64,000 nucleotides of DNA from Alphaproteobacteria bacterium (GCA_964291415.2 OZ219918.1:864001-928000); one strand, 5' to 3'; shown: positions 1 to 64,000, counted from the first letter of the stretch. The notes: generated from the letters alone by a model not told the origin. A program made the numbers and translations.

Positions 1-439
1 AATGGGCGCCCGGAATACCGTCGGCAACGATCGCCAGGCGCTCTTCCACCCGGCGGCGCTCCTCGGCCGTGCGTCCGGCGATGCCGGAGAGAAGAACGAG
101 CCGGTCCAGGCGACAGGGGTGGGCCAGGGCAACGCCCTGGGCGATGAGAGCTCCCAGGGAGTGGCCCGCGAGGTGGCAGGATCCGATACCGAAATGATCC
201 ATCACGGCGACGACGTCGCCGACGAAATCGTCGATGTGATAGGGGCCGGGCGGCTTGCCCGAGGCGCCGTGGCCCCTGAGGTCCAGGCGAATGGTGCGGA
301 ACCCGTCGCCCAGGCAGGACACCACCTCATCCCAGGCATCCAGGGACGCACCAACACCATGAACGAGCACGAGATCGGTCCCCTCGCCCTCCTCGCGAAC
401 ACGCAGAGGGACACCGCCACTGTCGATCGTGTGCTGCAT
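1..439 (-). CDS. Alpha/beta hydrolase (PcaD-like), runs off the window edge
   Basis: Not in the ORF track. Manual translation from ATG at 439 gives MQHTIDSGGVPLRVREEGEGTDLVLVHGVG...DLRGHG...GHSLG (nucleophile elbow). Start overlaps the mlaC stop (TGATG). Confidence 0.85.
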   Translation of the reverse strand, partial: MQHTIDSGGVPLRVREEGEGTDLVLVHGVGASLDAWDEVVSCLGDGFRTIRLDLRGHGASGKPPGPYHIDDFVGDVVAVMDHFGIGSCHLAGHSLGALIAQGVALAHPCRLDRLVLLSGIAGRTAEERRRVEERLAIVADGIPGAH

Positions 440-1050
440 CAAAGGGCCGATTCGGAGATGTTGCTTTCGATGAGTGCGGTCAGCCCCTCGATGCCGTCGC
501 GCCGGATCACTCCGGCAAACTCGTCACGCAGCGTCTTCACCATGGACAGTCCCTCGATGGCGAAATCCGTGAGCCGCCACTCACCATCTTCGTAGTTGCT
601 GATCCGGAAGTCGACAACGGTACGGTCGCCATCCGGTGAACCGATGGTGGTGCGCACGACGACATCGTTGTCGTTCAGGGCACGGGACCGTTCCACCTTC
701 AGCTTGTAGCCGGAGAAGGTTGCCAGCCGCCTTTCGTATGTGATGACGATATAGGCGTGGAAGGCGTTCGTGTAGGCCCGCAACTCGGCGTCCGTCGCCA
801 CATCGCGATAACGGCCGAGCGCTCGGTTGGCCATGCCGTCATGATCGACGGTCGATGCGATCCACCCTGCGAAGATGTTCCGTCGCTCGGAGCCTGGCGG
901 AAGGCTCACGATGTCCAGAAGGCGTTCCGCCTTTTGGGCCACGAAATCGGTTGCCTCTTCCAGGGAACCGGCGCTGACCGGTGTCCAGAGGAATGCCGCC
1001 AGAACAACCGCCGGCGCGATGTGTTGCCAGAGGTGCCGTCCCATGGTCAC
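439..1050 (-). CDS. mlaC: MlaC/Ttg2D phospholipid-binding periplasmic protein
   Basis: Signal peptide, ALGRY motif, C-terminal WRLTDFAIEGLSMVKTLRDEF; directly downstream of an mlaA-like gene. Confidence 0.85.
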   Translation of the reverse strand: MTMGRHLWQHIAPAVVLAAFLWTPVSAGSLEEATDFVAQKAERLLDIVSLPPGSERRNIFAGWIASTVDHDGMANRALGRYRDVATDAELRAYTNAFHAYIVITYERRLATFSGYKLKVERSRALNDNDVVVRTTIGSPDGDRTVVDFRISNYEDGEWRLTDFAIEGLSMVKTLRDEFAGVIRRDGIEGLTALIESNISESAL

Positions 1051-1796
1051 TCCTCAAAGAACTCGTCAAGTCCGAAGGGGTCGGCCACTCCGTTGGCAAT
1101 CGCGCGCGCCCGAGCCTGACGATAGAGAGTGCGCGTCGTGGCGTAGAAGTCAATGGCGCCCAGTCTTGCCTCCTCGATCCGGTCGAGTTCGCGTGCCGTG
1201 CTGTCGACGACATCGGCGCCGGTCCGCATGTAACTCCACGCCGGAGTCAGCAACCACGTGAGGGGATCGGTCAGAATGTCAACTCCCAGGCCGACGGTGT
1301 CCCTGGCAGTTGATGGTCCGGCGAACGGCAGGACGAGATAGGGACCTTCCTCGAATCCCCAGACGGCAAGTGTCTGCCCGAAATCCTCCTTGTGGGGTTT
1401 CCGGCCCGAATTGGCGGGGATGTCGAACAGTCCTCCGATACCGGCGGTCGAATTGATGAAGAAGGATGCGGTCGCTTCGGCCATGTTGTCGAAGTCGCCC
1501 TGCAGGCCGCTGTTGAGAATGGTGACCGGCATCTGGAGGTTGTCGAGCACATTGCCGACGCCATCGCGTACCGGTCCGGGAACATGATCCCGGTAGGCGA
1601 GAGCGACCGGGCTCAGCGCATGGTCGAGAATGGCCACGTCAAAATCGAACACGGTACGGTTGGCGGGCTCAAGTGGATCGTTTGTCTCGATGAAGGTTTC
1701 ATGCTCCACAGGGTCATCCGGAACCTGGGCGCAGGCAACGGCAAGCAGGGCAACAGCAACAACGGTCGGCACCCTCATCACGCGCGACTTCGACAT
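1047..1796 (-). CDS. mlaA: MlaA/VacJ lipoprotein
   Basis: Lipobox LAVAC; NDPLEPANR, EDFGQTLAVWG and GPYLVLPFAGPST motifs. Start taken at MSKSR inside the long track ORF. Confidence 0.9.
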   Translation of the reverse strand: MSKSRVMRVPTVVAVALLAVACAQVPDDPVEHETFIETNDPLEPANRTVFDFDVAILDHALSPVALAYRDHVPGPVRDGVGNVLDNLQMPVTILNSGLQGDFDNMAEATASFFINSTAGIGGLFDIPANSGRKPHKEDFGQTLAVWGFEEGPYLVLPFAGPSTARDTVGLGVDILTDPLTWLLTPAWSYMRTGADVVDSTARELDRIEEARLGAIDFYATTRTLYRQARARAIANGVADPFGLDEFFEE

Positions 1797-2012
1797 GCAA
1801 CCATCCTGCTCACCACCGGTGCCGGGCACCCCCGGAGTCGTTGCCGCACCATAAGTCAGCGCCGTATGACGCGACAACAGCAATCTCGGATTCCGCCAAC
1901 CGGTCGATACACCGCCTTCGCGGCCGAGGGCCAATTGACAGCACCACTGCGGGAACGGATAGTCGGGGGAAGGATTTTTCCCCACATCATTTTCCGGATA
2001 CGGCAGAGTGTC

Positions 2013-3185
2013 ATGACCGAACCTCTCATGCAGACCTATGCCCGCTTCGATCTCGAGTTCGTGCGGGGGTCGGGTTCCTGGCTCTACACGAAGGATGGCG
2101 AGCGCTACCTCGACTTTGGCAGTGGTATCGCTGTCACGAGCCTGGGGCATGCCCATCCCAGGCTTGTCGACGCCATCACGCAGCAGGCCGGCGAACTGTG
2201 GCACACATCCAATCTCTACAGGATTCCCAATCAGGAACGGCTGGCCCGGCGCCTCGTCGACACGACCTTCGCATCGAACGTGTTCTTCGCCAACTCGGGC
2301 GCCGAAGCCATCGAGTGCGCGCTGAAGACGGCACGGCGATGCCAGTACACCAGGGGGCATCCGGAGCGATACCGCACCATCACCTTCGGCGGCGCCTTCC
2401 ACGGGCGCACGCTGACAACCATTGCCGCGGGAGGTGCCGCCAAGCATCTGGAAGGATTCGGTCCTCCGGCAGACGGATTCGACCAGGTTCCGCTCCACGA
2501 TTCGAACGCCCTGCGCGAAGCCATCGGGCCGGAGACGGCAGCCATTCTTCTTGAACCGGTCCAGGGTGAAGGCGGCATCACGCCGGTCAGCCACACGTTC
2601 CTCGAGATGGTGCGCCGTGCGGCTGACGAGTTCGGCCTGCTGGTGATCTACGATGAGGTCCAGTGTGGCATGGGCCGCACAGGCCGGCTGTTTGCCCATG
2701 AGTGGAGCGGCATCACCCCCGACATCATGGCTGTGGCAAAGGCGCTGGGTGGCGGATTTCCCATTGGCGCCTGCCTGGCGACCGGCGAAGCGGCTGAAGC
2801 ACTGGTGCCGGGAAGCCATGGATCCACCTTCGGCGGCAATCCACTCGCCACGGCCGTTGCCAATGCCGTGCTCGACGTCATGCTGGAAGAGGGTTTCTTC
2901 GAAACGGTCCGCACGAAAGCCGACCGGCTCCGGCGTGGTGTGGAGGGGATCGTTGCGCGCCATCCCGCAGTCCTGGATCACGTGCGCGGCGTGGGCTTCA
3001 TGCTGGGCATCAGGAGTCATGTGCCGCCGGCCGACGTGGTTGACGCCATGACCCGCCGTCATGTGCTGACAGTTCCGGCGGGTGACAACATGGTTCGATT
3101 CCTGCCGCCGCTCGTGGTGACCGACGAGGAAGTCGACGTGGCTCTCGAGGCGCTTGACGGGGCAGCGGGCGAGCTTGCGCCATGA
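2013..3185 (+). CDS. argD: Acetylornithine aminotransferase
   Basis: NSGAEAIE, FHGRT, DEVQCGMGRTG, AKALGGGFPIG, HGSTFGGNPLA; coupled to argF. Confidence 0.93.
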   Translation: MTEPLMQTYARFDLEFVRGSGSWLYTKDGERYLDFGSGIAVTSLGHAHPRLVDAITQQAGELWHTSNLYRIPNQERLARRLVDTTFASNVFFANSGAEAIECALKTARRCQYTRGHPERYRTITFGGAFHGRTLTTIAAGGAAKHLEGFGPPADGFDQVPLHDSNALREAIGPETAAILLEPVQGEGGITPVSHTFLEMVRRAADEFGLLVIYDEVQCGMGRTGRLFAHEWSGITPDIMAVAKALGGGFPIGACLATGEAAEALVPGSHGSTFGGNPLATAVANAVLDVMLEEGFFETVRTKADRLRRGVEGIVARHPAVLDHVRGVGFMLGIRSHVPPADVVDAMTRRHVLTVPAGDNMVRFLPPLVVTDEEVDVALEALDGAAGELAP

Positions 3186-4102
3186 ACCCGGTGCGCCACT
3201 TCCTCGACATTTCGGAGCTGGGGGAGCCTCATCTTCGCGCCTTGCTCGAGAGTGCCCATGATCTCAAGCGGCGATGGCACGAAAATGACCGGCCGCGGCC
3301 ACTTCTCGACAAGGTTCTGGCCACCATCTTCGAGAAGCCGTCCACCCGTACGCGGGTGTCGTTTGATGTCGCGATGCGTCAGCTCGGCGGTCATGTCATC
3401 AACCTGGCGCCAGGCGACATGCAGCTTGGCCGCGGCGAGTCGATCGCCGATACGGCACGGGTGCTCTCCCGCTACGTCGATGCCATCATGATTCGCACGA
3501 CAGATCACGCCAAGATGCTCGATCTGGCAAGCCACGCGACGGTGCCCGTGATCAACGGACTGACTGACCGCACCCATCCCTCGCAGCTGATGGCCGATGT
3601 CATGACTGTCGAAGAGCACCTCGGGCCGATCTCGGAGAGGACCGTCGCCTGGGCCGGTGACGGCAACAACATGGCCTGCTCGTGGATTCACGCAGCGGCC
3701 CGTTTCGGCTTCGAGCTGCGTATCGCCTGCCCGCCCCGCTACCGGCCTCCTGGGGAAGTTGTCGACTGGGCCCTGGCGCACGATGCGAGTGTGCACATCA
3801 TCGACACCCTCGATGAGGCTCTCCGGGATGCAGACTGCGTGGTGACCGATACCTGGGTATCCATGAGCGACGTACGCGCCCGGACCGGGGACATCGACAC
3901 GACGGCCCTCGAGGCGTTTCGCATTGATGCCAGGGCTATGGCGCTTGCCCGGGACAATGCCATCTTCATGCACTGCATGCCCATGTACCGTGGCAGGGAG
4001 GTGTCCGCGGACGTAGCCGACGGGCCACAGTCGGTGGTGTTCGACGAGGCGGAGAACAGGTTGCATGCCCAGAAAGCGATCCTGGAATGGTGCATGACCT
4101 GA
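3182..4102 (+). CDS. argF: Ornithine carbamoyltransferase
   Basis: FEKPSTRTR, HPSQ, WVSM, HCMP, AENRLH motifs. Confidence 0.95.
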   Translation: MNPVRHFLDISELGEPHLRALLESAHDLKRRWHENDRPRPLLDKVLATIFEKPSTRTRVSFDVAMRQLGGHVINLAPGDMQLGRGESIADTARVLSRYVDAIMIRTTDHAKMLDLASHATVPVINGLTDRTHPSQLMADVMTVEEHLGPISERTVAWAGDGNNMACSWIHAAARFGFELRIACPPRYRPPGEVVDWALAHDASVHIIDTLDEALRDADCVVTDTWVSMSDVRARTGDIDTTALEAFRIDARAMALARDNAIFMHCMPMYRGREVSADVADGPQSVVFDEAENRLHAQKAILEWCMT

Positions 4103-5007
4103 GCATCACGGGCAGGGATGACGCGATCCAGCCCTTCAACCTGGGCGAGATCCATCTGGGTGGACGTCTGGTGCGTCTCGGTCCGGCACTCGACAGGATT
4201 CTCAGCCAGCATGACTACCCGGAAGCGATTTCCAGGGTGCTGGGAGAACTGATCACGATTACCGTGGTCCTGGGTTCCGGTCTCAAGTTCGAGGGACGGA
4301 TGACAGCCGAAACCCGGGGTGACGGGCCTGTCCACCTGCTTGTCGCCGACTACACCAGCGGTGGAGACGTGCGTGCCTATGCAGGATTCGACCGGCAACG
4401 CCTGGAGTCCGGCGCCACCCTTCTTTCCGGCCTGGTCGGCAAGGGGGTTCTCGTGATGACGGTCGATCAGGGTTCGAAAAGCGACCTCTATCAGAGTGTT
4501 GTTGAACTCGACGGATCGGATCTCGCCGACTGCATGCGGGGCTTCTTCCGGCAGTCGGACCAGATCGACACGGCTCTGGAGGTTGCCGTGAAGCGTCAGG
4601 CCGGGGGCTGGCGCAGCGGTGCCATTGCCCTGCAGCGCATTGCCGAACTCGGGCCCGGAGACGAGCCGGTCACCATGGCCGAACGACAGGACGCCTGGAA
4701 CACCACGATGGTCCTGTTGAGTTCGGTCACCGGTGGAGAGTTGACCGATCCCTTCCTGACGTCCCGGGATCTGCTGTACCGTCTCTTTCACGACATCGGT
4801 GTGAGGGTCCATGAACCGAGAGATGTTCGCTTCGCATGCAGCTGCTCGCACACAAGGGCACTGACGATGCTGCGCGGCCTCCCGGCCGACAGCATCGACG
4901 ACTATGTGGTGGACGGCACAATCGAGGTGGTGTGCAAGTTCTGCAACCGCCGCCAGGTGTTTTCTCCTGCGGAGGTGATGCAGCCGCAGGCCTCGACGCT
5001 GAATTGA
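4087..5007 (+). CDS. hslO: Hsp33 redox-regulated chaperone
   Basis: C-terminal CSC...CKFC zinc motif, FRQSDQ; follows argD-argF as usual in alphaproteobacteria. Confidence 0.9.
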   Translation: MVHDLSITGRDDAIQPFNLGEIHLGGRLVRLGPALDRILSQHDYPEAISRVLGELITITVVLGSGLKFEGRMTAETRGDGPVHLLVADYTSGGDVRAYAGFDRQRLESGATLLSGLVGKGVLVMTVDQGSKSDLYQSVVELDGSDLADCMRGFFRQSDQIDTALEVAVKRQAGGWRSGAIALQRIAELGPGDEPVTMAERQDAWNTTMVLLSSVTGGELTDPFLTSRDLLYRLFHDIGVRVHEPRDVRFACSCSHTRALTMLRGLPADSIDDYVVDGTIEVVCKFCNRRQVFSPAEVMQPQASTLN

Positions 5008-5009
5008 CG

Positions 5010-5606
5010 ATGCCCTGCCGCAGAGCCTTCCTTGTGCTGTCCGCGGGCGCTCTCCTTGCCGGCTGCGCGCCTCGACCGGCCATCCGCGCACTGCCGGCGA
5101 TCGGCTTTGCCTCGCCTTCAACCCTGCCTCTTGATGTGGCAGCCGTCACCTTCGTGAATGAGGCGGCCGGCGGGGCCGTCGACGAGCCAGCACGGGACGT
5201 GAGATTCGATCTTTCCGAATGGCCCGGCGACGTGGTCAGGCGCTGGTCCGAGGAACGTCTCCGGGCGGCCGGAGACCGGGGCGAGGCGCGTGTCGTCCTT
5301 CTGGAAAGCCGGTTTGTTGCTGTCCCTCTCGACACGGCAGGGACGTTGGAGGGCTTCTTCACCGACGAGCAGTCGGTCGCCTACGAGGGAACGCTGGCGG
5401 TGAGGATCGAGATTGTCGATCACCCTTCGGGCGGCGGTTTCGCCGAGGCCCGCAGCTATCGCCGACAGACAGTTCCTGAAAGCCTGTCAATCGTGGAGCG
5501 CGAGGAGACGCTCCATGCCCTCTACCAGGACGTTGTCACGGCCCTTGACGAACGGCTCGAGGTGGAGATGGCGGAGCACCTGTGGCGCTGGATCATGAGG
5601 CCCTGA
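5010..5606 (+). CDS. Hypothetical lipoprotein
   Basis: MPCRRAFLVLSAGALLAGC: RR motif plus lipobox; 2 bp after hslO. Confidence 0.75.
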   Translation: MPCRRAFLVLSAGALLAGCAPRPAIRALPAIGFASPSTLPLDVAAVTFVNEAAGGAVDEPARDVRFDLSEWPGDVVRRWSEERLRAAGDRGEARVVLLESRFVAVPLDTAGTLEGFFTDEQSVAYEGTLAVRIEIVDHPSGGGFAEARSYRRQTVPESLSIVEREETLHALYQDVVTALDERLEVEMAEHLWRWIMRP

Positions 5607-5641
5607 TCCACCATTTGTCGACGACACCGTCACGCCAGGTG

Positions 5642-7015
5642 TCAGACCGGCGGGAAGAGGTCGGTACACCCGGTGGCCTGCTCGAAGGCGAAGGCGACCT
5701 GCAGGGCAAGAAGGTCGCGACCTGGAGGAGCAATCACCTGCAATCCCCGGGGGATCCCGGACTCGGAAAAACCGCAGGGAACAGTGGTCGTCGGCAGACC
5801 CACCATGGGAGACACGTAGAGCAGGGTCCAGTCGATCAGGTCGCCGGCCAGGTCGTCGTCGAAGCCGATGGCGTCACAGGGATCGTCAGGCCAAAGCAGG
5901 ACGTCGTTATCCTGGAAGGCGCGGACAAGGTCAGCCCAGACCCGGTGGCGGCAGGCCTCCGCTTCGAGAATGTCCCGGCCGGACATGGCCTCGGCTGCTT
6001 GCGCGCGCCGTGCCAGGCCCGGGTCAACGCCCGGGCCGTGGACAGCGCCGACATCTCGCGCCACACGCTGTTCGCAAAGGCGGTGGCTCATGTCGGAAAC
6101 CCCGCCGACATTGATGTCGCACTGCGTCAGACGAGCCCCGAGACCGCTGAAGACCTCGAGTCCCGCCATGAAGGTGGTGCGGATGGAAGGGTCGACATCG
6201 AGCGATCCGTGATCGCAGCTCCAGCCGATGCTGAGATCGGAGGGATCGATGGCGAGATCGACCGGACCCGCCGGAAAGGGCGGAGCCACGACCACCGGAG
6301 ATCGCGGATCGGGACCGGCCAGTACGGAGAGGAAAAGGGCCGCATCAGCCACCGATCTGGCCATGGGCCCCGGAGAGTTCATGTTGTGCCAGAGGAGGGG
6401 ATTGGGCACATCCGGGACCATCCAGGAGGTCGGACGATGGCCGACGACATTGCACCATGCGGCCGGATTGCGAAGGGACCCTCCGATGTCGGAACCGTCG
6501 GCCAGCGACACCATGCCGGCTGAAAGGGCCGCGGCGCTGCCGCCACTGGAGGCGCCGGGACACAGCCGGGTGTCCCAGGGATTGCGCGTCGCTCCGAACA
6601 CCGGATTGTCGCAGGTGTTGCGCGCCATCGTGAACTCGGGCGTGTTGAGTTTGCCGAGGATGATGGCGCCGGCGCGCCGTTCGCGCTCGACGACGAGGTG
6701 ATCATGATCCGGCACGTGGCGGGCGCAGGCTTGCGATCCCCAGGTGGTGCGAATCCCCCGTGTCGCGAAGCAGTCCTTCACACCGACCGTGAGTCCGTGG
6801 AGGACACCTTCGGCGTTCCCTCGTGCCCGTTCGTCGTCCCTTCTCCGCGCCTCGTCGCGGGCCCGATCCGCATCCAGTGTGACGAAGGCGTTGATCTCCG
6901 GATTGCTCCTCGTGATGCGGGCGATCTGGGCATCGACGAGTTCAAGCGATGACAGCTCGCCCGAGTCCAGCAGCCGCTTGTGTTCGAGGGCCGTCAGATG
7001 ACAGAGATCGGTCAT
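5642..7015 (-). CDS. Amidase-signature family enzyme
   Basis: GVKD, GKLNTPEF, GASSGGSAAA, GSDIGGSLRNPA; ATGA overlap with argE. Confidence 0.9.
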   Translation of the reverse strand: MTDLCHLTALEHKRLLDSGELSSLELVDAQIARITRSNPEINAFVTLDADRARDEARRRDDERARGNAEGVLHGLTVGVKDCFATRGIRTTWGSQACARHVPDHDHLVVERERRAGAIILGKLNTPEFTMARNTCDNPVFGATRNPWDTRLCPGASSGGSAAALSAGMVSLADGSDIGGSLRNPAAWCNVVGHRPTSWMVPDVPNPLLWHNMNSPGPMARSVADAALFLSVLAGPDPRSPVVVAPPFPAGPVDLAIDPSDLSIGWSCDHGSLDVDPSIRTTFMAGLEVFSGLGARLTQCDINVGGVSDMSHRLCEQRVARDVGAVHGPGVDPGLARRAQAAEAMSGRDILEAEACRHRVWADLVRAFQDNDVLLWPDDPCDAIGFDDDLAGDLIDWTLLYVSPMVGLPTTTVPCGFSESGIPRGLQVIAPPGRDLLALQVAFAFEQATGCTDLFPPV

Positions 7016-8154
7016 GCGAGGCGTGCCATGAGCCGGCGCAGGAAGGCGTGGCAGGCCTCGACCTGCTCTATGGCGATGAACTCGTTGGGCTGATGCGCCT
7101 GGGCGATGTCGCCGGGACCGCACACCACGGCGGCGTAGCTGTTTTCCTGGAAGATGCCGGCCTCGGTGCCGAACGATGCCTGGGAGGTGCTGTTGGCACC
7201 GGTCAGCTGAAGGGCGAGTTCGGTTGCCGCTGAAGCGCTGTCCGGCCGGAGCGGCGGCACCCTGGCGCCCGATGTCGTGGTGATGTCGCAGTCCGCGTGG
7301 CGCGTCTGCATGGTCTCTCGCAGTTGTTCGAGACACGCATGGGCCCTGCTTTCGATCTCCGCCGGATCATCCGTCGGCATGGTGCGGAAGTGCCAGTCGA
7401 CATGACAGTCCTGGGCGATGATGTTGCTGGCGGTTCCACCGTTGAGAATCCCCACCTGAATGGTGGTGTAGGGCGGCACGAACCCGAGATCGGGACGGGC
7501 CCGGGCCTGGTATTCCTCGAACAGATCATCGAGGAAGGCGATGAATCGCCCGGCGGCATGGGTGGCGCTCACGCCGATGTGGGTGGCGCTGGAATGGGCC
7601 GGCACGCCCCTGAAGTGCGTGTGGAACACGGCGATCCCCTTGTGGGCATCCACCACCTCCATCAGTGTCGGCTCGCCGATGATGACGGCCGAGGGCCGAA
7701 GATCGCGGCGTTTCAGTTCGCCGATGAGTCCGTGGACACCGAGGCAGCCGACCTCCTCGTCATAGGAAAAGGCAAGGTGAACGGGGCGCTTGAGTCCGCA
7801 GGCGAGAAACTCCGGCACGCACGCCAGGGCAACGGCGATGAAGCTCTTCATGTCACTGGTGCCGCGGCCAAAGAGCCTGCCGCCCTCATCGTGGACTTCG
7901 AAGGGATCGGTGTTCCATGGCTGGCCATCCACCGGCACCACGTCCGTGTGACCGGAAAGCACCACACCTCCCTCCCTGTCGGGCCCCAGGGTCGCGAACA
8001 GGTTCGCCTTGCGGCGTTCGTCGTCGTGAACGAGGGTGCTCGTGACGCCGTGCGACTCCAGATAGTCGGCAATCCAGTGGATCATTTCCAGGTTCGAGCG
8101 GTGGCTCGTGGTGTCGAAGGCAATCAGGCGGCGGATCATGTCGACCGGTGTCAT
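7012..8154 (-). CDS. argE: Acetylornithine deacetylase (M20 family)
   Basis: SGHTDVVP, GRGTSDMK, DEEVGC, GEPT, AHQPNEF. Confidence 0.9.
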   Translation of the reverse strand: MTPVDMIRRLIAFDTTSHRSNLEMIHWIADYLESHGVTSTLVHDDERRKANLFATLGPDREGGVVLSGHTDVVPVDGQPWNTDPFEVHDEGGRLFGRGTSDMKSFIAVALACVPEFLACGLKRPVHLAFSYDEEVGCLGVHGLIGELKRRDLRPSAVIIGEPTLMEVVDAHKGIAVFHTHFRGVPAHSSATHIGVSATHAAGRFIAFLDDLFEEYQARARPDLGFVPPYTTIQVGILNGGTASNIIAQDCHVDWHFRTMPTDDPAEIESRAHACLEQLRETMQTRHADCDITTTSGARVPPLRPDSASAATELALQLTGANSTSQASFGTEAGIFQENSYAAVVCGPGDIAQAHQPNEFIAIEQVEACHAFLRRLMARLA

Positions 8155-8156
8155 GG

Positions 8157-9608
8157 TTACTCTCTCCAGAAATCAGGTGTCACAAGGACGAGGAGCGTCA
8201 GAAACTCGAGTCTGCCCAGGAGCATGCCGATGCACAGAAGGAGTTTCGCAGTATCGGGAAGCTCTGAATAGTTGCCCTGTGGTCCGATGACGGGTCCCAG
8301 TCCCGGTCCGATGTTGGCGAGTGCGGCCACCGCACCCGAAGCACTGGTCACGAAATCGAGGTCGTGCGCCGCCAGACCGGCGGTCAACAGGAAGAAGCCG
8401 GCGACAAAGATGATCAGGAAGGTTGCGACGGACTGCGCCACCGCGTCACTGATGCGCATGTCGTTGTAGTGGGCGATGAACACCCCGTGTGGCTGGATAA
8501 GCCGCCGGAGCTGGATGTAGAGCATGGCAGCGAGAACATGGACGCGGAACATCTTGATGCCACCGGCCGTCGAACCGGTACATCCTCCCAGGAACAGGAG
8601 AATGAAGAAGATGGCGACGGCGAAGCCACCCCAGGCACCGAAATCCTCTGTCGAGTATCCGGTGCTCGTGGCGATGGCCACGACGTTGAATGACACTTCC
8701 CGCAACACGCTCCAGGAGAACATCACGTCGCTGGTCTGGATGGAGCGATAGATGGTCAGGAGGGCAACGACGACGACGATGATGCTCATGAAGAGGCGAA
8801 GCTGGACATCGCGCCACAGCGGGACGAAGTGGCCTCGCGTCATCTGCATGTAGATGACGAAGGGCAGGGCACCCAGGATCATGAACACCATGGCGACGAG
8901 TTCGATCGACTGATTGTCAAAGTGACCGATGGAGCCGTCATGGGTGGAGAAGCCCGCGGTGGACACGGTCGTCATGGCATGGGCCAGGGCATCGAATGTC
9001 GACATGCCGGCGCCCCAGTAGGCAAGGAAGCACAGCACCGAGAACACCGCATAGATGATCGTGATGACGGCGGCGATGCGCACGGTGCGCGGCAGCATCT
9101 TTTCCTGTTCCGACGATTCCGTGCTGAACAGCTGCATGCCGGCAATGCGCAGCATGGGCAGCACGGCAACGGCCGTGACGATGATGCCGATGCCGCCCAG
9201 CCACTGAAGCAGGGCGCGCCACAGCAGGATGCCGGTCTGCCTGGATTGCAGGTCGGTCACGACGGTCGCGCCGGTCGTCGTCAGTCCTGCCGTCGCCTCG
9301 AACAGGGCATCGGTGTAGTCGAGTCCGAGATCGGCGAAGGCAAAGGGCAACGCGGCAAAGGCGCACAGCACGATCCATGAGACGCCCGTGAGGAGGAAGG
9401 CCTGGCGCACGCTCAGTCCCGAGGCGCTCGTGAGGTTGGTGAGAAAGAGCGCCATGCCGACAAACAATGTCAGCGAACCGGCGCCAAGGAACACCAGCCA
9501 GTCATCGTGCCCTTCGACGAGATCGGCCGTCATCGGCAGAAACATGGCCACGGCAAGCATGGAAAGAAGGATGCCCGCAATCTGCAGAATGGGCCTGATA
9601 TCGATCAC
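8157..9608 (-). CDS. trkH: Trk potassium uptake membrane protein
   Basis: GLTTTGAT, QWLGGIG, STAGFS, GCTGSTAGGIK, ANIGPG, LGRLE. Confidence 0.93.
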   Translation of the reverse strand: MIDIRPILQIAGILLSMLAVAMFLPMTADLVEGHDDWLVFLGAGSLTLFVGMALFLTNLTSASGLSVRQAFLLTGVSWIVLCAFAALPFAFADLGLDYTDALFEATAGLTTTGATVVTDLQSRQTGILLWRALLQWLGGIGIIVTAVAVLPMLRIAGMQLFSTESSEQEKMLPRTVRIAAVITIIYAVFSVLCFLAYWGAGMSTFDALAHAMTTVSTAGFSTHDGSIGHFDNQSIELVAMVFMILGALPFVIYMQMTRGHFVPLWRDVQLRLFMSIIVVVVALLTIYRSIQTSDVMFSWSVLREVSFNVVAIATSTGYSTEDFGAWGGFAVAIFFILLFLGGCTGSTAGGIKMFRVHVLAAMLYIQLRRLIQPHGVFIAHYNDMRISDAVAQSVATFLIIFVAGFFLLTAGLAAHDLDFVTSASGAVAALANIGPGLGPVIGPQGNYSELPDTAKLLLCIGMLLGRLEFLTLLVLVTPDFWRE

Positions 9609-9642
9609 GGACGTGTCCCGCTCTTCGAGGATCCGACGTGTG

Positions 9643-10248
9643 CTATGTCGAAATCCCCGGTACGGGGTTGCCGATATAGGCCAGAAACTCGCGACGCGTT
9701 GCCGATTTGATGCGGAAGTCGCCAAGCATGCGGCTGGTCACCATGGTGACGCCCGGCTTGTGGACGCCGCGTGTGGTCATGCAGTGATGGGTGGCCTCGA
9801 CGACGACGCCCACGCCCCTTGGCTCGAGAATGTCGTTGATGGTATCCGCGATCTGTGCCGTCAGGCGTTCCTGAATCTGCAGCCGCCGCGAATAGATCTC
9901 CACCATGCGGGCCAGCTTGGATATGCCGACGACCCGCGAACGAGGCATGTAGGCAATATGACACTGGCCGATGACAGGGGCGAGGTGGTGTTCGCAGTGG
10001 GATTCGAAGCGGACGTTCCTGAGGGCGATCATCTCGTCGTAGCCCTCTGTCTCGTCGAAGGTCCTGGCCAGGAAGCTGGCCGGGTCCATGCCGTAGCCGG
10101 TGAACCACTCGCGGTAGGCGTTCACCACGCGTGACGGAGTGTCCAGAAGCCCCGGGCGCTCGGGGTCGTCGCCAGCCCAGCGTATCAGTGTCCTGACCGC
10201 CTCCTCGGCCTCCTCGCGGGAGGGACTGTCCTCGCAGGATTCGCTCAC
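9643..10248 (-). CDS. folE: GTP cyclohydrolase I
   Basis: [28 protein letters not shown]. Confidence 0.95.
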
Positions 10249-10306
10249 GTCTCGACTCCCCGACCGTTGGCAGGTCGGCCCCTCTTATCCCCTGGCGCGT
10301 GAGGGT

Positions 10307-10699
10307 TCAATTGATGCGCCGGGCCTGCCAGGGGCTGTCCAGTGAAAATGCGGGAACCACGGCATCGAACATCTCGCCTGATTCGGCCTGCATCTGGTAG
10401 GTCCCGGCCATGATGCCGGATGGTGTCGAAAGCGGTGTCCCGGAGGTGTACTCGAACGACTCTCCGGGTTGGAGAACGGGTTGTTCACCGACGACACCCG
10501 GCCCCTGGACCTCCTGGAGCTGGCCCCGTCCGTCGGTGATCTTCCAGTGACGGGTCAGAAGCTGCACGGTTTCCTCGCCTTCATTGACGATTCTGACCTG
10601 GTAGGCCCACACGAAGTGATTGCTGTCCGGCTCGGACTGGCTCTCGAGGTAGACCGGGTTGACCGAGATGCGCACACCACGGGTCACTTCTTCGTACAT
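10307..10699 (-). CDS. apaG: ApaG protein
   Basis: QLLTRHWKITD, GPGVVGEQP, FEYTSG. Confidence 0.93.
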   Translation of the reverse strand: MYEEVTRGVRISVNPVYLESQSEPDSNHFVWAYQVRIVNEGEETVQLLTRHWKITDGRGQLQEVQGPGVVGEQPVLQPGESFEYTSGTPLSTPSGIMAGTYQMQAESGEMFDAVVPAFSLDSPWQARRIN

Positions 10700-11399
10700 G
10701 GTCCATCTCTCCGGAGAGGCAACGGTGACAACGGTGCAGCGGTCGGCATGTCGGGTCAACCCATCCGGTGTGCCGGTTGCGGCGTCCCGGCAGTCCGGAG
10801 TAGAGGCGCTCACAAACGGGTGTGACGCATCAACTGGTCGGCAGTCAAGGCAAGCAGACCGAATAGCGGATCCTCGGACTGCCAGGGATTGACCCTACCT
10901 ACACCTGCTCAAATTGTTTCGATCCCCACCTTCCCCATTTTGGCATGACGGGAGCGAACTGCGGGTAGCTTGCAGCGACGATGGGTCATTCTGAGCTACG
11001 TGGGTTGGTTACCACCTGATTTCATTCGTCGCGGGGCCGTGTTTCACGGGCACCTTCCCCATGGTCATCTCCGCAATCATCAATGCTCCTCGCTGAATCG
11101 GCTCGCCCGCTTCCGTAACGGGGTGTTTTCCGTCAAGCACGACTTTCGACAATTGACCGCGCCGGCTCGGTCTTGTCCATGGACTTCGGCGCCAGCGGCC
11201 TAGCGTTTTTCGGCCGGCGGTTTGCGATGCGCCGAAGGCCATGTGGCTCCGAACCAGGGTCGGTCTACTGTATTGCTTTTGGTCTTGAGGAGGGATCATG
11301 AGCCCGGAAGTGTCCGTCGCCAAGCTCCCGCCTCCGTTTCTGGTCGGCACGTCGACTGCCAACGCCATGCCTGGTTCAAGGCGAATCCCGAGTGCCTAT

Positions 11400-11701
11400 C
11401 TGAACTGCGGCGGCACGTCAGCCCGGTGGAAGGTCGCACAGCGGACTTCGGGGACCGCCGGGAGGCCGCGCTGGTGCTTGGGGTCGATCCGGTGCGCCGC
11501 CCAAGTATCGACGCCCGGCGGGTGGCGGTGACGCTCGGCCTGACGCCGTCGGATGGCCAGATGGCGGCGCTGCTGGTCGACAACCTGACGGTGCGCGAGA
11601 TTGCCACAGCGACGCAACGATCACAGGACTGCGAGCGCTGGCTGACCAAGAGGGTCTACCGGAAGTTGGGCATCAAGGGAAAGGTCGAGATGGCGTGCTA
11701 G
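11400..11701 (+). pseudogene. C-terminal fragment of a LuxR-family HTH regulator
   Basis: ALVLGVDP...LGLTPSDGQMAALLVDNLTVREIATAT...KRVYRKLGI; no credible N-terminal half or start, ends early. Confidence 0.6.
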
Positions 11702-11934
11702 GCCTTGGCGGTGGACGCGTTGCCGCGGCGCCGACGACGCGGCTGCAGCCAGCCTCACCCCACCCTGCTCCCGCCACCCTATTCTGGTTCCCGGTGGAAC
11801 TCCCATGCCTCCCAAATGGCAGGGTTTACAGGGCCCTGGATCCTTCTATGGTCAACCTTTTGCTCAAGTGGCCTAGGCAACCATGGTCCCGGCACCACTA
11901 CCGGTCGTTGACGACCTCTGCCGCGAGGGATGAC

Positions 11935-12465
11935 ATGCGAATGCTCTCGATTTTGTTGCTGGTAGGCCTCGTTCAAGTTCCCTCGACACTCGCCTCGACG
12001 AGTCCCGAGCCGCTGAATTACGATCCGCTCCAACGACTCGTGAACTACTTGCTCACCACAGATCCACTCAAAAGAGTGATAAATGAGGGGGGCTGGTTGG
12101 AATTGAGGTCGGTGGTGTTTGACTACGAGAACTGCGTCGCCGGCTTCATGGACAATGAGGGCGGGACCCTCTAGATCTTCTGGAACAATGTGGACGTGGA
12201 TTCCATGAGGACGGAGACAGTTGACCTCATGGGCCAGGAGGATGTGTGGGTTCTCTCATTCTCCGGTGCCGAGGGCTGGTTCTCTGATCCCATTAACGTG
12301 GCGGAAGTTCAAATGAAGAACGAGATGATTGTCGTGGTGTATGCCGCAATGGGATTCTACGCCGGGGAGCACACCTCGATCAAGTTCCCTCTCCATGATG
12401 AGATCGAGTTTGAGCAACTCGCAGACCTTATTGGCATGGTCTATGCACAGCAATGTAGGGGATAA
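11935..12465 (+). pseudogene. Putative exported protein interrupted by one in-frame TAG (12172-12174)
   Basis: GAGGGA RBS and signal-peptide-like MRMLSILLLVGLVQV. Track ORFs ending 12174 and starting 12190 share a frame, with an open continuation IFWNNVDVD. Confidence 0.55.
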
Positions 12466-12481
12466 ATCGGTTGCCACCAAA

Positions 12482-13258
12482 ATGGATATTGAGATGACCT
12501 CTATCTGGAAGATCATCATAGTAGCCGGGGCCGTGATGACGGTGACCGGGTGCAATCTCAGTTTGACTCAGCAACTATACACATCGGACCTGTTGGATCT
12601 GGCAGACGGAGAGATCGTCGACGTGTCCGCACCGATGACCATGCAGATACCCATCCAGAATGCGGACGAGTGTGAAGAGGCAACGACCTCGATGTCTTTG
12701 ATCGTCAGTGGACTCTTGACAGATTTCTTCCCGAGGAGATGCGAGAGAGTTCGAATGGACAACTACCTGATCGCGGACACGCAAATCCCCGTAACATTCG
12801 TATCAGGTGACGACAGGGATAAGTCGATTCACTCGTTCGCCACCGAAGTGTTCAACGTGGTGGTAACGAACTATTTCGGCGTCAGGTACGAGTCATTGAC
12901 GGAAGAAGGTGCTCTGCCACCGGGACTTCCAAACGTCGTGGATCCGGGATTGGCGGTTTACGTCGTGGTCAATCTCGACAAGATTGAACTCTTGCAAACG
13001 CGACTGGAGGATGAGTTCCCGTTCCAGAACATCGATCTCTCTGAGTCAACGGTCTCAATCGAACTCAACAACGACGTCAGGAACACCATGACTTTTTCAG
13101 TCAGACACGTTTTCATGGAGGACGATCCAGTGCAGAATCGTCGGTTCTTTGAACTCGACCGACGTCACGCGGCGACATTCTCCCTGTCGAACGTCGCTGC
13201 GGCGGGTCTCATGCGTGATGGATTTGTCCCTGCCATGATCCTGCACACGGAGGGATAG
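12482..13258 (+). CDS. Hypothetical lipoprotein
   Basis: WKIIIVAGAVMTVTGC lipobox; long open frame in a lower-GC islet. Start is 12482 or 12494. Confidence 0.75.
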   Translation: MDIEMTSIWKIIIVAGAVMTVTGCNLSLTQQLYTSDLLDLADGEIVDVSAPMTMQIPIQNADECEEATTSMSLIVSGLLTDFFPRRCERVRMDNYLIADTQIPVTFVSGDDRDKSIHSFATEVFNVVVTNYFGVRYESLTEEGALPPGLPNVVDPGLAVYVVVNLDKIELLQTRLEDEFPFQNIDLSESTVSIELNNDVRNTMTFSVRHVFMEDDPVQNRRFFELDRRHAATFSLSNVAAAGLMRDGFVPAMILHTEG

Positions 13259-13311
13259 ATGATCACTGACGCTTCCGTTTCCACGCCCAATCATTATTCG
13301 GTCAGCGTCGA

Positions 13312-13815
13312 TCACATCTTTCTTTCGTCTCTTGCCACAGCTCTTACGGCGTTTCTGGATCGTCCAAGGGAGATGGAGGCGGCGGAACAGGAGGCCCCTG
13401 GTGCGTAACTCCGCACCACGATCCGACGTTGCTTGACATCCGACCAGCGCGGGAGTGCCCAACGTTTCACCGCAATCTCCCAACGATCATATCCATCAGC
13501 TACAGCCAAGGCGTGCTTCGAGGATTTTTCGGCGCTACGGTCTAGAAGGTCACCAACAGGTTCCGGCATACGCCATCGGACCGAGCGTCGGGATATGCAT
13601 GTTTCCTTGTCGCCGACCTCCATGACCACCTCGATGACAATGCTGGCCCAGTCGATGTCGTGCCGATGTCTCGGGCGAACATTGGTCGGAGTAGCAACGC
13701 CTGTACGCGGCGCGCCGGCGGCTGACGTGCCGAGAACTCGTGGATCTTGAAGGCGAGAACGAGCCTCTGTCGTTAGTGCATCAACCCGCCGTTGCGTAGG
13801 GCGGCTCTTCGACAT
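13312..13815 (-). pseudogene. Possible heavily decayed tyrosine-integrase N-terminal remnant
   Basis: MSKSRPTQRRVDAL resembles the start of arm-type DNA-binding domains of P4-like integrases; lies about 130 bp from a tRNA. No catalytic motifs seen. Confidence 0.35.
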
Positions 13816-13947
13816 AGCATTCTTCCAATTCCTTGTTGCATCGGGGAATGCAAAAGAGCTTGAACCCGCTTGTCCGGCGAAAGCAATTGAGAGATTATTC
13901 TTTTTGTTTCAGTGTGTTATTGATGTGGTCAGCACCGAAGGTGCGAG

Positions 13948-14021
13948 GCGGGTGTAGTTCAATGGCAGAACGAAAGCTTCCCAAGCTTTAGACGAGGGTT
14001 CGATTCCCTTCACCCGCTCCA
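13948..14021 (+). tRNA. tRNA-Gly(CCC)
   Basis: 74 nt GCGGGTG...CACCCGC-TCCA acceptor stem, anticodon arm AAAGC-TTCCCAA-GCTTT, T-loop GGTTCGATTCC, encoded CCA. Confidence 0.97.
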
Positions 14022-14022
14022 C

Positions 14023-15009
14023 TCACGATGACCGCCTGTAGAGACCGAGCAGTTCGGCCTTCTGTCGTATCAGGGCCAGAACGATGTCGATCGTCGGCGT
14101 GGGATGTCCGGCGATCCGACCCAGTTCCTGAACCGAAGCGACCAGTGCATCGATCTCCATGGCCCGGCCCTGCTCGAGGTCCTGGAGCATGCTTGTGCGG
14201 TGCGCGCCGACGGCCCCGGCTCCATCGATCCGTCTCTCGACATCGATGGCAAACCGTACTCCGAGGGTCTCCGCCACCGCGCGGGCCTCTGTCATCATCG
14301 TGCGGCACAGTTGCCGGACGTCCCGGTCACCGGCCATCTGTTCAAGGGTGGCTCCGGTCAAGGCCGAGACCGGATTGAAACAGAGATTGCCCCAGAGCTT
14401 CACCCAGATATCGTCGCGAATCCTTGTCCGTACCGGCACCTTGAGTCCGTTCTCGCGCATCATCAGCGCCAGGGCACGCGTACGCTCTGTGGCCTCGCCC
14501 GATGGTTCTCCAAGAAAGAAGCGATCACCCTTGAGGTGACGCACCACGCCGGGTGCCGCGACCTCGCACGCCGGAAAGACGACACACCCGATGGCGCGTT
14601 CGGGGCCAATGCCATCCCACTGGACGTCACCAGGATCGACACTCCTGAGGCGATGGTCGCGCCAAACACCCTCAAGGCCATGAAAGTACCACCAGGGAAC
14701 CCCGTTGACGGCCGTCACGACAGCCGTTTCGGGAGTCAGCATCGCCTGCATGGGTTCGACGACCGCAGGCACCGAGTGAGCCTTGAGCGTGATGATGACG
14801 TAGTCCTGCTCTCCGGCTTCCCGCGGGTCGTCGGTGGCCCGGATGCGTCGGGTCTGTCGTCCTTCGGATGACTCCAGGGTCAACCCGTCCTTCCGGATGG
14901 CGGCGAGGTGTGGTCCGCGGGCGATGAGCGTGACCTCGACACCGCTCCCTGCGAGCATGTATCCGAGGTAGCCGCCGATGGCCCCGGCGCCGTAGACCGC
15001 GACCCTCAC
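14023..15009 (-). CDS. Ketopantoate-reductase family protein (PanE2 / oxalyl-CoA-reductase-like)
   Basis: VYGAGAIGG, NGVPWWYF, WVKLWGN, HRTSMLQD...E; GTG start overlaps the ligase stop. Confidence 0.85.
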   Translation of the reverse strand: MRVAVYGAGAIGGYLGYMLAGSGVEVTLIARGPHLAAIRKDGLTLESSEGRQTRRIRATDDPREAGEQDYVIITLKAHSVPAVVEPMQAMLTPETAVVTAVNGVPWWYFHGLEGVWRDHRLRSVDPGDVQWDGIGPERAIGCVVFPACEVAAPGVVRHLKGDRFFLGEPSGEATERTRALALMMRENGLKVPVRTRIRDDIWVKLWGNLCFNPVSALTGATLEQMAGDRDVRQLCRTMMTEARAVAETLGVRFAIDVERRIDGAGAVGAHRTSMLQDLEQGRAMEIDALVASVQELGRIAGHPTPTIDIVLALIRQKAELLGLYRRSS

Positions 15010-16502
15010 GACGCGAGTCCGAGTTTGGCGGCGAGTCCTATGCGCTGCAGCTTGCCGGTTGCTCCCTTGGGGATCTCGTCGAGGATAATCACCTGGCGGG
15101 GAACCTTGAAGGCAGCCAGACGAGTCCCGGCAAAGGATCGCAGCGCCGCTTCCGAGGGAGCTTCCCCGTCTCGTGGCACGACGGCAACGGCAACTTCTTC
15201 GCCGAGCGTGGCATGGGGAACGGCGAATGTGACCGCCTGATCGACAGCGGGGTGTGCCATAAGGACCTCGTCCACCTCCAGCGGGCTGATCTTCTCGCCT
15301 CCCCGGTTGATGATTTCCTTGAGCCGGCCGGTGAGCCACAGGTAGCCGCTTTCATCAAGCAGACCCTGATCACCCGTGCGGAACCAGCCATTCTCGAAGG
15401 CTGCACCGTTGGCGGCATCGTTGTTCTCGTAGCCTCCGGTGACACTGGCGCCCCGGATCACGACCTCGCCGGTTTCTCCGGCTTGAAGGAGATGACCATC
15501 CTCCTCATCCATGATCGCCACCTCCGGCCCTGCGGCGATGCCTACCGAACCGGCATGCCGTGGCGCCGGGGGAAGAGGGTTGGAGGTCATCTGATGGGAT
15601 GCCTCGGTCATGCCGTAGGATTCGATCACCGGGCAGCCGAAGGTTGCTTCGAGTTCTTCCATGACCCGCGATGGCAGCGACGCCGAGGATGACCGGATCA
15701 GTCTCAGATCCAGTGAGGCCAGCGCCGCGGCGTTGCGCGGCGCGCGGGCGAGAATCGCCTGGTGCATGGTTGGAACGGCCGTGTACCACGTGGGCCGCAC
15801 GTCCTCGCACCAGGAGAAAAACCTCAGGGGATTGAATCCCGGAGCGCAGTGAACACTGGCGCCGGCCCGCATGGTCGAGAGCACGGCCCCGACAAGTCCG
15901 TGGATGTGGAAAAGAGGCATGATGTTGAGCGCCCGGTCGTCGGGAGAAAGGGCGAGGCTCTGCGCGATGTTCGCGGCCGAGGCGGCGAGATTGTCCCGCG
16001 ACAACGGCACGATCTTGGGTCGCGACGTGGTTCCCGAGGTGTGAAGCACGAGCGCCGTTCCGGCATCGTGGGTGACCGTGCGACCGCCCGGTTCCTCGCG
16101 CAGGCGCAACGTGAAGGTACCGGCGCTGGCGTTCTCTTCAACGCACATCTCGGCCAGTCCCATGCCCAGATCGCGCGCCACGGCGACGGCGTCGGATCCT
16201 GATCCCTCCTCGACAATCAGCAGCCGGGCATCGAGATCCTCGAGATAGAACCTGAATTCGTCCCCGCGATAAGCCGGATTGAGCGGGGCGGCCGTCAGAC
16301 CCGAGGCCACTCCGAGAAAGGCCGAGGCCATCTCGGGACCATTGGGAAGGACAAGGGCAACGCGATCGCCGTCTGCGAGACCGGCCTGACCGAGAACGCC
16401 CCGGGTGTCGGCGATCTGCCGGGCCAGGTCGCGATAGCTCGTCGAACGACGCCCGGGAGCACCGATGGCCGGAGCATCGGCTGCGCCCATGAGGTCGACC
16501 AT
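15006..16502 (-). CDS. Acyl-CoA synthetase, oxalate-CoA-ligase-like
   Basis: LHTSGTTSRPK, MPLFHIHGL, YTAVPTMH, RSSSASL, YGMTEASHQM, TGKLQR. Confidence 0.85.
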   Translation of the reverse strand: MVDLMGAADAPAIGAPGRRSTSYRDLARQIADTRGVLGQAGLADGDRVALVLPNGPEMASAFLGVASGLTAAPLNPAYRGDEFRFYLEDLDARLLIVEEGSGSDAVAVARDLGMGLAEMCVEENASAGTFTLRLREEPGGRTVTHDAGTALVLHTSGTTSRPKIVPLSRDNLAASAANIAQSLALSPDDRALNIMPLFHIHGLVGAVLSTMRAGASVHCAPGFNPLRFFSWCEDVRPTWYTAVPTMHQAILARAPRNAAALASLDLRLIRSSSASLPSRVMEELEATFGCPVIESYGMTEASHQMTSNPLPPAPRHAGSVGIAAGPEVAIMDEEDGHLLQAGETGEVVIRGASVTGGYENNDAANGAAFENGWFRTGDQGLLDESGYLWLTGRLKEIINRGGEKISPLEVDEVLMAHPAVDQAVTFAVPHATLGEEVAVAVVPRDGEAPSEAALRSFAGTRLAAFKVPRQVIILDEIPKGATGKLQRIGLAAKLGLAS

Positions 16503-17515
16503 CACGCGTGCCTGAGTCGTTCCTGGCGGGCCGACTCAATCATCGGACCAAGAACCTTGTCGTGAAACCTGTCGCAGCCGATGCAGAGATTCCGGTAGGG
16601 ACGGCCCTGCGGAGTGTCGATCTCGGATTCGGCGAGGAAGCGTTCCGTCGTCCAGCCGAACGCGTGTCCCATGGTCTCCGGTTTTCCCCGGTTGATGGCC
16701 TCGTAGACCGGATGATCGCGCAGGCTGTCGATGATGTCATCGAGATGTTCATGAACGAGGTTGCCGATGGGAAAGCGCGTCTTGAGGCAACAGGGATAGA
16801 CATTTCCGGTCGGCTCGATGGAGACCTCCGAACCCGTCCGCCCTTTCTCGAGAAAGTTCAGTCCGCCCGACCAGGCGTTGCAGAAGTTGTCGTCCATACC
16901 GGCACGCGACAGTCCGTTCTTCCAGGCGCGTCCGCGCGGCCACAGCTTGCCGATCCAGGTATCCTCGTTGGCTCCGAAGATGTTGAAGAGAGGCGGGCTG
17001 TCATCACCAGGGGGCCCGTTTCCGGCTTCGCGCACGCCCGCGGCCTCGAACATGGCGAGCAGCTTTTCGCGCAAGGCCCTGGCACGTTCCTCGCGGTTGA
17101 TGCCGACATGGTAGCTGTCGAAGCCGGAGACCGAGACCATGCTCACGTTCCTGGCGAGGAGCTCGTCGAGAATGCGTTCGGTCAGGCGGTCCCCGGTCGT
17201 CTGCACGACGAGGCGCACTTGGCCACGATAGCGGGAATGGATCTGCTCGAGGGCCGGATAGAGCACGGATCGGCGCACCGGCTCCAGCAGCACCTCGCCT
17301 CCCGAGACGATGATGCGTCCCGCCACCGCCTCTCCGGTGGGGGCGGTGACCATCATGCTTCCCGGAAGATGATCGATGATCCGGGGAACATTCGCTTGCG
17401 ACTGCTCCACAACCCGCTGGAGTTCGTCCCGGACATAGGGGCGGAACCGGTCATCGTAGCAATGACGGCAGCGCCGATGGCACAGCCATGTCAGCACAAA
17501 GTAGATCGATTCCAT
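16502..17515 (-). CDS. Radical SAM protein with SPASM/twitch-like C-terminus
   Basis: CHRRCRHC, SGGE, then FC...VSIEPTGNVYPCC...LCIGC. Confidence 0.9.
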   Translation of the reverse strand: MESIYFVLTWLCHRRCRHCYDDRFRPYVRDELQRVVEQSQANVPRIIDHLPGSMMVTAPTGEAVAGRIIVSGGEVLLEPVRRSVLYPALEQIHSRYRGQVRLVVQTTGDRLTERILDELLARNVSMVSVSGFDSYHVGINREERARALREKLLAMFEAAGVREAGNGPPGDDSPPLFNIFGANEDTWIGKLWPRGRAWKNGLSRAGMDDNFCNAWSGGLNFLEKGRTGSEVSIEPTGNVYPCCLKTRFPIGNLVHEHLDDIIDSLRDHPVYEAINRGKPETMGHAFGWTTERFLAESEIDTPQGRPYRNLCIGCDRFHDKVLGPMIESARQERLRHA

Positions 17516-18032
17516 GCGTTGCCGCCCGATGCACAAGGGGAGGCGTCCATATGACCTGCATTTGCCTCATGACGCAACATCGCGCAGGTCGTGCCGCTGC
17601 GCGGCCGTCTGCCGGTCTCGTGCCACAGTTCTGACGCATCATGCTCCGGCCGCATCCTCTCAAGGGCAATGTCCTCGCCTGCAGACGGTCTGCTTGAACC
17701 ACGTCTCCCGCAGGTTGAATGCCGAGCTCGCAGACAAGAATCGTGACTGCGGCCCTGGATCGCGGCTGTCCTCGCAGTTCACAGGGCTGGTCTCTCCATC
17801 GTTGTTGTGGAGGTGACGCGGCGAGGGAGTGATGACACGACACATCCGGGTCAAGGCCGCCTGACGATGCCTGACACGCGGCGTGGCAAGCGAGCGGATG
17901 GGAGGGTGTGACGCCTTGATCGGGTGGGCAAGGCGCATCGCGACGGATGAGCGCTGCGCCTTGTCGTTGAATGAAGGAGCGATCGATCCAGCGACAGGAT
18001 CCCGTTGATCTTCGCGTGCGACTGCGGCAGCA

Positions 18033-18049
18033 TGATTGCATTGCAATCA
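18033..18049. promoter_or_regulatory. Palindromic operator upstream of the fitA-like antitoxin
   Basis: Perfect inverted repeat TGATTGCA-T-TGCAATCA ending 28 bp before the antitoxin ATG. Confidence 0.7.
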
Positions 18050-18077
18050 GCGCAGGTCTGGATGCCGGGGCAAGGAC

Positions 18078-18320
18078 ATGGCAAGCATTACAATCCGCAA
18101 TCTTGATGACGAGGTGAAAACGCGTCTGCGTGTGCGCGCCGCCGCGCACCATCGCTCCATGGAAGAGGAGGCGCGACAGATTTTGCGGGAGGCAGTCGGA
18201 AAACCGGCCGTTCCGGCAAACCTTGGTGAAGCCATTCATCGCCGTTTCGCCGCATTGGGCGGGGTGGAGCTTGACCTTCCGCCGCGCGAGGGAATGCCTG
18301 AGCCTCCACACTTCGATTGA
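18078..18320 (+). CDS. FitA-like ribbon-helix-helix antitoxin
   Basis: MASITIRNLDDEVKTRLRVRAAAHHRSMEEEARQIL; AGGA RBS; precedes a PIN toxin. Confidence 0.88.
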   Translation: MASITIRNLDDEVKTRLRVRAAAHHRSMEEEARQILREAVGKPAVPANLGEAIHRRFAALGGVELDLPPREGMPEPPHFD

Positions 18321-18331
18321 GGCCGGCTTCC

Positions 18332-18754
18332 ATGGTCCTGGTTGATACGTGCCTCATCTCGGAACTGATGCGCTTGTCTCCCGACCCGGCCGTTCTGGAT
18401 TGGTTTGGCAGCAGAGATGCAGCCGACCTGTATTTCAGCGCGGTCGGCGAGGCAGAACTGCGGCGCGGCGTAGCCATCATGCCCGAAGGCAAGCGCCGCC
18501 AAGGCCTCGTGGCAGAGATCGACGCGATGATCGCGGACGATTTCAGGGAACGGGTGTTGCCCTTCGACAGCGCAGCTTCCGTCGCCTTCGCGGCCATTTT
18601 CGCCCGGCGTCACGCCGCCGGTCGACCTATCGGGTTCGCCGATTGTCAGATCGCCGGAATTGCGTATTCACGGAGGATGGCTGTGGCAACGCGCAATGTT
18701 CGCGACTTCGAGGACCTCGGCCTCGACATCGTCAACCCCTGGACGGTGGCTTGA
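18332..18754 (+). CDS. vapC: VapC/FitB PIN-domain toxin
   Basis: LVDTCLISE, E...G, DCQIA, ATRNVRDF, VNPW. Confidence 0.9.
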   Translation: MVLVDTCLISELMRLSPDPAVLDWFGSRDAADLYFSAVGEAELRRGVAIMPEGKRRQGLVAEIDAMIADDFRERVLPFDSAASVAFAAIFARRHAAGRPIGFADCQIAGIAYSRRMAVATRNVRDFEDLGLDIVNPWTVA

Positions 18755-18922
18755 GCAGTACGGCGCATACCCTCGCGCATCAAGATTGACCCGCTGCTCA
18801 AGAACAAAGGCTGGAACACGGCACAGGCAAGGCCCTGGACGATCCCGTGCCATCCTCCTTGATGGTGACCCAGCCGCCATCCACCCGCCCCGGTACCATG
18901 TGAGAGTGCCGCATGGGTGACC

Positions 18923-20206
18923 TCAGCGCTCTTCGTTTCTCCGTTCGTGCAGGGAGGCGTCGAGGATTTCGACGGGATGCACGCACGGCACGCCGGTGGA
19001 TGCGGTGATGTGCCACCGGCAGGTCTCGCTGTCGCAGACGACGGCATCCGGTGCAGAGTCGGCAATCCTGTCGATCAGGGTCTGACCGACCGCCGTGGCG
19101 ATGTCGTAGCGGTCACGGTCGTAGCCGTAGGTGCCGGCTACGCCGCAGCAATCCGATTCGGAGACCTCAATCGACAGGGATGGCACGAGACGAAGCAGTT
19201 CGAGCGCCGGCACGCCCATGTCATGACCGCGCAGCTGACATGGACCGTGATAGAGAATGCGCCGGGGCAGCGGGCTGAGGACCGAAGGCAATCGATCGAG
19301 GTGGCGGTCGCGCAGGAATTCACAAATGTCGGTGACGGCATTCGCTACCGACCGTGCGTCGTCATCGTGCAGATCGAGATAGGCAGCGTACTTCTTCCGA
19401 AGCGTCAGGCTGCAGCTGGTCGAGGTACACAGGATGGGTCTTCCCGCACCGGCCGCGGGAGCGAGGCCGCGAACAACGCCGTCGGCCCGGTGACGCGCGG
19501 CGCTCCATTCGCCGCTTGACAGCATGGGCAGCGAACAGCACGCATCCGTCGGCGCTTCGACCGCATATCCGAGTCGATTCAGCACCCGGACCGCCGCGAT
19601 CCCGACTTCGGCGTCGTAGTGGGCGACCGCGCATCCCGTGTAGTAGGCGACGACAGGGCCGTCAGGCTGACGACGCGTCGACAGCCAGCGGCGGAATGCG
19701 GAACCGGAGACCTGCGGTAGAGGCGCGTCCCGGTGAATGCCGAGCAGGCGATGGACGACCGCACGCAGCAATCGGTTGCCCAGCAGGCGGTTGGCGAGAG
19801 CGGGGACGGCACCGAACACCCGGCCGATCACGTCGGGCCGGTTCAGAAGGCGTTGACGGAGAGGGGGAGTGTCGCCGGCGTCAACGGCAGCCGCTCTGGC
19901 GATGGTGATGATATCGGAGATCGCGACTCCGTTCGGACAGACGCTCGTGCAGATTCCGCAGCCGCTGCACAGTCTCGACGATCGTTCTTCGACGGTATCG
20001 ATGACACGAAACCGCTGTGCTTGCGGTCCGGTGTACTTTGGTCCCGGGAAGAGTTCCGTGACCGATGCGACGGGGCAGTAGGCTCGACAGATGCCACACT
20101 TGGTGCAGTGGTCCATGGTCCGGAGCACCGCGTCGAGACCGAGTTCGTGGCGCTCGTCGGCAGGGCGGCTCGCGGGAGCGGGAGGCGATGACCCGGGCAT
20201 CGTCAT
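18923..20206 (-). CDS. glpC: GlpC-like Fe-S / CCG-domain subunit
   Basis: Two CxxCxxCxxxCP motifs, FPGPK, CCG-type CCSLP and CCGVAGTYG, CETCRW. Confidence 0.8.
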   Translation of the reverse strand: MTMPGSSPPAPASRPADERHELGLDAVLRTMDHCTKCGICRAYCPVASVTELFPGPKYTGPQAQRFRVIDTVEERSSRLCSGCGICTSVCPNGVAISDIITIARAAAVDAGDTPPLRQRLLNRPDVIGRVFGAVPALANRLLGNRLLRAVVHRLLGIHRDAPLPQVSGSAFRRWLSTRRQPDGPVVAYYTGCAVAHYDAEVGIAAVRVLNRLGYAVEAPTDACCSLPMLSSGEWSAARHRADGVVRGLAPAAGAGRPILCTSTSCSLTLRKKYAAYLDLHDDDARSVANAVTDICEFLRDRHLDRLPSVLSPLPRRILYHGPCQLRGHDMGVPALELLRLVPSLSIEVSESDCCGVAGTYGYDRDRYDIATAVGQTLIDRIADSAPDAVVCDSETCRWHITASTGVPCVHPVEILDASLHERRNEER

Positions 20207-21696
20207 TCCTCGGCCATCTCGCAGACGATACCGACACATCGGCGCCATTCGGTCCACGCGCCTTCGCGCTCGTCGGCTCCCAGTGCCGGTTCGAACGTCG
20301 TTGCGCTCACCGGCATGGCGGCAACGTCCGCCGTGGTAAGCTGTTTCGCTCCGATGCCCGCGAGCAATGCTGCGCCGAGGGCCGTCATGTCGGGTTCGTC
20401 CGAGACCCTGATGGGAACTGCGAGCAGGTCGGCCTGGCGTTGCATCAAGTAGCGGTTCGCTGTCGGTCCGCCATCAGCCCGCACTTCGTCGAGGCCGCCG
20501 CCCAGGCGTTCATCAAGCGCCTGCACGATGCCTGCGCACTGGAACGCGATTCCATCGAGGAGGGCCCGGGCGAGGTGTCCGACACCGGTATCGAGGCCGA
20601 TGCCAAAGGTGCATGCGCGGGCGCTCGTTTTCCAGTACGGCGCGGACAGGCCCGCGAGACTGGGTACCATCACGACTCCGCCGCTGTTCGGGACGCTCTC
20701 GGCCAGGCTCGAGGAACCGGCTGCCGACGGGAGAAGGCCGACGTCCACAGCCCAGTCGATCGCCGAGCCGACGGAGAACACCCCGCCTTCGATCGTGTAG
20801 TCGACACCGGCGCCCAGGTCCCAGGCGATGAACACCGCCAGCCTGCCGTCTGGTGCGACTGGATCGCGACAGGTGTTGACTTCGATGAAGGCGCCGGTGC
20901 CATAGGTGGCCTTGACGACCGAGGAATCCCAGCACCCCTGCGCAAACAGCGCCGCATGGGCGTCGACGGCGTCGGCCGTGATTCGGACCGTTGGGGCGTC
21001 GATCTCCGGATGACTGATCACCCCGAAGTCGCCGACAGTTGGTCGGACCTCCGGAAGCAAGTCGATGTCGAGGCCGAACGCATCCAGCAGATCGGGGTCC
21101 CATTGTGCCTGGTACAGGTTGAGCAGCGCAGTGCGCGATCCGGTAGCCGCGTCCGTGGCGTGCACGGCGCCGCCGGTCAACCGCTCGATCACGTAGGAGT
21201 CGGTGCCGCCGAGTCTGAGCGAGCCGTCTGCCCGCGCGGTGGCTACGTCGTCGACGGATTCGATCAGCCATCGGAACTTCGAGGCGGAGAAGTAGGGGTC
21301 AAGAAGGATCCCGGTCCGGTCACGGACCAGATCTCCGACCCCGTCACGGGCGAGCGCATCGCACATGGCGGCCGTTCGTCGATCTTCCCATGAGATCGCG
21401 GGAGCGAGTCCGTTACTTCCTCCCGCCGACCACGCCATGCTGGTTTCGCCCTGATTGGCGATTCCGACTCCCGCAACGTCGCGCCACGTACGGCCCGCCG
21501 CCTCCAGCGCGGCCGCGGCTGCCCCGATGCTGGTCGCCAGGAAGTCTTCGGGGTCGTGTTCGACCCAACCGGGCCGGGGTGTGCGCTTCGGCATCGGAAC
21601 CGAATGGGTGGCGAGTTTTCCGACATGGGGATCGAAGACGAGGGCCGTGGTCGTCGAACCGCCGTGGTCGATTCCGACATAGAGTCCGCTTTCCAT
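20203..21696 (-). CDS. FGGY-family kinase, divergent glycerol-kinase paralogue
   Basis: PGWVEHDP, DPYFSASK, KATYGTGAF, GLSAPYW, DGG. Has NQGET and DAH where GlpK has NQRET and DQQ. Confidence 0.85.
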   Translation of the reverse strand: MESGLYVGIDHGGSTTTALVFDPHVGKLATHSVPMPKRTPRPGWVEHDPEDFLATSIGAAAAALEAAGRTWRDVAGVGIANQGETSMAWSAGGSNGLAPAISWEDRRTAAMCDALARDGVGDLVRDRTGILLDPYFSASKFRWLIESVDDVATARADGSLRLGGTDSYVIERLTGGAVHATDAATGSRTALLNLYQAQWDPDLLDAFGLDIDLLPEVRPTVGDFGVISHPEIDAPTVRITADAVDAHAALFAQGCWDSSVVKATYGTGAFIEVNTCRDPVAPDGRLAVFIAWDLGAGVDYTIEGGVFSVGSAIDWAVDVGLLPSAAGSSSLAESVPNSGGVVMVPSLAGLSAPYWKTSARACTFGIGLDTGVGHLARALLDGIAFQCAGIVQALDERLGGGLDEVRADGGPTANRYLMQRQADLLAVPIRVSDEPDMTALGAALLAGIGAKQLTTADVAAMPVSATTFEPALGADEREGAWTEWRRCVGIVCEMAEE

Positions 21697-21699
21697 CAC

Positions 21700-22941
21700 C
21701 TATCCCTCCAGGTACGCATGGGCCGACCGGGCGGCGAGCCAGCCGGTGACGATGGCGACGCCTTCCGCGGACGCTTCCAGTGCGGGATTCCAGTGGGCAA
21801 GCGTTTGGCCCGTGACGTAGACGTTCTCGAGCGATCGCGATTCGGAAGTCAGTGGCCGCAGCGCGTAGTCGGTTTCCACTCCGGTGCGATGCAGGGCGTC
21901 CAACGATGCGCCGGCGTTCGCGGCGTTCAGGGGCGCCGTCTGCCGGACCGGAAGATCGAAAACCGTTTCCCGAATTTCGCCGCGGGATTCCACGTTGAGT
22001 CCGCCCATGGCGACGCCTCCGGTGGCAACGATGAACGCTGACGCGGTGTGCACGCGCCCGGCGGTGTCAACGACATCGATAGGATGTCCGTCCTCCGCCT
22101 TCGTCCCGGTCACGCGGGTGCCGATGTGGATGGGGGTGCCTTGTCCTGCGATAGCGCGATCCATCGTCCGCTGCAGACGCATCCCGGGAACGCTCGGCGG
22201 CAGGGTCGGCACCTCAAGGCACGGCCTGCCGAGTGCCTGCTCGGCGGACCGCCTGACGCGGGCATGGTCGGAGATGCCCAACACGGCCGGGAACAGGATC
22301 AATTCCGCGGAATCCGGCATCCGGGACCCGAGGTCGCGGAAATAGCCGCAAAGATCGGGGTGACGATCGAAGCTGCGGGCGAGGTCGACCGACTCGGATC
22401 CGCCGCCGGGCGGAGGCGCCTCGATGACCACGACGTCCGATCCCAGGCGGCGCAGTCCATTTGCGGTCAGGTCGGCGGGAAAGTCGCGGTGGGAGCGAAA
22501 ACGCACGACGGCAGCCCTTCGGCCCTCAATCGCCGCCACGAGCGCCTGCGAAGGAGTCGGGCCGTACGTTGGAACGCCGAGGCCGGCGGGGGTGAGCGTC
22601 TGAACATTGCAGCCGTTTCGGTTGAATCCCGCGCCGATTCCGTCGGTGGCGGAGAAGAACCACTCCAGGGCATCCTGAATCACCGATTCACCGACAATGC
22701 GGTATGGATGCCGTGCGTGGAGGTCCGGCATGCCTTGGCCGGGCGACGAGAGAATCCCGCCATTGGCGTCGAACCCGCCGGCACAGCATGCGTACCCGAG
22801 TACGCGGATGCCGCCTGGCGCATAGTGCAGCGAGCCCCGCCCCGCGGAGAGAATTCGCACCGAACGACCGAGTTCCAGCAACCGCAACGCGGCGACGAGT
22901 GCGTCGAGCTCGTTGCCGACGATGACGACATCGGACTTCAT
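21700..22941 (-). CDS. glpB: GlpB-like flavin subunit
   Basis: HPY, FPAVLG, EVPTLPPSVPGMRL, GVETD...LRP, EGVA. Confidence 0.8.
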   Translation of the reverse strand: MKSDVVIVGNELDALVAALRLLELGRSVRILSAGRGSLHYAPGGIRVLGYACCAGGFDANGGILSSPGQGMPDLHARHPYRIVGESVIQDALEWFFSATDGIGAGFNRNGCNVQTLTPAGLGVPTYGPTPSQALVAAIEGRRAAVVRFRSHRDFPADLTANGLRRLGSDVVVIEAPPPGGGSESVDLARSFDRHPDLCGYFRDLGSRMPDSAELILFPAVLGISDHARVRRSAEQALGRPCLEVPTLPPSVPGMRLQRTMDRAIAGQGTPIHIGTRVTGTKAEDGHPIDVVDTAGRVHTASAFIVATGGVAMGGLNVESRGEIRETVFDLPVRQTAPLNAANAGASLDALHRTGVETDYALRPLTSESRSLENVYVTGQTLAHWNPALEASAEGVAIVTGWLAARSAHAYLEG

Positions 22942-24506
22942 CGGTAGTCGTCCGTCGGCAGGAGATCGTCGGTCAGGCGGATTCCGAGGATGTCGCGGTG
23001 CACGGTGTCGCTCAGCAGCGCCTGCCGTGCCTGATCACCCCACGCGGTCTTGCAGACTCCCTTGAGACGTTCCGTCCAGAATCGACCAATTGACTCTTCG
23101 GCGGAGAAGTCCGTGTCGGCATTCGCAAGAAGGTCGGCGGCGCGCACGGCACAGAAGGTGCCTTGACAGGGTCCGAACCCGATACGCAGGCGCCGACGCA
23201 GGTCATGCAGTCGGGAGATGCTCGCGTCCCCGATCGCTTCGGTGACGGTCGACCGATCGACCGCTTCGCACTCGCAGAGTGTCCTCGCCTGGGTCTGCGT
23301 CGCCTCGGCGGTCATGTGACCGGCGACGGGACGCCAGGCGGCTTCACGGCGCTTCGGGGCGACCGGGGACGTTGCGGTCAGGCAGGTTGTAGTGATGCCG
23401 AAGTGCCGGCAGACAAGGTCGGCCACGTCTTCGGCCATGGACCGGTGCGTGGTCAGCGAACCGCCACACACGGTGAAGAACCCACGGGCACCGCCATTCG
23501 CGTGGTCGATGACCATGTGCCGCCGCGGCAGGGGTTTCCCGGGAGGCCAGTCCGGCAGTTTCACGAGCGGCCTCACGCCGGCCCAGGCGCGAAACGCGCG
23601 GCGATCCCGAATCCCCGGCAAGAGCGGCTCGGCGCCGTCCAGGAGTTCCTGAACTTCTGTCGGCTTGACCAGGGTCGTGTCCGGACTGTCAACCACCTCC
23701 GATGTCGTGCCGAACAGCGATACGGTTCCGGTCGGCACGATGATGTCGTGACTGCCTGCGGGGCGGCAGCGGTTGATGACCTGTCCGACAAATCGGTGGG
23801 AGAGGACGATGATGGCGCCCTTGGTCATTTCCAGCTCGACGCACTGGCCCGCTAGGGCTGCGACCCGGCCCGACCAGGCGCCGGCGGCGCTGATGACAGC
23901 GTCGGTCTCGATTCGTGTTTCGCCACCGGCGCCGGCGATTCGCACTGCGCGGACAACGCCACCAAAGACGTCGATTCCGGTGACCTGATGCCGGGTCAGC
24001 ACCTTCCCGCCGCGCCGGGTCACGTCTTCAGAGAGGCGGTTCACGAGTCGCCATGGATCGATGGTCGCGTCGGGAACCGAGAAGGCGCGGCGGATGCTGC
24101 GACTGATGCAGGGTTCTTCTGCCATGACACGGTCGGGATCGAGCTCTTCGCAGGGAATGGCCGCCTGCCTGCATCCCTCGATAAAGCGTTCCGGAAACTC
24201 GGGAGGATCTTCGTCGAGGGACACGAACAGGCCTCCCGTGCTCTCGACCGCGTCGGGGACGACTTCGGCCACAGTCCGACGCTCGCGCATGCACTCCGCG
24301 GCATAACCCGAATCGGAAACCGCGTAGCGGGCGCCGCTCTGCAGCATGCCGTGGAATCGGCTGCTGGTGCCGGAGCCAAGGTCGCCGAACTCGACCAGGG
24401 TGACGTTGAGGCCCCGCATTACGAGGTCGCGGGCAACGGCACAACCCGTGGCACCCCCGCCGATAACGACGACCCGCAGGTGACGGTGTGGTGTGGAACT
24501 CGTCAT
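22938..24506 (-). CDS. glpA: GlpA-like FAD dehydrogenase with C-terminal BFD-like Cys motif
   Basis: IGGGATG, GTSSRFHGMLQSGARYAV, AGVRPL, CECE...GPCQGTFC. Confidence 0.82.
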   Translation of the reverse strand: MTSSTPHRHLRVVVIGGGATGCAVARDLVMRGLNVTLVEFGDLGSGTSSRFHGMLQSGARYAVSDSGYAAECMRERRTVAEVVPDAVESTGGLFVSLDEDPPEFPERFIEGCRQAAIPCEELDPDRVMAEEPCISRSIRRAFSVPDATIDPWRLVNRLSEDVTRRGGKVLTRHQVTGIDVFGGVVRAVRIAGAGGETRIETDAVISAAGAWSGRVAALAGQCVELEMTKGAIIVLSHRFVGQVINRCRPAGSHDIIVPTGTVSLFGTTSEVVDSPDTTLVKPTEVQELLDGAEPLLPGIRDRRAFRAWAGVRPLVKLPDWPPGKPLPRRHMVIDHANGGARGFFTVCGGSLTTHRSMAEDVADLVCRHFGITTTCLTATSPVAPKRREAAWRPVAGHMTAEATQTQARTLCECEAVDRSTVTEAIGDASISRLHDLRRRLRIGFGPCQGTFCAVRAADLLANADTDFSAEESIGRFWTERLKGVCKTAWGDQARQALLSDTVHRDILGIRLTDDLLPTDDYR

Positions 24507-24507
24507 G

Positions 24508-26523
24508 TCATGCCACGGCCGTTGAGCGGAGCCCAAGTTCGAGCTTGCGGCGCTCGGCCCAGGCGTTGATCAAGCGATCAGCGGCGATCGCGATGAATGC
24601 CACGCAGATACCCGCGGTGACGCCCCGTCCGGGATCGACCTTGGAGAGGGCGATCAACGTTTCCTGCCCCAGATCCCGCGTTCCGACAAGCGCCGTGATC
24701 ACCAGCATGCTGAGCCCCATCATCAGAGTCTGGTTCACTCCGAGCATGATGTCGGGCAATGCCAGCGGCAGCTGCACGCGCCGCAGTATCTGGCCGCGGG
24801 TGCAACCCATGGCCCGAGCCGCCTCGACGAGGTTCGAGGGCACCTGGCGAATGCCGCTGTCCGTGTAGCGAATTGCCGGCACGATCGCGTAGAGCACGAT
24901 GGCGATCATTGCGGAGAAGTCGCCGACACTGAACAGCATGATCACGGGAATCAGGTACACGAACGCTGGAAGCGTCTGCAGAGTATCGATGACGACCTGC
25001 ACGATCTGGTGAACTCTCTCGTTTCCGGCTGCCACGATGCCGATGGGAATGCCGATCAGACTGGCGAGGAACACGCAGACGCCGACGAGGTAGGCGGAAA
25101 TCATCGCCTTTTCCCACAGCCCCACGGCGGCGATGAAGGCGATCAGGGAAGTGCTCAGAATCGCCAGACGAACGCCGCCCAGGTGGAATCCGATGGCGCT
25201 CACCACCAACACGACGCTGAGCCAGGGCAGGGACAGCATGAAGCTCTTGAACGGCTTCAGGAGGTAGATGAAGAATGCGTCCCGGACGGCGCCGATGTAC
25301 ACGTAGAGATTGATGTTGATCCAGTCGATGATGGTGTCCCAGAACCGGCCGGTGGTGACCGTCCAGTTCTCCGGAATCTGGGCGAATGCGGGAATCCAAA
25401 TTCCGGCGACCGTGACGGCGATGCCGAAAAACACGGCTCCCGCGAGCAGATGGGATCCGGCGATGCGTCCGTGCCCCCGTGTGCTGTGGGCGGGACGGCG
25501 GGCGGCGAGACGCTGACTCATGCGGTCCAACACGATGGCGACCAGAGTGATGGAGATTCCCGCTTCGGCACCCTGCCCGATTCGGAGCGCCTTCAGGGAC
25601 TGCCAGACATCGAACCCGAGGCCTCCGGCCCCGATCATCGATGCGATGATCACCATGTTCAGCGTCAGCATGATCACCTGGTTGACGCCAACCATGACGC
25701 GCGGCCGAACTGACGGCAACATCACCTTCCACATCATTTGCCGGCGCGAGCAACCGGCCATGCGGCCGAATTCCATGACCTCGCTGCTCACCTGGGACAG
25801 CGCGACCCTGGTCACCCGCGCCATGGGAGGCAGGGCATAGATCAGCGTAACCACCATGGCGGCGGCGGGTCCGTAACCGAACAGCATCAGCGCGGGCACG
25901 AGGTAGGCGAACACCGGCATCGTCTGCATGAAGTCGAACACCGGTGTCAGTATCCGCTCGACTGCCCGCCACCGATGTGCCGCGATACCGAGTGCGACAC
26001 CCGTTGCGATTCCGATCATCACGGCGACGATGATGGATGCGAATGTCAGCATGGTGCTGTGCCACAGCCCGATGAACGCGACGTAGAGAAAGGACAGCGT
26101 GATGAACGCGGTCAAACGCCCGCTGCCCAGGGACGCTCCCAGCGCGGCGAACACCGCAATCAGGCCCAGCCACGAAAGGGGCGGAACGTGGATGGCCGAC
26201 CCGTCGCCGCCGTCGAACGTGAATCCGGTGGCGAGCAGTCCCTTGAGGAACAGCATCGGAGCCTCGAGCACGGTCCCGAACCCGCGGGTCAACTCCTTGA
26301 ACGTGAACAGACCGAAATCAGCTTCGTTTACCAGCCAGTTGATTGATCGGGTCAACCCGTCAGCGACAGGCACGACCCAGCCGCCGGGATACACGTCGAT
26401 CCAGGGAAGCACAGGAGCGAGGAGTGCGATCAGGGTGGTCGCGACGGCCGCAAGGGCAATCAGCAGCGCGCCTCGGCCGGGCCGAAAGGGAAATGATGGG
26501 CGATGTGCGCCAACGGCCGTCAT
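24508..26523 (-). CDS. Betaine/proline-type ABC permease with two fused ProW-like domains
   Basis: MQTMPVFAYLVP...GVNQ and LQTLPAFVYLIP...EAARAMG...GVNQ. Confidence 0.9.
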   Translation of the reverse strand: MTAVGAHRPSFPFRPGRGALLIALAAVATTLIALLAPVLPWIDVYPGGWVVPVADGLTRSINWLVNEADFGLFTFKELTRGFGTVLEAPMLFLKGLLATGFTFDGGDGSAIHVPPLSWLGLIAVFAALGASLGSGRLTAFITLSFLYVAFIGLWHSTMLTFASIIVAVMIGIATGVALGIAAHRWRAVERILTPVFDFMQTMPVFAYLVPALMLFGYGPAAAMVVTLIYALPPMARVTRVALSQVSSEVMEFGRMAGCSRRQMMWKVMLPSVRPRVMVGVNQVIMLTLNMVIIASMIGAGGLGFDVWQSLKALRIGQGAEAGISITLVAIVLDRMSQRLAARRPAHSTRGHGRIAGSHLLAGAVFFGIAVTVAGIWIPAFAQIPENWTVTTGRFWDTIIDWININLYVYIGAVRDAFFIYLLKPFKSFMLSLPWLSVVLVVSAIGFHLGGVRLAILSTSLIAFIAAVGLWEKAMISAYLVGVCVFLASLIGIPIGIVAAGNERVHQIVQVVIDTLQTLPAFVYLIPVIMLFSVGDFSAMIAIVLYAIVPAIRYTDSGIRQVPSNLVEAARAMGCTRGQILRRVQLPLALPDIMLGVNQTLMMGLSMLVITALVGTRDLGQETLIALSKVDPGRGVTAGICVAFIAIAADRLINAWAERRKLELGLRSTAVA

Positions 26524-26742
26524 CGGCCGCGATCGATGTCCGACGGTCCGTCGCGTTGAACAACGCTCATGATCTTCTACCCGGCTACCCGGTACGCTGG
26601 AATGCAGGGTACTCCGGCAAGCGGCGCGGAAACCATGTTTCGGCCGGCAGTCGCAAGAGTCCGGACGGGAAGGCAGTGAGCCCGAGAGACGTCATGGCGT
26701 CCGGGATGGCCGGCTGGTTCAGGGCGCATCGCAGGCTCCTGC

Positions 26743-26786
26743 TCGGGAGGCCGGCGCCGGACCTTCGTCCGGCGCCGGCCTCCCGA
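26743..26786. terminator. Strong hairpin after the SBP gene (mRNA stabiliser or terminator)
   Basis: 20-bp perfect arms TCGGGAGGCCGGCGCCGGAC / GTCCGGCGCCGGCCTCCCGA with a 4-nt loop. Confidence 0.7.
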
Positions 26787-26819
26787 ACCGAACCGCCCTG
26801 TCGTGCTCTGAGAACGGAC

Positions 26820-27791
26820 CTATTCGAGCCAGGATTTCCAGGTTTCCTCGTTGGCTTCGATCCACTGCTCGGCAACTGTCCGGGTCGGCACGCCATCCAC
26901 GTCGCTCATGTAGACCATTTCACCCATGGTCTTGCCGTCGAGCTGGAACTTGCGCCAGACGTCATAGGCCTTCGGCCAGATGGATTCGCCACCCTTCCAG
27001 GCGGATTTCCACATGTGGCCACGTGGACGTCCGCAGTCGTACGCCATCGTCGAATTGGGTCCCCAGGACGGGTCGTCGTAGCAGGCGTCCTCGTACTCCG
27101 GCCACTCGACGAACTCGCCTTCGTAGAGCGCAGGCAACCAGAACGGTTCCCATGTCCAGCCGACGATCGGCTGCTTGCGTTTGATGGCCGCGGTGAACTC
27201 GGCGGTCAGGGCGCCGTCGCTCCCTGCGTGAATCACCTCGAAGGGCATGTCCAGCGCGGCGACGCGCTCCGCATCGTGACCACCCCACTCGATGGGACCG
27301 CTCAAGAACCGCGCCTTGGGCGCTGTCTCGGCGACCGACAGGGCCTCCACGCAATCCGGTTCAAGCAATGCCTTCCAGTCGGGGAGTCCCGGACACACGT
27401 CCTTGACGTACATCGGGTACCACCAGTCCTCGTTCACGGCGATTCCCATGTTGCCCATGTTGAGGACCTCACCGCTTCCCCAGGCGTCGGCCATCGCCGC
27501 CTTGGCTGTCGTATCCCATCCGGGGGATCCGATGTGCAGATCACCGGCTTTCAGGCCTGCGAACTGACCGAGGTAGTCTGCCGGAGTGTACTCTACGTTG
27601 TAGCCGAGCTTTTCGATCAGCGTCCCGTAGATGTACATAATGATGTTGTCGCCGGAGTAACCCATGATGACGAGCTTGATCGGATCCTTGGATTCCGGGG
27701 TTTCGGCACTCGCAGGCGTCATGAATCCGGACCCTGCCATGAGCCCTGCAATCACCGCTGCCGCCATGAATCGACGTGTTTTCTGCAACAT
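26820..27791 (-). CDS. Betaine/TMAO-type (OpuAC/TmoX-like) substrate-binding protein
   Basis: Signal peptide, ESKDPIKL, GYNVEY, WWYPMYVKDVCPGLPDWKAL; GAGGAGG RBS. Confidence 0.88.
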   Translation of the reverse strand: MLQKTRRFMAAAVIAGLMAGSGFMTPASAETPESKDPIKLVIMGYSGDNIIMYIYGTLIEKLGYNVEYTPADYLGQFAGLKAGDLHIGSPGWDTTAKAAMADAWGSGEVLNMGNMGIAVNEDWWYPMYVKDVCPGLPDWKALLEPDCVEALSVAETAPKARFLSGPIEWGGHDAERVAALDMPFEVIHAGSDGALTAEFTAAIKRKQPIVGWTWEPFWLPALYEGEFVEWPEYEDACYDDPSWGPNSTMAYDCGRPRGHMWKSAWKGGESIWPKAYDVWRKFQLDGKTMGEMVYMSDVDGVPTRTVAEQWIEANEETWKSWLE

Positions 27792-27954
27792 GGCCACCTC
27801 CTCGATGAACTCGTGCGTGCTTGTGCTCCCGATCGTTGGGATGCTGAATGCATGTCAATAGTATCCCGGTTTCGAAAAAGAACAAGCAATGAAATGCGTG
27901 TTATCGATTGTTTTGGAGTGACGAATGATCGACTCGGATGTACAGAACAGACAT

Positions 27955-28755
27955 ATGGGATCTGGAGTCAGGAACACCGCGGGCCGTCGCCTCGAGATTC
28001 AGAGACGACTGCTGGTTGAAGGGGCAGTCACCGTCGAGGCGCTGTCGCGTGATCTCGGCGTATCGGAGGCTACGGTCCGGCGCGACCTTACGATTCTCAG
28101 CGAAGAGGGATCGGTTCGCCGAACCCATGGAGGTGCGGTCATCGAGGCGCCGCGCGGTGCCGACCAGGCTTTCGCCCTGCGCGAGCAACTCGACTCGGAT
28201 GCCAAGAGGCTCATAGCCCGCTCCGCGCTGTCTCTGGTCGATCCCGATCAGACGCTGTTCATGAACGACGGTTCGACCGTCCTCGCGCTTGCGAGGGAAC
28301 TGGTCGCTGAGCGTGTCGCCTTGACCATCGTGACACCTGGCGTGAACATCGCGACGTACCTTTCGGAGAATCCCGCCGTCACGGCCTACCTCCTAGGCGG
28401 TCGGGTTCGGCACCGCACGCTCGGAACCTCGGGCGGCTTCGCCGAGGAGATGCTCGCTACGTTCAATGCCGACATCGCGTTCATCGCAGCCGAAGGGTTC
28501 TCGGTGCGCGACGGACTGTCGTTTTCATACGAGTCCGATGCCCGGATCGCCCGCCTGATGAGCCAGCGGGCGACGAGAACGATCGTTCTGGCGACGTCGC
28601 GGAAACTGGACCAGAGAGATCGAATTGTCGCCTTGCCTTCTGCGGCGGTCGACACTCTGATTACCGATTGTTCCGACCATGAGCGGCTGGCGAACTTCTC
28701 GAGTGCGGGTATCGATGTGGTTTCCTGTGCCGGAACAAGCGGAGCAACGCGCTGA
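27955..28755 (+). CDS. DeoR/GlpR-family transcriptional regulator
   Basis: VSEATVRRDL...RTHGGA, DGSTV, LLGG; divergent from the SBP gene. Confidence 0.92.
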   Translation: MGSGVRNTAGRRLEIQRRLLVEGAVTVEALSRDLGVSEATVRRDLTILSEEGSVRRTHGGAVIEAPRGADQAFALREQLDSDAKRLIARSALSLVDPDQTLFMNDGSTVLALARELVAERVALTIVTPGVNIATYLSENPAVTAYLLGGRVRHRTLGTSGGFAEEMLATFNADIAFIAAEGFSVRDGLSFSYESDARIARLMSQRATRTIVLATSRKLDQRDRIVALPSAAVDTLITDCSDHERLANFSSAGIDVVSCAGTSGATR

Positions 28756-28878
28756 GTTTCGGGTAGGCGCCTTCCGGTACCTGTTGTGTCCGGAGTTGGA
28801 CCTTCAAGATCCGAGTGGTGTTGACGTCGCGCGCATCAGGTCATGCGGAAGCACGGCGAGAGCTGCCAGGCCCTTCAC

Positions 28879-29037
28879 ATGGTCCGTATCCTGCCTGGCG
28901 GCCGCAATAGCCCACGCCTGCGGGTGTGTGCCGCCGAGCGCTATCGCCCGATGGAAGGCGAAATGCAGCAGAATCCCGAGCTGCCGGTCAGAGAACCGGC
29001 TGTCACGGTGGACCTTGGTGAAGCCTCTCATCGGTGA
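28879..29037 (+). pseudogene. Decayed second copy of a FitA-like antitoxin
   Basis: RLRVCAAERYRPMEGE...EPAVTVDLGEASHR* aligns with RLRVRAAAHHRSMEEE...KPAVPANLGEAIHR of 18078-18320; both share ACCTTGGTGAAGCC. Confidence 0.7.
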
Positions 29038-29104
29038 GTGAACGCCGACTATGGATTTGGGCGGCCCGCGAAGATGCGGAAGGTCGCCTTTCCGGGAAAA
29101 AGGG

Positions 29105-29393
29105 GGCAATTCCCATGAACTGGGCGAGTGCGCGGTTTACTGCGATCATGTCGGCATCGTCGAGATGTCCGAAAACCTGATCCACCATGACGTAGGATCG
29201 CACGCGCAGACCATTGCCTTCGGAGGGTGCAACCGGAACACGGGATCAGCCGAGTGTCCAGCGCCATCGAGTTCGGTAGCGCGACAGTGATCGAGGGTGT
29301 CAGATCGGCGAAATGGTGACTGAATCAGCAGGGGGGACGCGACCTACCGTGTTCACTCTGCAAGGCGATGCTGGCGAAGTCGTCGCCCCTCAC
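29105..29393 (-). pseudogene. Frameshifted PemK/MazF-family toxin
   Basis: Pieces in different frames: VRGDDFASIALQSEHGRSRP / HFADLTPSITV / PSEGNGLRVRSYVMVDQVFGHLDDADMIAVNRALAQFMGIA. GTG start overlaps the antitoxin stop. Confidence 0.75.
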
Positions 29394-29638
29394 TCGCGGT
29401 GTCCGGCTTTGAGGGCGTCGAGGTGCTCAGCGAGATCGGCTGCGGCGGCGTCCATGAACTGCAAGAGTTCCGGGTCGGCGCCGTTGGCTTCGTCGACGAT
29501 CGCTGCCTGGCGGCCGCACTCTTCGACGAAGTCGGGGGCCCGGGTGTCGGGAACCCGGATCTGGACCTTCAGGCCTTGGGCCCTGCGTGCGGCTCTGTGC
29601 TTGTCCGCGCATTGCGCGCCGGTGGATGCAGAGGACAT
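29390..29638 (-). CDS. MazE-like (DUF3018-type) antitoxin, possibly eroding
   Basis: KHRAARRAQGLKVQIRVPDTRAPDFVEECGRQA; GGAG RBS; directly upstream of the PemK remnant. Confidence 0.7.
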   Translation of the reverse strand: MSSASTGAQCADKHRAARRAQGLKVQIRVPDTRAPDFVEECGRQAAIVDEANGADPELLQFMDAAAADLAEHLDALKAGHRE

Positions 29639-29980
29639 GGTGCCGCTCCTGTCGGATCAACGCACTTTACGTGTAGCGCATTTGGTTGTTGCCAGAAGCG
29701 TCCACGGTTCCTCGACGTTTTTCGCGCCGACGTTTCGCGGGGAGCCAGCGCTGGATCCCCGTTTCCGTCATGACCGCATCCACCTTCGCCTCCGGCACCA
29801 GGCCTTTCGGAATCTGCATGTCGAGCCGTACCGTCGGCTCGTCTCCATTGTGGCCCTGGCCCATGAGCCCCCCTTGTCTTCGAATCGGGCGCCGCCCCGA
29901 AAGCACGTTCCCGCCACCGTCTCCTCGTGGTTCTTCGCGGGCGTCCCGGGTCCTGTCGTGACGATTGTCACTGACCTGCG

Positions 29981-32437
29981 TTATCCGCGCATGCGAGTGC
30001 CTCGGGGATCATAGGCTGCCTGTTTCAGGGGGCGCATCGGGAGTTTCCTTTGGCCCAGCCCGATCTCGTAGGATCCTTCGAGCAGCGTCCGGAACGGCGC
30101 ACCACGCGGGCAGGCGACGTAGCCCATGCTGAGCGAAAGCCCGGTCCGAAATCCGCGGCAACCCGATGTGGTGTGCCCGGCGAGGACCCCGTTGCGATAG
30201 ATGGGTTCATCGTGGAGCAGCATGGGCTCGGCATCTTCGACGGCGAACATCAGGAGGTGTCGTTCCACACCCGTCTCGCGCCGTCGATGCAGCGCGTTGC
30301 AACCGAGGAATCCGCCCGGCTTGTCCCAGGCGACGGCGAACGCTAGACCGGCTTCAAGGGGTGTGGAGTCCGGCCCCAGTTCGTGCCCCCAGTGACGGAA
30401 GCCCTTTTCGATCCGGCAACTGTCAAGGACCAGCATTCCCGCGTGTGAGAGACCATGGCCTGCGCCGGCCTCAAAGAGGGTCTCGTAGACATGACCGGCG
30501 TACTCGACCGGCACACCAAGCTCCCAGCCCAGTTCGCCGGCAAAGCTGATTCGGGTGGCGCGCACCGGCGCCATTCCCAGGGTGATGCGCTGCATCGTTG
30601 CAAACGGGAACGCCTCCGGAGACAGATCAGCATCCGTCACCCGAGACATCAAATCACGGGACAGAGGCCCCATGAGGCCGAGGACACACTCGGTCATGGT
30701 GGCATCACCGATTGTGACGTCGAGTTCCAGCCTGGCTCGTTGTCGTTCGATCCATGCTAGATCCTTCTGGCGTGTCGCGGCGCCGCTCACCATGCGAAAG
30801 CGTGTCTCGCTTTCACGCGTGACCGTGACGTCGGCCTCAATTCCGCCGTGGCGGTTCAGCATCGGCGTGTAGACGACCTTGCCCTCGGCAACGTCGACGT
30901 CGTTGGCGCAGAGGTGCTGCACCAGGACAAGGCAATCACGCCCGGCAATGTCGATTTTTGTGAAGGGAGAAAGATCAAGGAGCGCGACCCGGTCACGGAT
31001 CGCTGCACCCTCTCTGGCGGCAGCCGGCCACCAGCACTGCGGACCATAACTGTAGCGGAACGATCGTTCATCCCTCGTGGTGGCGAACCAGAGGGGTCTC
31101 TCCCACCCAGCGGCCTCGCCAAGGAAGGCGCCGGCCCGTTCGTGGCAGTCGTGCAGGACGGAGCGACGGAGGCCCCGCGCCGTGGCCATCTGCCGCAACG
31201 GCCAGTGCATGGCCAGTTGATTCGCGACGGCTTCGTCCATGCGCTGAACGAGAAACGATTTCGTTGCGGCGCTTCGGTCGAATCGGGCGATATCGACCTC
31301 CCAGAGATCCATCGGAGGCTCGCCCGCATCGATCCATTCTGCCATGGCCTTGCCGACTCCCGCAGACGACATCATGCCGATGGAGTTCATGCCCGCCGCG
31401 ACATAAAAGCCACGCAGGTAGGGCGACTCTCCCATGAGCTGCCTGGTGTCGGGAGTGAAGCTCTCCGGCCCGTTCATGAAGTGCTGAATGCCGGTTTCGG
31501 AGAGACGGGGCATGCGGTGCAGCCCTGCCTTCATGAAGGGTTCAAACTGATCCCAGTCCTCGGGCAACTCGAGGAATGCACGATCACCATCAGGACCCGT
31601 GGCATCCCACACCTTGGGGCAGGGTTCGAATCCGCCCAGGACCACCTTTCCCGTGTCGCCCTTGATGTAGATACCGTTGTCGAGGTCGCGAAACACGGGC
31701 AACGGATCGGTGAGTCCGCTCATGGATTCGGTGACCACGTACATGTGTTCGACGGCCTGCAACGGCACGGGAACCCCCGCCATGCGCCCGATCTCGCGCG
31801 CCCAGGCACCCGCACAGTTAACCACGCTCTTGCAGCGAATAGTCTCGCCGCTGGAAAGCCGGACGGCGCGGACGCAGCCGTGTTCGGCGACGATGCCCGT
31901 ACAGGCCACGTTCTCGGCAATGCGTATGCCTCCGGCACGCGCACCCTTCGCATAAGCCATACAGAGATCGACAGGATTGGCCTGGGCATCCTTGGCGACC
32001 CACAGGGCGCCGGCAAGATCGCGCGTCTCCAGGAAGGGTGCTTCTCCGGCGACTTCAAGCGGAGTCAGGATGCGGACGGCCAGACCCATCATCTCGCCCG
32101 TTGCGGCAATCCGGCAGAGCTCTTCCATACGCTCGCCGGTCGTCGCAAGCCAGTAACCCCCCGTCTCGCGAAAGCCGGTGTCCTGACCCGTTTCCTCCTT
32201 TAGACGTGGCAGGAGCTCAAGGGCATAGGCAGCAAGGCGCGTGAGGTTCATGCTGGCTCGCAATGGTCCGATGATGCCCGCCGCATGCCAGGACGTGCCG
32301 CTGGCCAGCTGATTGCGCTCAATGAGAAGAACGTCGTCCAGGCCAAGTCGTGCGAGATGGTAGGCGATCGACAGGCCGGTCACGCCACCGCCGACGATGA
32401 CAACCTGTGCAGTCTGCTGGTGCGATGTTGATGCCAT
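29981..32437 (-). CDS. GcvT-family FAD-dependent dehydrogenase (dimethylglycine/sarcosine-dehydrogenase-like) 1
   Basis: GGGVTG, GTSWHAAG, NGPESFTPD, GWERP, GELGWE, RIEKG, YDP. Confidence 0.9.
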   Translation of the reverse strand: MASTSHQQTAQVVIVGGGVTGLSIAYHLARLGLDDVLLIERNQLASGTSWHAAGIIGPLRASMNLTRLAAYALELLPRLKEETGQDTGFRETGGYWLATTGERMEELCRIAATGEMMGLAVRILTPLEVAGEAPFLETRDLAGALWVAKDAQANPVDLCMAYAKGARAGGIRIAENVACTGIVAEHGCVRAVRLSSGETIRCKSVVNCAGAWAREIGRMAGVPVPLQAVEHMYVVTESMSGLTDPLPVFRDLDNGIYIKGDTGKVVLGGFEPCPKVWDATGPDGDRAFLELPEDWDQFEPFMKAGLHRMPRLSETGIQHFMNGPESFTPDTRQLMGESPYLRGFYVAAGMNSIGMMSSAGVGKAMAEWIDAGEPPMDLWEVDIARFDRSAATKSFLVQRMDEAVANQLAMHWPLRQMATARGLRRSVLHDCHERAGAFLGEAAGWERPLWFATTRDERSFRYSYGPQCWWPAAAREGAAIRDRVALLDLSPFTKIDIAGRDCLVLVQHLCANDVDVAEGKVVYTPMLNRHGGIEADVTVTRESETRFRMVSGAATRQKDLAWIERQRARLELDVTIGDATMTECVLGLMGPLSRDLMSRVTDADLSPEAFPFATMQRITLGMAPVRATRISFAGELGWELGVPVEYAGHVYETLFEAGAGHGLSHAGMLVLDSCRIEKGFRHWGHELGPDSTPLEAGLAFAVAWDKPGGFLGCNALHRRRETGVERHLLMFAVEDAEPMLLHDEPIYRNGVLAGHTTSGCRGFRTGLSLSMGYVACPRGAPFRTLLEGSYEIGLGQRKLPMRPLKQAAYDPRGTRMRG

Positions 32438-32608
32438 GGTCTTCAGACCAGTCGGCCTTTGAGGAAGCCGACCCGCGGTTTCCTTTCGCGGGGCATGATA
32501 CCAGAGCAGATCCGGTCCGCCCCGCTCAAGACATGCTCCCCGGCATGGCAGCATTGGCGGGGAAGTTTCGCTCCCTGAACTGCGTTTTCCTCTCTGGAAG
32601 CCGGCGCA

Positions 32609-34168
32609 TCAGCCGGCCTTGCGAATGGCTTCGAGGCGCCGGGCGACGAAATCGTCGATTCCCTCGCGCACAGCCTGATCCATTGGTGGTGGTTCGTACT
32701 GCGCCAGCATCTCCTTGAACCGGACATTGAGGCGCTGATGCTGCCAGCGCGATCCGTCCGCCGTCCACTGCTCGAACGTCGAGTTGTCGGCGGTGTCGGA
32801 AAGAAAGTTGGCCGTCTCGAAATGACGAAGGGTGTGCGCGCTGCCGAGGAAATGGTGGCCCGGTCCGACCTCCCTGATCGCATCGAGTGCCTGCGCTTCA
32901 GGTGAAAGATCGACCCCGGAGGCGAACTTCTGCAACGCCGCGCAGCGGTCGGCGTCCATCAACGTCTTTTCGTATCCCATCGTCAGCAGGCCCTCTAGAC
33001 AGCCCGTGGCGTGAATGATGAAGTGCACGCCTGCCATGAACGCTCCGAGCAGCTGGGTCGCGCTTTCGTAAGCCGCCTGGGCATCCGGCACCTTCGAGGC
33101 GGTGAGTGCTCCGACGGAATGAAATGGAACACCAAGGCGTCGGGCGAGGGCAGCGGCGCACATCTGGATCTGCATTCCCTCAGGTGTCCCGAAAGTCGGC
33201 GCACCGGTCTTGAGAGAGATCGGACTCGAGAAGGTGCCGAAGACGCATGGCGCACCGGGCCGAATGAGCTGGATCAGCGCGAGTCCCGCCAAGGCCTCGG
33301 CGAGCAACTGCGCCAATGTGCCGGCAACCGTCACCGGGCTCATGGCGCCTGCGAGAATGAAGGGTGAGACCACGACGGCCTGACCTGCACGCGCATAGAC
33401 CTTGAGCGCTCCGAGCATCGTGGCGTCCAAGACCAGAGGCGCGTTGCTGTTGACGACGCTGTAGATGCAGCAGTGCGTGTCCACGAACCGGTCTCCGAAC
33501 ACGATCCGGGCCATCGTCACGGTATCCTCGGCTCGTTCGGGAGCGGTCACCGCGCCCATGAATGGCTTGTCGTTCAGGGTCAGGTGAGCGCGAATCATCG
33601 ACAGATGCCGTTCGGTTACCGGCAGGTCGACCGGCTCGCACACCACTCCCCCCGAGTGGTGCACACTCGCCAGCAGGTAGTGGAGTCGGGTCAGGTTCTC
33701 GAAGTCCGCGAGCGTCGCATACCGGCGCCCGGCGTCCATGTCGTGCACGAAAGGCGGACCGAAGCTCGGACAGAAAAGCGAGTTGTTGCCTCCGATGCGA
33801 ACGGAGCGCTCCGGATTGCGGGCGTGCTGCACGAACTCGACCGGCGCGCTCGCTTCAATGATTGCGCGGCAGTGTCCAGGTTCGAACCGTACCCGCTCAC
33901 CCACAACCCGGGCACCGGCATCGCGCAGGATGGCGAGCACCTCCGCATCGCCGCGAAACTCCATCCCGATCTCGGCGAGTATCAGGTCGGCATTGCGTTC
34001 GATCAGCGCCAACCCTTCCTCATCGAGCAGTTCGAATACACCGACGTTGCGCTGTATGTATGCCGGCGCGGCCAGCCTTGCGGACCGGGCCGCCTGGCCG
34101 CGGGCGGTGCGTCGTGCCGCGCTGCCACCGCGACGCATCGAAGTGGCGGGGGGCACGCGTGCACTCAC
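32609..34168 (-). CDS. MttB-superfamily methyltransferase, non-pyrrolysine
   Basis: Arg-rich N-terminus, CEPVDLP, DKPFMG, PFILAGAMSPVT, GAPTFGTPE, SKVPDAQA, GPGHHFLGSAHT; no in-frame TAG. Confidence 0.9.
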   Translation of the reverse strand: MSARVPPATSMRRGGSAARRTARGQAARSARLAAPAYIQRNVGVFELLDEEGLALIERNADLILAEIGMEFRGDAEVLAILRDAGARVVGERVRFEPGHCRAIIEASAPVEFVQHARNPERSVRIGGNNSLFCPSFGPPFVHDMDAGRRYATLADFENLTRLHYLLASVHHSGGVVCEPVDLPVTERHLSMIRAHLTLNDKPFMGAVTAPERAEDTVTMARIVFGDRFVDTHCCIYSVVNSNAPLVLDATMLGALKVYARAGQAVVVSPFILAGAMSPVTVAGTLAQLLAEALAGLALIQLIRPGAPCVFGTFSSPISLKTGAPTFGTPEGMQIQMCAAALARRLGVPFHSVGALTASKVPDAQAAYESATQLLGAFMAGVHFIIHATGCLEGLLTMGYEKTLMDADRCAALQKFASGVDLSPEAQALDAIREVGPGHHFLGSAHTLRHFETANFLSDTADNSTFEQWTADGSRWQHQRLNVRFKEMLAQYEPPPMDQAVREGIDDFVARRLEAIRKAG

Positions 34169-36606
34169 GTCGCTGTCCCCCGCAGACGCGCGTTCGTCGG
34201 ATCGTAGGGTGCATCACTGAGCACGCGCGCGCGCACCTCGCAAGCTGGCAGCCTTACCAGCAGTTCGTCAGCCGGGTCCGGTGCGCCCTCCCGGAACCAG
34301 GCAAGCGCGAGGCTCGCCTCCACGCGATGGCCGAACGCGCCGGACGTCACGAGACCGACGACCTTTCCGCGGCAAAGGACCGTGTGCATGCCAGATGCAT
34401 CGACGCCATGATCCTCGAGTTCGAGCAAGGCCATGCGCCATGGTCGTCCGGTCTCGCGTTCGAGCATCCGGTCACGGCCGACGAACGACCGGCCCGAGGT
34501 TCTGACGAGATGACGAAGTCCCGCCTCCATTGGCGTGCGCTCTGTGCCGAGGTCGGGACCGAATGCCCGGTAACCCTTCTCGAGCCGCATGGCGTTCAGG
34601 GCGAAGGCGCCAAAATGCACGAGATCATGGCGGGCGCCTTCCTCGACTATTGCGGCGTACAACGCGCCCATCCGAGGCATCGGAAGATGCAACTCGAACC
34701 CCGATTCGCCAACGTAGGAGATGCGCAGGGCACGCACGGCCACCCCCGCCAACTTCAACTCGCGCGCCGTCAGCCACGGGAACGATCCGACGTCGAGATT
34801 CGTGCGAGTGAGCCGGCTGAGGAGTGTCGAAGCTGCAGGGCCCATTACCGCCAGTACGCCGCGTTCGGCCGTCACGTCCTCCACCAGAACCTCCAGACCT
34901 TCCGAGCGCGTACGCAGCAGGTCCAGGTCGTGGCGCAGGGCAACCGCGGCACTCGTCAGATAGAATCGGCCACCTTCAAGGCGCGTCACGGTGAACTCGG
35001 CTGCAACTCCTCCGGAAGGGGTCAGGACGTGCATGAGACCGAGACGCCCTTCGGTTTCCGGCGCCCGGTTGGCTCCCAGGCTGGCGAGCCAGTGGGCAGC
35101 GTCCGGTCCCGAGACCTCGAACTTGGCAAGGGCCGAGAGCTCGGCGATGCCCGCAGAGTCGCTCACCCTCCGGCATTCCTCGGCGACGACGTCGAACCAG
35201 TTGCATCTGCGAAAGGACAGTTCCGGCTCGCGCTCGCTCTCGTCACGCGCGAAATAGTTGGGCCGCTCCCACCCGTTGACACTGCCCATCACTGCTCCTT
35301 CCTTGAGCAGCGACCTGTAGAGTGGTGTGGTGCGCACCGGCCGGCCAGCCGGTCGTTCCTCGCCGGGGTAGTGGATGGCGAACTGCCGGGCGAAGCACTC
35401 GGTTGCCTTGGCCACCCGGTAGCCGCGGTCGGCCCAGGCGCCGAAACGGCGCGGGTCGACTGCCTGCGCATCCATTGGCGGCTCACCGGCGATGATCCAC
35501 TCGGCAAGAAATCGCCCCGCTCCACCGCCTTCCATGATGCCCATGCTCGAGCCCGTGAGCAGCCAGCTGTTCGGCAGGCCGAATGCCGGGCCGATGAGGG
35601 GATTCGCGTCTGGCGTGAAGGTGATCGGACCGTTGATGATCGAACGGACTCCGCCTTCGGCCAGCGCCGGCAGGCGGCGCATCGCACATTCCACGATTGG
35701 CTCGATCCGGGCGAGGTCCGGCTCCAGCAGTTCCATGCCGAATCCGGCCGGTACGCCGTCAACCGACCAGGCCCTGGCGTCCTTCTCGTAAGGGCCGACG
35801 ATGAGACCGTCACGTTCTTGGCGCACGTACCAGCTCTCTTCGGGGTCGCGGATGATGGGGAGTTCGTGCTCCAGGTTCGCGACGACCCCAATTCGACTGG
35901 TTACCAGATACTGATGCAGCATCGGCACCACGGGAAGGTCCACTCCCGTCATCGCGGCGACCTCGCGGCACCACGTACCTGCCGCGTTCACAACGTGCTC
36001 GGCGAGGACACTGCCCTTCGCCGTCGTTACCCGCCACCCGGCGTCGCCGCTCACTGGTTCGATCGACTCCACGGGGCAGTTCCGATGGATTGTCGCCCCG
36101 CCCTGTCGCGCCCCCGCCGCCATGGCCTGCGTCGCCTGACTTGGGTCGACGTGACCATCGTGCGGCTCGTAGATCGCGCCGGCGAGTCCGTTCACCAGGG
36201 CCAGGGGGTGCAGATCGCGCACCTCTTCCGGTCCGATGATGTGAAACTCACAACCGGTGAAGCATCCCAGACCCTGGACATGGGCAAACTCGTCGAGACG
36301 GTCCCGGGATCGGGTGATGCGCAGTGCTCCCGACGGGTGGAAACCGACCTCGACGCCGGTTTCCTGCGCGAGTTGCTTGCGGTAAAGGTGCACACTGTGC
36401 GCGCGCATCTCCATCACCGTGGGGCTGTGCGCGAAGTGCGTGCAAAGCCCCGCCGCGTGCCATGTCGAGCCCGCCGTCAGTTCACTCTTTTCAAATAGCA
36501 CGACCTCGTTCCAGCCGAGCCGGGTCAGGTGATAGAGCGCCGAGACCCCCATCACGCCGCCGCCGATGATCACGACTCGCGCGTGCGATTGCACCGCCGC
36601 ACTCAT
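34165..36606 (-). CDS. GcvT-family FAD-dependent dehydrogenase (dimethylglycine-dehydrogenase-like) 2
   Basis: GGGVMG, GSTWHAAG, NGPITFTPD, GWERP, SYVGESGFE, RLEKGY. Confidence 0.9.
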   Translation of the reverse strand: MSAAVQSHARVVIIGGGVMGVSALYHLTRLGWNEVVLFEKSELTAGSTWHAAGLCTHFAHSPTVMEMRAHSVHLYRKQLAQETGVEVGFHPSGALRITRSRDRLDEFAHVQGLGCFTGCEFHIIGPEEVRDLHPLALVNGLAGAIYEPHDGHVDPSQATQAMAAGARQGGATIHRNCPVESIEPVSGDAGWRVTTAKGSVLAEHVVNAAGTWCREVAAMTGVDLPVVPMLHQYLVTSRIGVVANLEHELPIIRDPEESWYVRQERDGLIVGPYEKDARAWSVDGVPAGFGMELLEPDLARIEPIVECAMRRLPALAEGGVRSIINGPITFTPDANPLIGPAFGLPNSWLLTGSSMGIMEGGGAGRFLAEWIIAGEPPMDAQAVDPRRFGAWADRGYRVAKATECFARQFAIHYPGEERPAGRPVRTTPLYRSLLKEGAVMGSVNGWERPNYFARDESEREPELSFRRCNWFDVVAEECRRVSDSAGIAELSALAKFEVSGPDAAHWLASLGANRAPETEGRLGLMHVLTPSGGVAAEFTVTRLEGGRFYLTSAAVALRHDLDLLRTRSEGLEVLVEDVTAERGVLAVMGPAASTLLSRLTRTNLDVGSFPWLTARELKLAGVAVRALRISYVGESGFELHLPMPRMGALYAAIVEEGARHDLVHFGAFALNAMRLEKGYRAFGPDLGTERTPMEAGLRHLVRTSGRSFVGRDRMLERETGRPWRMALLELEDHGVDASGMHTVLCRGKVVGLVTSGAFGHRVEASLALAWFREGAPDPADELLVRLPACEVRARVLSDAPYDPTNARLRGTAT

Positions 36607-37152
36607 ACCCCCAAGTATCCCACAGCACGGTGTCGGGCCGTCCCGACATTGTATGCGATGGATGCCAAGGGCGACTCACCGTGCCTGTGGCGTGCCTTGT
36701 GCATCGTCAGTTCCGGTTCCGCCGGCGAAAGGAGTCGGGTCGGCAGGAATCCGTCCTGGCGCACGCGACAACGGCCCCTCCAGAGGAGGAGGCGACGCGA
36801 AACGCTTCGGATCCTCTGTTCCATGAGCGCCTGACTCCCGATGAGTCGATCAGGCATTCTCCACCCTACGCCAGTTACGGGCAGAATACTGTTCACCCTG
36901 ATACCGTACTAGCGAGTCCGGGCGTCTCAGGATGACGGGAGAGAGTGAGGCCGGAACCTCTCAGGGGCTCAACAAAGGATGGAGTCTTGTGCTGTCATTT
37001 TTTCGCAGAAGGGTGGCGGCGGTGATACACTTCAAGGGACGGAAGGTGGGGGCACTGGATGCTCCTTGTCTTCGACTGTTGCGCCAAATGACCCTGAGTT
37101 GGCGGCTTCCGGACCCACGCTGACATTCCTGATCGACGGGGGAAAACCAAAG

Positions 37153-38487
37153 ATGAGTGACCATGAAGCGGGTTGTGTCGATGCCATGACGACGGACTGG
37201 ACGACGGATGGCATCGTTGCCCGGCGCGAAAAGTACTATGCGGCATCACAGCGCAAGTTTGTGCCCTACGAGACACCTCTCATCTTCCGCCGCGGCAGGG
37301 GTCAATACCTGTGGGACGAGACCGGCAAGAAATACATCGATCTCCTGGGCATGAATCTCTGCATTTCGGTCGGTCATGCGCACCCTGCCGTGGTACAGGC
37401 GGCTCAGGAGCAGATTGCCGAACTGACTCACTGCACGACGATGTTTTATCACCCCGTGCCTGCCCATCTGGCCGAGGAACTCACAGCCACCATGCCGGAT
37501 GGTGAAGACTGGGTTGTCCACTTCACCAACAGCGGTTCCGAGGCGATTGATCTTGCCTTGTTGATGGCGCGCAGCAGCACCGGCAACTCCGATATGCTGG
37601 CGTTGCGCAGCAGTTATCACGGCGCCACGTTCGGCGCTCAGGCACTGACCGGAATCAGTGGCTTTCGCCATCCGGTGCCGCAGCTTGGCGGGATCACCTT
37701 CGTGCCGGAACCGAATCAGTACCGGGGCGTCTTCGGTGCCGGCGTCGAGCCTTATCTCGCCGAGATCGACCGGGCCATCAATTCATCCACCAACGGCAGA
37801 CTGGCAGGCATGATCATCGAGCCAGTCCAGGGCTACGGGGGTATTGTCCCGATGCCCCCTGGCTATCTGCGAGGCGCGTTTTCCCGGGTTCGTTCGGCAG
37901 GCGGGTGCTGCATTGTCGACGAGGTCCAGGCCGGTTTCGCCCGCACGGGCGACAATTTCTGGGCGTTCGAGGCTGACGGCGTCGTGCCGGACATCGTCGT
38001 GATGGCCAAGGGTATCGGAAACGGTGTCCCTCTGGGCGCTGTCGTCGCCCGGCGTGACATTGCCGAGTGCATGGCCGACAAGTTCCTCTTTCACACCTAT
38101 GGGGCGAACCCCGTCGCCTGTGCCGTCGGGCGCGCCGTCCTGAGGGTCATTCGCGAGGAAGGGCTGCAGGAGAATGCGCGCAACGTGGGTGCCGCGCTGG
38201 CCGCTCGTCTCGCCGAACTGCAGCAGAAGTACGCGGTGATCGGTGATGTGCGGGGCCGCGGACTGATGCTGGCCATCGAGTGCGTCAAAGATCGCGCCAC
38301 ACGGGAACCGGACACCGAGACGACCGCACGCGTGTTCGAGGTGACACGGCAGGAGGGACTCGTCGTCAGCAAGTCGGGCCCCTACCGCAGTGTGCTGCGC
38401 ATGGTGCCGCCTCTTTGCCTGTCGATGGACGATGTACCGGTCGTCGCGGAACGACTGGACCGCAGTTTCGCTGCCGTCTTGAACTGA
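37153..38487 (+). CDS. Class III PLP aminotransferase (AGXT2-like)
   Basis: NSGSEA, SYHG, EPVQGYGG, DEVQAGFARTG, MAKGIGNG, HTYGANP. Confidence 0.9.
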   Translation: MSDHEAGCVDAMTTDWTTDGIVARREKYYAASQRKFVPYETPLIFRRGRGQYLWDETGKKYIDLLGMNLCISVGHAHPAVVQAAQEQIAELTHCTTMFYHPVPAHLAEELTATMPDGEDWVVHFTNSGSEAIDLALLMARSSTGNSDMLALRSSYHGATFGAQALTGISGFRHPVPQLGGITFVPEPNQYRGVFGAGVEPYLAEIDRAINSSTNGRLAGMIIEPVQGYGGIVPMPPGYLRGAFSRVRSAGGCCIVDEVQAGFARTGDNFWAFEADGVVPDIVVMAKGIGNGVPLGAVVARRDIAECMADKFLFHTYGANPVACAVGRAVLRVIREEGLQENARNVGAALAARLAELQQKYAVIGDVRGRGLMLAIECVKDRATREPDTETTARVFEVTRQEGLVVSKSGPYRSVLRMVPPLCLSMDDVPVVAERLDRSFAAVLN

Positions 38488-38494
38488 GACCCGG

Positions 38495-39886
38495 TCAGGC
38501 CTGCTGCCGCTGCGTTTCCGAGAGTTCGGATTCAAGCAGCTTGAGCCGAGAGGTAATGAAGGCGTCCCGTTCCCGACCACGCAACCGGTCGCCCTGGGAA
38601 AGGACAGAGACCACGCTTGCAAGCCTCTCCTTCATCAGGACGGCATCGTCTTTCCCTGCAACGACAGGTATTCGCAGAATCGTGTCGCCCGACCATGTGG
38701 GAATCGGTCCCGGGCCATCTCCAGCTGGCTGGCGGGGTTCACGGCCCTGGCTGAGGGCGCGGACGTCGCGACGCAGACGCCGCCTGAACCGGGTCACGCC
38801 CTTGTCCGATGTTGCCAAGTGTTCCTTGCCGTGGACGACGATCGGGCCAAGACTCACCATGGCCTCGTAGTCACCGGGGTTGCGTTGCCGTTCCTCAGGC
38901 GGCCGGTCGAACACCTCGCCCTGTTCCAGCCTCTCGATGTCGGCCGGATTGTTGTAGCGCACCGGGTCGGCACGGTCACCGAAGCAGGCCCACGCGACGA
39001 CCTTTGTGTTGCGGTCGTCGACCGGAAGGCACCAGCGAAAGAACGTGTTGCGGCCGAAGTAGCGTACGCGCGTGCCATCCATCTCGTGAACTGCACCCGA
39101 CTGGGTCATGTTGGGCAGCAGGTTTTCCTGTATGCGAAACCAGAGGTTGTCGCCTACGCGCCGGGTGATCGTGCAATAAACGGACTGATCGTTCTCATGG
39201 TATGTGACGTCGCCCAGGATGCCCCAGTTCTCGGAGAATTGCGGTCCGTTGACGAGTGTATGGAGAAACATGGAGTGGACGGGATCGACGCCGTTCTCTG
39301 TCACCTGGAGCCAATTGCAGGGGAAAGAGCAGGTGTAGGGGACCATCTCGACCCCAGGTACATCGAACGTGTCGAAGACCGGAAACTCCGGCAACAGGTC
39401 GGGTGGGCCCATGTAGGCAAAGACAAGCCCCTTGTACTCCCGCACCGGATAAGCGCCCTGGCATACCGTTCTGTAGACCGGTGAGTTCCGGGGCTCGGCC
39501 GGAGCCTCCAGCAGCGTGCCATCGATGTCATAGAGCCAGCCGTGATAGCAACACCGGATACCCCGTTCCTCGACACGGCCATATTCAAGCGATGCCCGGC
39601 GATGGGCGCAGTGTTTTCGGAGCAGCCCGAGTCGGCCTGACAGATCCCGGAACAGAACAAGGTCTTCGCCCAGGATCCTGATGGCGAGCGGCAGGTCTCC
39701 GATTTCCGAAGTCAAGGCAATTCCATGCCAGAAGCGCCGCAGGTATTCACCCGCCGGCGTCCCGTGTCCGACAAGGGTAAGTTCGGGGTCCGCGCTTGCA
39801 TCTTCGCGATCATGGTAGGCCGTGTACCCTGTGCCAGGCGTGGAATCATGCATGACGGAGCCTCCCCAATCCGGTTTGTCTGCCAT
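38495..39886 (-). CDS. Rieske non-heme iron oxygenase alpha subunit (phthalate-dioxygenase-like)
   Basis: GTPAGEYLRRFW, CAHR...CCYHGW, ENGVDPVHSMFLH, EHLATSDKG. Confidence 0.9.
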   Translation of the reverse strand: MADKPDWGGSVMHDSTPGTGYTAYHDREDASADPELTLVGHGTPAGEYLRRFWHGIALTSEIGDLPLAIRILGEDLVLFRDLSGRLGLLRKHCAHRRASLEYGRVEERGIRCCYHGWLYDIDGTLLEAPAEPRNSPVYRTVCQGAYPVREYKGLVFAYMGPPDLLPEFPVFDTFDVPGVEMVPYTCSFPCNWLQVTENGVDPVHSMFLHTLVNGPQFSENWGILGDVTYHENDQSVYCTITRRVGDNLWFRIQENLLPNMTQSGAVHEMDGTRVRYFGRNTFFRWCLPVDDRNTKVVAWACFGDRADPVRYNNPADIERLEQGEVFDRPPEERQRNPGDYEAMVSLGPIVVHGKEHLATSDKGVTRFRRRLRRDVRALSQGREPRQPAGDGPGPIPTWSGDTILRIPVVAGKDDAVLMKERLASVVSVLSQGDRLRGRERDAFITSRLKLLESELSETQRQQA

Positions 39887-40120
39887 GTGACATCTGCTCT
39901 AGGGAGACACGCCCGTGCACCGGAAACGCGGCGTGCCATCAGCGACAGGGGCCGGAAAGCCGCAACGCCCGAAGCTGTTTTCTGAAACGGAGCATGAGAC
40001 CATTGTGGCAACCAGGCAAAGGGGAATTGGCAGCCACCACGGTCGAGCCGGCGTTCGCATGCGGACGGCAACTCCATTTGTCATCGCACAAAAGTGCGGT
40101 GTGGCTCTCACAATCTCGCG

Positions 40121-41671
40121 TCAGTCGTTCTTGCTGCTTCCCTGCACGATCCTGTCAATCACCATGGCACACAGTAGAATGGCCAGCCCGGCCAGAAGAC
40201 CATCGCCGACAGCGGCGTACTGAAGCGCCGTCAGGACATCGCCGCCAAGACCCTTGGCACCGATGAGGGAGGCAATAACCACCATGGAGAGACACATTAG
40301 AATGGTCTGGTTGATGCCAGTCATGATCGATGGAAGCGCCAGAGGCAGATCGACCTTGAAGAGGAGGAACCAGCGGGTCGCCCCATAGGCGAGCGCCGCT
40401 TCCCGCACGGAGTGGGGGACGCCCTGCAGGCCGAGTGCCGTCAGCCGCACCACTGGAGGAATGCCGAACATCAGAGTCGCCACGATGCCCGCAGGCTTGC
40501 CGATTCCGAAGAGGGCGATTACCGGGATGAGGTAAACGAAGGCGGGCATGGTCTGCATGAAGTCAAGAATGGGCCGGACAAGACCATAGAACTTCGCGTT
40601 GCGGCCGCAGACGATGCCGAGCGGGATGCCGAACAGGATGCACAGAAAGGCTGCGGTGCCGAGCAGGGCCACGGTGGCCATGCTTTCCTCCCAGAAGCCA
40701 AGGACGGCAAGGTACGCCAGTGCGGACCCCGTCATGATGGCCACCCGCCAGCCGGCGAGCTGTCTGGCAAGAACGAGAATGACGATCATGATGATGGGCC
40801 AGGGTGTCTCGACCAGGGTCAGTTCGAGTCCATCCAGGACAATTCGGATGGTACGCGTGATGCCGAAGAAGGCTGTTTCGAAGGTCTCGGCGAACCACTC
40901 CATCGTGTTGTCGAGCCAGCGGGCGCTGTCGACCCGCAGGGCGTTGCCAGCCGGGACACGGGAAAGCCAGTCGGGCGCCTCGGGAGACGAGAAGCGGTAG
41001 ACGATCATCGGATAGGCGATGAGAACGAGAAGACCGGCCGCGGCACCCCGCAGACGATTGAATGTGCCGTCGACCGACCTGTCCGATCGCCAGCGTACAA
41101 AGCGGCGCTCGAGAAACAGATTGGCCAGGGTGCCCTCGGCGACCTTCACGAATAGAAGGAGACCAAGTCCAACCACCAGGTGGAATGGCGCCCCAGCTGC
41201 TGCGGCAAGGGCGAACTGCTCTGCCTTGTCCGCTGCAGCCGCGATGGACTCGGCTGACTCCAGAAGCTTATCGGCGTGACTGGCTCCTTCGGCAAGTGCC
41301 AGTTCGGCGTCCGTAAAGCGTTGAGCGGCCTGTTCGCGCAACCGGCTGGCGCGAGCGGCCTCTTCGTAACCCAGGTTGCCGAATAGCCCAAAGCCAACCT
41401 GAACGAGGGCCACCATCTCGGCAAAGAACGACACCCAGAAGGGACCGGAGAGACCCCGTGCTCCCATCCATACCGGCCCCAGCAACGCGGCAGCCCAGTT
41501 GAACGACCAGACAAAGGCTCTGGAACGTTCGATCTTGTCGAACTCCAGGCCAAAGTAGGCGCCACTGCTGCCGGCAAACTCGCGGGCCAGATCTTGCAGT
41601 GATTCGTCGCGTGACGCCGAAGTCCTTACCTCGGCCGTGCTGTGGTCGTGCGTCTCTTGGGCCATGATCAT
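40121..41671 (-). CDS. ProW-like ABC permease with N-terminal extension
   Basis: FNWAAALLGPVW extension; LDFMQTMPAFVYLIP, EAALAYG, GINQ. Confidence 0.88.
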   Translation of the reverse strand: MIMAQETHDHSTAEVRTSASRDESLQDLAREFAGSSGAYFGLEFDKIERSRAFVWSFNWAAALLGPVWMGARGLSGPFWVSFFAEMVALVQVGFGLFGNLGYEEAARASRLREQAAQRFTDAELALAEGASHADKLLESAESIAAAADKAEQFALAAAAGAPFHLVVGLGLLLFVKVAEGTLANLFLERRFVRWRSDRSVDGTFNRLRGAAAGLLVLIAYPMIVYRFSSPEAPDWLSRVPAGNALRVDSARWLDNTMEWFAETFETAFFGITRTIRIVLDGLELTLVETPWPIIMIVILVLARQLAGWRVAIMTGSALAYLAVLGFWEESMATVALLGTAAFLCILFGIPLGIVCGRNAKFYGLVRPILDFMQTMPAFVYLIPVIALFGIGKPAGIVATLMFGIPPVVRLTALGLQGVPHSVREAALAYGATRWFLLFKVDLPLALPSIMTGINQTILMCLSMVVIASLIGAKGLGGDVLTALQYAAVGDGLLAGLAILLCAMVIDRIVQGSSKND

Positions 41672-42726
41672 GCGTTTCCCTTGATGCCCCGCAACAACGT
41701 GCGTTTGTCGATGATGCCGACCGGAATGGCATTTCCATCCGTCACGAGGATGGGCTGATCCGTTTCAGCCGCAACATCGATGATCTCCGAGAGCAGACTG
41801 TCGCTGACCACCTTCGGGAGGTCTCCGACATCGGGACGGGTTCCGGTGCGGGATGCAAATGCGTCGATCGGTTCCATGAGCGATCGGGCATGGAGCAGAT
41901 TGAGGCGCGAAATGTGGGCCACGAAGTCGGCGACATAGTCGTCCTTCGGGTTGGTGACGATCTCTTCCGCCCGACCCGTCTGCACAATCTGGCCATCCTT
42001 CATGATGGCAATCCTGTTTCCGATTCTTATGGCTTCATCGAGATCATGCGTGATGAACACCGTGGTCTTTCCCAGGCGTCGGGACAGTTCCATGAAATCG
42101 CTCTGCAGCTGGCGGCGGATGAGGGGATCAAGCGCGCTGAAGGGTTCATCCATCAGCAGGATAACCGGGTCGGCTGCAACCGCGCGGGCAAGCCCGACAC
42201 GCTGCTGCATGCCACCGGATAGCTCGTTGCAGTATCGGTCGCCCCAGCCGTCAAGCCCAACCATGGCGAGAGCCTGTTCGGCGACGCCGTAACGCCGGTG
42301 CTTGGTCACGCCCTGGATCTCCATGGGTAGAGCGACATTGTCTCGCACCGTGCGGTGGGGAAGCAGGGCAAAGTTCTGAAACACCATGCCGATCTTGCGC
42401 GATCGCAGTTCGCGCAGTTCGGCCGGTGTCTTGGTCATGACGTCCTCGCCATCGACAATGACCTCTCCGCTGGTGGGCTCGAGAAGCCGGTTTATGTGGC
42501 GAACCAGTGTCGACTTGCCACTGCCCGAGAGGCCCATGACGCAGAAGATTTCGCCACGGCTGACGGTGATGTTGGCGTCGGCAACCCCGACGACACAGCC
42601 AAACTGGTCGAGAACCTGGTCCTTTGTGAGGCCGTGTTCACGAATGGCGCGCAACGCCGTTTGGGCGTTGTCCCCGAAGATCTTGTAGACATGACGGAGA
42701 ACGATGGCGTCGTTCGGATCAGCCAA
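41668..42726 (-). CDS. ProV-like betaine ABC ATPase
   Basis: MGLSGSGKST, LSGGMQQRVG, LMDEPFSALDPLIR, ITHD. Confidence 0.92.
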   Translation of the reverse strand: MADPNDAIVLRHVYKIFGDNAQTALRAIREHGLTKDQVLDQFGCVVGVADANITVSRGEIFCVMGLSGSGKSTLVRHINRLLEPTSGEVIVDGEDVMTKTPAELRELRSRKIGMVFQNFALLPHRTVRDNVALPMEIQGVTKHRRYGVAEQALAMVGLDGWGDRYCNELSGGMQQRVGLARAVAADPVILLMDEPFSALDPLIRRQLQSDFMELSRRLGKTTVFITHDLDEAIRIGNRIAIMKDGQIVQTGRAEEIVTNPKDDYVADFVAHISRLNLLHARSLMEPIDAFASRTGTRPDVGDLPKVVSDSLLSEIIDVAAETDQPILVTDGNAIPVGIIDKRTLLRGIKGNA

Positions 42727-42822
42727 GGGTCAGTGCCTCCGCGGCTGAAGCGGACGTGACAGCGTCAAACCGGCTGCCGGGTTGAATGGATACCGCAGGG
42801 AGCGGATTGTTGCCTCCGCCCC

Positions 42823-42848
42823 GGGGCCGGCCGCTATCGACCGGCCCC
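42823..42848. terminator. GC hairpin after the second SBP gene
   Basis: GGGGCCGG-N10-CCGGCCCC just downstream of the stop at 42862. Confidence 0.45.
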
Positions 42849-42861
42849 TGTCAGGCTGATG

Positions 42862-43824
42862 TCACTGGCCGACCCAGGACTGGACGGACTCGGAGTTGGC
42901 CTCGACCCATTCGCTGGCGATTTCCACAGGGTCGCGCTCATTGACGATGAGTTCGTAGGCAAAGGCATTGATGTCGTCCGCGCTGAGCTGGATGTTCTGC
43001 AGCAGTTGCACGAGCGCGGGTTGCCTTTCTTCGAGAGCCGCCACGTAACCGATGCGGATCGTGGTTTCCGGGTAGGCCGAAGACACCGAGGAAAGATTGT
43101 ACCAGTCGGGATCGGCGTTCGGCTGCACCATGACGAACTTGTCCGGATCATGGGCTGGTTCGTCGAGCAGGGAAAGATTGTAAAGGGTGAAGTTGTGATG
43201 GGGTCCGTAGCAATAGCCGACCCAGGCCCTGTCCGCTTTGAATGCGCGATCAAGGCTCGCTGTGGCGACCGACTCTTCCGCGGCCTGCAATTCGAAGAAC
43301 TCCTCGATCCCGTAGTCGCGGGCCCTGATTCTCTCGATGTTGGTGCTTTGCCAGCCCTCCGAGCCGATCCAGATTTCGCCCATGCCGTCGCCATTGGAAT
43401 CAAACAGCAAGGCGTTGTCCGGGTTCGACAGGTCAAATACCGACGTGATTCCCTGCTCGATGGCGGCCGGGGTCACACAGTATCCCTGCACGCCCATCCA
43501 GGGACGTTCGGAGAGGACGACAGAGCCCTTTTCGTCGACATATGACGCAACCAGCCCGCCCTGGTTTGGCATCCAGACCTCCGTATGGATATCGACTTCG
43601 CCGTCCGCGCGGTCCAGCGCCTCCCAGAGAACCGGAACGGCAAGCGGTGGGGCCAGTTCGACATTCAATCCCAGGGCGTGATCAGCTATGGCGCTGACCA
43701 GGAACGCGGAAGCGCGGCCACCGGGAAAGTTCCAGTCGACAACCTTGGCGTCCTGCGCCGCTGCCGAACCCACCAGGCTGGCTACCACGATTCCCGCGAG
43801 TGTGGATTTGGAAATTCTTGACAT
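42862..43824 (-). CDS. Betaine-type ABC substrate-binding protein 2
   Basis: Signal peptide, GEVDIHTEVWMPNQ, FDSNGDGMGEIWIG..GW; GGAGGG RBS; upstream of ProV and ProW-like genes. Confidence 0.85.
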   Translation of the reverse strand: MSRISKSTLAGIVVASLVGSAAAQDAKVVDWNFPGGRASAFLVSAIADHALGLNVELAPPLAVPVLWEALDRADGEVDIHTEVWMPNQGGLVASYVDEKGSVVLSERPWMGVQGYCVTPAAIEQGITSVFDLSNPDNALLFDSNGDGMGEIWIGSEGWQSTNIERIRARDYGIEEFFELQAAEESVATASLDRAFKADRAWVGYCYGPHHNFTLYNLSLLDEPAHDPDKFVMVQPNADPDWYNLSSVSSAYPETTIRIGYVAALEERQPALVQLLQNIQLSADDINAFAYELIVNERDPVEIASEWVEANSESVQSWVGQ

Positions 43825-43886
43825 GCATCCCTCCTTGCGTGGCGGGCGTGCCGATCAAGATTGTCGGACCAACCGCCCGATCATTT

Positions 43887-43920
43887 GCACCGTGATCGAT
43901 CTTGCATTCGATCACGGTGC
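43887..43920. promoter_or_regulatory. Inverted repeat upstream of the SBP 2 gene
   Basis: 13-bp perfect arms GCACCGTGATCGA-N8-TCGATCACGGTGC. Confidence 0.55.
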
Positions 43921-44008
43921 GGCCCCCTTGTTGAACGACGGGAACCTTGTTGCCTGAAACCGTGCATGAGATGGGCGGTGTTTGCAACCGGGGACGAAGC
44001 CTGTTGGT

Positions 44009-44320
44009 TCAGCACTTCACCACCGTGCCGATCACGTTGTCGACGACAATGGGTGTATCGAAGAACCGTATGTCCGGTTCGGCGCCGTACACCTCCCGCG
44101 CCTGTTCACGAAATGCCGGACCATGCCACTTCTCTGCTGCCTCCCTGGTCTTCCACAGGTAGACACCGCCGACCAAGCCGCTCTCGATGTCGAGCAGGTA
44201 GTTCTTTCTGATCAGGTCCGGATTGTCGGCCCAGATCCGGGTGGAGGCGTTGAAGCGCTCCAGGATATCCTCACGTGTCAGGAAACCCGGCAGGCGCAGA
44301 GTGACGATTTCGGTGATCAT
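44009..44320 (-). CDS. YdhR-like putative mono-oxygenase (small alpha/beta barrel)
   Basis: PDLIRKNYL, GGVYLWKTREAA, FDTPIVVDN; ATGA overlap with the hydrolase. Confidence 0.75.
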   Translation of the reverse strand: MITEIVTLRLPGFLTREDILERFNASTRIWADNPDLIRKNYLLDIESGLVGGVYLWKTREAAEKWHGPAFREQAREVYGAEPDIRFFDTPIVVDNVIGTVVKC

Positions 44321-45159
44321 GGATACCGCTCCCGCTGAATCTGCTCTGCCGAAGGTTCGAACACCGTGCCCAGAAACCCGAGAATCTCTGCATTCGCTCG
44401 CCTGGCATCGAGAACGGGCATCATGTGATGTTGTCCGGGCATGATGACGAGCCTGGAGACGGGGATTTCGGCTGCCATCCGGCGAGCCATGTCCGGTGTC
44501 GAGCCGTCGTCGTCCTCGCCGGTCATGATGAGAGCGGGGCAGGAGACGGCGCCAAGCCGTCCCACGATCTCCGGCCCGGAGGAGACAAAGACGCGATGGG
44601 CCTTGCACTTTGCCGTGAAGTTGCCGTCGAGGATCCATCCCAGAATCTCCCCGACAAGTTCCGGCCGTTCCGCATGATCTGCCGTGGTGAACCAACGCTC
44701 GCGTCCCGACTCGATGGCGTGTTCGGCGCCTATGGCACAATTCTGCTCGTAGCGATGTCTCACGCGCGCTGCCTGTTGCGGTGTGCGATCGTAAACGGTG
44801 TTCAGCAGCATCAGGCCGCACAACTCGGCGTGATGACCGATCGCATAGGCCTGGGCAATCAGGCCTCCCATGGAAAATCCGCCAAGAACGGGCCGACCGT
44901 CGCCGCAAACCATGGTGACCACGTCGCGTATCTGGGCGACAAAGTCCTCGAGTGATCGCCGTCCGGCAGGATCCGGCGCGTCACCGTGTCCCCACATGTC
45001 GAAGCAGCAGACGCGGTAGTGCTCCGCCAGTGCTTCGACCTGGGAATCCCACATCCGGTGATCCATCAGGACGCCATGCGCCAGGATGACTGTAGGACCG
45101 CGACCGCTTGTCCAAACAGGCGTTCCGTTGGGTGTCGTGCGTCGTGTCTGTGCGGGCAT
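44317..45159 (-). CDS. Alpha/beta hydrolase (PcaD-like)
   Basis: HGV, DMWGHG, GFSMGG, GEDD, HM catalytic His region. Confidence 0.85.
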   Translation of the reverse strand: MPAQTRRTTPNGTPVWTSGRGPTVILAHGVLMDHRMWDSQVEALAEHYRVCCFDMWGHGDAPDPAGRRSLEDFVAQIRDVVTMVCGDGRPVLGGFSMGGLIAQAYAIGHHAELCGLMLLNTVYDRTPQQAARVRHRYEQNCAIGAEHAIESGRERWFTTADHAERPELVGEILGWILDGNFTAKCKAHRVFVSSGPEIVGRLGAVSCPALIMTGEDDDGSTPDMARRMAAEIPVSRLVIMPGQHHMMPVLDARRANAEILGFLGTVFEPSAEQIQRERYP

Positions 45160-45168
45160 CAGGTCGGC

Positions 45169-46848
45169 TCACTGCTGCAGGCGGTGGGTGAAGGAGTCCC
45201 GCCGGAACAGCGTCATGATGTCGGGATCCACCTTGACGTGGATGATGACCGGCGTATCGGCGCGCAGGGCCTCGCTCAGTGCATCGGCCACACTTCCCGG
45301 TTCCTCACAGTAGAAACCGGTCGCGCCATACAGTCTGGCAAACTCGTCATAGCGGGGGTTGAGCGTGTCGCAACCGATGTAGCGTCCCTGATAGTAACTG
45401 CGCTGATAGGCTTTCTCCGCGCCCCAGCAACCGTTGTCCATGACCACGGTGATGGTCCTGATTCCGGACTGAACCGCAGTCGAGAACTCCCCCAGGACCA
45501 TGCCGAAACCGCCATCTCCATGAAGGGAGATCACCGGACGCCCGGGGCTCGCACACTTGGCGCCAAGCCCACAGGGGAACGAGAACCCGACCAGGCCGTA
45601 GTCCAGCGTGGTCAGCATGCTGGGCATGTCGCCGTTGTATCTGAGCTTGTCCGTGACCTGGAGGCAGAGCGTGCCGGCGTCAAGCGTGTAGAGGGCGTCT
45701 TCTGGCGCCGCCTGGCGCAACTCTGCGAAGAGGCGGTCGGGCTTGAGTGGCATGGACGTGTCGTTGCCCGCCTCCTCACGGTTTCGCCACAGCTCTTCAA
45801 TCTGTTTGCGGATTCCGTCTGTCCAGTCATGCCAGGGCACCTCGAAGCCAGCCATGGCCGCGGCCATCGCGGAGGCGGCGGAGCCCGCATCGCCAAGCAT
45901 TCCGATCTCGACGGGAAAGTGTCTGGCAAGGGCCGACGGGTCGATATCGACCTGGATGATCTTTGCGTCCGCATTGATGTCATTGTAGCCAAAGAAGGTG
46001 GTGTTGAAGGAAAGCCGAGTGCCGAGCGCCAGGATGACATCGGCGTTCCGGGTCGCTGAACTTGCCACCTCGTTGCCTCGTGGCCCGACCTGTCCGGCAT
46101 AGAGCTGGTGACGGCCGGGCACCACATCCGGGTGACCGGCTGACGCAACGACCGGAATCCGGCAGCGGTCCGACAGGTGGCAGACCGCATTGGAGCCATG
46201 TCCCCACTTGACACCGGCACCGGCGAGAATGACCGGTGAGCGGGCGGACCTGAGTACGTCGCAGGCACGTTCGACGGCGCTCGGATTGATGGTCCCGACT
46301 GGCGACCCCGCTTTGTAGTCCGGCGCCCTGATCCGGGCTTCCGTCTGGGCCGAGAACAGGTCACGGGGGATGTTGACCACTACAGGTCCCCGCCGGCCGG
46401 ATGTTGCGGACTGCAGTGCTTCCGTGATCGCCTCGCCGACCCGGTCGGGGTTCATGACGGTGATGGTGCGCTTGACCACGGGGGAGAACAGGCTGTGCTG
46501 GTCGACCTCCTGCATCGTGTCGCGATGAAAGTGGCTTGAGGTTACCAGTCCGGTGATTGCGACAACCGGAGAGTAGGCCAGCTTTGCCTGTGCGAGGCCG
46601 GTCACCATGTTGACGGAGCCGGGGCCGGCCTGGCCGGCCAGGAACACACCGGGCGTGCCCTTCACCCTGCCGAAACCGTCTGCCATGTGGACGCCGGATG
46701 CCTCGTGCCGGACACCGACGTAGGTGATGTCGTCCTGCACGTCATAGAGCGCGTCATACACCTCCATCGTTGTCGAACCGAGGAGGCCGAAAACATGCGA
46801 TACGCCGGCGCTACGCAACGCCTCCACAACAGCGGCTCCGCCATACAT
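45169..46848 (-). CDS. ThDP-dependent enzyme, Xsc (sulfoacetaldehyde acetyltransferase)-like paralogue
   Basis: RHEASGVHMADG, GQAGPG, QEVDQ, GDGGFGM...NGCWGAEK. Confidence 0.85.
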   Translation of the reverse strand: MYGGAAVVEALRSAGVSHVFGLLGSTTMEVYDALYDVQDDITYVGVRHEASGVHMADGFGRVKGTPGVFLAGQAGPGSVNMVTGLAQAKLAYSPVVAITGLVTSSHFHRDTMQEVDQHSLFSPVVKRTITVMNPDRVGEAITEALQSATSGRRGPVVVNIPRDLFSAQTEARIRAPDYKAGSPVGTINPSAVERACDVLRSARSPVILAGAGVKWGHGSNAVCHLSDRCRIPVVASAGHPDVVPGRHQLYAGQVGPRGNEVASSATRNADVILALGTRLSFNTTFFGYNDINADAKIIQVDIDPSALARHFPVEIGMLGDAGSAASAMAAAMAGFEVPWHDWTDGIRKQIEELWRNREEAGNDTSMPLKPDRLFAELRQAAPEDALYTLDAGTLCLQVTDKLRYNGDMPSMLTTLDYGLVGFSFPCGLGAKCASPGRPVISLHGDGGFGMVLGEFSTAVQSGIRTITVVMDNGCWGAEKAYQRSYYQGRYIGCDTLNPRYDEFARLYGATGFYCEEPGSVADALSEALRADTPVIIHVKVDPDIMTLFRRDSFTHRLQQ

Positions 46849-47215
46849 TCCCGTTGCTCCCCTGGTTCGACAACCGCGGTGATTTCGGACCTTCCAGCCC
46901 ATCCCGTGCCCACCGTCACGGGTGGCCGGGACCAAGGGAGTGTACGCGTCCCTGCGAGCTGCTGTCGATGAATCCAGCCGCGCAGGGACGTAGCCAGGTC
47001 CGGTCCTCAAGCCACCCATGAGCGTGGTGTCGAGGCCACGCGAAACACATCAAGCTCATTCGGCGGGTTGGCAGGCTCAGTCACCCTTCCGCTGCAGCGC
47101 CCATCGAGTTCGAGGACAGCGGATTGCTTGCGGCCCGGCACTCCGGTGTGGACCGCAGGGGCGACCTGACCTATTGATGGCGTCGTCACATGTCAGGATG
47201 TTGTGGAGTGAGGCG

Positions 47216-47602
47216 ATGGTCTGGACCGACGAGATGATCCGCCAACTGGAGGAGTTGTGGGCCAAGGGCACCAGCGCATCAGTCATAGGAAAGGAGCTTG
47301 GTGTTTCCAAGAACGCGGTGATCGGCAAGTCGCGCCGCCTCAAGCTGCCGGCGCGGCCATCGCCGATTGTCAGGGCAGGCGAGAAGAAGAAGCCGGTGAC
47401 CGGCACCACCCCGAAACAGCAGCAGCGCATCACCGACATCATCGAATTGACGGCACAACTGTGCCGCTGGCCGTTTGGCAATCCCGACGAGGATGACTTC
47501 TATTTCTGCGGCAAGGCCGTGGTTCCGGGCAAGCCCTACTGCCAGGAACACAGCGACATCGCCTATGTCGCCAAGTCTGGCTCGCGCGACCGCGCATCCT
47601 GA
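47216..47602 (+). CDS. gcrA: GcrA-family cell-cycle regulator (short form)
   Basis: WTDEMIRQLEELWAKG, SKNAVIGK, CRWPFGNP..FYFCG..PYCQEH. Confidence 0.88.
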   Translation: MVWTDEMIRQLEELWAKGTSASVIGKELGVSKNAVIGKSRRLKLPARPSPIVRAGEKKKPVTGTTPKQQQRITDIIELTAQLCRWPFGNPDEDDFYFCGKAVVPGKPYCQEHSDIAYVAKSGSRDRAS

Positions 47603-47620
47603 ACCGGTGTCTCGACGCGG

Positions 47621-48088
47621 TCAGTAGTCAATGGCCGTGATCTCGATTTCCCGCTGTCCCTTGGGCGTCGCGAAGGAGACGTCATCGCCCGATTCCCGTC
47701 CCATGAGGGCCCGCGCGATCGGGCTCCTGATGGAGATCAGCCCCATGTCGGTGTCGGCTTCATGCTCACCGACGATACGGTAGGTCACTTCGTCCCCCGT
47801 ATCGAGGTCGACCACCGTGACCCGGGCGCCGAAGGCGACCCTGTCCCGGGGTTGCCGGTCCGGGTTGATGACCTGTGCCTCGCCGAGGACACCTTCAAGC
47901 TGCCTGATGCGCGCTTCCACGAATCCCTGGCGGTCCTTGGCCGCGTGATACTCGGCATTTTCCTTGAGGTCGCCGTGTTCGCGCGCCGCCTCGATGGCCC
48001 GGGAGATGGCATGGCGCTCGCTGTTCTTGAGGCGCTTCAACTCAAGGGACAGGCGTTCAAAGCCCTCTTGTGTCATGGGGTGAGTCAC
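47621..48088 (-). CDS. greA: Transcription elongation factor GreA
   Basis: AREHGDLKENAEYHAAK, ISIRSPIARALMG. Confidence 0.95.
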   Translation of the reverse strand: MTHPMTQEGFERLSLELKRLKNSERHAISRAIEAAREHGDLKENAEYHAAKDRQGFVEARIRQLEGVLGEAQVINPDRQPRDRVAFGARVTVVDLDTGDEVTYRIVGEHEADTDMGLISIRSPIARALMGRESGDDVSFATPKGQREIEITAIDY

Positions 48089-48246
48089 CTTGGGCTCGCT
48101 CCTTTCGCGTCACTCCCGCCATGTGTCATGGCACCGGTCACAGTCCGGCGTCAACGCCTGGCGGACCACAAAAAAAGTGATCAACATCGCTGGCACTCCG
48201 GTCCATAATGTGCCGCCGCTTCGTCCAGCAGTCGGGAGGATGCCCG

Positions 48247-49752
48247 ATGGTACACCTCGTCAGCTTTGACCCCGGCGTCGAAGAACGTGTGCGCTTCATC
48301 GAGGAAACCCGTCCCGGCGACATCGTGGACAGGACACTCGACCGCCTCGAGGCCGGCGAGGATGCGCGTGATCTCGTGGCCGCTGCGGCCCTTGCGGTGT
48401 CGCGCTCGAGCGAGCTCCCAGCCGGACATCATGGCGGACCGATCCATCCCGTGGCAGGCATTCACGCCGTGCTGTCGATGATGGACCGGCTCGATGGCGG
48501 GGACAGTCGACTGCCGGCCATCCAGAGCGTAGCGCTGGCCTGCAAGCACATTCACCTGCCGTCCATGGGGCCGACAGCCATGGTGCGGTTCGACGATCTC
48601 AATCGGGACGTCAGTCCGGAGAGGATACTCGAACGGCTCGCGCACTCGGTCCGGGCCCATGAGAAGCGCCTTGCCGAACGGGCACTGACCCTTGCCTGCG
48701 AGACGGTGTCGCCTGGCCGCATTCTCGATTGCCTGCTGCCGGTGGCGCTCGAGCGCAACGTGCTTGACGATCACTACTTCCTCTACCTCGTCTACGCCAT
48801 GCGCGCCCTTGACGGTATCGGCTGGCAATGGGGGCCGGTGCTGTTGCGCCCGGTGGTCAGGTACCTGGCACGCCACGCTCCGTTCACCGGCTTCGGCGAG
48901 TTCGATCAGCAGGCGATCGACGATGGCATTGCCTTTCACAAGAGGCTCGGTGAACTCGATGCGCTGATGGACACGCATCACCTCACGCCGGAGACCGTGC
49001 CCCTGAAGACCGGTGAGTTCGAGACGGCGGCGATCGAAGAGTTCGCGGACAGGGTGGGTGCTGTTGCGTCGATTGCTGAGTTGCCCGGGATGGTCGCCGA
49101 GGCCATGGGGAGTGGTCTCTCACTGGAGGGAACCTGCGAAGCGCTCTCCATCGGCGGGGCCCGTATCTTCCTGCGTTCCCACACCGCCAATCCCTTCGAT
49201 GTCCACATCCACACCGGCATATCCGCCCGGCGCTACGTGATCGGATTTCCGGAGGTCTCTTTCCGCTCGAAGTGCCTGGCGCTTCTCGGTTGGGCGTGGA
49301 GTTACGAGATCCGTTATCTCGACTCCACCCTGACCTGGGACTGGAAGGGGAGCGAGCCTGCCGTCGTCGAACCAGCCAGGGTCCTGCTGGACCGGATCGA
49401 GGAGGCGATCCTCGCAATCGACGGCTACGACGTGACGAGGCTCGAGGTTCCGATCAATGAGCTGGTGGCCCAGGATGCGGTCCGCGACATCGTGGGTCTC
49501 GCTCGCGCCTATGTCCAGGCGGGGCACGATGCCGGGGATCTCTTCACCCTTGCGACGCGTCTGGCATGCCGAGAGGACGCCTCCGAAATGCATGGCTACA
49601 AGATCCAGCAGGCCGCCCTCGAGGAGTACCGGTTGTGCCGGGCGCCGCTGAACTGGGTCCATGCAGTCGCGGCCGTCAAGCAGTGCTCCGTGACGGCTCC
49701 GGTGAATCCGAAGAGGTTCTATCCACGGTACGCCAGTCGCCTGGCTGCCTGA
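48247..49752 (+). CDS. Uncharacterised helical protein with four spaced His motifs (possible questin-oxidase-like metalloenzyme)
   Basis: GGAGGA RBS, 501-aa ORF; motifs PIH67P, DDH176Y, DVH320I, MH449GYK452. Confidence 0.75.
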   Translation: MVHLVSFDPGVEERVRFIEETRPGDIVDRTLDRLEAGEDARDLVAAAALAVSRSSELPAGHHGGPIHPVAGIHAVLSMMDRLDGGDSRLPAIQSVALACKHIHLPSMGPTAMVRFDDLNRDVSPERILERLAHSVRAHEKRLAERALTLACETVSPGRILDCLLPVALERNVLDDHYFLYLVYAMRALDGIGWQWGPVLLRPVVRYLARHAPFTGFGEFDQQAIDDGIAFHKRLGELDALMDTHHLTPETVPLKTGEFETAAIEEFADRVGAVASIAELPGMVAEAMGSGLSLEGTCEALSIGGARIFLRSHTANPFDVHIHTGISARRYVIGFPEVSFRSKCLALLGWAWSYEIRYLDSTLTWDWKGSEPAVVEPARVLLDRIEEAILAIDGYDVTRLEVPINELVAQDAVRDIVGLARAYVQAGHDAGDLFTLATRLACREDASEMHGYKIQQAALEEYRLCRAPLNWVHAVAAVKQCSVTAPVNPKRFYPRYASRLAA

Positions 49753-49855
49753 CGGCCTCCCTTGCCGGCGGCGGCCGGGTCGCACGATGCCATGGCATAC
49801 AAGGCCGGCACTGTGATAGTAGTGCCAGCCCGCTTGAGGAACGGAGACAAGCCCG

Positions 49856-50818
49856 ATGAGTGGTGCGGTTCTGACTCTGAAGGTGAACAGGGTCGTCGAC
49901 GAAGCGGTTGACATACGCTCCTTCGAGCTCGTTGACCCTGAAGGCCGTCTGCTGCCGATGTTCACGGCCGGGGCCCACGTCGACGTCGAGTTGCCCAACG
50001 GTCTTGTCCGGCAGTACTCGATTTCGAGTGATCCGCGGGATGTTGACCGCTACGTCGTCGGAGTCCTGCGTGAGCCGGAGAGCCGGGGCGGATCCGTCTG
50101 CATGCACGATCGTGTGCGTGCGGGGGATCACCTGACGATCCATGGCCCGCGCAACAATTTCCCCCTGGCGGCCGATGCACGCCATCACATCCTGCTGGCC
50201 GGCGGTATCGGCGTGACACCGATGATGGCCATGGCCCGTGATCTTTCGGCGCGTGGCGCCTCCTTCGAGATGCACTACTGCACGCGCTCACCGGATCGCA
50301 CGGCCTTTCGCACCGACATCGCGCAATCGGATTTTGCCGATCACGTGGTCTTTCACCATGACAACGGCATTCCGGCCGACGGTCTTGATATCGCCGGTCT
50401 CCTAAGGGAGGTGCGCCCGGATACGCATGTCTACTATTGTGGTCCGGCGGGATTCATGCAGGCCTGCGAGGCGGCATTGGCCCACTGGCCGCGCCACACC
50501 GTTCACTTCGAGTACTTTTCTGTCGACGAATCCGTCGAACATGGCGAGAACGCAGCCTTCAAGGTGAAGATCGCCAGCACGGGCGCGGTGCTCGACGTGC
50601 CGGCGGACCGCACCATCGTCGAGGTGCTGCGTGCCAACGGCCTTGATGTCGAAACCATGTGCGAGGAAGGAATCTGCGGCACCTGCGCCACGGTGCTCCT
50701 CGACGGAGAGCCCGATCACCGGGATTTCGTGCTGGACGACGAGGAAAAGGCTCGCGGCGAATTCATCATGGTCTGCTGCAGTCGCGCCCGTTCGCCGATG
50801 CTGACCCTCGACATCTGA
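49856..50818 (+). CDS. PDR/VanB-family FMN-[2Fe-2S] reductase
   Basis: GAHVD, RQYSI, SRGGS, AGGIGVTP, YCGP, CEEGICGTC...CCS. Confidence 0.93.
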   Translation: MSGAVLTLKVNRVVDEAVDIRSFELVDPEGRLLPMFTAGAHVDVELPNGLVRQYSISSDPRDVDRYVVGVLREPESRGGSVCMHDRVRAGDHLTIHGPRNNFPLAADARHHILLAGGIGVTPMMAMARDLSARGASFEMHYCTRSPDRTAFRTDIAQSDFADHVVFHHDNGIPADGLDIAGLLREVRPDTHVYYCGPAGFMQACEAALAHWPRHTVHFEYFSVDESVEHGENAAFKVKIASTGAVLDVPADRTIVEVLRANGLDVETMCEEGICGTCATVLLDGEPDHRDFVLDDEEKARGEFIMVCCSRARSPMLTLDI

Positions 50819-50860
50819 ACCCCTTCGGGGCGCAGACGGGCCTCGGTCCCGTGAACCGAA

Positions 50861-51619
50861 TCAGGCGGTCATGCCGCCGTCGACCACGAGGGTGTGGCCG
50901 GTGATGTATGACGCACAGGCGAGAAAGAGAATACTCTCGGCGAAGTCATCAGGTTCCCCGGCACGGTTCAATGGGACACGCGCGAGGCGTTCCTGGTTGC
51001 CTTCGTCGGACCAGCGGCATTCCCAGGGACTGTCGACCACGCCCGGAGCAACGGCATTGACCCGCACCTCCGGCGCCAGGGCCTTGGCCAGGGCCTGTGT
51101 CAGGTTGATGAGGCCGGCCTTGGACGCGGCGTAGGCCGTCGATGATCCTACTCCCGTGAGACCGGCCACCGAACAGGTGTTGACGATCGCCCCGCCACCC
51201 TGCCTGAGCGCCCCCGCCGCGGCGCGGGCGCACCGGTAGGGACCGACGAGATTGACCGACAGCACCTTCAGCCACATGTCCTCGTCGATGGCGTCAAGAT
51301 CCCGGGGTGGTACCGGGCTTGGCGTTGCCGGCGTACCGGCGTTGTTGACGAGATGGTCGAGGCCGCCGAGTTCATCGATGACGGCCGAGACCATGGCCCC
51401 GCAGCCGTGCTCATCCCCGACGTCACCAGGTGCGGCCACGACATCCAGTCCTTCATCCCGCAGGCTTGCAACCTCCCTGGCGAGATTCGGGTTGCCGGGA
51501 AGGTCGTTGAGGGCCACCCGGGAACCGCAACGGGCAAACAGCGTGGCCGTTGCCAATCCGATGCCGGAGGCGGCGCCGGTGACGAGACTGCGCGTGCCGG
51601 CAAGATCGCAACTGATCAC
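50861..51619 (-). CDS. SDR-family oxidoreductase
   Basis: TGAASGIG, NNAG, YAASK, NAVAPG, VDGG. Confidence 0.9.
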   Translation of the reverse strand: MISCDLAGTRSLVTGAASGIGLATATLFARCGSRVALNDLPGNPNLAREVASLRDEGLDVVAAPGDVGDEHGCGAMVSAVIDELGGLDHLVNNAGTPATPSPVPPRDLDAIDEDMWLKVLSVNLVGPYRCARAAAGALRQGGGAIVNTCSVAGLTGVGSSTAYAASKAGLINLTQALAKALAPEVRVNAVAPGVVDSPWECRWSDEGNQERLARVPLNRAGEPDDFAESILFLACASYITGHTLVVDGGMTA

Positions 51620-52497
51620 TGGGTGCCCCTGAGGCCGAGCATGGATCGGGCCTCATCGGATGTTGCGACGCGGCAACCGAGCATGGAGATGATGCCGGCC
51701 GCCTTCTCGACGAGTTCGGCATTGGTCGCCAGCACACCCCGTTCCAGGTAGAGGTTGTCCTCCAGACCGACCCGGACGTGACCGCCCTGATTCACCACTT
51801 CAGCCACCATGGGCATCTGCAGTCGCGAGATTCCGAATCCGGCCCACAGGGCGCCGTCGGGCAGCATCGAGCGAAGTAGGGTCACGGTCTCGGCGGCAGC
51901 TGGAGCCCCCCAGGGAATGCCCATGCACAGCTGGAACATGGGCGGGGACTCGATGAGACCATCGTCGACCATGCGGGTGGCGAGCCGGAGATGACCGGCA
52001 TCGAACACCTCGAGTTCAGGCTTGACGCCGGCAGCGCGAATGCGCCGGGCCATCTCCTCCAGGTGTGCCGGGACGTTGACGAAGGCGCGTTCGCCAAAAT
52101 TCATGGTTGCCACGTCGAGGCTGCACACCTCGGGCAACAGTTCTTCCACGTGGCGGACCCGTTCAGCGGGTGTGCGGAACGATCCTGGCACCGCGGTACG
52201 TGAGGGATCGTCGGCCGACGGAATGAACCCGGCCCCCGGTCCGGTCGTCAGGTTGATGACAATCGTGCTGTCGGAATCTCGGATGCGGCTGGTGACTTCG
52301 GCGTAGAGATCCTGCCTCATCGATGGTGCGCCGGTTTCGGGGTTGCGGACATGTACATGGCAGATCGCCGCGCCGGCCTTCCCGGCATCGATGGCGGCCG
52401 TGGCGATCTCATCCGGGGTGACCGGGACCTTGTCGCTTCTCGAAACGGTGTCACCGCCGCCGGTAACCGCGCAGGTGATGATGACGGGCCGGGACAT
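51616..52497 (-). CDS. Beta-keto acid cleavage enzyme (BKACE/DUF849)
   Basis: ITCAVTG, GAAICHVHVR, NLTTG, KPELEVFD, HVRVGLEDN. Confidence 0.9.
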   Translation of the reverse strand: MSRPVIITCAVTGGGDTVSRSDKVPVTPDEIATAAIDAGKAGAAICHVHVRNPETGAPSMRQDLYAEVTSRIRDSDSTIVINLTTGPGAGFIPSADDPSRTAVPGSFRTPAERVRHVEELLPEVCSLDVATMNFGERAFVNVPAHLEEMARRIRAAGVKPELEVFDAGHLRLATRMVDDGLIESPPMFQLCMGIPWGAPAAAETVTLLRSMLPDGALWAGFGISRLQMPMVAEVVNQGGHVRVGLEDNLYLERGVLATNAELVEKAAGIISMLGCRVATSDEARSMLGLRGTQ

Positions 52498-52515
52498 CGA
52501 ACGGACCCTCTCCGC

Positions 52516-52740
52516 TCAGTCCAGCTTGAGCTGTCCGAACCGTCTGGAAAACCGTGCCACCTGTCCGCCGGTGTCGACGAGACGCTGGCTTCCCCCGGTC
52601 CAGGCTGGATGAGACAGGGGGTCAATCTCCAGCGTCATGGTGTCGCCTTCGCTGCCCCACGTGGAGCGGGTCACGAATTCCGTACCGTCAGTCATGACGA
52701 TCCTGATGTCGTGATAGTCAGGATGAATACCGTCCTTCAT
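52516..52740 (-). CDS. rpmE: 50S ribosomal protein L31 (Cys-free form)
   Basis: [29 protein letters not shown]. Confidence 0.95.
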
Positions 52741-52875
52741 GGCCAACCCCCGTTGTGCGGCACCGGTTTATAGGCAACCACCTCGTTGCATGCAAGGCCG
52801 GTCGTGGTTGGCGGCGGCATCGACGGGGCCGACAACGATCTCGCCACCGATGGCGCAATTGTTGCCGGCGAGGTG

Positions 52876-54093
52876 TCAAGAAAGGAAGGGGTTTTCGTCA
52901 GTGCCGGCTTGCAGCCATGTCGAGCGATGCAGATCCCGCCAACCGACACATTCGGTGCCCTTGCGGGATTGTCCCCTGTCACCGCCGAACACCAGTCGCG
53001 TCGTCGGATGGTGGGTGTCGGCGGACTCTGCCAGGAGTTCCTTGAAGCGCCGCAGAGGTCGCAGGAAGCTCTCATCCACAGTCGCGCCGGACTTCACTTC
53101 GCAAGCGATGATGGACAAGCCACTCTGAATGACAAGGTCGACTTCCGGTCCGCGCGCGGACCGGAAATGGAACATGCCACCGGGTTCACCGCGATGAATC
53201 CGGTGCTTGAAAATCTCGGCGGCGACCCAGCTTTCGAAGATGGCGCCGCGCAACGGATGGTGTCGCAGTTCATCGGCCGAACGGATGCCCAGGAGACGAC
53301 ATGCGAGACCACTGTCCATAACGTGAAGCTTTGGCGCCTTGACCAGTTGCTTGCGCAGGTCTCTGTGCCAGGCCGGCAGGCGGAACACGAGAAAACCCGC
53401 CTCCAGAACTGACATCCAGGCGCGGATGGTGTTATGCGAAACACCCGCATCTCCCCCGATATCGGAGAGATTGATCTCCTGTGCAGTGCGGCTCGCTGCC
53501 AATGCCATGAAGCGGCCAAAAGCCTCGAGGTTGCCAATCTGCGACACTTGGCGCAGATCCCGTTCAACGTACGTGGCCAGATAGTTGGCCAGCCAGCGTC
53601 CGGCGTTCAGTCGGCGCCCGTGAATGGCCGGATAGCCTCCCCGGAACATCACCTCGCAGAGGTCGGTTGTGGCAGAATCGAAGGCGATCAGCTCGTCGAA
53701 ACTCAAGGGCAGCAGGTGGACGATTGCGGTCCGGCCGGCCAGAGACTGGGTGATCGCTCGGGTGAGTCCGAAGTGTTGCGATCCGGTGACGATGTAGCGC
53801 CCTGGCTCCGGTCGCTCGTCGACGATGGTCTGGATGTAGCTGCTCAGGTCGGGAGCGTGCTGGATTTCGTCGATGATGGCGCCGTCGGGGTACTCTGCCA
53901 GGAATCCACGTGGATCGCTGCGCGCATACTCGCGTTCGTCGAGTGGCTCCAGGTTGACGTAGGGCTTCTTCGGAAACACCGCCCGGCAAAACGTGGTCTT
54001 GCCGGATTGTCGGGGGCCGGTGATAGTCACCACGGGATAGTCATCCGCGATGCCGAGAACCAGTGTTTCCAGTGCACGAGGTTTGTATGGCAT
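52876..54093 (-). CDS. AAA+ ATPase (AAA_14) with DUF4143 / PD-(D/E)xK-like C-terminus
   Basis: GPRQSGKT, IIDEIQ, TGS, GGYP, TYVERD, KAPKLHVMDSGL, EVD...EVK. Confidence 0.88.
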   Translation of the reverse strand: MPYKPRALETLVLGIADDYPVVTITGPRQSGKTTFCRAVFPKKPYVNLEPLDEREYARSDPRGFLAEYPDGAIIDEIQHAPDLSSYIQTIVDERPEPGRYIVTGSQHFGLTRAITQSLAGRTAIVHLLPLSFDELIAFDSATTDLCEVMFRGGYPAIHGRRLNAGRWLANYLATYVERDLRQVSQIGNLEAFGRFMALAASRTAQEINLSDIGGDAGVSHNTIRAWMSVLEAGFLVFRLPAWHRDLRKQLVKAPKLHVMDSGLACRLLGIRSADELRHHPLRGAIFESWVAAEIFKHRIHRGEPGGMFHFRSARGPEVDLVIQSGLSIIACEVKSGATVDESFLRPLRRFKELLAESADTHHPTTRLVFGGDRGQSRKGTECVGWRDLHRSTWLQAGTDENPFLS

Positions 54094-54127
54094 GCATGAA
54101 TTGTAATCGTGACTTACAAATTATGCA
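54093..54127. promoter_or_regulatory. AT-rich imperfect palindrome abutting the AAA_14 start codon
   Basis: TGCATGAATTGTAA-N7-TTACAAATTATGCA (12 of 14 positions complementary). Confidence 0.55.
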
Positions 54128-54508
54128 ATCCCGTGGTCATGAACGCTCATGACTCGACCCGCAGTTCACAAGCATCGGAACGCCGTCCGGCCGTTGCGGG
54201 CTCCGCCGGACGGACGCCGTGGTGGTCGCGGATGATGCCGGTGGCGTGGACAGTGTCGATCGCCCGGCAGACCCAGAGTCAGAACCTGAATGGCGGATAT
54301 CCGGAACCGCCGGACGACCGGAAAGCCTGCCTTGACGGTCCTGGGCAGCGTCTCTCGCGGGAGGCCGCCAGCCACGTCAGCGATGCCGGTCTCGCAACAG
54401 CCGGAGATCGCCTTGGAACAACGCAACCGCCGGGTGCGGAGGTGACCCTCACGATTGGCCGTTGCCACTCACTGATCATACCCTGATGGCCCGGAACCGG
54501 AGCGATTC

Positions 54509-56173
54509 ATGCAGGAGGCTTTCGATTTCATCATCGTTGGAGCCGGCTCGGCGGGATGTGTCCTCGCCAACCGTCTGAGCGAGGATGGCCGGGCGACGGT
54601 CCTGCTGCTCGAGGCGGGGGGCCGTGACCGGCACCTCTACATGCCGATTCCTGCAGGTTTCATGGACATTCTCAATGCCGAAGGCGTGCGGTGGACCTAC
54701 TTCAGCGAACCGGAACCGCAGCTCGGCCACCGCCGCATGTGGCAGCACCGCGGCAAAGTGCTCGGTGGTTCTTCGTCCATCAACGCCATGATGTACATCC
54801 GAGGCCATGCCCTCGACTACGACACCTGGGCCGCCATGGGAGCATCTGGCTGGGCCTGGCCGGACGTGCTGCCGTACTTTCGCCGCATGGAGACCTACGA
54901 CAGGGGAGCGGATACCTACCGGGGCGACAGCGGACCGCTTCGCGTACAGTCAGCAGGCCGTGATTCGCCTCTCTTCGAGAGCTTCGTGGAGGCCGGCGTC
55001 CAGGCGGGCTACTACTTCAACCCTGATGTCAACGGTCGCACTCAGGAAGGATTCGGCCCCTGCGACAGCACGGTCTGGAGGGGCCGCAGGTCAAGCACGG
55101 CCCGCACGTACCTCAGTGCCGCGGCAGGCCGGCGCAATCTCGAGGTGAGGACAGGCGCCCGGGCTCTCAAGGTGGTGCTCGACGGCCACCGGGCCACGGC
55201 CGTGCGGTATCGCAGGAACGGGCGCGAGCAGGAGGTTCGTGCACGACACGAGATCGTGCTTGCATGCGGCGCCATCAACACCCCGCACCTACTCATGCTG
55301 TCGGGCATTGGTCCGTCGGATGAGCTTGTCCGCCACGGCATCGATGTGGTCGTCGACCATCCGGATGTCGGAGCCAACCTGATGGATCATCTGTGCCTCT
55401 ACATGCAGTGGCTCTGCCTCAAGCCGGTGAGCCTGCAACCCCACGCCCGTCCTCCGCGACGCTGGCTGACGGGTGCACGGTGGTTGCTGACACGTACCGG
55501 CGTTGCCGCCCGCACCCAGGGTGAGGCAGTGGCGTTCATGCGCAGCCGTCCCGGGGTGCGGCAGCCTGATCTGCAGGTCGACTTCATGCCTGCGGCCTTT
55601 CTCGAGAGCCGGGAGGTCGCACCCGTTCCTCATGCGTTCGCCGTTCACTTCGGTCCGCTCAGACCGACCAGTCGCGGGCGGATCGCATTGCAGTCGTCCG
55701 ACTCCTTCCAGCCGCCCCGGATCATCTTCAATTACCTCTCCACCGAAGAGGACTGGCGTGACATGCGCCGCGCGGTCTGTCTCGTGCGAGAGGTGTTTCG
55801 CCAGCCGGCCTTCGACGGCCTGCGTGGACCCGAGCTGTTGCCCGGCGACGACGTGGTGAGCGGGGAGGGCATCGACGCCTTCATCCGCGACACCGCCACC
55901 ACCAATTTCCATGTCTGCGGCACCTGCCGCATGGGCGAGGAGACGGTGCTGGATTCTGAGTGCCGGGTGCGCGGTGTTGATCGCCTGCGCGTAGCCGACG
56001 CTTCCGTCATGCCGCGAATCACGAGCGGCAACACCAACGCCCCGACCATCATGATTGCCGAAAAGGTGTCCGACATGATCCGGGGAATCAGCGAGCCTCC
56101 GGCTGTCGTCGATGTTCCCGTCGAGAAGGACTGGGAGACGACGCAGCGGCCTGGATACCCGGTGCGCTCCTGA
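54509..56173 (+). CDS. GMC oxidoreductase, choline-dehydrogenase-like
   Basis: GAGSAG, RGKVLGGSSSINAM, GANLMDH, HVCGTCRMG, DASVMP..SGNTNAP. Orthology to BetA not established. Confidence 0.88.
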   Translation: MQEAFDFIIVGAGSAGCVLANRLSEDGRATVLLLEAGGRDRHLYMPIPAGFMDILNAEGVRWTYFSEPEPQLGHRRMWQHRGKVLGGSSSINAMMYIRGHALDYDTWAAMGASGWAWPDVLPYFRRMETYDRGADTYRGDSGPLRVQSAGRDSPLFESFVEAGVQAGYYFNPDVNGRTQEGFGPCDSTVWRGRRSSTARTYLSAAAGRRNLEVRTGARALKVVLDGHRATAVRYRRNGREQEVRARHEIVLACGAINTPHLLMLSGIGPSDELVRHGIDVVVDHPDVGANLMDHLCLYMQWLCLKPVSLQPHARPPRRWLTGARWLLTRTGVAARTQGEAVAFMRSRPGVRQPDLQVDFMPAAFLESREVAPVPHAFAVHFGPLRPTSRGRIALQSSDSFQPPRIIFNYLSTEEDWRDMRRAVCLVREVFRQPAFDGLRGPELLPGDDVVSGEGIDAFIRDTATTNFHVCGTCRMGEETVLDSECRVRGVDRLRVADASVMPRITSGNTNAPTIMIAEKVSDMIRGISEPPAVVDVPVEKDWETTQRPGYPVRS

Positions 56174-56218
56174 CCGCTTCACTTGTTGGCCCGATTGACC
56201 GCTGATATAGCAGCGCCT

Positions 56219-58042
56219 GTGTCGAGATCAGGTCCAAAGACCAGGCGCCCTGGCAGCAGGACGGAATCACCGGAACGCGAGGGCAGTCGTGATCTGGGCG
56301 AACTGCGGCGCCTTCTTCCCTACCTTGCTCCCTACAAGGTCCAGGTGGCAGGCGCCGTTCTGGCGCTTATCGTCGCTGCGGTGGCTGTCCTGTGCCTCGG
56401 TGTCGGGCTGAGAGTCCTGATCGACCGGGGGCTGGCCGAGACAGACACCGGCATCCTCAACCAGGCCCTTGTCGTTCTCATGGTCATCGTCGTGATCCTC
56501 GCGATCGCCAGTTTTGCCCGATCATGGCTGGTCTCCTGGATCGGCGAGCGCGTGGTGGCGGATTTGCGACGGGACGTCTTCGACCGGATGATCGCCATGT
56601 CGCCCACCTTCTTCGAGGTGACCCGCACCGGCGAGGTGCATTCCAGGCTCGTGACGGACACATCCGTCCTGCAGACGGTTGTCGGATCATCGGTGTCCAT
56701 GGCCTTGCGCAACGTCCTCCTGCTGGCCGGTGGCACGGCCATGCTTGCGGTGACAAGCGCCAGACTGACAGCAATCGTGGTTCTCATGGTGCCGGTGGTG
56801 CTGATGCCGGTCCTGTTGTTTGGCCGCCGTGTGCGCCGCCTGTCGCGGCTGTCGCAGGACCATCTTGCCGATGTCGGCCACCGGGTTGACGAATCACTGA
56901 GTGCCGTTCCCACCGTCCAGGCCTTCGTCCGCGAAGACTTCGAACGCCAGCGTTTCGGCGGCACGGTCGAGACGGCGTTCCACACGGCGGTGCGGCGCAT
57001 CACTGCCCGAAGCTACCTGTTTTCCAGTGTCATCCTGTTGCTTTTCGGCGGCATTGCCGGTGTCCTGTGGATGGGAGGGCACGATGTGCTCGCCGGCCGC
57101 ATCAGCGGCGGGGACCTGGCGTCGTTCGTCTTCTACGCGGTGATCGTGGCCGCCGCCGCCGGCGTGCTGAGCGAAATCTGGGGCGAACTCCAGAGAGCCG
57201 CCGGCGCCGCGGAACGCCTGAGCGAACTGCTCCTGGCGCGATCGGACATATGCGAGCCGGCAGATCCCGTGGCGTTGCCCGAGCCGCCACAGGGGATCGT
57301 CAGTGTTCAGGATGTCATCTTCCGCTATGACACTCGCCCCGACGAGCCCGCCGTCAACGGTGTGTCGTTCGATGTCGGACGTGGCGAGACCGTGGCCCTG
57401 GTCGGGCATTCAGGGTCCGGAAAAAGCACCCTGTTTCGCCTCCTCCTGCGATTTCACGATCCTCAGGAGGGAACCATCACCCTGGACGGTGTCGACGTCC
57501 GGGAGGCCCCCATCGCCAGCCTGAGGCAGCGCATTGCTCTTGTGCCCCAGGAGCCGGTGATCTTCGGTGCGTCGGTTGCCGACAACATCCGTTATGGCAG
57601 GCCGGGGGCGACCCTGGATGATGTCCGCGCCGCCGCGCGGAGTGCTTATGCTGACGGGTTCATCGACCGCCTCGCGGACGGCTACGACACCTTTGTCGGA
57701 GAACGCGGAACACGTCTTTCCATCGGCGAGCGTCAACGGATCGCCATTGCCCGGGCGATCCTGAAAGACGCGCCCCTGCTGCTGCTTGATGAGGCGACCA
57801 GTGCTCTCGACGCGGAAAGCGAACGGGAAGTGCAGAAGGCCCTGAAGACACTGATGACAGGGAGGTCAACCCTGGTCATTGCCCACAGGCTGGCGACGGT
57901 CCTCAAGGCCGATCGGATCATCGTCCTTCACGAGGGACGGATCGTCGAAAGCGGGCGCCATGGAGACCTGGTGGCGGCCGATGGCCGCTACGCACGGCTT
58001 GCCCAGTTACAGTTCGATGAGACTCTTCCCGATCTGGGATGA
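56219..58042 (+). CDS. ABC exporter, fused permease/ATPase (MsbA-related)
   Basis: TM domain plus GHSGSGKST, LSIGERQR, LLLDEATSALD, IAHRL. Start uncertain. Confidence 0.9.
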   Translation: MSRSGPKTRRPGSRTESPEREGSRDLGELRRLLPYLAPYKVQVAGAVLALIVAAVAVLCLGVGLRVLIDRGLAETDTGILNQALVVLMVIVVILAIASFARSWLVSWIGERVVADLRRDVFDRMIAMSPTFFEVTRTGEVHSRLVTDTSVLQTVVGSSVSMALRNVLLLAGGTAMLAVTSARLTAIVVLMVPVVLMPVLLFGRRVRRLSRLSQDHLADVGHRVDESLSAVPTVQAFVREDFERQRFGGTVETAFHTAVRRITARSYLFSSVILLLFGGIAGVLWMGGHDVLAGRISGGDLASFVFYAVIVAAAAGVLSEIWGELQRAAGAAERLSELLLARSDICEPADPVALPEPPQGIVSVQDVIFRYDTRPDEPAVNGVSFDVGRGETVALVGHSGSGKSTLFRLLLRFHDPQEGTITLDGVDVREAPIASLRQRIALVPQEPVIFGASVADNIRYGRPGATLDDVRAAARSAYADGFIDRLADGYDTFVGERGTRLSIGERQRIAIARAILKDAPLLLLDEATSALDAESEREVQKALKTLMTGRSTLVIAHRLATVLKADRIIVLHEGRIVESGRHGDLVAADGRYARLAQLQFDETLPDLG

Positions 58043-59049
58043 CGCTGCAGGTGGAGGATTCACCATTGTTGAAGACACGATTTACCGAACTGTTCGGTTC
58101 GCGACATCCCCTGTGTTGCGGAGGCATGACCCATGTTGGCCGTGCGCCCTTTGTTGCTGCGGCATGCGAAGCCGGGGTCCTGGGGTTTCTGACCGCGCTT
58201 ACCCAGCCCGACCCGGAAGAGCTGCAGCGGGAAATCGACCGTCTGCGCGACGCCACCGACCAGCCATTCGGCGTCAACCTCACGATCCTGCCGACGCTGA
58301 AGCCTGTTCCCTACGCGGAGTACCTCGATGCGGCGCTTGAGGCCGGCGTCACGATCATCGAGACCGCGGGCAACAACCCGGAGCGCTTCGTACCAAGGAT
58401 CAGGGCCGCCGGGGCGCGACTCATCCACAAGTGCACGTCATTGCGCCATGCCATCAAGGCCCAGAAGATTGGCTGCGACGCGATCGCCATCGACGGTTTC
58501 GAGTGCGCCGGACACCCGGGCGAGGATGACGTGCCCGGACTCGTGCTGATCCCGGTGGTCGTCGACAAGCTCACCATTCCGGTCATCGCGTCCGGCGGAT
58601 TCGCCGATGGCCGCGGGCTGGTGGCGGCGCTGGCTCTGGGTGCGGAGGGCATCAACATGGGCACCCGCTTCATGGTCACCCGGGAAGCCGCCATTCACGC
58701 CCGGGTCAAGGAGGCCGCGGTTCAGGCCACGGAACGCGACACCCAGCTCATTCTGCGCAGTTTCCGCAACACGGCCCGTTTCTTTCGCAATTCCGTCACG
58801 CAAAAGGTGGCGGAGCTCGAGGCGAGGCCAGGTGGTGTGACCATCGAGGAACTGGCGCCGCTCGTTGCCGGGGCGGAAGGGCGCCGGCTCTTCGACGAAG
58901 GCGATCTCGAGTCCGGCATCTGGTCCGCCGGCCAGGTCCTGGGCCTGATCAACGATGTTCCTTCCATGAAGGAACTTGTCGAGCGGATCATGGCTGACGC
59001 CGCGACCATCATGGAGCGGCGTCTGCCATCAATGCACGTCACCGCATGA
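58039..59049 (+). CDS. Nitronate monooxygenase / FabK-like flavoprotein
   Basis: GGM, PFGVN, ETAG, DGFECAGHPG, ASGG, MGTRF. Confidence 0.88.
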   Translation: MTLQVEDSPLLKTRFTELFGSRHPLCCGGMTHVGRAPFVAAACEAGVLGFLTALTQPDPEELQREIDRLRDATDQPFGVNLTILPTLKPVPYAEYLDAALEAGVTIIETAGNNPERFVPRIRAAGARLIHKCTSLRHAIKAQKIGCDAIAIDGFECAGHPGEDDVPGLVLIPVVVDKLTIPVIASGGFADGRGLVAALALGAEGINMGTRFMVTREAAIHARVKEAAVQATERDTQLILRSFRNTARFFRNSVTQKVAELEARPGGVTIEELAPLVAGAEGRRLFDEGDLESGIWSAGQVLGLINDVPSMKELVERIMADAATIMERRLPSMHVTA

Positions 59050-59764
59050 TCTGGCCGCCGTTGACGTCCATGGTCGCGCCGGTGATGAAGTCCGCCTCGT
59101 CCGCCACGAGGAAGAGAACACAGCGCGCCACATCCTCGACTCGCCCGAGGCGTCCTGCCGGAATGTGATTGCGGACGAGATCGTCGAGCCATTCCTGCGG
59201 AGCGACACGCACCATGTCCGTGTCGATGTATCCGGGCGCCACGGCGTTGACGGTGACCCCCCGGGCGATACTCTCCTTTGCCAGAGCCTTGGTGAAGGAG
59301 ATGATGGCGCCCTTGGCGGCACCGTAGGCGGTTTCACCATAGTTCGGGGAAAAGGCCGACAGTGAGGCGATGTTGACGATACGTCCGAAACCGGCCTTGC
59401 GCATGGGCGCGATGACCTGGTGGGTGACGTTGAAGTAGCCGTTGAGATTGGTGTCGATCACCTGCCGCCAGACGTCATCGCCCATCTTGTGCATGAAGCG
59501 GTCCGGCGAGATGCCGGCGTTGTTGACCAGGATGTCGATGGTGCCGTGATCGGCCACCACCCGCTCGACCCCTTCTCGCGACGCCTGATAGTCGGCGACG
59601 TTCCACTTGTAGGCGGGGATGGCGTGTTCTGCTGTCAGGCTGCGTGCGGCATCGTCGTTGGCCCGGTAGTTGGCCGCCACCCGGTAGCCGGCGGCGGCAA
59701 GCGCGCGTGCAATACCCCGACCGATACCTCGTGACGCTCCGGTCACAAGCGCCAGTCTTGTCAT
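59039..59764 (-). CDS. SDR, acetoacetyl-CoA-reductase (PhaB/FabG)-like
   Basis: TGASRGIG, NNAGI..D..MHKM, YGAAK, APGYIDTDMV, NGG. Confidence 0.85.
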   Translation of the reverse strand: MTRLALVTGASRGIGRGIARALAAAGYRVAANYRANDDAARSLTAEHAIPAYKWNVADYQASREGVERVVADHGTIDILVNNAGISPDRFMHKMGDDVWRQVIDTNLNGYFNVTHQVIAPMRKAGFGRIVNIASLSAFSPNYGETAYGAAKGAIISFTKALAKESIARGVTVNAVAPGYIDTDMVRVAPQEWLDDLVRNHIPAGRLGRVEDVARCVLFLVADEADFITGATMDVNGGQIMR

Positions 59765-59839
59765 GGCGATCCATTCCCTGCTCATGTGGCACAATCACTG
59801 GAGCATCATTGTCGCCGAATTGTCCCGAGGGAGAAACAC

Positions 59840-60610
59840 GTGAGCCGCTTCATCGATCTTCAGCGTCAGGCACGAGGCCGCGTCGAGGTTGTCCTCGACC
59901 GGCCGGACAAGCTGAATGCTCTCTCACTCGTGCTCCTGGGAGAACTGGCCGAAGTCCTGAACAATCTGGATGGCGACGGCGAACTGCGCTGCGTGGTGCT
60001 CTGCGGCGCCGGTCGTGCGTTCTCCGCTGGCGCCGATCTGGCGGATCTCCGCCGACTGGACCCGTCCAACGCGGAACGGTTCATCCGTTGCCTGCACGCC
60101 GCCTGCCAGGCGGTGAGGGACTGTCCGGTTCCGGTGATTGCGAGGATCGACGGTCCGTGTCTGGGTGGCGCCCTCGAACTTGCCGCGAGTTGCGACATGC
60201 GTGCCGCATCCGAACGCTCGACCTTCGCCATGCCGGAAGTGAGGCTCGGCATTCCCTCGGTGATCGAGGCCGCTCTGCTGCCGCGACTGATGGGCTGGGG
60301 ACGGGCCGCGGAACTGCTCTTCACCGGCCGAACGCTGAGCGCGAGTGAAGCACTCGCCGCCGGCCTGGTGGAGGCCGTGGCAGAGGATCCGGCGGATATC
60401 GTGGAGAACTGGGCAGGCGACATTCTCGATGCCGGGCCATGCGCCATCCGGGCCCAGAAGAGTCTGATGCGGGCCTGGGAGCGCTCGCACGTGGACGACG
60501 CCATCGAGGCCGGCGTCGAGGCTTTCTGCAGGAGCTGGGAGAGTGACGAGGCGCCCCGGAGAATAGGCCGCATTGTCGCCGGGCGGCCCGCTACCGGTCG
60601 GTCAGCTTGA
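59840..60610 (+). CDS. Enoyl-CoA hydratase/isomerase family protein
   Basis: AFSAGADL, CLGGALE, MPEVRLGIPS; GTG start with GAGGGAG RBS. Confidence 0.88.
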   Translation: MSRFIDLQRQARGRVEVVLDRPDKLNALSLVLLGELAEVLNNLDGDGELRCVVLCGAGRAFSAGADLADLRRLDPSNAERFIRCLHAACQAVRDCPVPVIARIDGPCLGGALELAASCDMRAASERSTFAMPEVRLGIPSVIEAALLPRLMGWGRAAELLFTGRTLSASEALAAGLVEAVAEDPADIVENWAGDILDAGPCAIRAQKSLMRAWERSHVDDAIEAGVEAFCRSWESDEAPRRIGRIVAGRPATGRSA

Positions 60611-62561
60611 ACTCGATCCGGCGGTTGCGCTGCATGGTGTCGGCGTCCTCACCGTCGGCAAGAGGCTGGAACTCGCCGAGACCCGCGGCCATCAGGCGGT
60701 GTTCGGGCACGCCCAGGGAGATCAGGAAGCGGACGACGGAGGTGGCGCGGGCCGTCGACAGTTCCCAGTTGCTCGGGAACCGGATCGTCTGGATCGGCTT
60801 CGAGTCGGTGTGACCGTCCACCCTGAGGATCCAGTCCACATCGTCGGGAATGTCCGAGACAAGTTCCTGGATGAGATCCGCGATCTGGCGCAGGTTCTCC
60901 CGGCCCGCTCCGGAGATCTCCGCGCTGCCGCTGGAGAAGAGGACGCCCGACTGGATGATGAAGCGGTCACCCTCGACCTTCACGCCCTGCCGGTTGCCGA
61001 GGTGGTCGTGCAGGCGGGCAAGGAAGTCGCTGCGGTAACGGCTGAGGTCCTGGACCCGTTCGGCCAGCGCAGCATTGAGCCTCTCGCCCAGCGACGTGAT
61101 CTGCACCAGGTCCTGGGCAGCCCTGACTTCCGCCGCCTCGAGGGCGCTGTTGAGCGAGGCCAGACGATCTCTGAGCTCGGCGATCTGCTGCGCCTGCGAA
61201 CCGCCCAGTTCCACGGCCAGGTCCAGTTCGCCCTCGACGATGCCGAGGCGATGCGCGAGTTCGTCGATCTGCCGGTTGCGGTCGGCCACCTCCCGTTGGG
61301 CGAGAAGAGTGCGTTCCTGTTCAGATGAAAGCTCGGATTCCAGTTCCCGCGTGCGGTCGCGCGCGGAGGACAGTGAGGCGACGAGCTGATCGATTCTCGC
61401 CCCCGCATCGCTGAGTTCCTGTTCCCTTGACGCGAGCGTCTCACCTGTCTGCTCCTCCGCCTCGCGGGACTGCTGGAGCAGGAGTGCAAGGCGTTCGAGT
61501 TCGCTGCGTTCCGACGCGAGGGTCTGCGCGAGTTCCTCCTCTCTGCCGTGCGCCTCCTGGAGACTCGCCTGTGTGCGGCCGAGTTCAGTCTCCCGTTCAG
61601 CAAGCGTGGTCAGCGTCAGACCAAGCTCGCTCTCCCGCTCGGCGAGGATGGCCAGCGCCTGACGAAGCGCAGTTTCCCGTTCGGCAAGGGTTGCCAGTGT
61701 CTGTCCAAGCTCGTCATCCCGTTCGGCGAGGTTGGCCAGTGTTTGTGCAAGCGCAGATTCCCGCTCGGATAGGGTGAACTGCGTCTGTCCAAGTTCGCTT
61801 TCCCGTTCGGCGAGGATTGCCTGTACCTGGCCAAGCTCGGTTTCCCGTTCGGCAAGGGTGGCTTGAGTTTCGCTGAGTTCAACGTCCCGTTCGGCAAGCG
61901 TGGTTCGTGTGCGCGAGAGTTCAGCTGCCCGGGTTGCCAGACGGTGCTCGAGTTCCGCTTCCAGGGCCCGCGCCTCTTCCAGTACCAACAGCATGCGTGC
62001 GACTTCACCCTCGAGATTGCGCCGCACCTGCTGCAGGGCTTCGATATCTCGTTGCAGGCTGGCCAGTTCCGCCGATCTGCGCGCCAGGGCGTCCTTGCTG
62101 GCGGCCGCATCGTCTCGTGTGCTGTCGAGATCCTCTTCCATCAGTTGGAGGCGTGCCCGCGCGTCGTCGAGTTCGCGTTCGCTGGAGAGCACTCTTGCCT
62201 CGAGAGCCGAACGTTCCGCTTCCAGGGTGTCACGCTCCTGCGACAGAAGGGCGAGCGATCGGTTCGCGTCGTCCCTTGCCGCCGCAGACTGCTGAAGTTC
62301 TGCAGAGAGCTGTGTCAGCTGCTCGCGGATCAGGGCATTGTTGCTGCGTTCCAGGGACAGCATGCCTGTGAGCTCGTTGATCTGGTTTTGCAGCCGGCTC
62401 ATGACCTGGTCCTGGCCGGTCAGGGCGGCTCCCTGGAAAAGCTGTGCAATCATGAAGACCGACAGGGCGAAGATCAGCACCATCAACAACGCTGACAGTG
62501 CATCGACAAAGCCGGCCCAGGTCTCGCCACCCGATTGCGCACGGCGGCCGCGAAAGGCCAT
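60591..62561 (-). CDS. MotB/OmpA-like peptidoglycan-binding protein with long coiled coil
   Basis: WAGFVDAL TM segment with Asp; C-terminal GHTD, NWELSTARA, NRRIEF. Confidence 0.88.
   Translation of the reverse strand: MAFRGRRAQSGGETWAGFVDALSALLMVLIFALSVFMIAQLFQGAALTGQDQVMSRLQNQINELTGMLSLERSNNALIREQLTQLSAELQQSAAARDDANRSLALLSQERDTLEAERSALEARVLSSERELDDARARLQLMEEDLDSTRDDAAASKDALARRSAELASLQRDIEALQQVRRNLEGEVARMLLVLEEARALEAELEHRLATRAAELSRTRTTLAERDVELSETQATLAERETELGQVQAILAERESELGQTQFTLSERESALAQTLANLAERDDELGQTLATLAERETALRQALAILAERESELGLTLTTLAERETELGRTQASLQEAHGREEELAQTLASERSELERLALLLQQSREAEEQTGETLASREQELSDAGARIDQLVASLSSARDRTRELESELSSEQERTLLAQREVADRNRQIDELAHRLGIVEGELDLAVELGGSQAQQIAELRDRLASLNSALEAAEVRAAQDLVQITSLGERLNAALAERVQDLSRYRSDFLARLHDHLGNRQGVKVEGDRFIIQSGVLFSSGSAEISGAGRENLRQIADLIQELVSDIPDDVDWILRVDGHTDSKPIQTIRFPSNWELSTARATSVVRFLISLGVPEHRLMAAGLGEFQPLADGEDADTMQRNRRIEFKLTDR
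61566..61901 (-). repeat. 8 x 42-bp (14-aa) degenerate coding tandem repeat
   Basis: TLAERDVELSETQA / TLAERETELGQVQA / ILAERESELGQTQF / TLSERESALAQTLA / NLAERDDELGQTLA / TLAERETALRQALA / ILAERESELGLTLT / TLAERETELGRTQA. Confidence 0.9.
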
Positions 62562-62565
62562 GGAC

Positions 62566-63717
62566 CTAGGCGCCTCCGTCGCCGGGGCGTGCCGCCGCGA
62601 TGGTGCGTGCCAGCAACCTGATTTCCGCCCGCACGTCGTCGGCGATGGCGCTCCGTCCCGAAGCGGTTTCCTCGACCAGTCGGTTTATCGCATCGTCGAG
62701 ATTGCGAAGATGCGTCCGGCTGGCTTCGTCGAAGGCGGTGCTCTTCTGGGTCTCTATCAGGTGCTGGATGACCACCTTGAGATCCGCCAGGCTCTCGATC
62801 AGTGTGCCGAGCTGTCTCTGTTCGGCGCCGATGCGATCGACCATGGAGAGGAGTCTGTCCGCGAGCGTGGAGATCTTTTCGTCGATCTGCCGGTGGTTGA
62901 CGAAGTTCCTGTCGAGGACGGTGTTGAGGCGGTCAAGGCTCTCGGCAGTCTGTTCAAGGAGGGCGCTGACGTAGGCCGGAGCATCCCCGCCCTCCGGCGT
63001 GTCACCGTCGCCGCGTCCCGAATGGAGCCGTGTCACCGATGACAGCCATTCCTCCAACTCGTTGTAGAACCGGTTAAGGGCCTGACCGGACTGCAGGTCG
63101 AGAAAGCCGAGGATCAGGGATCCGGCAAGTCCGAAGAGCGACGAACTGAAGGCCGTTCCCATGCCAGATAGCGGCGATGCCATGCCTTCCTTGAGATTCT
63201 CGAAAAGGCCGACAATGTCCTGTCCAGGGTCGAGATTGAGTGTGTTGAGTGTCGCACTGACCCCGCCGATGGTCTTGATGAGCCCCCAGAATGTCCCGAG
63301 CAGCCCCAGAAAGATGAGGAGACCGATGAGGTACCGCGAAATCTCGCGGGACTCGTCGAGCCTGGCGCCGATGCTGTCGAGGATCGAGCGCGTCGACGTC
63401 GGGGTGAGGCTGAATTGCGCACCGGACGAACGACGTTTGCCGAGCATGGCGGCCATCGGCGCCAGCAGTCGGGGGGTCGTCTGGATTCGGAGATGCGGTC
63501 TGCGAAAACTGTCGATCCAGGCGACTTCCCGGTAGAGCATCTGGGGTTGCCGGAAGATGTAGAGGATGCCGAACAGAAGGACGCCCAGAATCACTCCGTT
63601 GAGCAGGGGGTTCGCCTGGAAGGCGACAATCAGCGTCACCGACAGGAAGGCCGTGATGGCCATCACCACGAGAAGGAACACTGCCATCCTGATGATGTAG
63701 CGGTTCGGGCGCGTCAT
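62566..63717 (-). CDS. MotA/TolQ/ExbB-family membrane protein
   Basis: LIFLGLLGTFWGL, GMGTAFSSSLFGL; upstream of the MotB-like gene. Confidence 0.88.
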   Translation of the reverse strand: MTRPNRYIIRMAVFLLVVMAITAFLSVTLIVAFQANPLLNGVILGVLLFGILYIFRQPQMLYREVAWIDSFRRPHLRIQTTPRLLAPMAAMLGKRRSSGAQFSLTPTSTRSILDSIGARLDESREISRYLIGLLIFLGLLGTFWGLIKTIGGVSATLNTLNLDPGQDIVGLFENLKEGMASPLSGMGTAFSSSLFGLAGSLILGFLDLQSGQALNRFYNELEEWLSSVTRLHSGRGDGDTPEGGDAPAYVSALLEQTAESLDRLNTVLDRNFVNHRQIDEKISTLADRLLSMVDRIGAEQRQLGTLIESLADLKVVIQHLIETQKSTAFDEASRTHLRNLDDAINRLVEETASGRSAIADDVRAEIRLLARTIAAARPGDGGA

Positions 63718-63854
63718 GCGATGCTCCACATCAACCCGACATGCTCCGTGTCACCTGTTCGTCCCGCAAAGATGTCACCGGCAGCTCTCGTGGATGTGGT
63801 TACCATGTCCTTGAGTGTGTCGTCCATTGGTCACCGCGAGGTGGCGGCATTGTG

Positions 63855-64000
63855 TCAGGAAAGCGACCGGAGCATGTGGCCATGGATCCCTGGATTTCCG
63901 GCAAGGATGGAGGGTGGCACGGTGCCGGGAGGAGTGCCGTCGAGTCGGGTGACGATACCCCCTGCCTCCTGGATCAGAATGGTGCCGGCCGCCAGACTGT
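63855..64000 (-). CDS. C-terminal end of an inositol-monophosphatase-family protein (partial)
   Basis: Manual translation xSLAAGTILIQEAGGIVTRLDG...ILAGNPGIH...*; AAG..I.EAGG.V signature. Confidence 0.7.
   Translation of the reverse strand, partial: SLAAGTILIQEAGGIVTRLDGTPPGTVPPSILAGNPGIHGHMLRSLS

Follow-up and report, generated by a model that had tools for sequence, protein, structure and literature searches.

The closest described counterparts of the operon analysed here are E. coli GlpK and GlpABC, which belong to the same four protein families as its catabolic proteins; in that system a primary hydroxyl is phosphorylated and the 2-hydroxyl is then oxidised by a flavo-iron-sulfur complex under DeoR/GlpR-type control, a scheme that the operon would share. 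The haloarchaeal glpK-gpdABC cluster is a comparable system. The erythritol genes of Brucella and Rhizobium, which encode the FGGY kinase EryA, the GlpD-like dehydrogenase EryB and the regulator EryD, follow the same logic, with ABC import of a polyol, phosphorylation by an FGGY kinase, oxidation by a GlpD-family flavoenzyme and a repressor that senses a sugar phosphate; compared with this system, the operon differs in its three-subunit GlpABC-type enzyme, its OpuAC importer and its lack of isomerase genes. On the transport side the nearest described system is TmoXWV, the TMAO ABC importer of Ruegeria pomeroyi and SAR11 (structure 4XZ6), which also has a ProW-type permease; here, however, the genes linked to the binding protein are those of a kinase and a dehydrogenase, not of a TMAO demethylase.

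Organisation and conservation of the operon

In the 64,000-nucleotide stretch analysed (the window), a DeoR-family regulator gene is divergent from six genes that encode, in order, a periplasmic binding protein (SBP), a permease, GlpA-like and GlpB-like subunits, a kinase and a GlpC-like subunit, and all seven lie where an earlier note on this DNA had placed them. Compared with GlpK/GlpABC, the operon opens with a TmoX-type ABC importer instead of GlpF or GlpT, and the kinase gene is placed between glpB and glpC. A gap of 296 nt separates the SBP and permease genes. From the permease through glpC the genes abut or overlap, as that note also claimed, and the junctions are tight: a single nucleotide separates the permease stop from the likely GlpA ATG at 24506, the GlpA and GlpB genes overlap as ATGA, the kinase GTG directly abuts the GlpB stop, and kinase and GlpC overlap as ATGA provided that GlpC starts at 20206. 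The reported absence of glpF and glpQ from the window likewise held up, since the genome's MIP and GDPD matches are confined to contig C4; a Pfam scan of the 44 window ORFs found no MFS protein and no CUT1-type binding protein. The ORFs 17451–18311 and 29313–30014 match no family, have a composition typical of spurious high-GC frames and were rejected as genes, and a scan that gave no promoter-like sites and seven terminator-like sites (5.4 expected) was uninformative.

This gene arrangement is far beyond chance, the order recurring in a congener (G016, 85–94% identity) and in 15 of the 19 metagenome contigs with enough upstream sequence, so the linkage that the earlier note had wished to see checked for conservation is not unique to this genome. 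Where the flank is present the DeoR gene is divergent in 14 of 15 contigs (L025 has an ATPase gene and no DeoR match, and L026 begins within the SBP gene). Among loci with enough upstream sequence the GlpB-like gene immediately precedes the kinase in 29 of 30, and GlpC comes after the kinase in 25 of 27 loci. Nine further contig-length coincidences, one of them in a cultured Mesorhizobium, connect kinase clusters with SBP clusters. Few genomes have the module: it turned up in three of 100 relatives; with the three best candidates of each genome scored, none of 400 class-level genomes reached E ≤ 1e-150 for the kinase; and the GlpB-like query drew from the genome collection a single distant planctomycete fragment and nothing else. 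Some of the contigs that carry it come from records whose names include marine metagenome and Tara.

The transporter is the variable part. In the L022/L023 lineage it is of the PhnS2T2U2 type, in L046 a TAXI-TRAP system lies upstream of the module, and in L034 no transporter lies between DeoR and GlpA; because of these differences, any deduction about an onium substrate is drawn from the TmoX-like clade only.

The kinase and the dehydrogenase

The kinase (20203–21699, minus strand) is a GlpK-like protein with both FGGY domains (N-terminal PF00370, E 3.6e-47; C-terminal PF02782, E 4.7e-31) and an altered substrate site, and it scores 434.9 bits against TIGR01311 (GlpK), below the equivalog cut-off of 590.35. 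With residue numbering checked against the E. coli gene, Arg83 of GlpK is replaced by Gly and Gln246 by Ala, and the phosphate-1 loop, DQGTTSSR in E. coli, reads DHGGSTTT. Five of the six residues of the GlpK glycerol site (R83, E84, W103, Y135, D245 and F270) are kept, namely E84, W103, Y135, D245 and F270; only R83 is lost. These changes are shared by the nearest kinase homologues, which have Gly at position 83 in 120 of 120 cases and Ala at 246 in 113 of 120, and which also share His11, Gly13 and Thr17. In contrast, Q11, T13, R17, R83 and Q246 are kept in all 17 GlpKs of the genus that score above the cut-off, in E. coli GlpK and in this genome's own canonical GlpK (615.6 bits against TIGR01311), which is encoded separately from the operon.

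The GlpA-like FAD dehydrogenase subunit (22938–24536, minus strand, probable start 24506; DAO and Fer2_BFD domains, the latter BFD-type 2Fe-2S) scores 522.8 bits against TIGR03377 (cut-off 552.8), and the GlpB-like flavoprotein subunit (21700–22941, minus strand; FAD_binding_2 domain) reaches 197 bits against the best GlpB model (cut-off 327) and 141.8 against a second (cut-off 174.15). The GlpC-like iron-sulfur subunit (18923–20257, minus strand, probable start 20206; CCG and Fer4 domains) is likely the quinone-reducing end of the complex; it exceeds the cut-off of NF008369 (396.1 against 278 bits) and falls below that of TIGR03379 (273.6 against 279.9). Thus three of the four catabolic proteins miss their equivalog cut-offs, and GlpC passes one model. 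At GlpD positions 50, 354 and 358, the His, Lys and Tyr of E. coli GlpA and GlpD give way to Gln, Ser and His in 22–23 of the 23 members of the GlpA-like clade (Gln50 in 22 of 22, Ser354 in 23 of 23); His50 and Lys354 are present in all nine GlpDs of the genus. GlpA and GlpD have H50, R54, R317, R332 and K354 in common near the substrate site, where H50 and K354 contribute to substrate binding; of these five, R54, R317 and R332 are retained. The same GlpABC variant occurs in G003 without any kinase.

These proteins could belong to ordinary glycerol and glycerol-3-phosphate catabolism, as a diverged GlpK and a GlpABC used under aerobic conditions that are co-transcribed with a TMAO/choline-type osmolyte importer and have only regulation in common with it. 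Their best family matches are indeed GlpK, GlpA, GlpB and GlpC, with GlpC above the NF008369 cut-off, the solved relatives closest to the kinase are all glycerol kinases, five of the six glycerol-site residues are intact, and the genome has no GlpD/GlpO homologue other than the GlpA-like gene, so the complex could also serve glycerol-3-phosphate here. We nevertheless regard this explanation as unlikely. The loss of Arg83 in all 120 homologues, when all 17 genus GlpKs keep it, and the presence of a canonical GlpK in the same genome both speak against it; at least eight congeners have GlpK and neither GlpD nor the module, so that the missing GlpD is a habit of the genus and not a gap that this operon fills, and in G016 the module coexists with canonical copies of both GlpK (621 bits) and GlpD (744 bits).

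The importer and its regulator

The OpuAC/TmoX-type SBP (26820–27797, minus strand) has a visible Sec signal peptide, matches PF04069 (E 1.5e-36; 126.7 bits against a gathering score of 21.2) and has TmoX (4XZ6) as its closest solved relative (E 7e-72). PMC8918994, citing Li 2015, lists seven TmoX pocket residues, W55, W102, F106, E131, W177, F220 and W222, and at the residues so listed the SBP is identical in four and differs by W55Y, F106A and F220W. It keeps the aromatic box and Glu of TmoX (W102, E131, W177, W222), and in addition L178/K179 are replaced by Gly-Gly, giving a pocket of YWAEWGGWW against WWFEWLKFW in TmoX, with three residues smaller. This pocket is invariant in 15 of 15 locus orthologues and in 69 of the 73 closest clusters, which form a discrete clade (59–90% identity, the next at most 54%). 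The ordinary glycerol explanation can point to SAR11 TmoX, which binds choline too (PMC8918994), as a precedent for an osmolyte importer; a pocket that is invariably unlike TmoX at five of nine positions argues against it.

The fused two-domain ProW/ChoW-type permease (671 amino acids; 24508–26523, minus strand; two BPD_transp_1 stretches) scores 413.5 bits against TIGR03416 across two stretches, and its orthologues (56–93% identity) come after the SBP gene in 16 loci. Coupling of permease to GlpA holds in contigs of very different base composition, which again argues against the ordinary glycerol explanation. The operon has no ABC ATPase gene, which the earlier note had missed. In 12 of 16 related loci an ATPase gene lies beside DeoR, and so across the regulator from the operon, an arrangement that differs from TmoXWV; it is missing from the window's operon, G016, L021 and L047. 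Uptake in this strain would consequently need a foreign ATPase or may be impaired. A ProV-like ATPase at C1:214989–216203, 57–59% identical to the module ATPases, was considered as a relocated partner; it adjoins a fused permease of its own.

The regulator (27925–28755, plus strand; PF08220 and PF00455) is a DeoR family member and no GlpR equivalog by its model scores, the best NCBIfam match being haloarchaeal GlpR (156.2 bits, cut-off 300) and another GlpR model giving 74.4 (cut-off 331); its orthologues (40–89% identity) adjoin the SBP gene in 16 related loci. Between the two genes lies a candidate operator (27881–27912, minus strand), the inverted repeat AACAATCG-N16-TGCTTGTT, with the consensus AAC[AG]ATCA-N16-TGATTGTT. 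Copies with at most two mismatches are found in nine of 13 intergenic regions (the window and 12 loci, which span AT-rich to GC-rich), and the spacer is 16 nt in six of the nine; we infer that DeoR binds there.

Proposed pathway and flanking genes

The kinase, the GlpA-like protein and the SBP each carry clade-wide substitutions at the substrate-binding sites of characterised relatives. Together with the conserved linkage and the separate canonical glycerol genes, these suggest, on balance and from sequence comparison, that the operon is a self-contained, DeoR-controlled catabolic module that imports, phosphorylates and oxidises a small cationic or zwitterionic solute, a glycerol-type vicinal diol with a methylated onium head; the earlier proposal of an import-phosphorylate-oxidise route for a diol-bearing onium compound is consistent with every test run. 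Automatic annotation as "glycerol kinase", "anaerobic G3P dehydrogenase" or "glycine betaine transporter" is then probably wrong for the whole clade. The TmoX-like SBP would hold the onium head in its aromatic box, with the Glu bonding a hydroxyl and the enlarged pocket taking the remainder, and the fused permease would import the solute with a ProV-type ATPase that is dedicated in most relatives and would be borrowed in this genome. The kinase would act on the glyceryl part, phosphorylating its free primary hydroxyl, the loss of Arg83 and Gln246 making room for a substituent at the other end and removing positive charge there. A membrane-associated GlpA/B/C-like flavo-iron-sulfur complex would next convert the 2-hydroxyl to a ketone and pass electrons to quinone, and DeoR probably responds to the phosphorylated intermediate. 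With an O-linked substituent, the product would be a 1-O-substituted dihydroxyacetone phosphate, whose enolisation could release the aglycone and triose phosphate with no dedicated enzyme. Such a release agrees with the lack of any other conserved gene in the module, no further conserved enzyme having been found beside it among 79 flanking ORFs of 12 loci.

Among natural compounds in which glycerol is joined to a quaternary amine, glycerophosphocholine is the best known, and a glycerophosphodiester route for it or a related diester deserves mention. In such a route the SBP would recognise the choline end, glycerol-3-phosphate for GlpABC would come from an unlinked phosphodiesterase, and the kinase would salvage glycerol. 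The PhnS2T2U2 transporter of L022 brackets the same four genes, and the ligands of its closest relatives of solved structure are phosphorylated (sugar phosphates or pyridoxal phosphate); choline-kinase-like genes adjoin the module in L036 and L040, and the genome does have a single GDPD gene, on contig C4. We judge the route improbable, as no GDPD occurs in the window or in the 79 scanned flanking ORFs of the 12 loci, such a route needs no kinase, least of all one lacking Arg83, and Lys354 is lost in the GlpA-like protein; moreover, a pocket of the TmoX type offers little room, and the phosphate would lie opposite its conserved Glu.

The window also contains a DMGDH-like, MttB, DMGDH-like block (29981–36606) next to the module, and the earlier note suggested that the pathway might feed these demethylation genes. 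Conservation does not support this: the block accompanies the module in this window only, and among 38 related contigs one (L023) has a distant MttB and one (L040) a DMGDH-like gene. Such sporadic occurrences, with Fae in L036, make a loose tie to C1 and methylamine genes that would suit a non-quaternary amino-diol, for example 3-(di)methylamino- or 3-amino-1,2-propanediol. Once phosphorylated and oxidised, it would be a 1-amino-ketone phosphate, which could rearrange Amadori-style to an iminium whose hydrolysis gives the amine and glyceraldehyde-3-phosphate, chemistry that would take no extra enzyme and so match a module with no other conserved gene, and the positive residues lost in the kinase and the GlpA-like protein suit any cationic substituent. 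No natural source of amino-diols of this kind is known to us, which counts against this version, the least probable of those considered. So does the aromatic box, complete on all four sides (Y, W, W, W, W) as is typical of trimethyl-onium binders (PMC8918994).

For the module as a route for an onium-bearing diol, candidates for the substrate are the head groups of deacylated betaine lipids (GCC or glyceryl-trimethylhomoserine) or 2,3-dihydroxypropyl-trimethylammonium. We found no description of the operon in the literature on dihydroxypropyl-trimethylammonium or betaine-lipid catabolism, or on links between glycerol kinase, GlpABC and betaine transporters, and no paper on bacterial consumption of glycerol-linked onium compounds in the literature searched. 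In the sea, quaternary amines and betaine lipids hold large stocks of carbon and nitrogen, above all in phosphate-poor waters. A speculative extension, to which we give a low probability, is that the module is the missing route by which bacteria mineralise a water-soluble head group of the betaine lipids of phytoplankton, that of DGCC (glyceryl-carboxyhydroxymethylcholine) or that of DGTS (glyceryl-trimethylhomoserine): after TmoX-derived uptake, phosphorylation by a kinase without Arg83 and GlpABC-derived oxidation at C2, enolisation would yield triose phosphate with choline and glyoxylate, or with homoserine betaine, cleaving an ether or acetal with no dedicated lyase. The onium-diol reading would in any form make the module a clean example of how two enzymes of central metabolism are recruited together to a new substrate, and with its single SBP, single kinase and single three-subunit dehydrogenase, each recognisable by a diagnostic signature in its sequence, it offers a concrete handle for cloning. 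Among the candidates, GCC is described in PMC10362313 as occurring free in nature.

Operon layout, conserved linkage and the absent ATPase

The window has a high GC content (about 0.61-0.67 across the region), and six of its minus-strand ORFs lie head to tail. In order they encode an OpuAC-family binding protein with a Sec signal peptide (26820-27797), a 671 aa permease whose two halves each match BPD_transp_1 (24508-26523), two flavoproteins, one GlpA-like and carrying a BFD-type 2Fe-2S domain (22938-24536), the other GlpB-like (21700-22941), an FGGY kinase (20203-21699) and a GlpC-like, CCG-domain iron-sulfur protein (18923-20257); divergent from this run, on the plus strand, is a DeoR-family gene (27925-28755). 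The probable GlpA ATG at 24506 is one base past the permease stop, the GlpA and GlpB genes overlap by an ATGA, the kinase GTG abuts the GlpB stop, and the kinase and GlpC genes share an ATGA if the latter starts at 20206; such junctions are the apparent marks of translational coupling. The earlier note's account of the gene arrangement was therefore correct, as all the genes, their order and the tight junctions are seen. A candidate operator between the divergent genes is the inverted repeat AAC[AG]ATCA-N16-TGATTGTT (window copy at 27881-27912); similar repeats with two or fewer mismatches are found in 9 of 13 intergenic regions, six of these nine with a 16 nt spacer. Immediately downstream of the operon there is a radical-SAM/SPASM protein, for which family matches are weak; it adjoins a FadD7-like acyl-CoA ligase and a 2-dehydropantoate reductase-like gene (16502-17536 and 15006-16505).

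The congeneric genome G016 carries the DeoR, binding protein, permease and GlpA genes in the same order at 85–94% identity, followed, up to the contig end, by the start of the GlpB-like gene (83%). Aligning homologues of the kinase yielded 38 metagenome contigs, among them two with distant kinases (L048 and L049, 38–41% identity), onto which the window proteins were mapped. The GlpB-like gene is immediately ahead of the kinase in 29 loci and not in L036; in six more clade loci the upstream sequence runs out within 300 nt of the kinase, and these hence stand outside this count. Of the 27 clade loci whose sequence extends 1 kb or more past the kinase, 25 have a GlpC-like gene after it (all but L036 and L044), and the binding protein and permease precede GlpA in 15 of the 19 loci with sufficient upstream sequence (all but L022/L023, L034 and L046). 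These counts are drawn from nearest homologues that are mutually related, and with near-duplicates among them (L030/L031/L032, L022/L023 and L038/L041/L042) the independent lineages are fewer than the counts. Since the same order is present in G016 and in those 15 informative loci, the linkage at the heart of the earlier note is not peculiar to one genome. Indirect support for co-location of kinase and binding protein comes from nine contig sizes that coincide between their cluster tables, one of them a contig of 513,202 bp from a cultured Mesorhizobium; the tables suggest that Mesorhizobium sp. M4B.F.Ca.ET.214.01.1.1 has kinase and binding protein together on such a contig. Marine metagenomes contain the module repeatedly, and its distribution across genomes is patchy: the GlpB-like gene is present in 3 of 100 relatives, and a scan of 400 class-level genomes, with three candidates scored in each, gave no kinase match at E ≤ 1e-150.

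No ABC ATPase gene lies within the window's operon, a point that the earlier note missed. Twelve of the 16 loci with a DeoR flank have a ProV-type ATPase, 58–68% identical to that of the metagenome locus L015, just past DeoR; the window, G016, L021 and L047 have none beside DeoR. The corresponding site in the window, the ~1.2 kb between DeoR and a dimethylglycine dehydrogenase (DMGDH)-like gene (28756-29980), contains no credible ORF and no ATPase remnant detectable by tblastn. The sole ProV-type ATPase of the window (41668-42726) comes from another OpuAC system, and its identity to the ATPases of related modules is only ~46%. The closest that might be borrowed (C1:214989-216203) is 57–59% identical to them and has a permease of its own. 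Because its ATPase is missing, uptake via the window's copy of the module may be impaired. As to these genes elsewhere in the same genome, the pair at C1:212860-216203, a ProV-like ATPase and a 710 aa fused permease with no OpuAC binding protein within ~8 kb by tblastn, mirrors the window operon, which has a binding protein and permease without an ATPase. Two further ProV-like matches, C3:99355-100347 and C4:844-1836, have identical scores and identities, which suggests a duplicated contig end or a repeated element; the contamination figure of this genome is 8.99%.

Relationship to glycerol catabolism

The best family for the kinase is GlpK, with a score of 434.9 bits where the cut-off is 590.35; the canonical GlpK elsewhere in the genome scores 615.6. 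Aligned with E. coli GlpK from the annotated K-12 record, and in its numbering, the kinase retains E84, W103, Y135, D245 and F270, and differs in R83 (Gly), Q246 (Ala) and the DQGTTSSR loop (DHGGSTTT). Gly83 is found in 120 of the 120 homologues listed (53–95% identity) and Ala246 in 113 of them, and the same signature is present in every clade locus irrespective of transporter type; Q11, T13, R17, R83 and Q246 are retained in all 17 over-cut-off GlpKs of the genus. The residues that we take to contact glycerol follow the structural literature on GlpK, their numbering being checked here. The GlpA-like and GlpB-like proteins also fall below their cut-offs (522.8 vs 552.8 and 197 vs 327), and the GlpC-like protein is over the cut-off on one model and narrowly under on another. 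By alignment with E. coli GlpA and GlpD, the GlpA-like clade retains R54, R317 and R332 and has Gln for H50 (22/22), Ser for K354 (23/23) and His for Y358 (23/23). Nine GlpDs of the genus have His50 and Lys354, which presumably lie in the substrate site of GlpD and GlpO; residue 358 differs between these nine and so is uninformative. A positively charged or polar residue is thus lost at the presumed substrate sites of both kinase and GlpA-like protein, a loss that a substrate bringing its own positive charge would explain.

It is quite unlikely that the operon simply serves ordinary glycerol and glycerol 3-phosphate catabolism. The strongest point for such a role is that the genome has no GlpD or GlpO homologue other than the operon's GlpA-like gene, and that its canonical GlpK gene is solitary, flanked by genes for a peptidase and an OYE-type protein. 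However, among 23 genomes of the genus an over-cut-off GlpK is present in 18 and an over-cut-off GlpD in 11, at least eight have GlpK with neither GlpD nor a GlpB-like gene, and G016 carries the module alongside canonical GlpK and GlpD. This distribution suggests that the module is an accessory to the glycerol pathway rather than the form which that pathway takes here, and several lines, as read from the sequences, say that its genes are not ordinary glycerol genes.

Other non-canonical kinases were seen as well. A third GlpK-like paralogue of the same genome (L056, C2:171209-172651, outside the window; 490.8 bits, under the cut-off) has Thr at both R83 and Y135, and its neighbours are an SBP_bac_1 binding protein, a D-2-hydroxyacid dehydrogenase and a fused B12-type diol/glycerol dehydratase (large and medium subunits); akin copies (493-494 bits) are present in the congeners G004 and G012, and this is apparently another non-canonical polyol kinase locus. 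The L048 and L049 kinases also have Gly at R83, with Q246 and the canonical DQGTT loop unchanged, and appear to be a distinct subfamily in which the arginine was likewise lost.

Predicted substrate and pathway

The nearest solved relative of the binding protein is the trimethylamine N-oxide (TMAO)-binding protein TmoX of Ruegeria pomeroyi (4XZ6, E 7e-72). Its TMAO pocket is made up of W55, W102, F106, E131, W177, F220 and W222, with the four Trp forming a cation-pi box and Glu131 bonding the TMAO oxygen (PMC8918994). In alignment, the window protein has Y47, W94, A98, E123, W171, W214 and W216 at these positions and Gly-Gly at TmoX L178-K179. The resulting nine-position signature YWAEWGGWW is invariant in 15 locus orthologues, and of the 73 nearest clusters (59–90% identity) 69 share it; past these 73, identity is at most 54% and the signature becomes WWGEW[AG]GW[YW]. 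Because the aromatic box and the hydrogen-bonding Glu are retained, the ligand likely carries a hydroxyl or oxide close to a trimethyl-onium (or similar) head. Compared with TmoX, the pocket has smaller residues at three positions, which would leave room for a ligand larger than TMAO.

Loci in which the module varies point to small amine or zwitterion metabolism without singling out one compound. In L022 a PhnS2 binding protein gene lies upstream of the same four catabolic genes, and PhnT2 and PhnU2 lie downstream of them. All three are over cut-off as "putative 2-aminoethylphosphonate" types, and the ATPase gene starts within the GlpC stop; the relatives of solved structure closest to this PhnS2 protein bind sugar phosphates or pyridoxal phosphate, and the case keeps a phosphorus-containing zwitterion possible. 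L046 has a TAXI-TRAP system upstream and a kinase that looks disrupted. The L036 kinase adjoins a type-2 glycerol-3-phosphate-oxidase-like flavoprotein, a formaldehyde-activating enzyme and a choline-kinase-like gene, and L040 has two choline-kinase-like genes and a DMGDH-like gene. The related genome G003 has the variant GlpABC without a kinase, with a LysR gene, a gamma-butyrobetaine/TmpA-like dioxygenase and a GbdR-like regulator as neighbours.

In the pathway that we propose, the binding protein would capture the onium head and the fused permease would import the compound, powered by its own ProV in most lineages and by a borrowed one in this genome. The kinase would phosphorylate the free primary hydroxyl of the glyceryl part, the GlpA/B/C-like complex would oxidise C2 and reduce quinone, and the phosphorylated intermediate would relieve DeoR repression. 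As no other enzyme is conserved, the product of this oxidation would enter central metabolism unaided or via housekeeping enzymes. A 1-O-substituted dihydroxyacetone phosphate could enolise to a hemiacetal that yields the aglycone and glyceraldehyde-3-phosphate, and a tertiary or secondary 1-amino analogue could break down by an Amadori-type rearrangement. Since a directly N-linked quaternary group could not easily break down unaided, this chemistry slightly favours O-linked candidates, for example deacylated betaine lipids. Free glyceryl-carboxyhydroxymethylcholine was isolated from Symbiodiniaceae and giant clams (PMC10362313); the pocket looks small for a deacylated betaine lipid of this kind, and any single compound is an unlikely choice at best.

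The module would work like glycerol kinase and GlpABC, and its logic presumably also resembles that of erythritol kinase and dehydrogenase; its proteins depart from GlpK, GlpA, GlpB and TmoX at the features that define them. The families and redox logic are familiar and the substrate class is probably new; no description of the module was found in the literature searched, whose scope excluded subscription journals and preprint supplements.

Neighbouring genes in the window

Beyond DeoR, a DMGDH-like gene (29981-32554, 857 aa), an MttB-family methyltransferase (32609-34168, 519 aa; PF06253 at 672.7 bits, under the cut-off for Pyl-type trimethylamine methyltransferases) and a second DMGDH-like gene (34165-36606, 813 aa) share one direction, and 29981-36606 looks like a quaternary-amine demethylation block. 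The idea that the module feeds these genes is possible in this strain and unsupported by comparison, as the block is not conserved beside the module elsewhere: outside the eight genes of module and ATPase there is no conserved neighbour, the 79 flanking ORFs of 12 loci matching unrelated families. The second OpuAC system (binding protein 42862-43824, ATPase 41668-42726, permease 40121-41671) adjoins a Rieske oxygenase (38495-39886), and its binding protein has F/W/Q/E/W/Q/S/Y/Y at the TmoX pocket positions. BKACE and GMC oxidoreductase genes lie further along, and by its gene content the window appears to be a quaternary-amine island. Separately, a 671 aa protein encoded at 1047-3062, beside MlaC, has an MlaA lipoprotein domain only in its last ~200 residues and is an unusually long MlaA.
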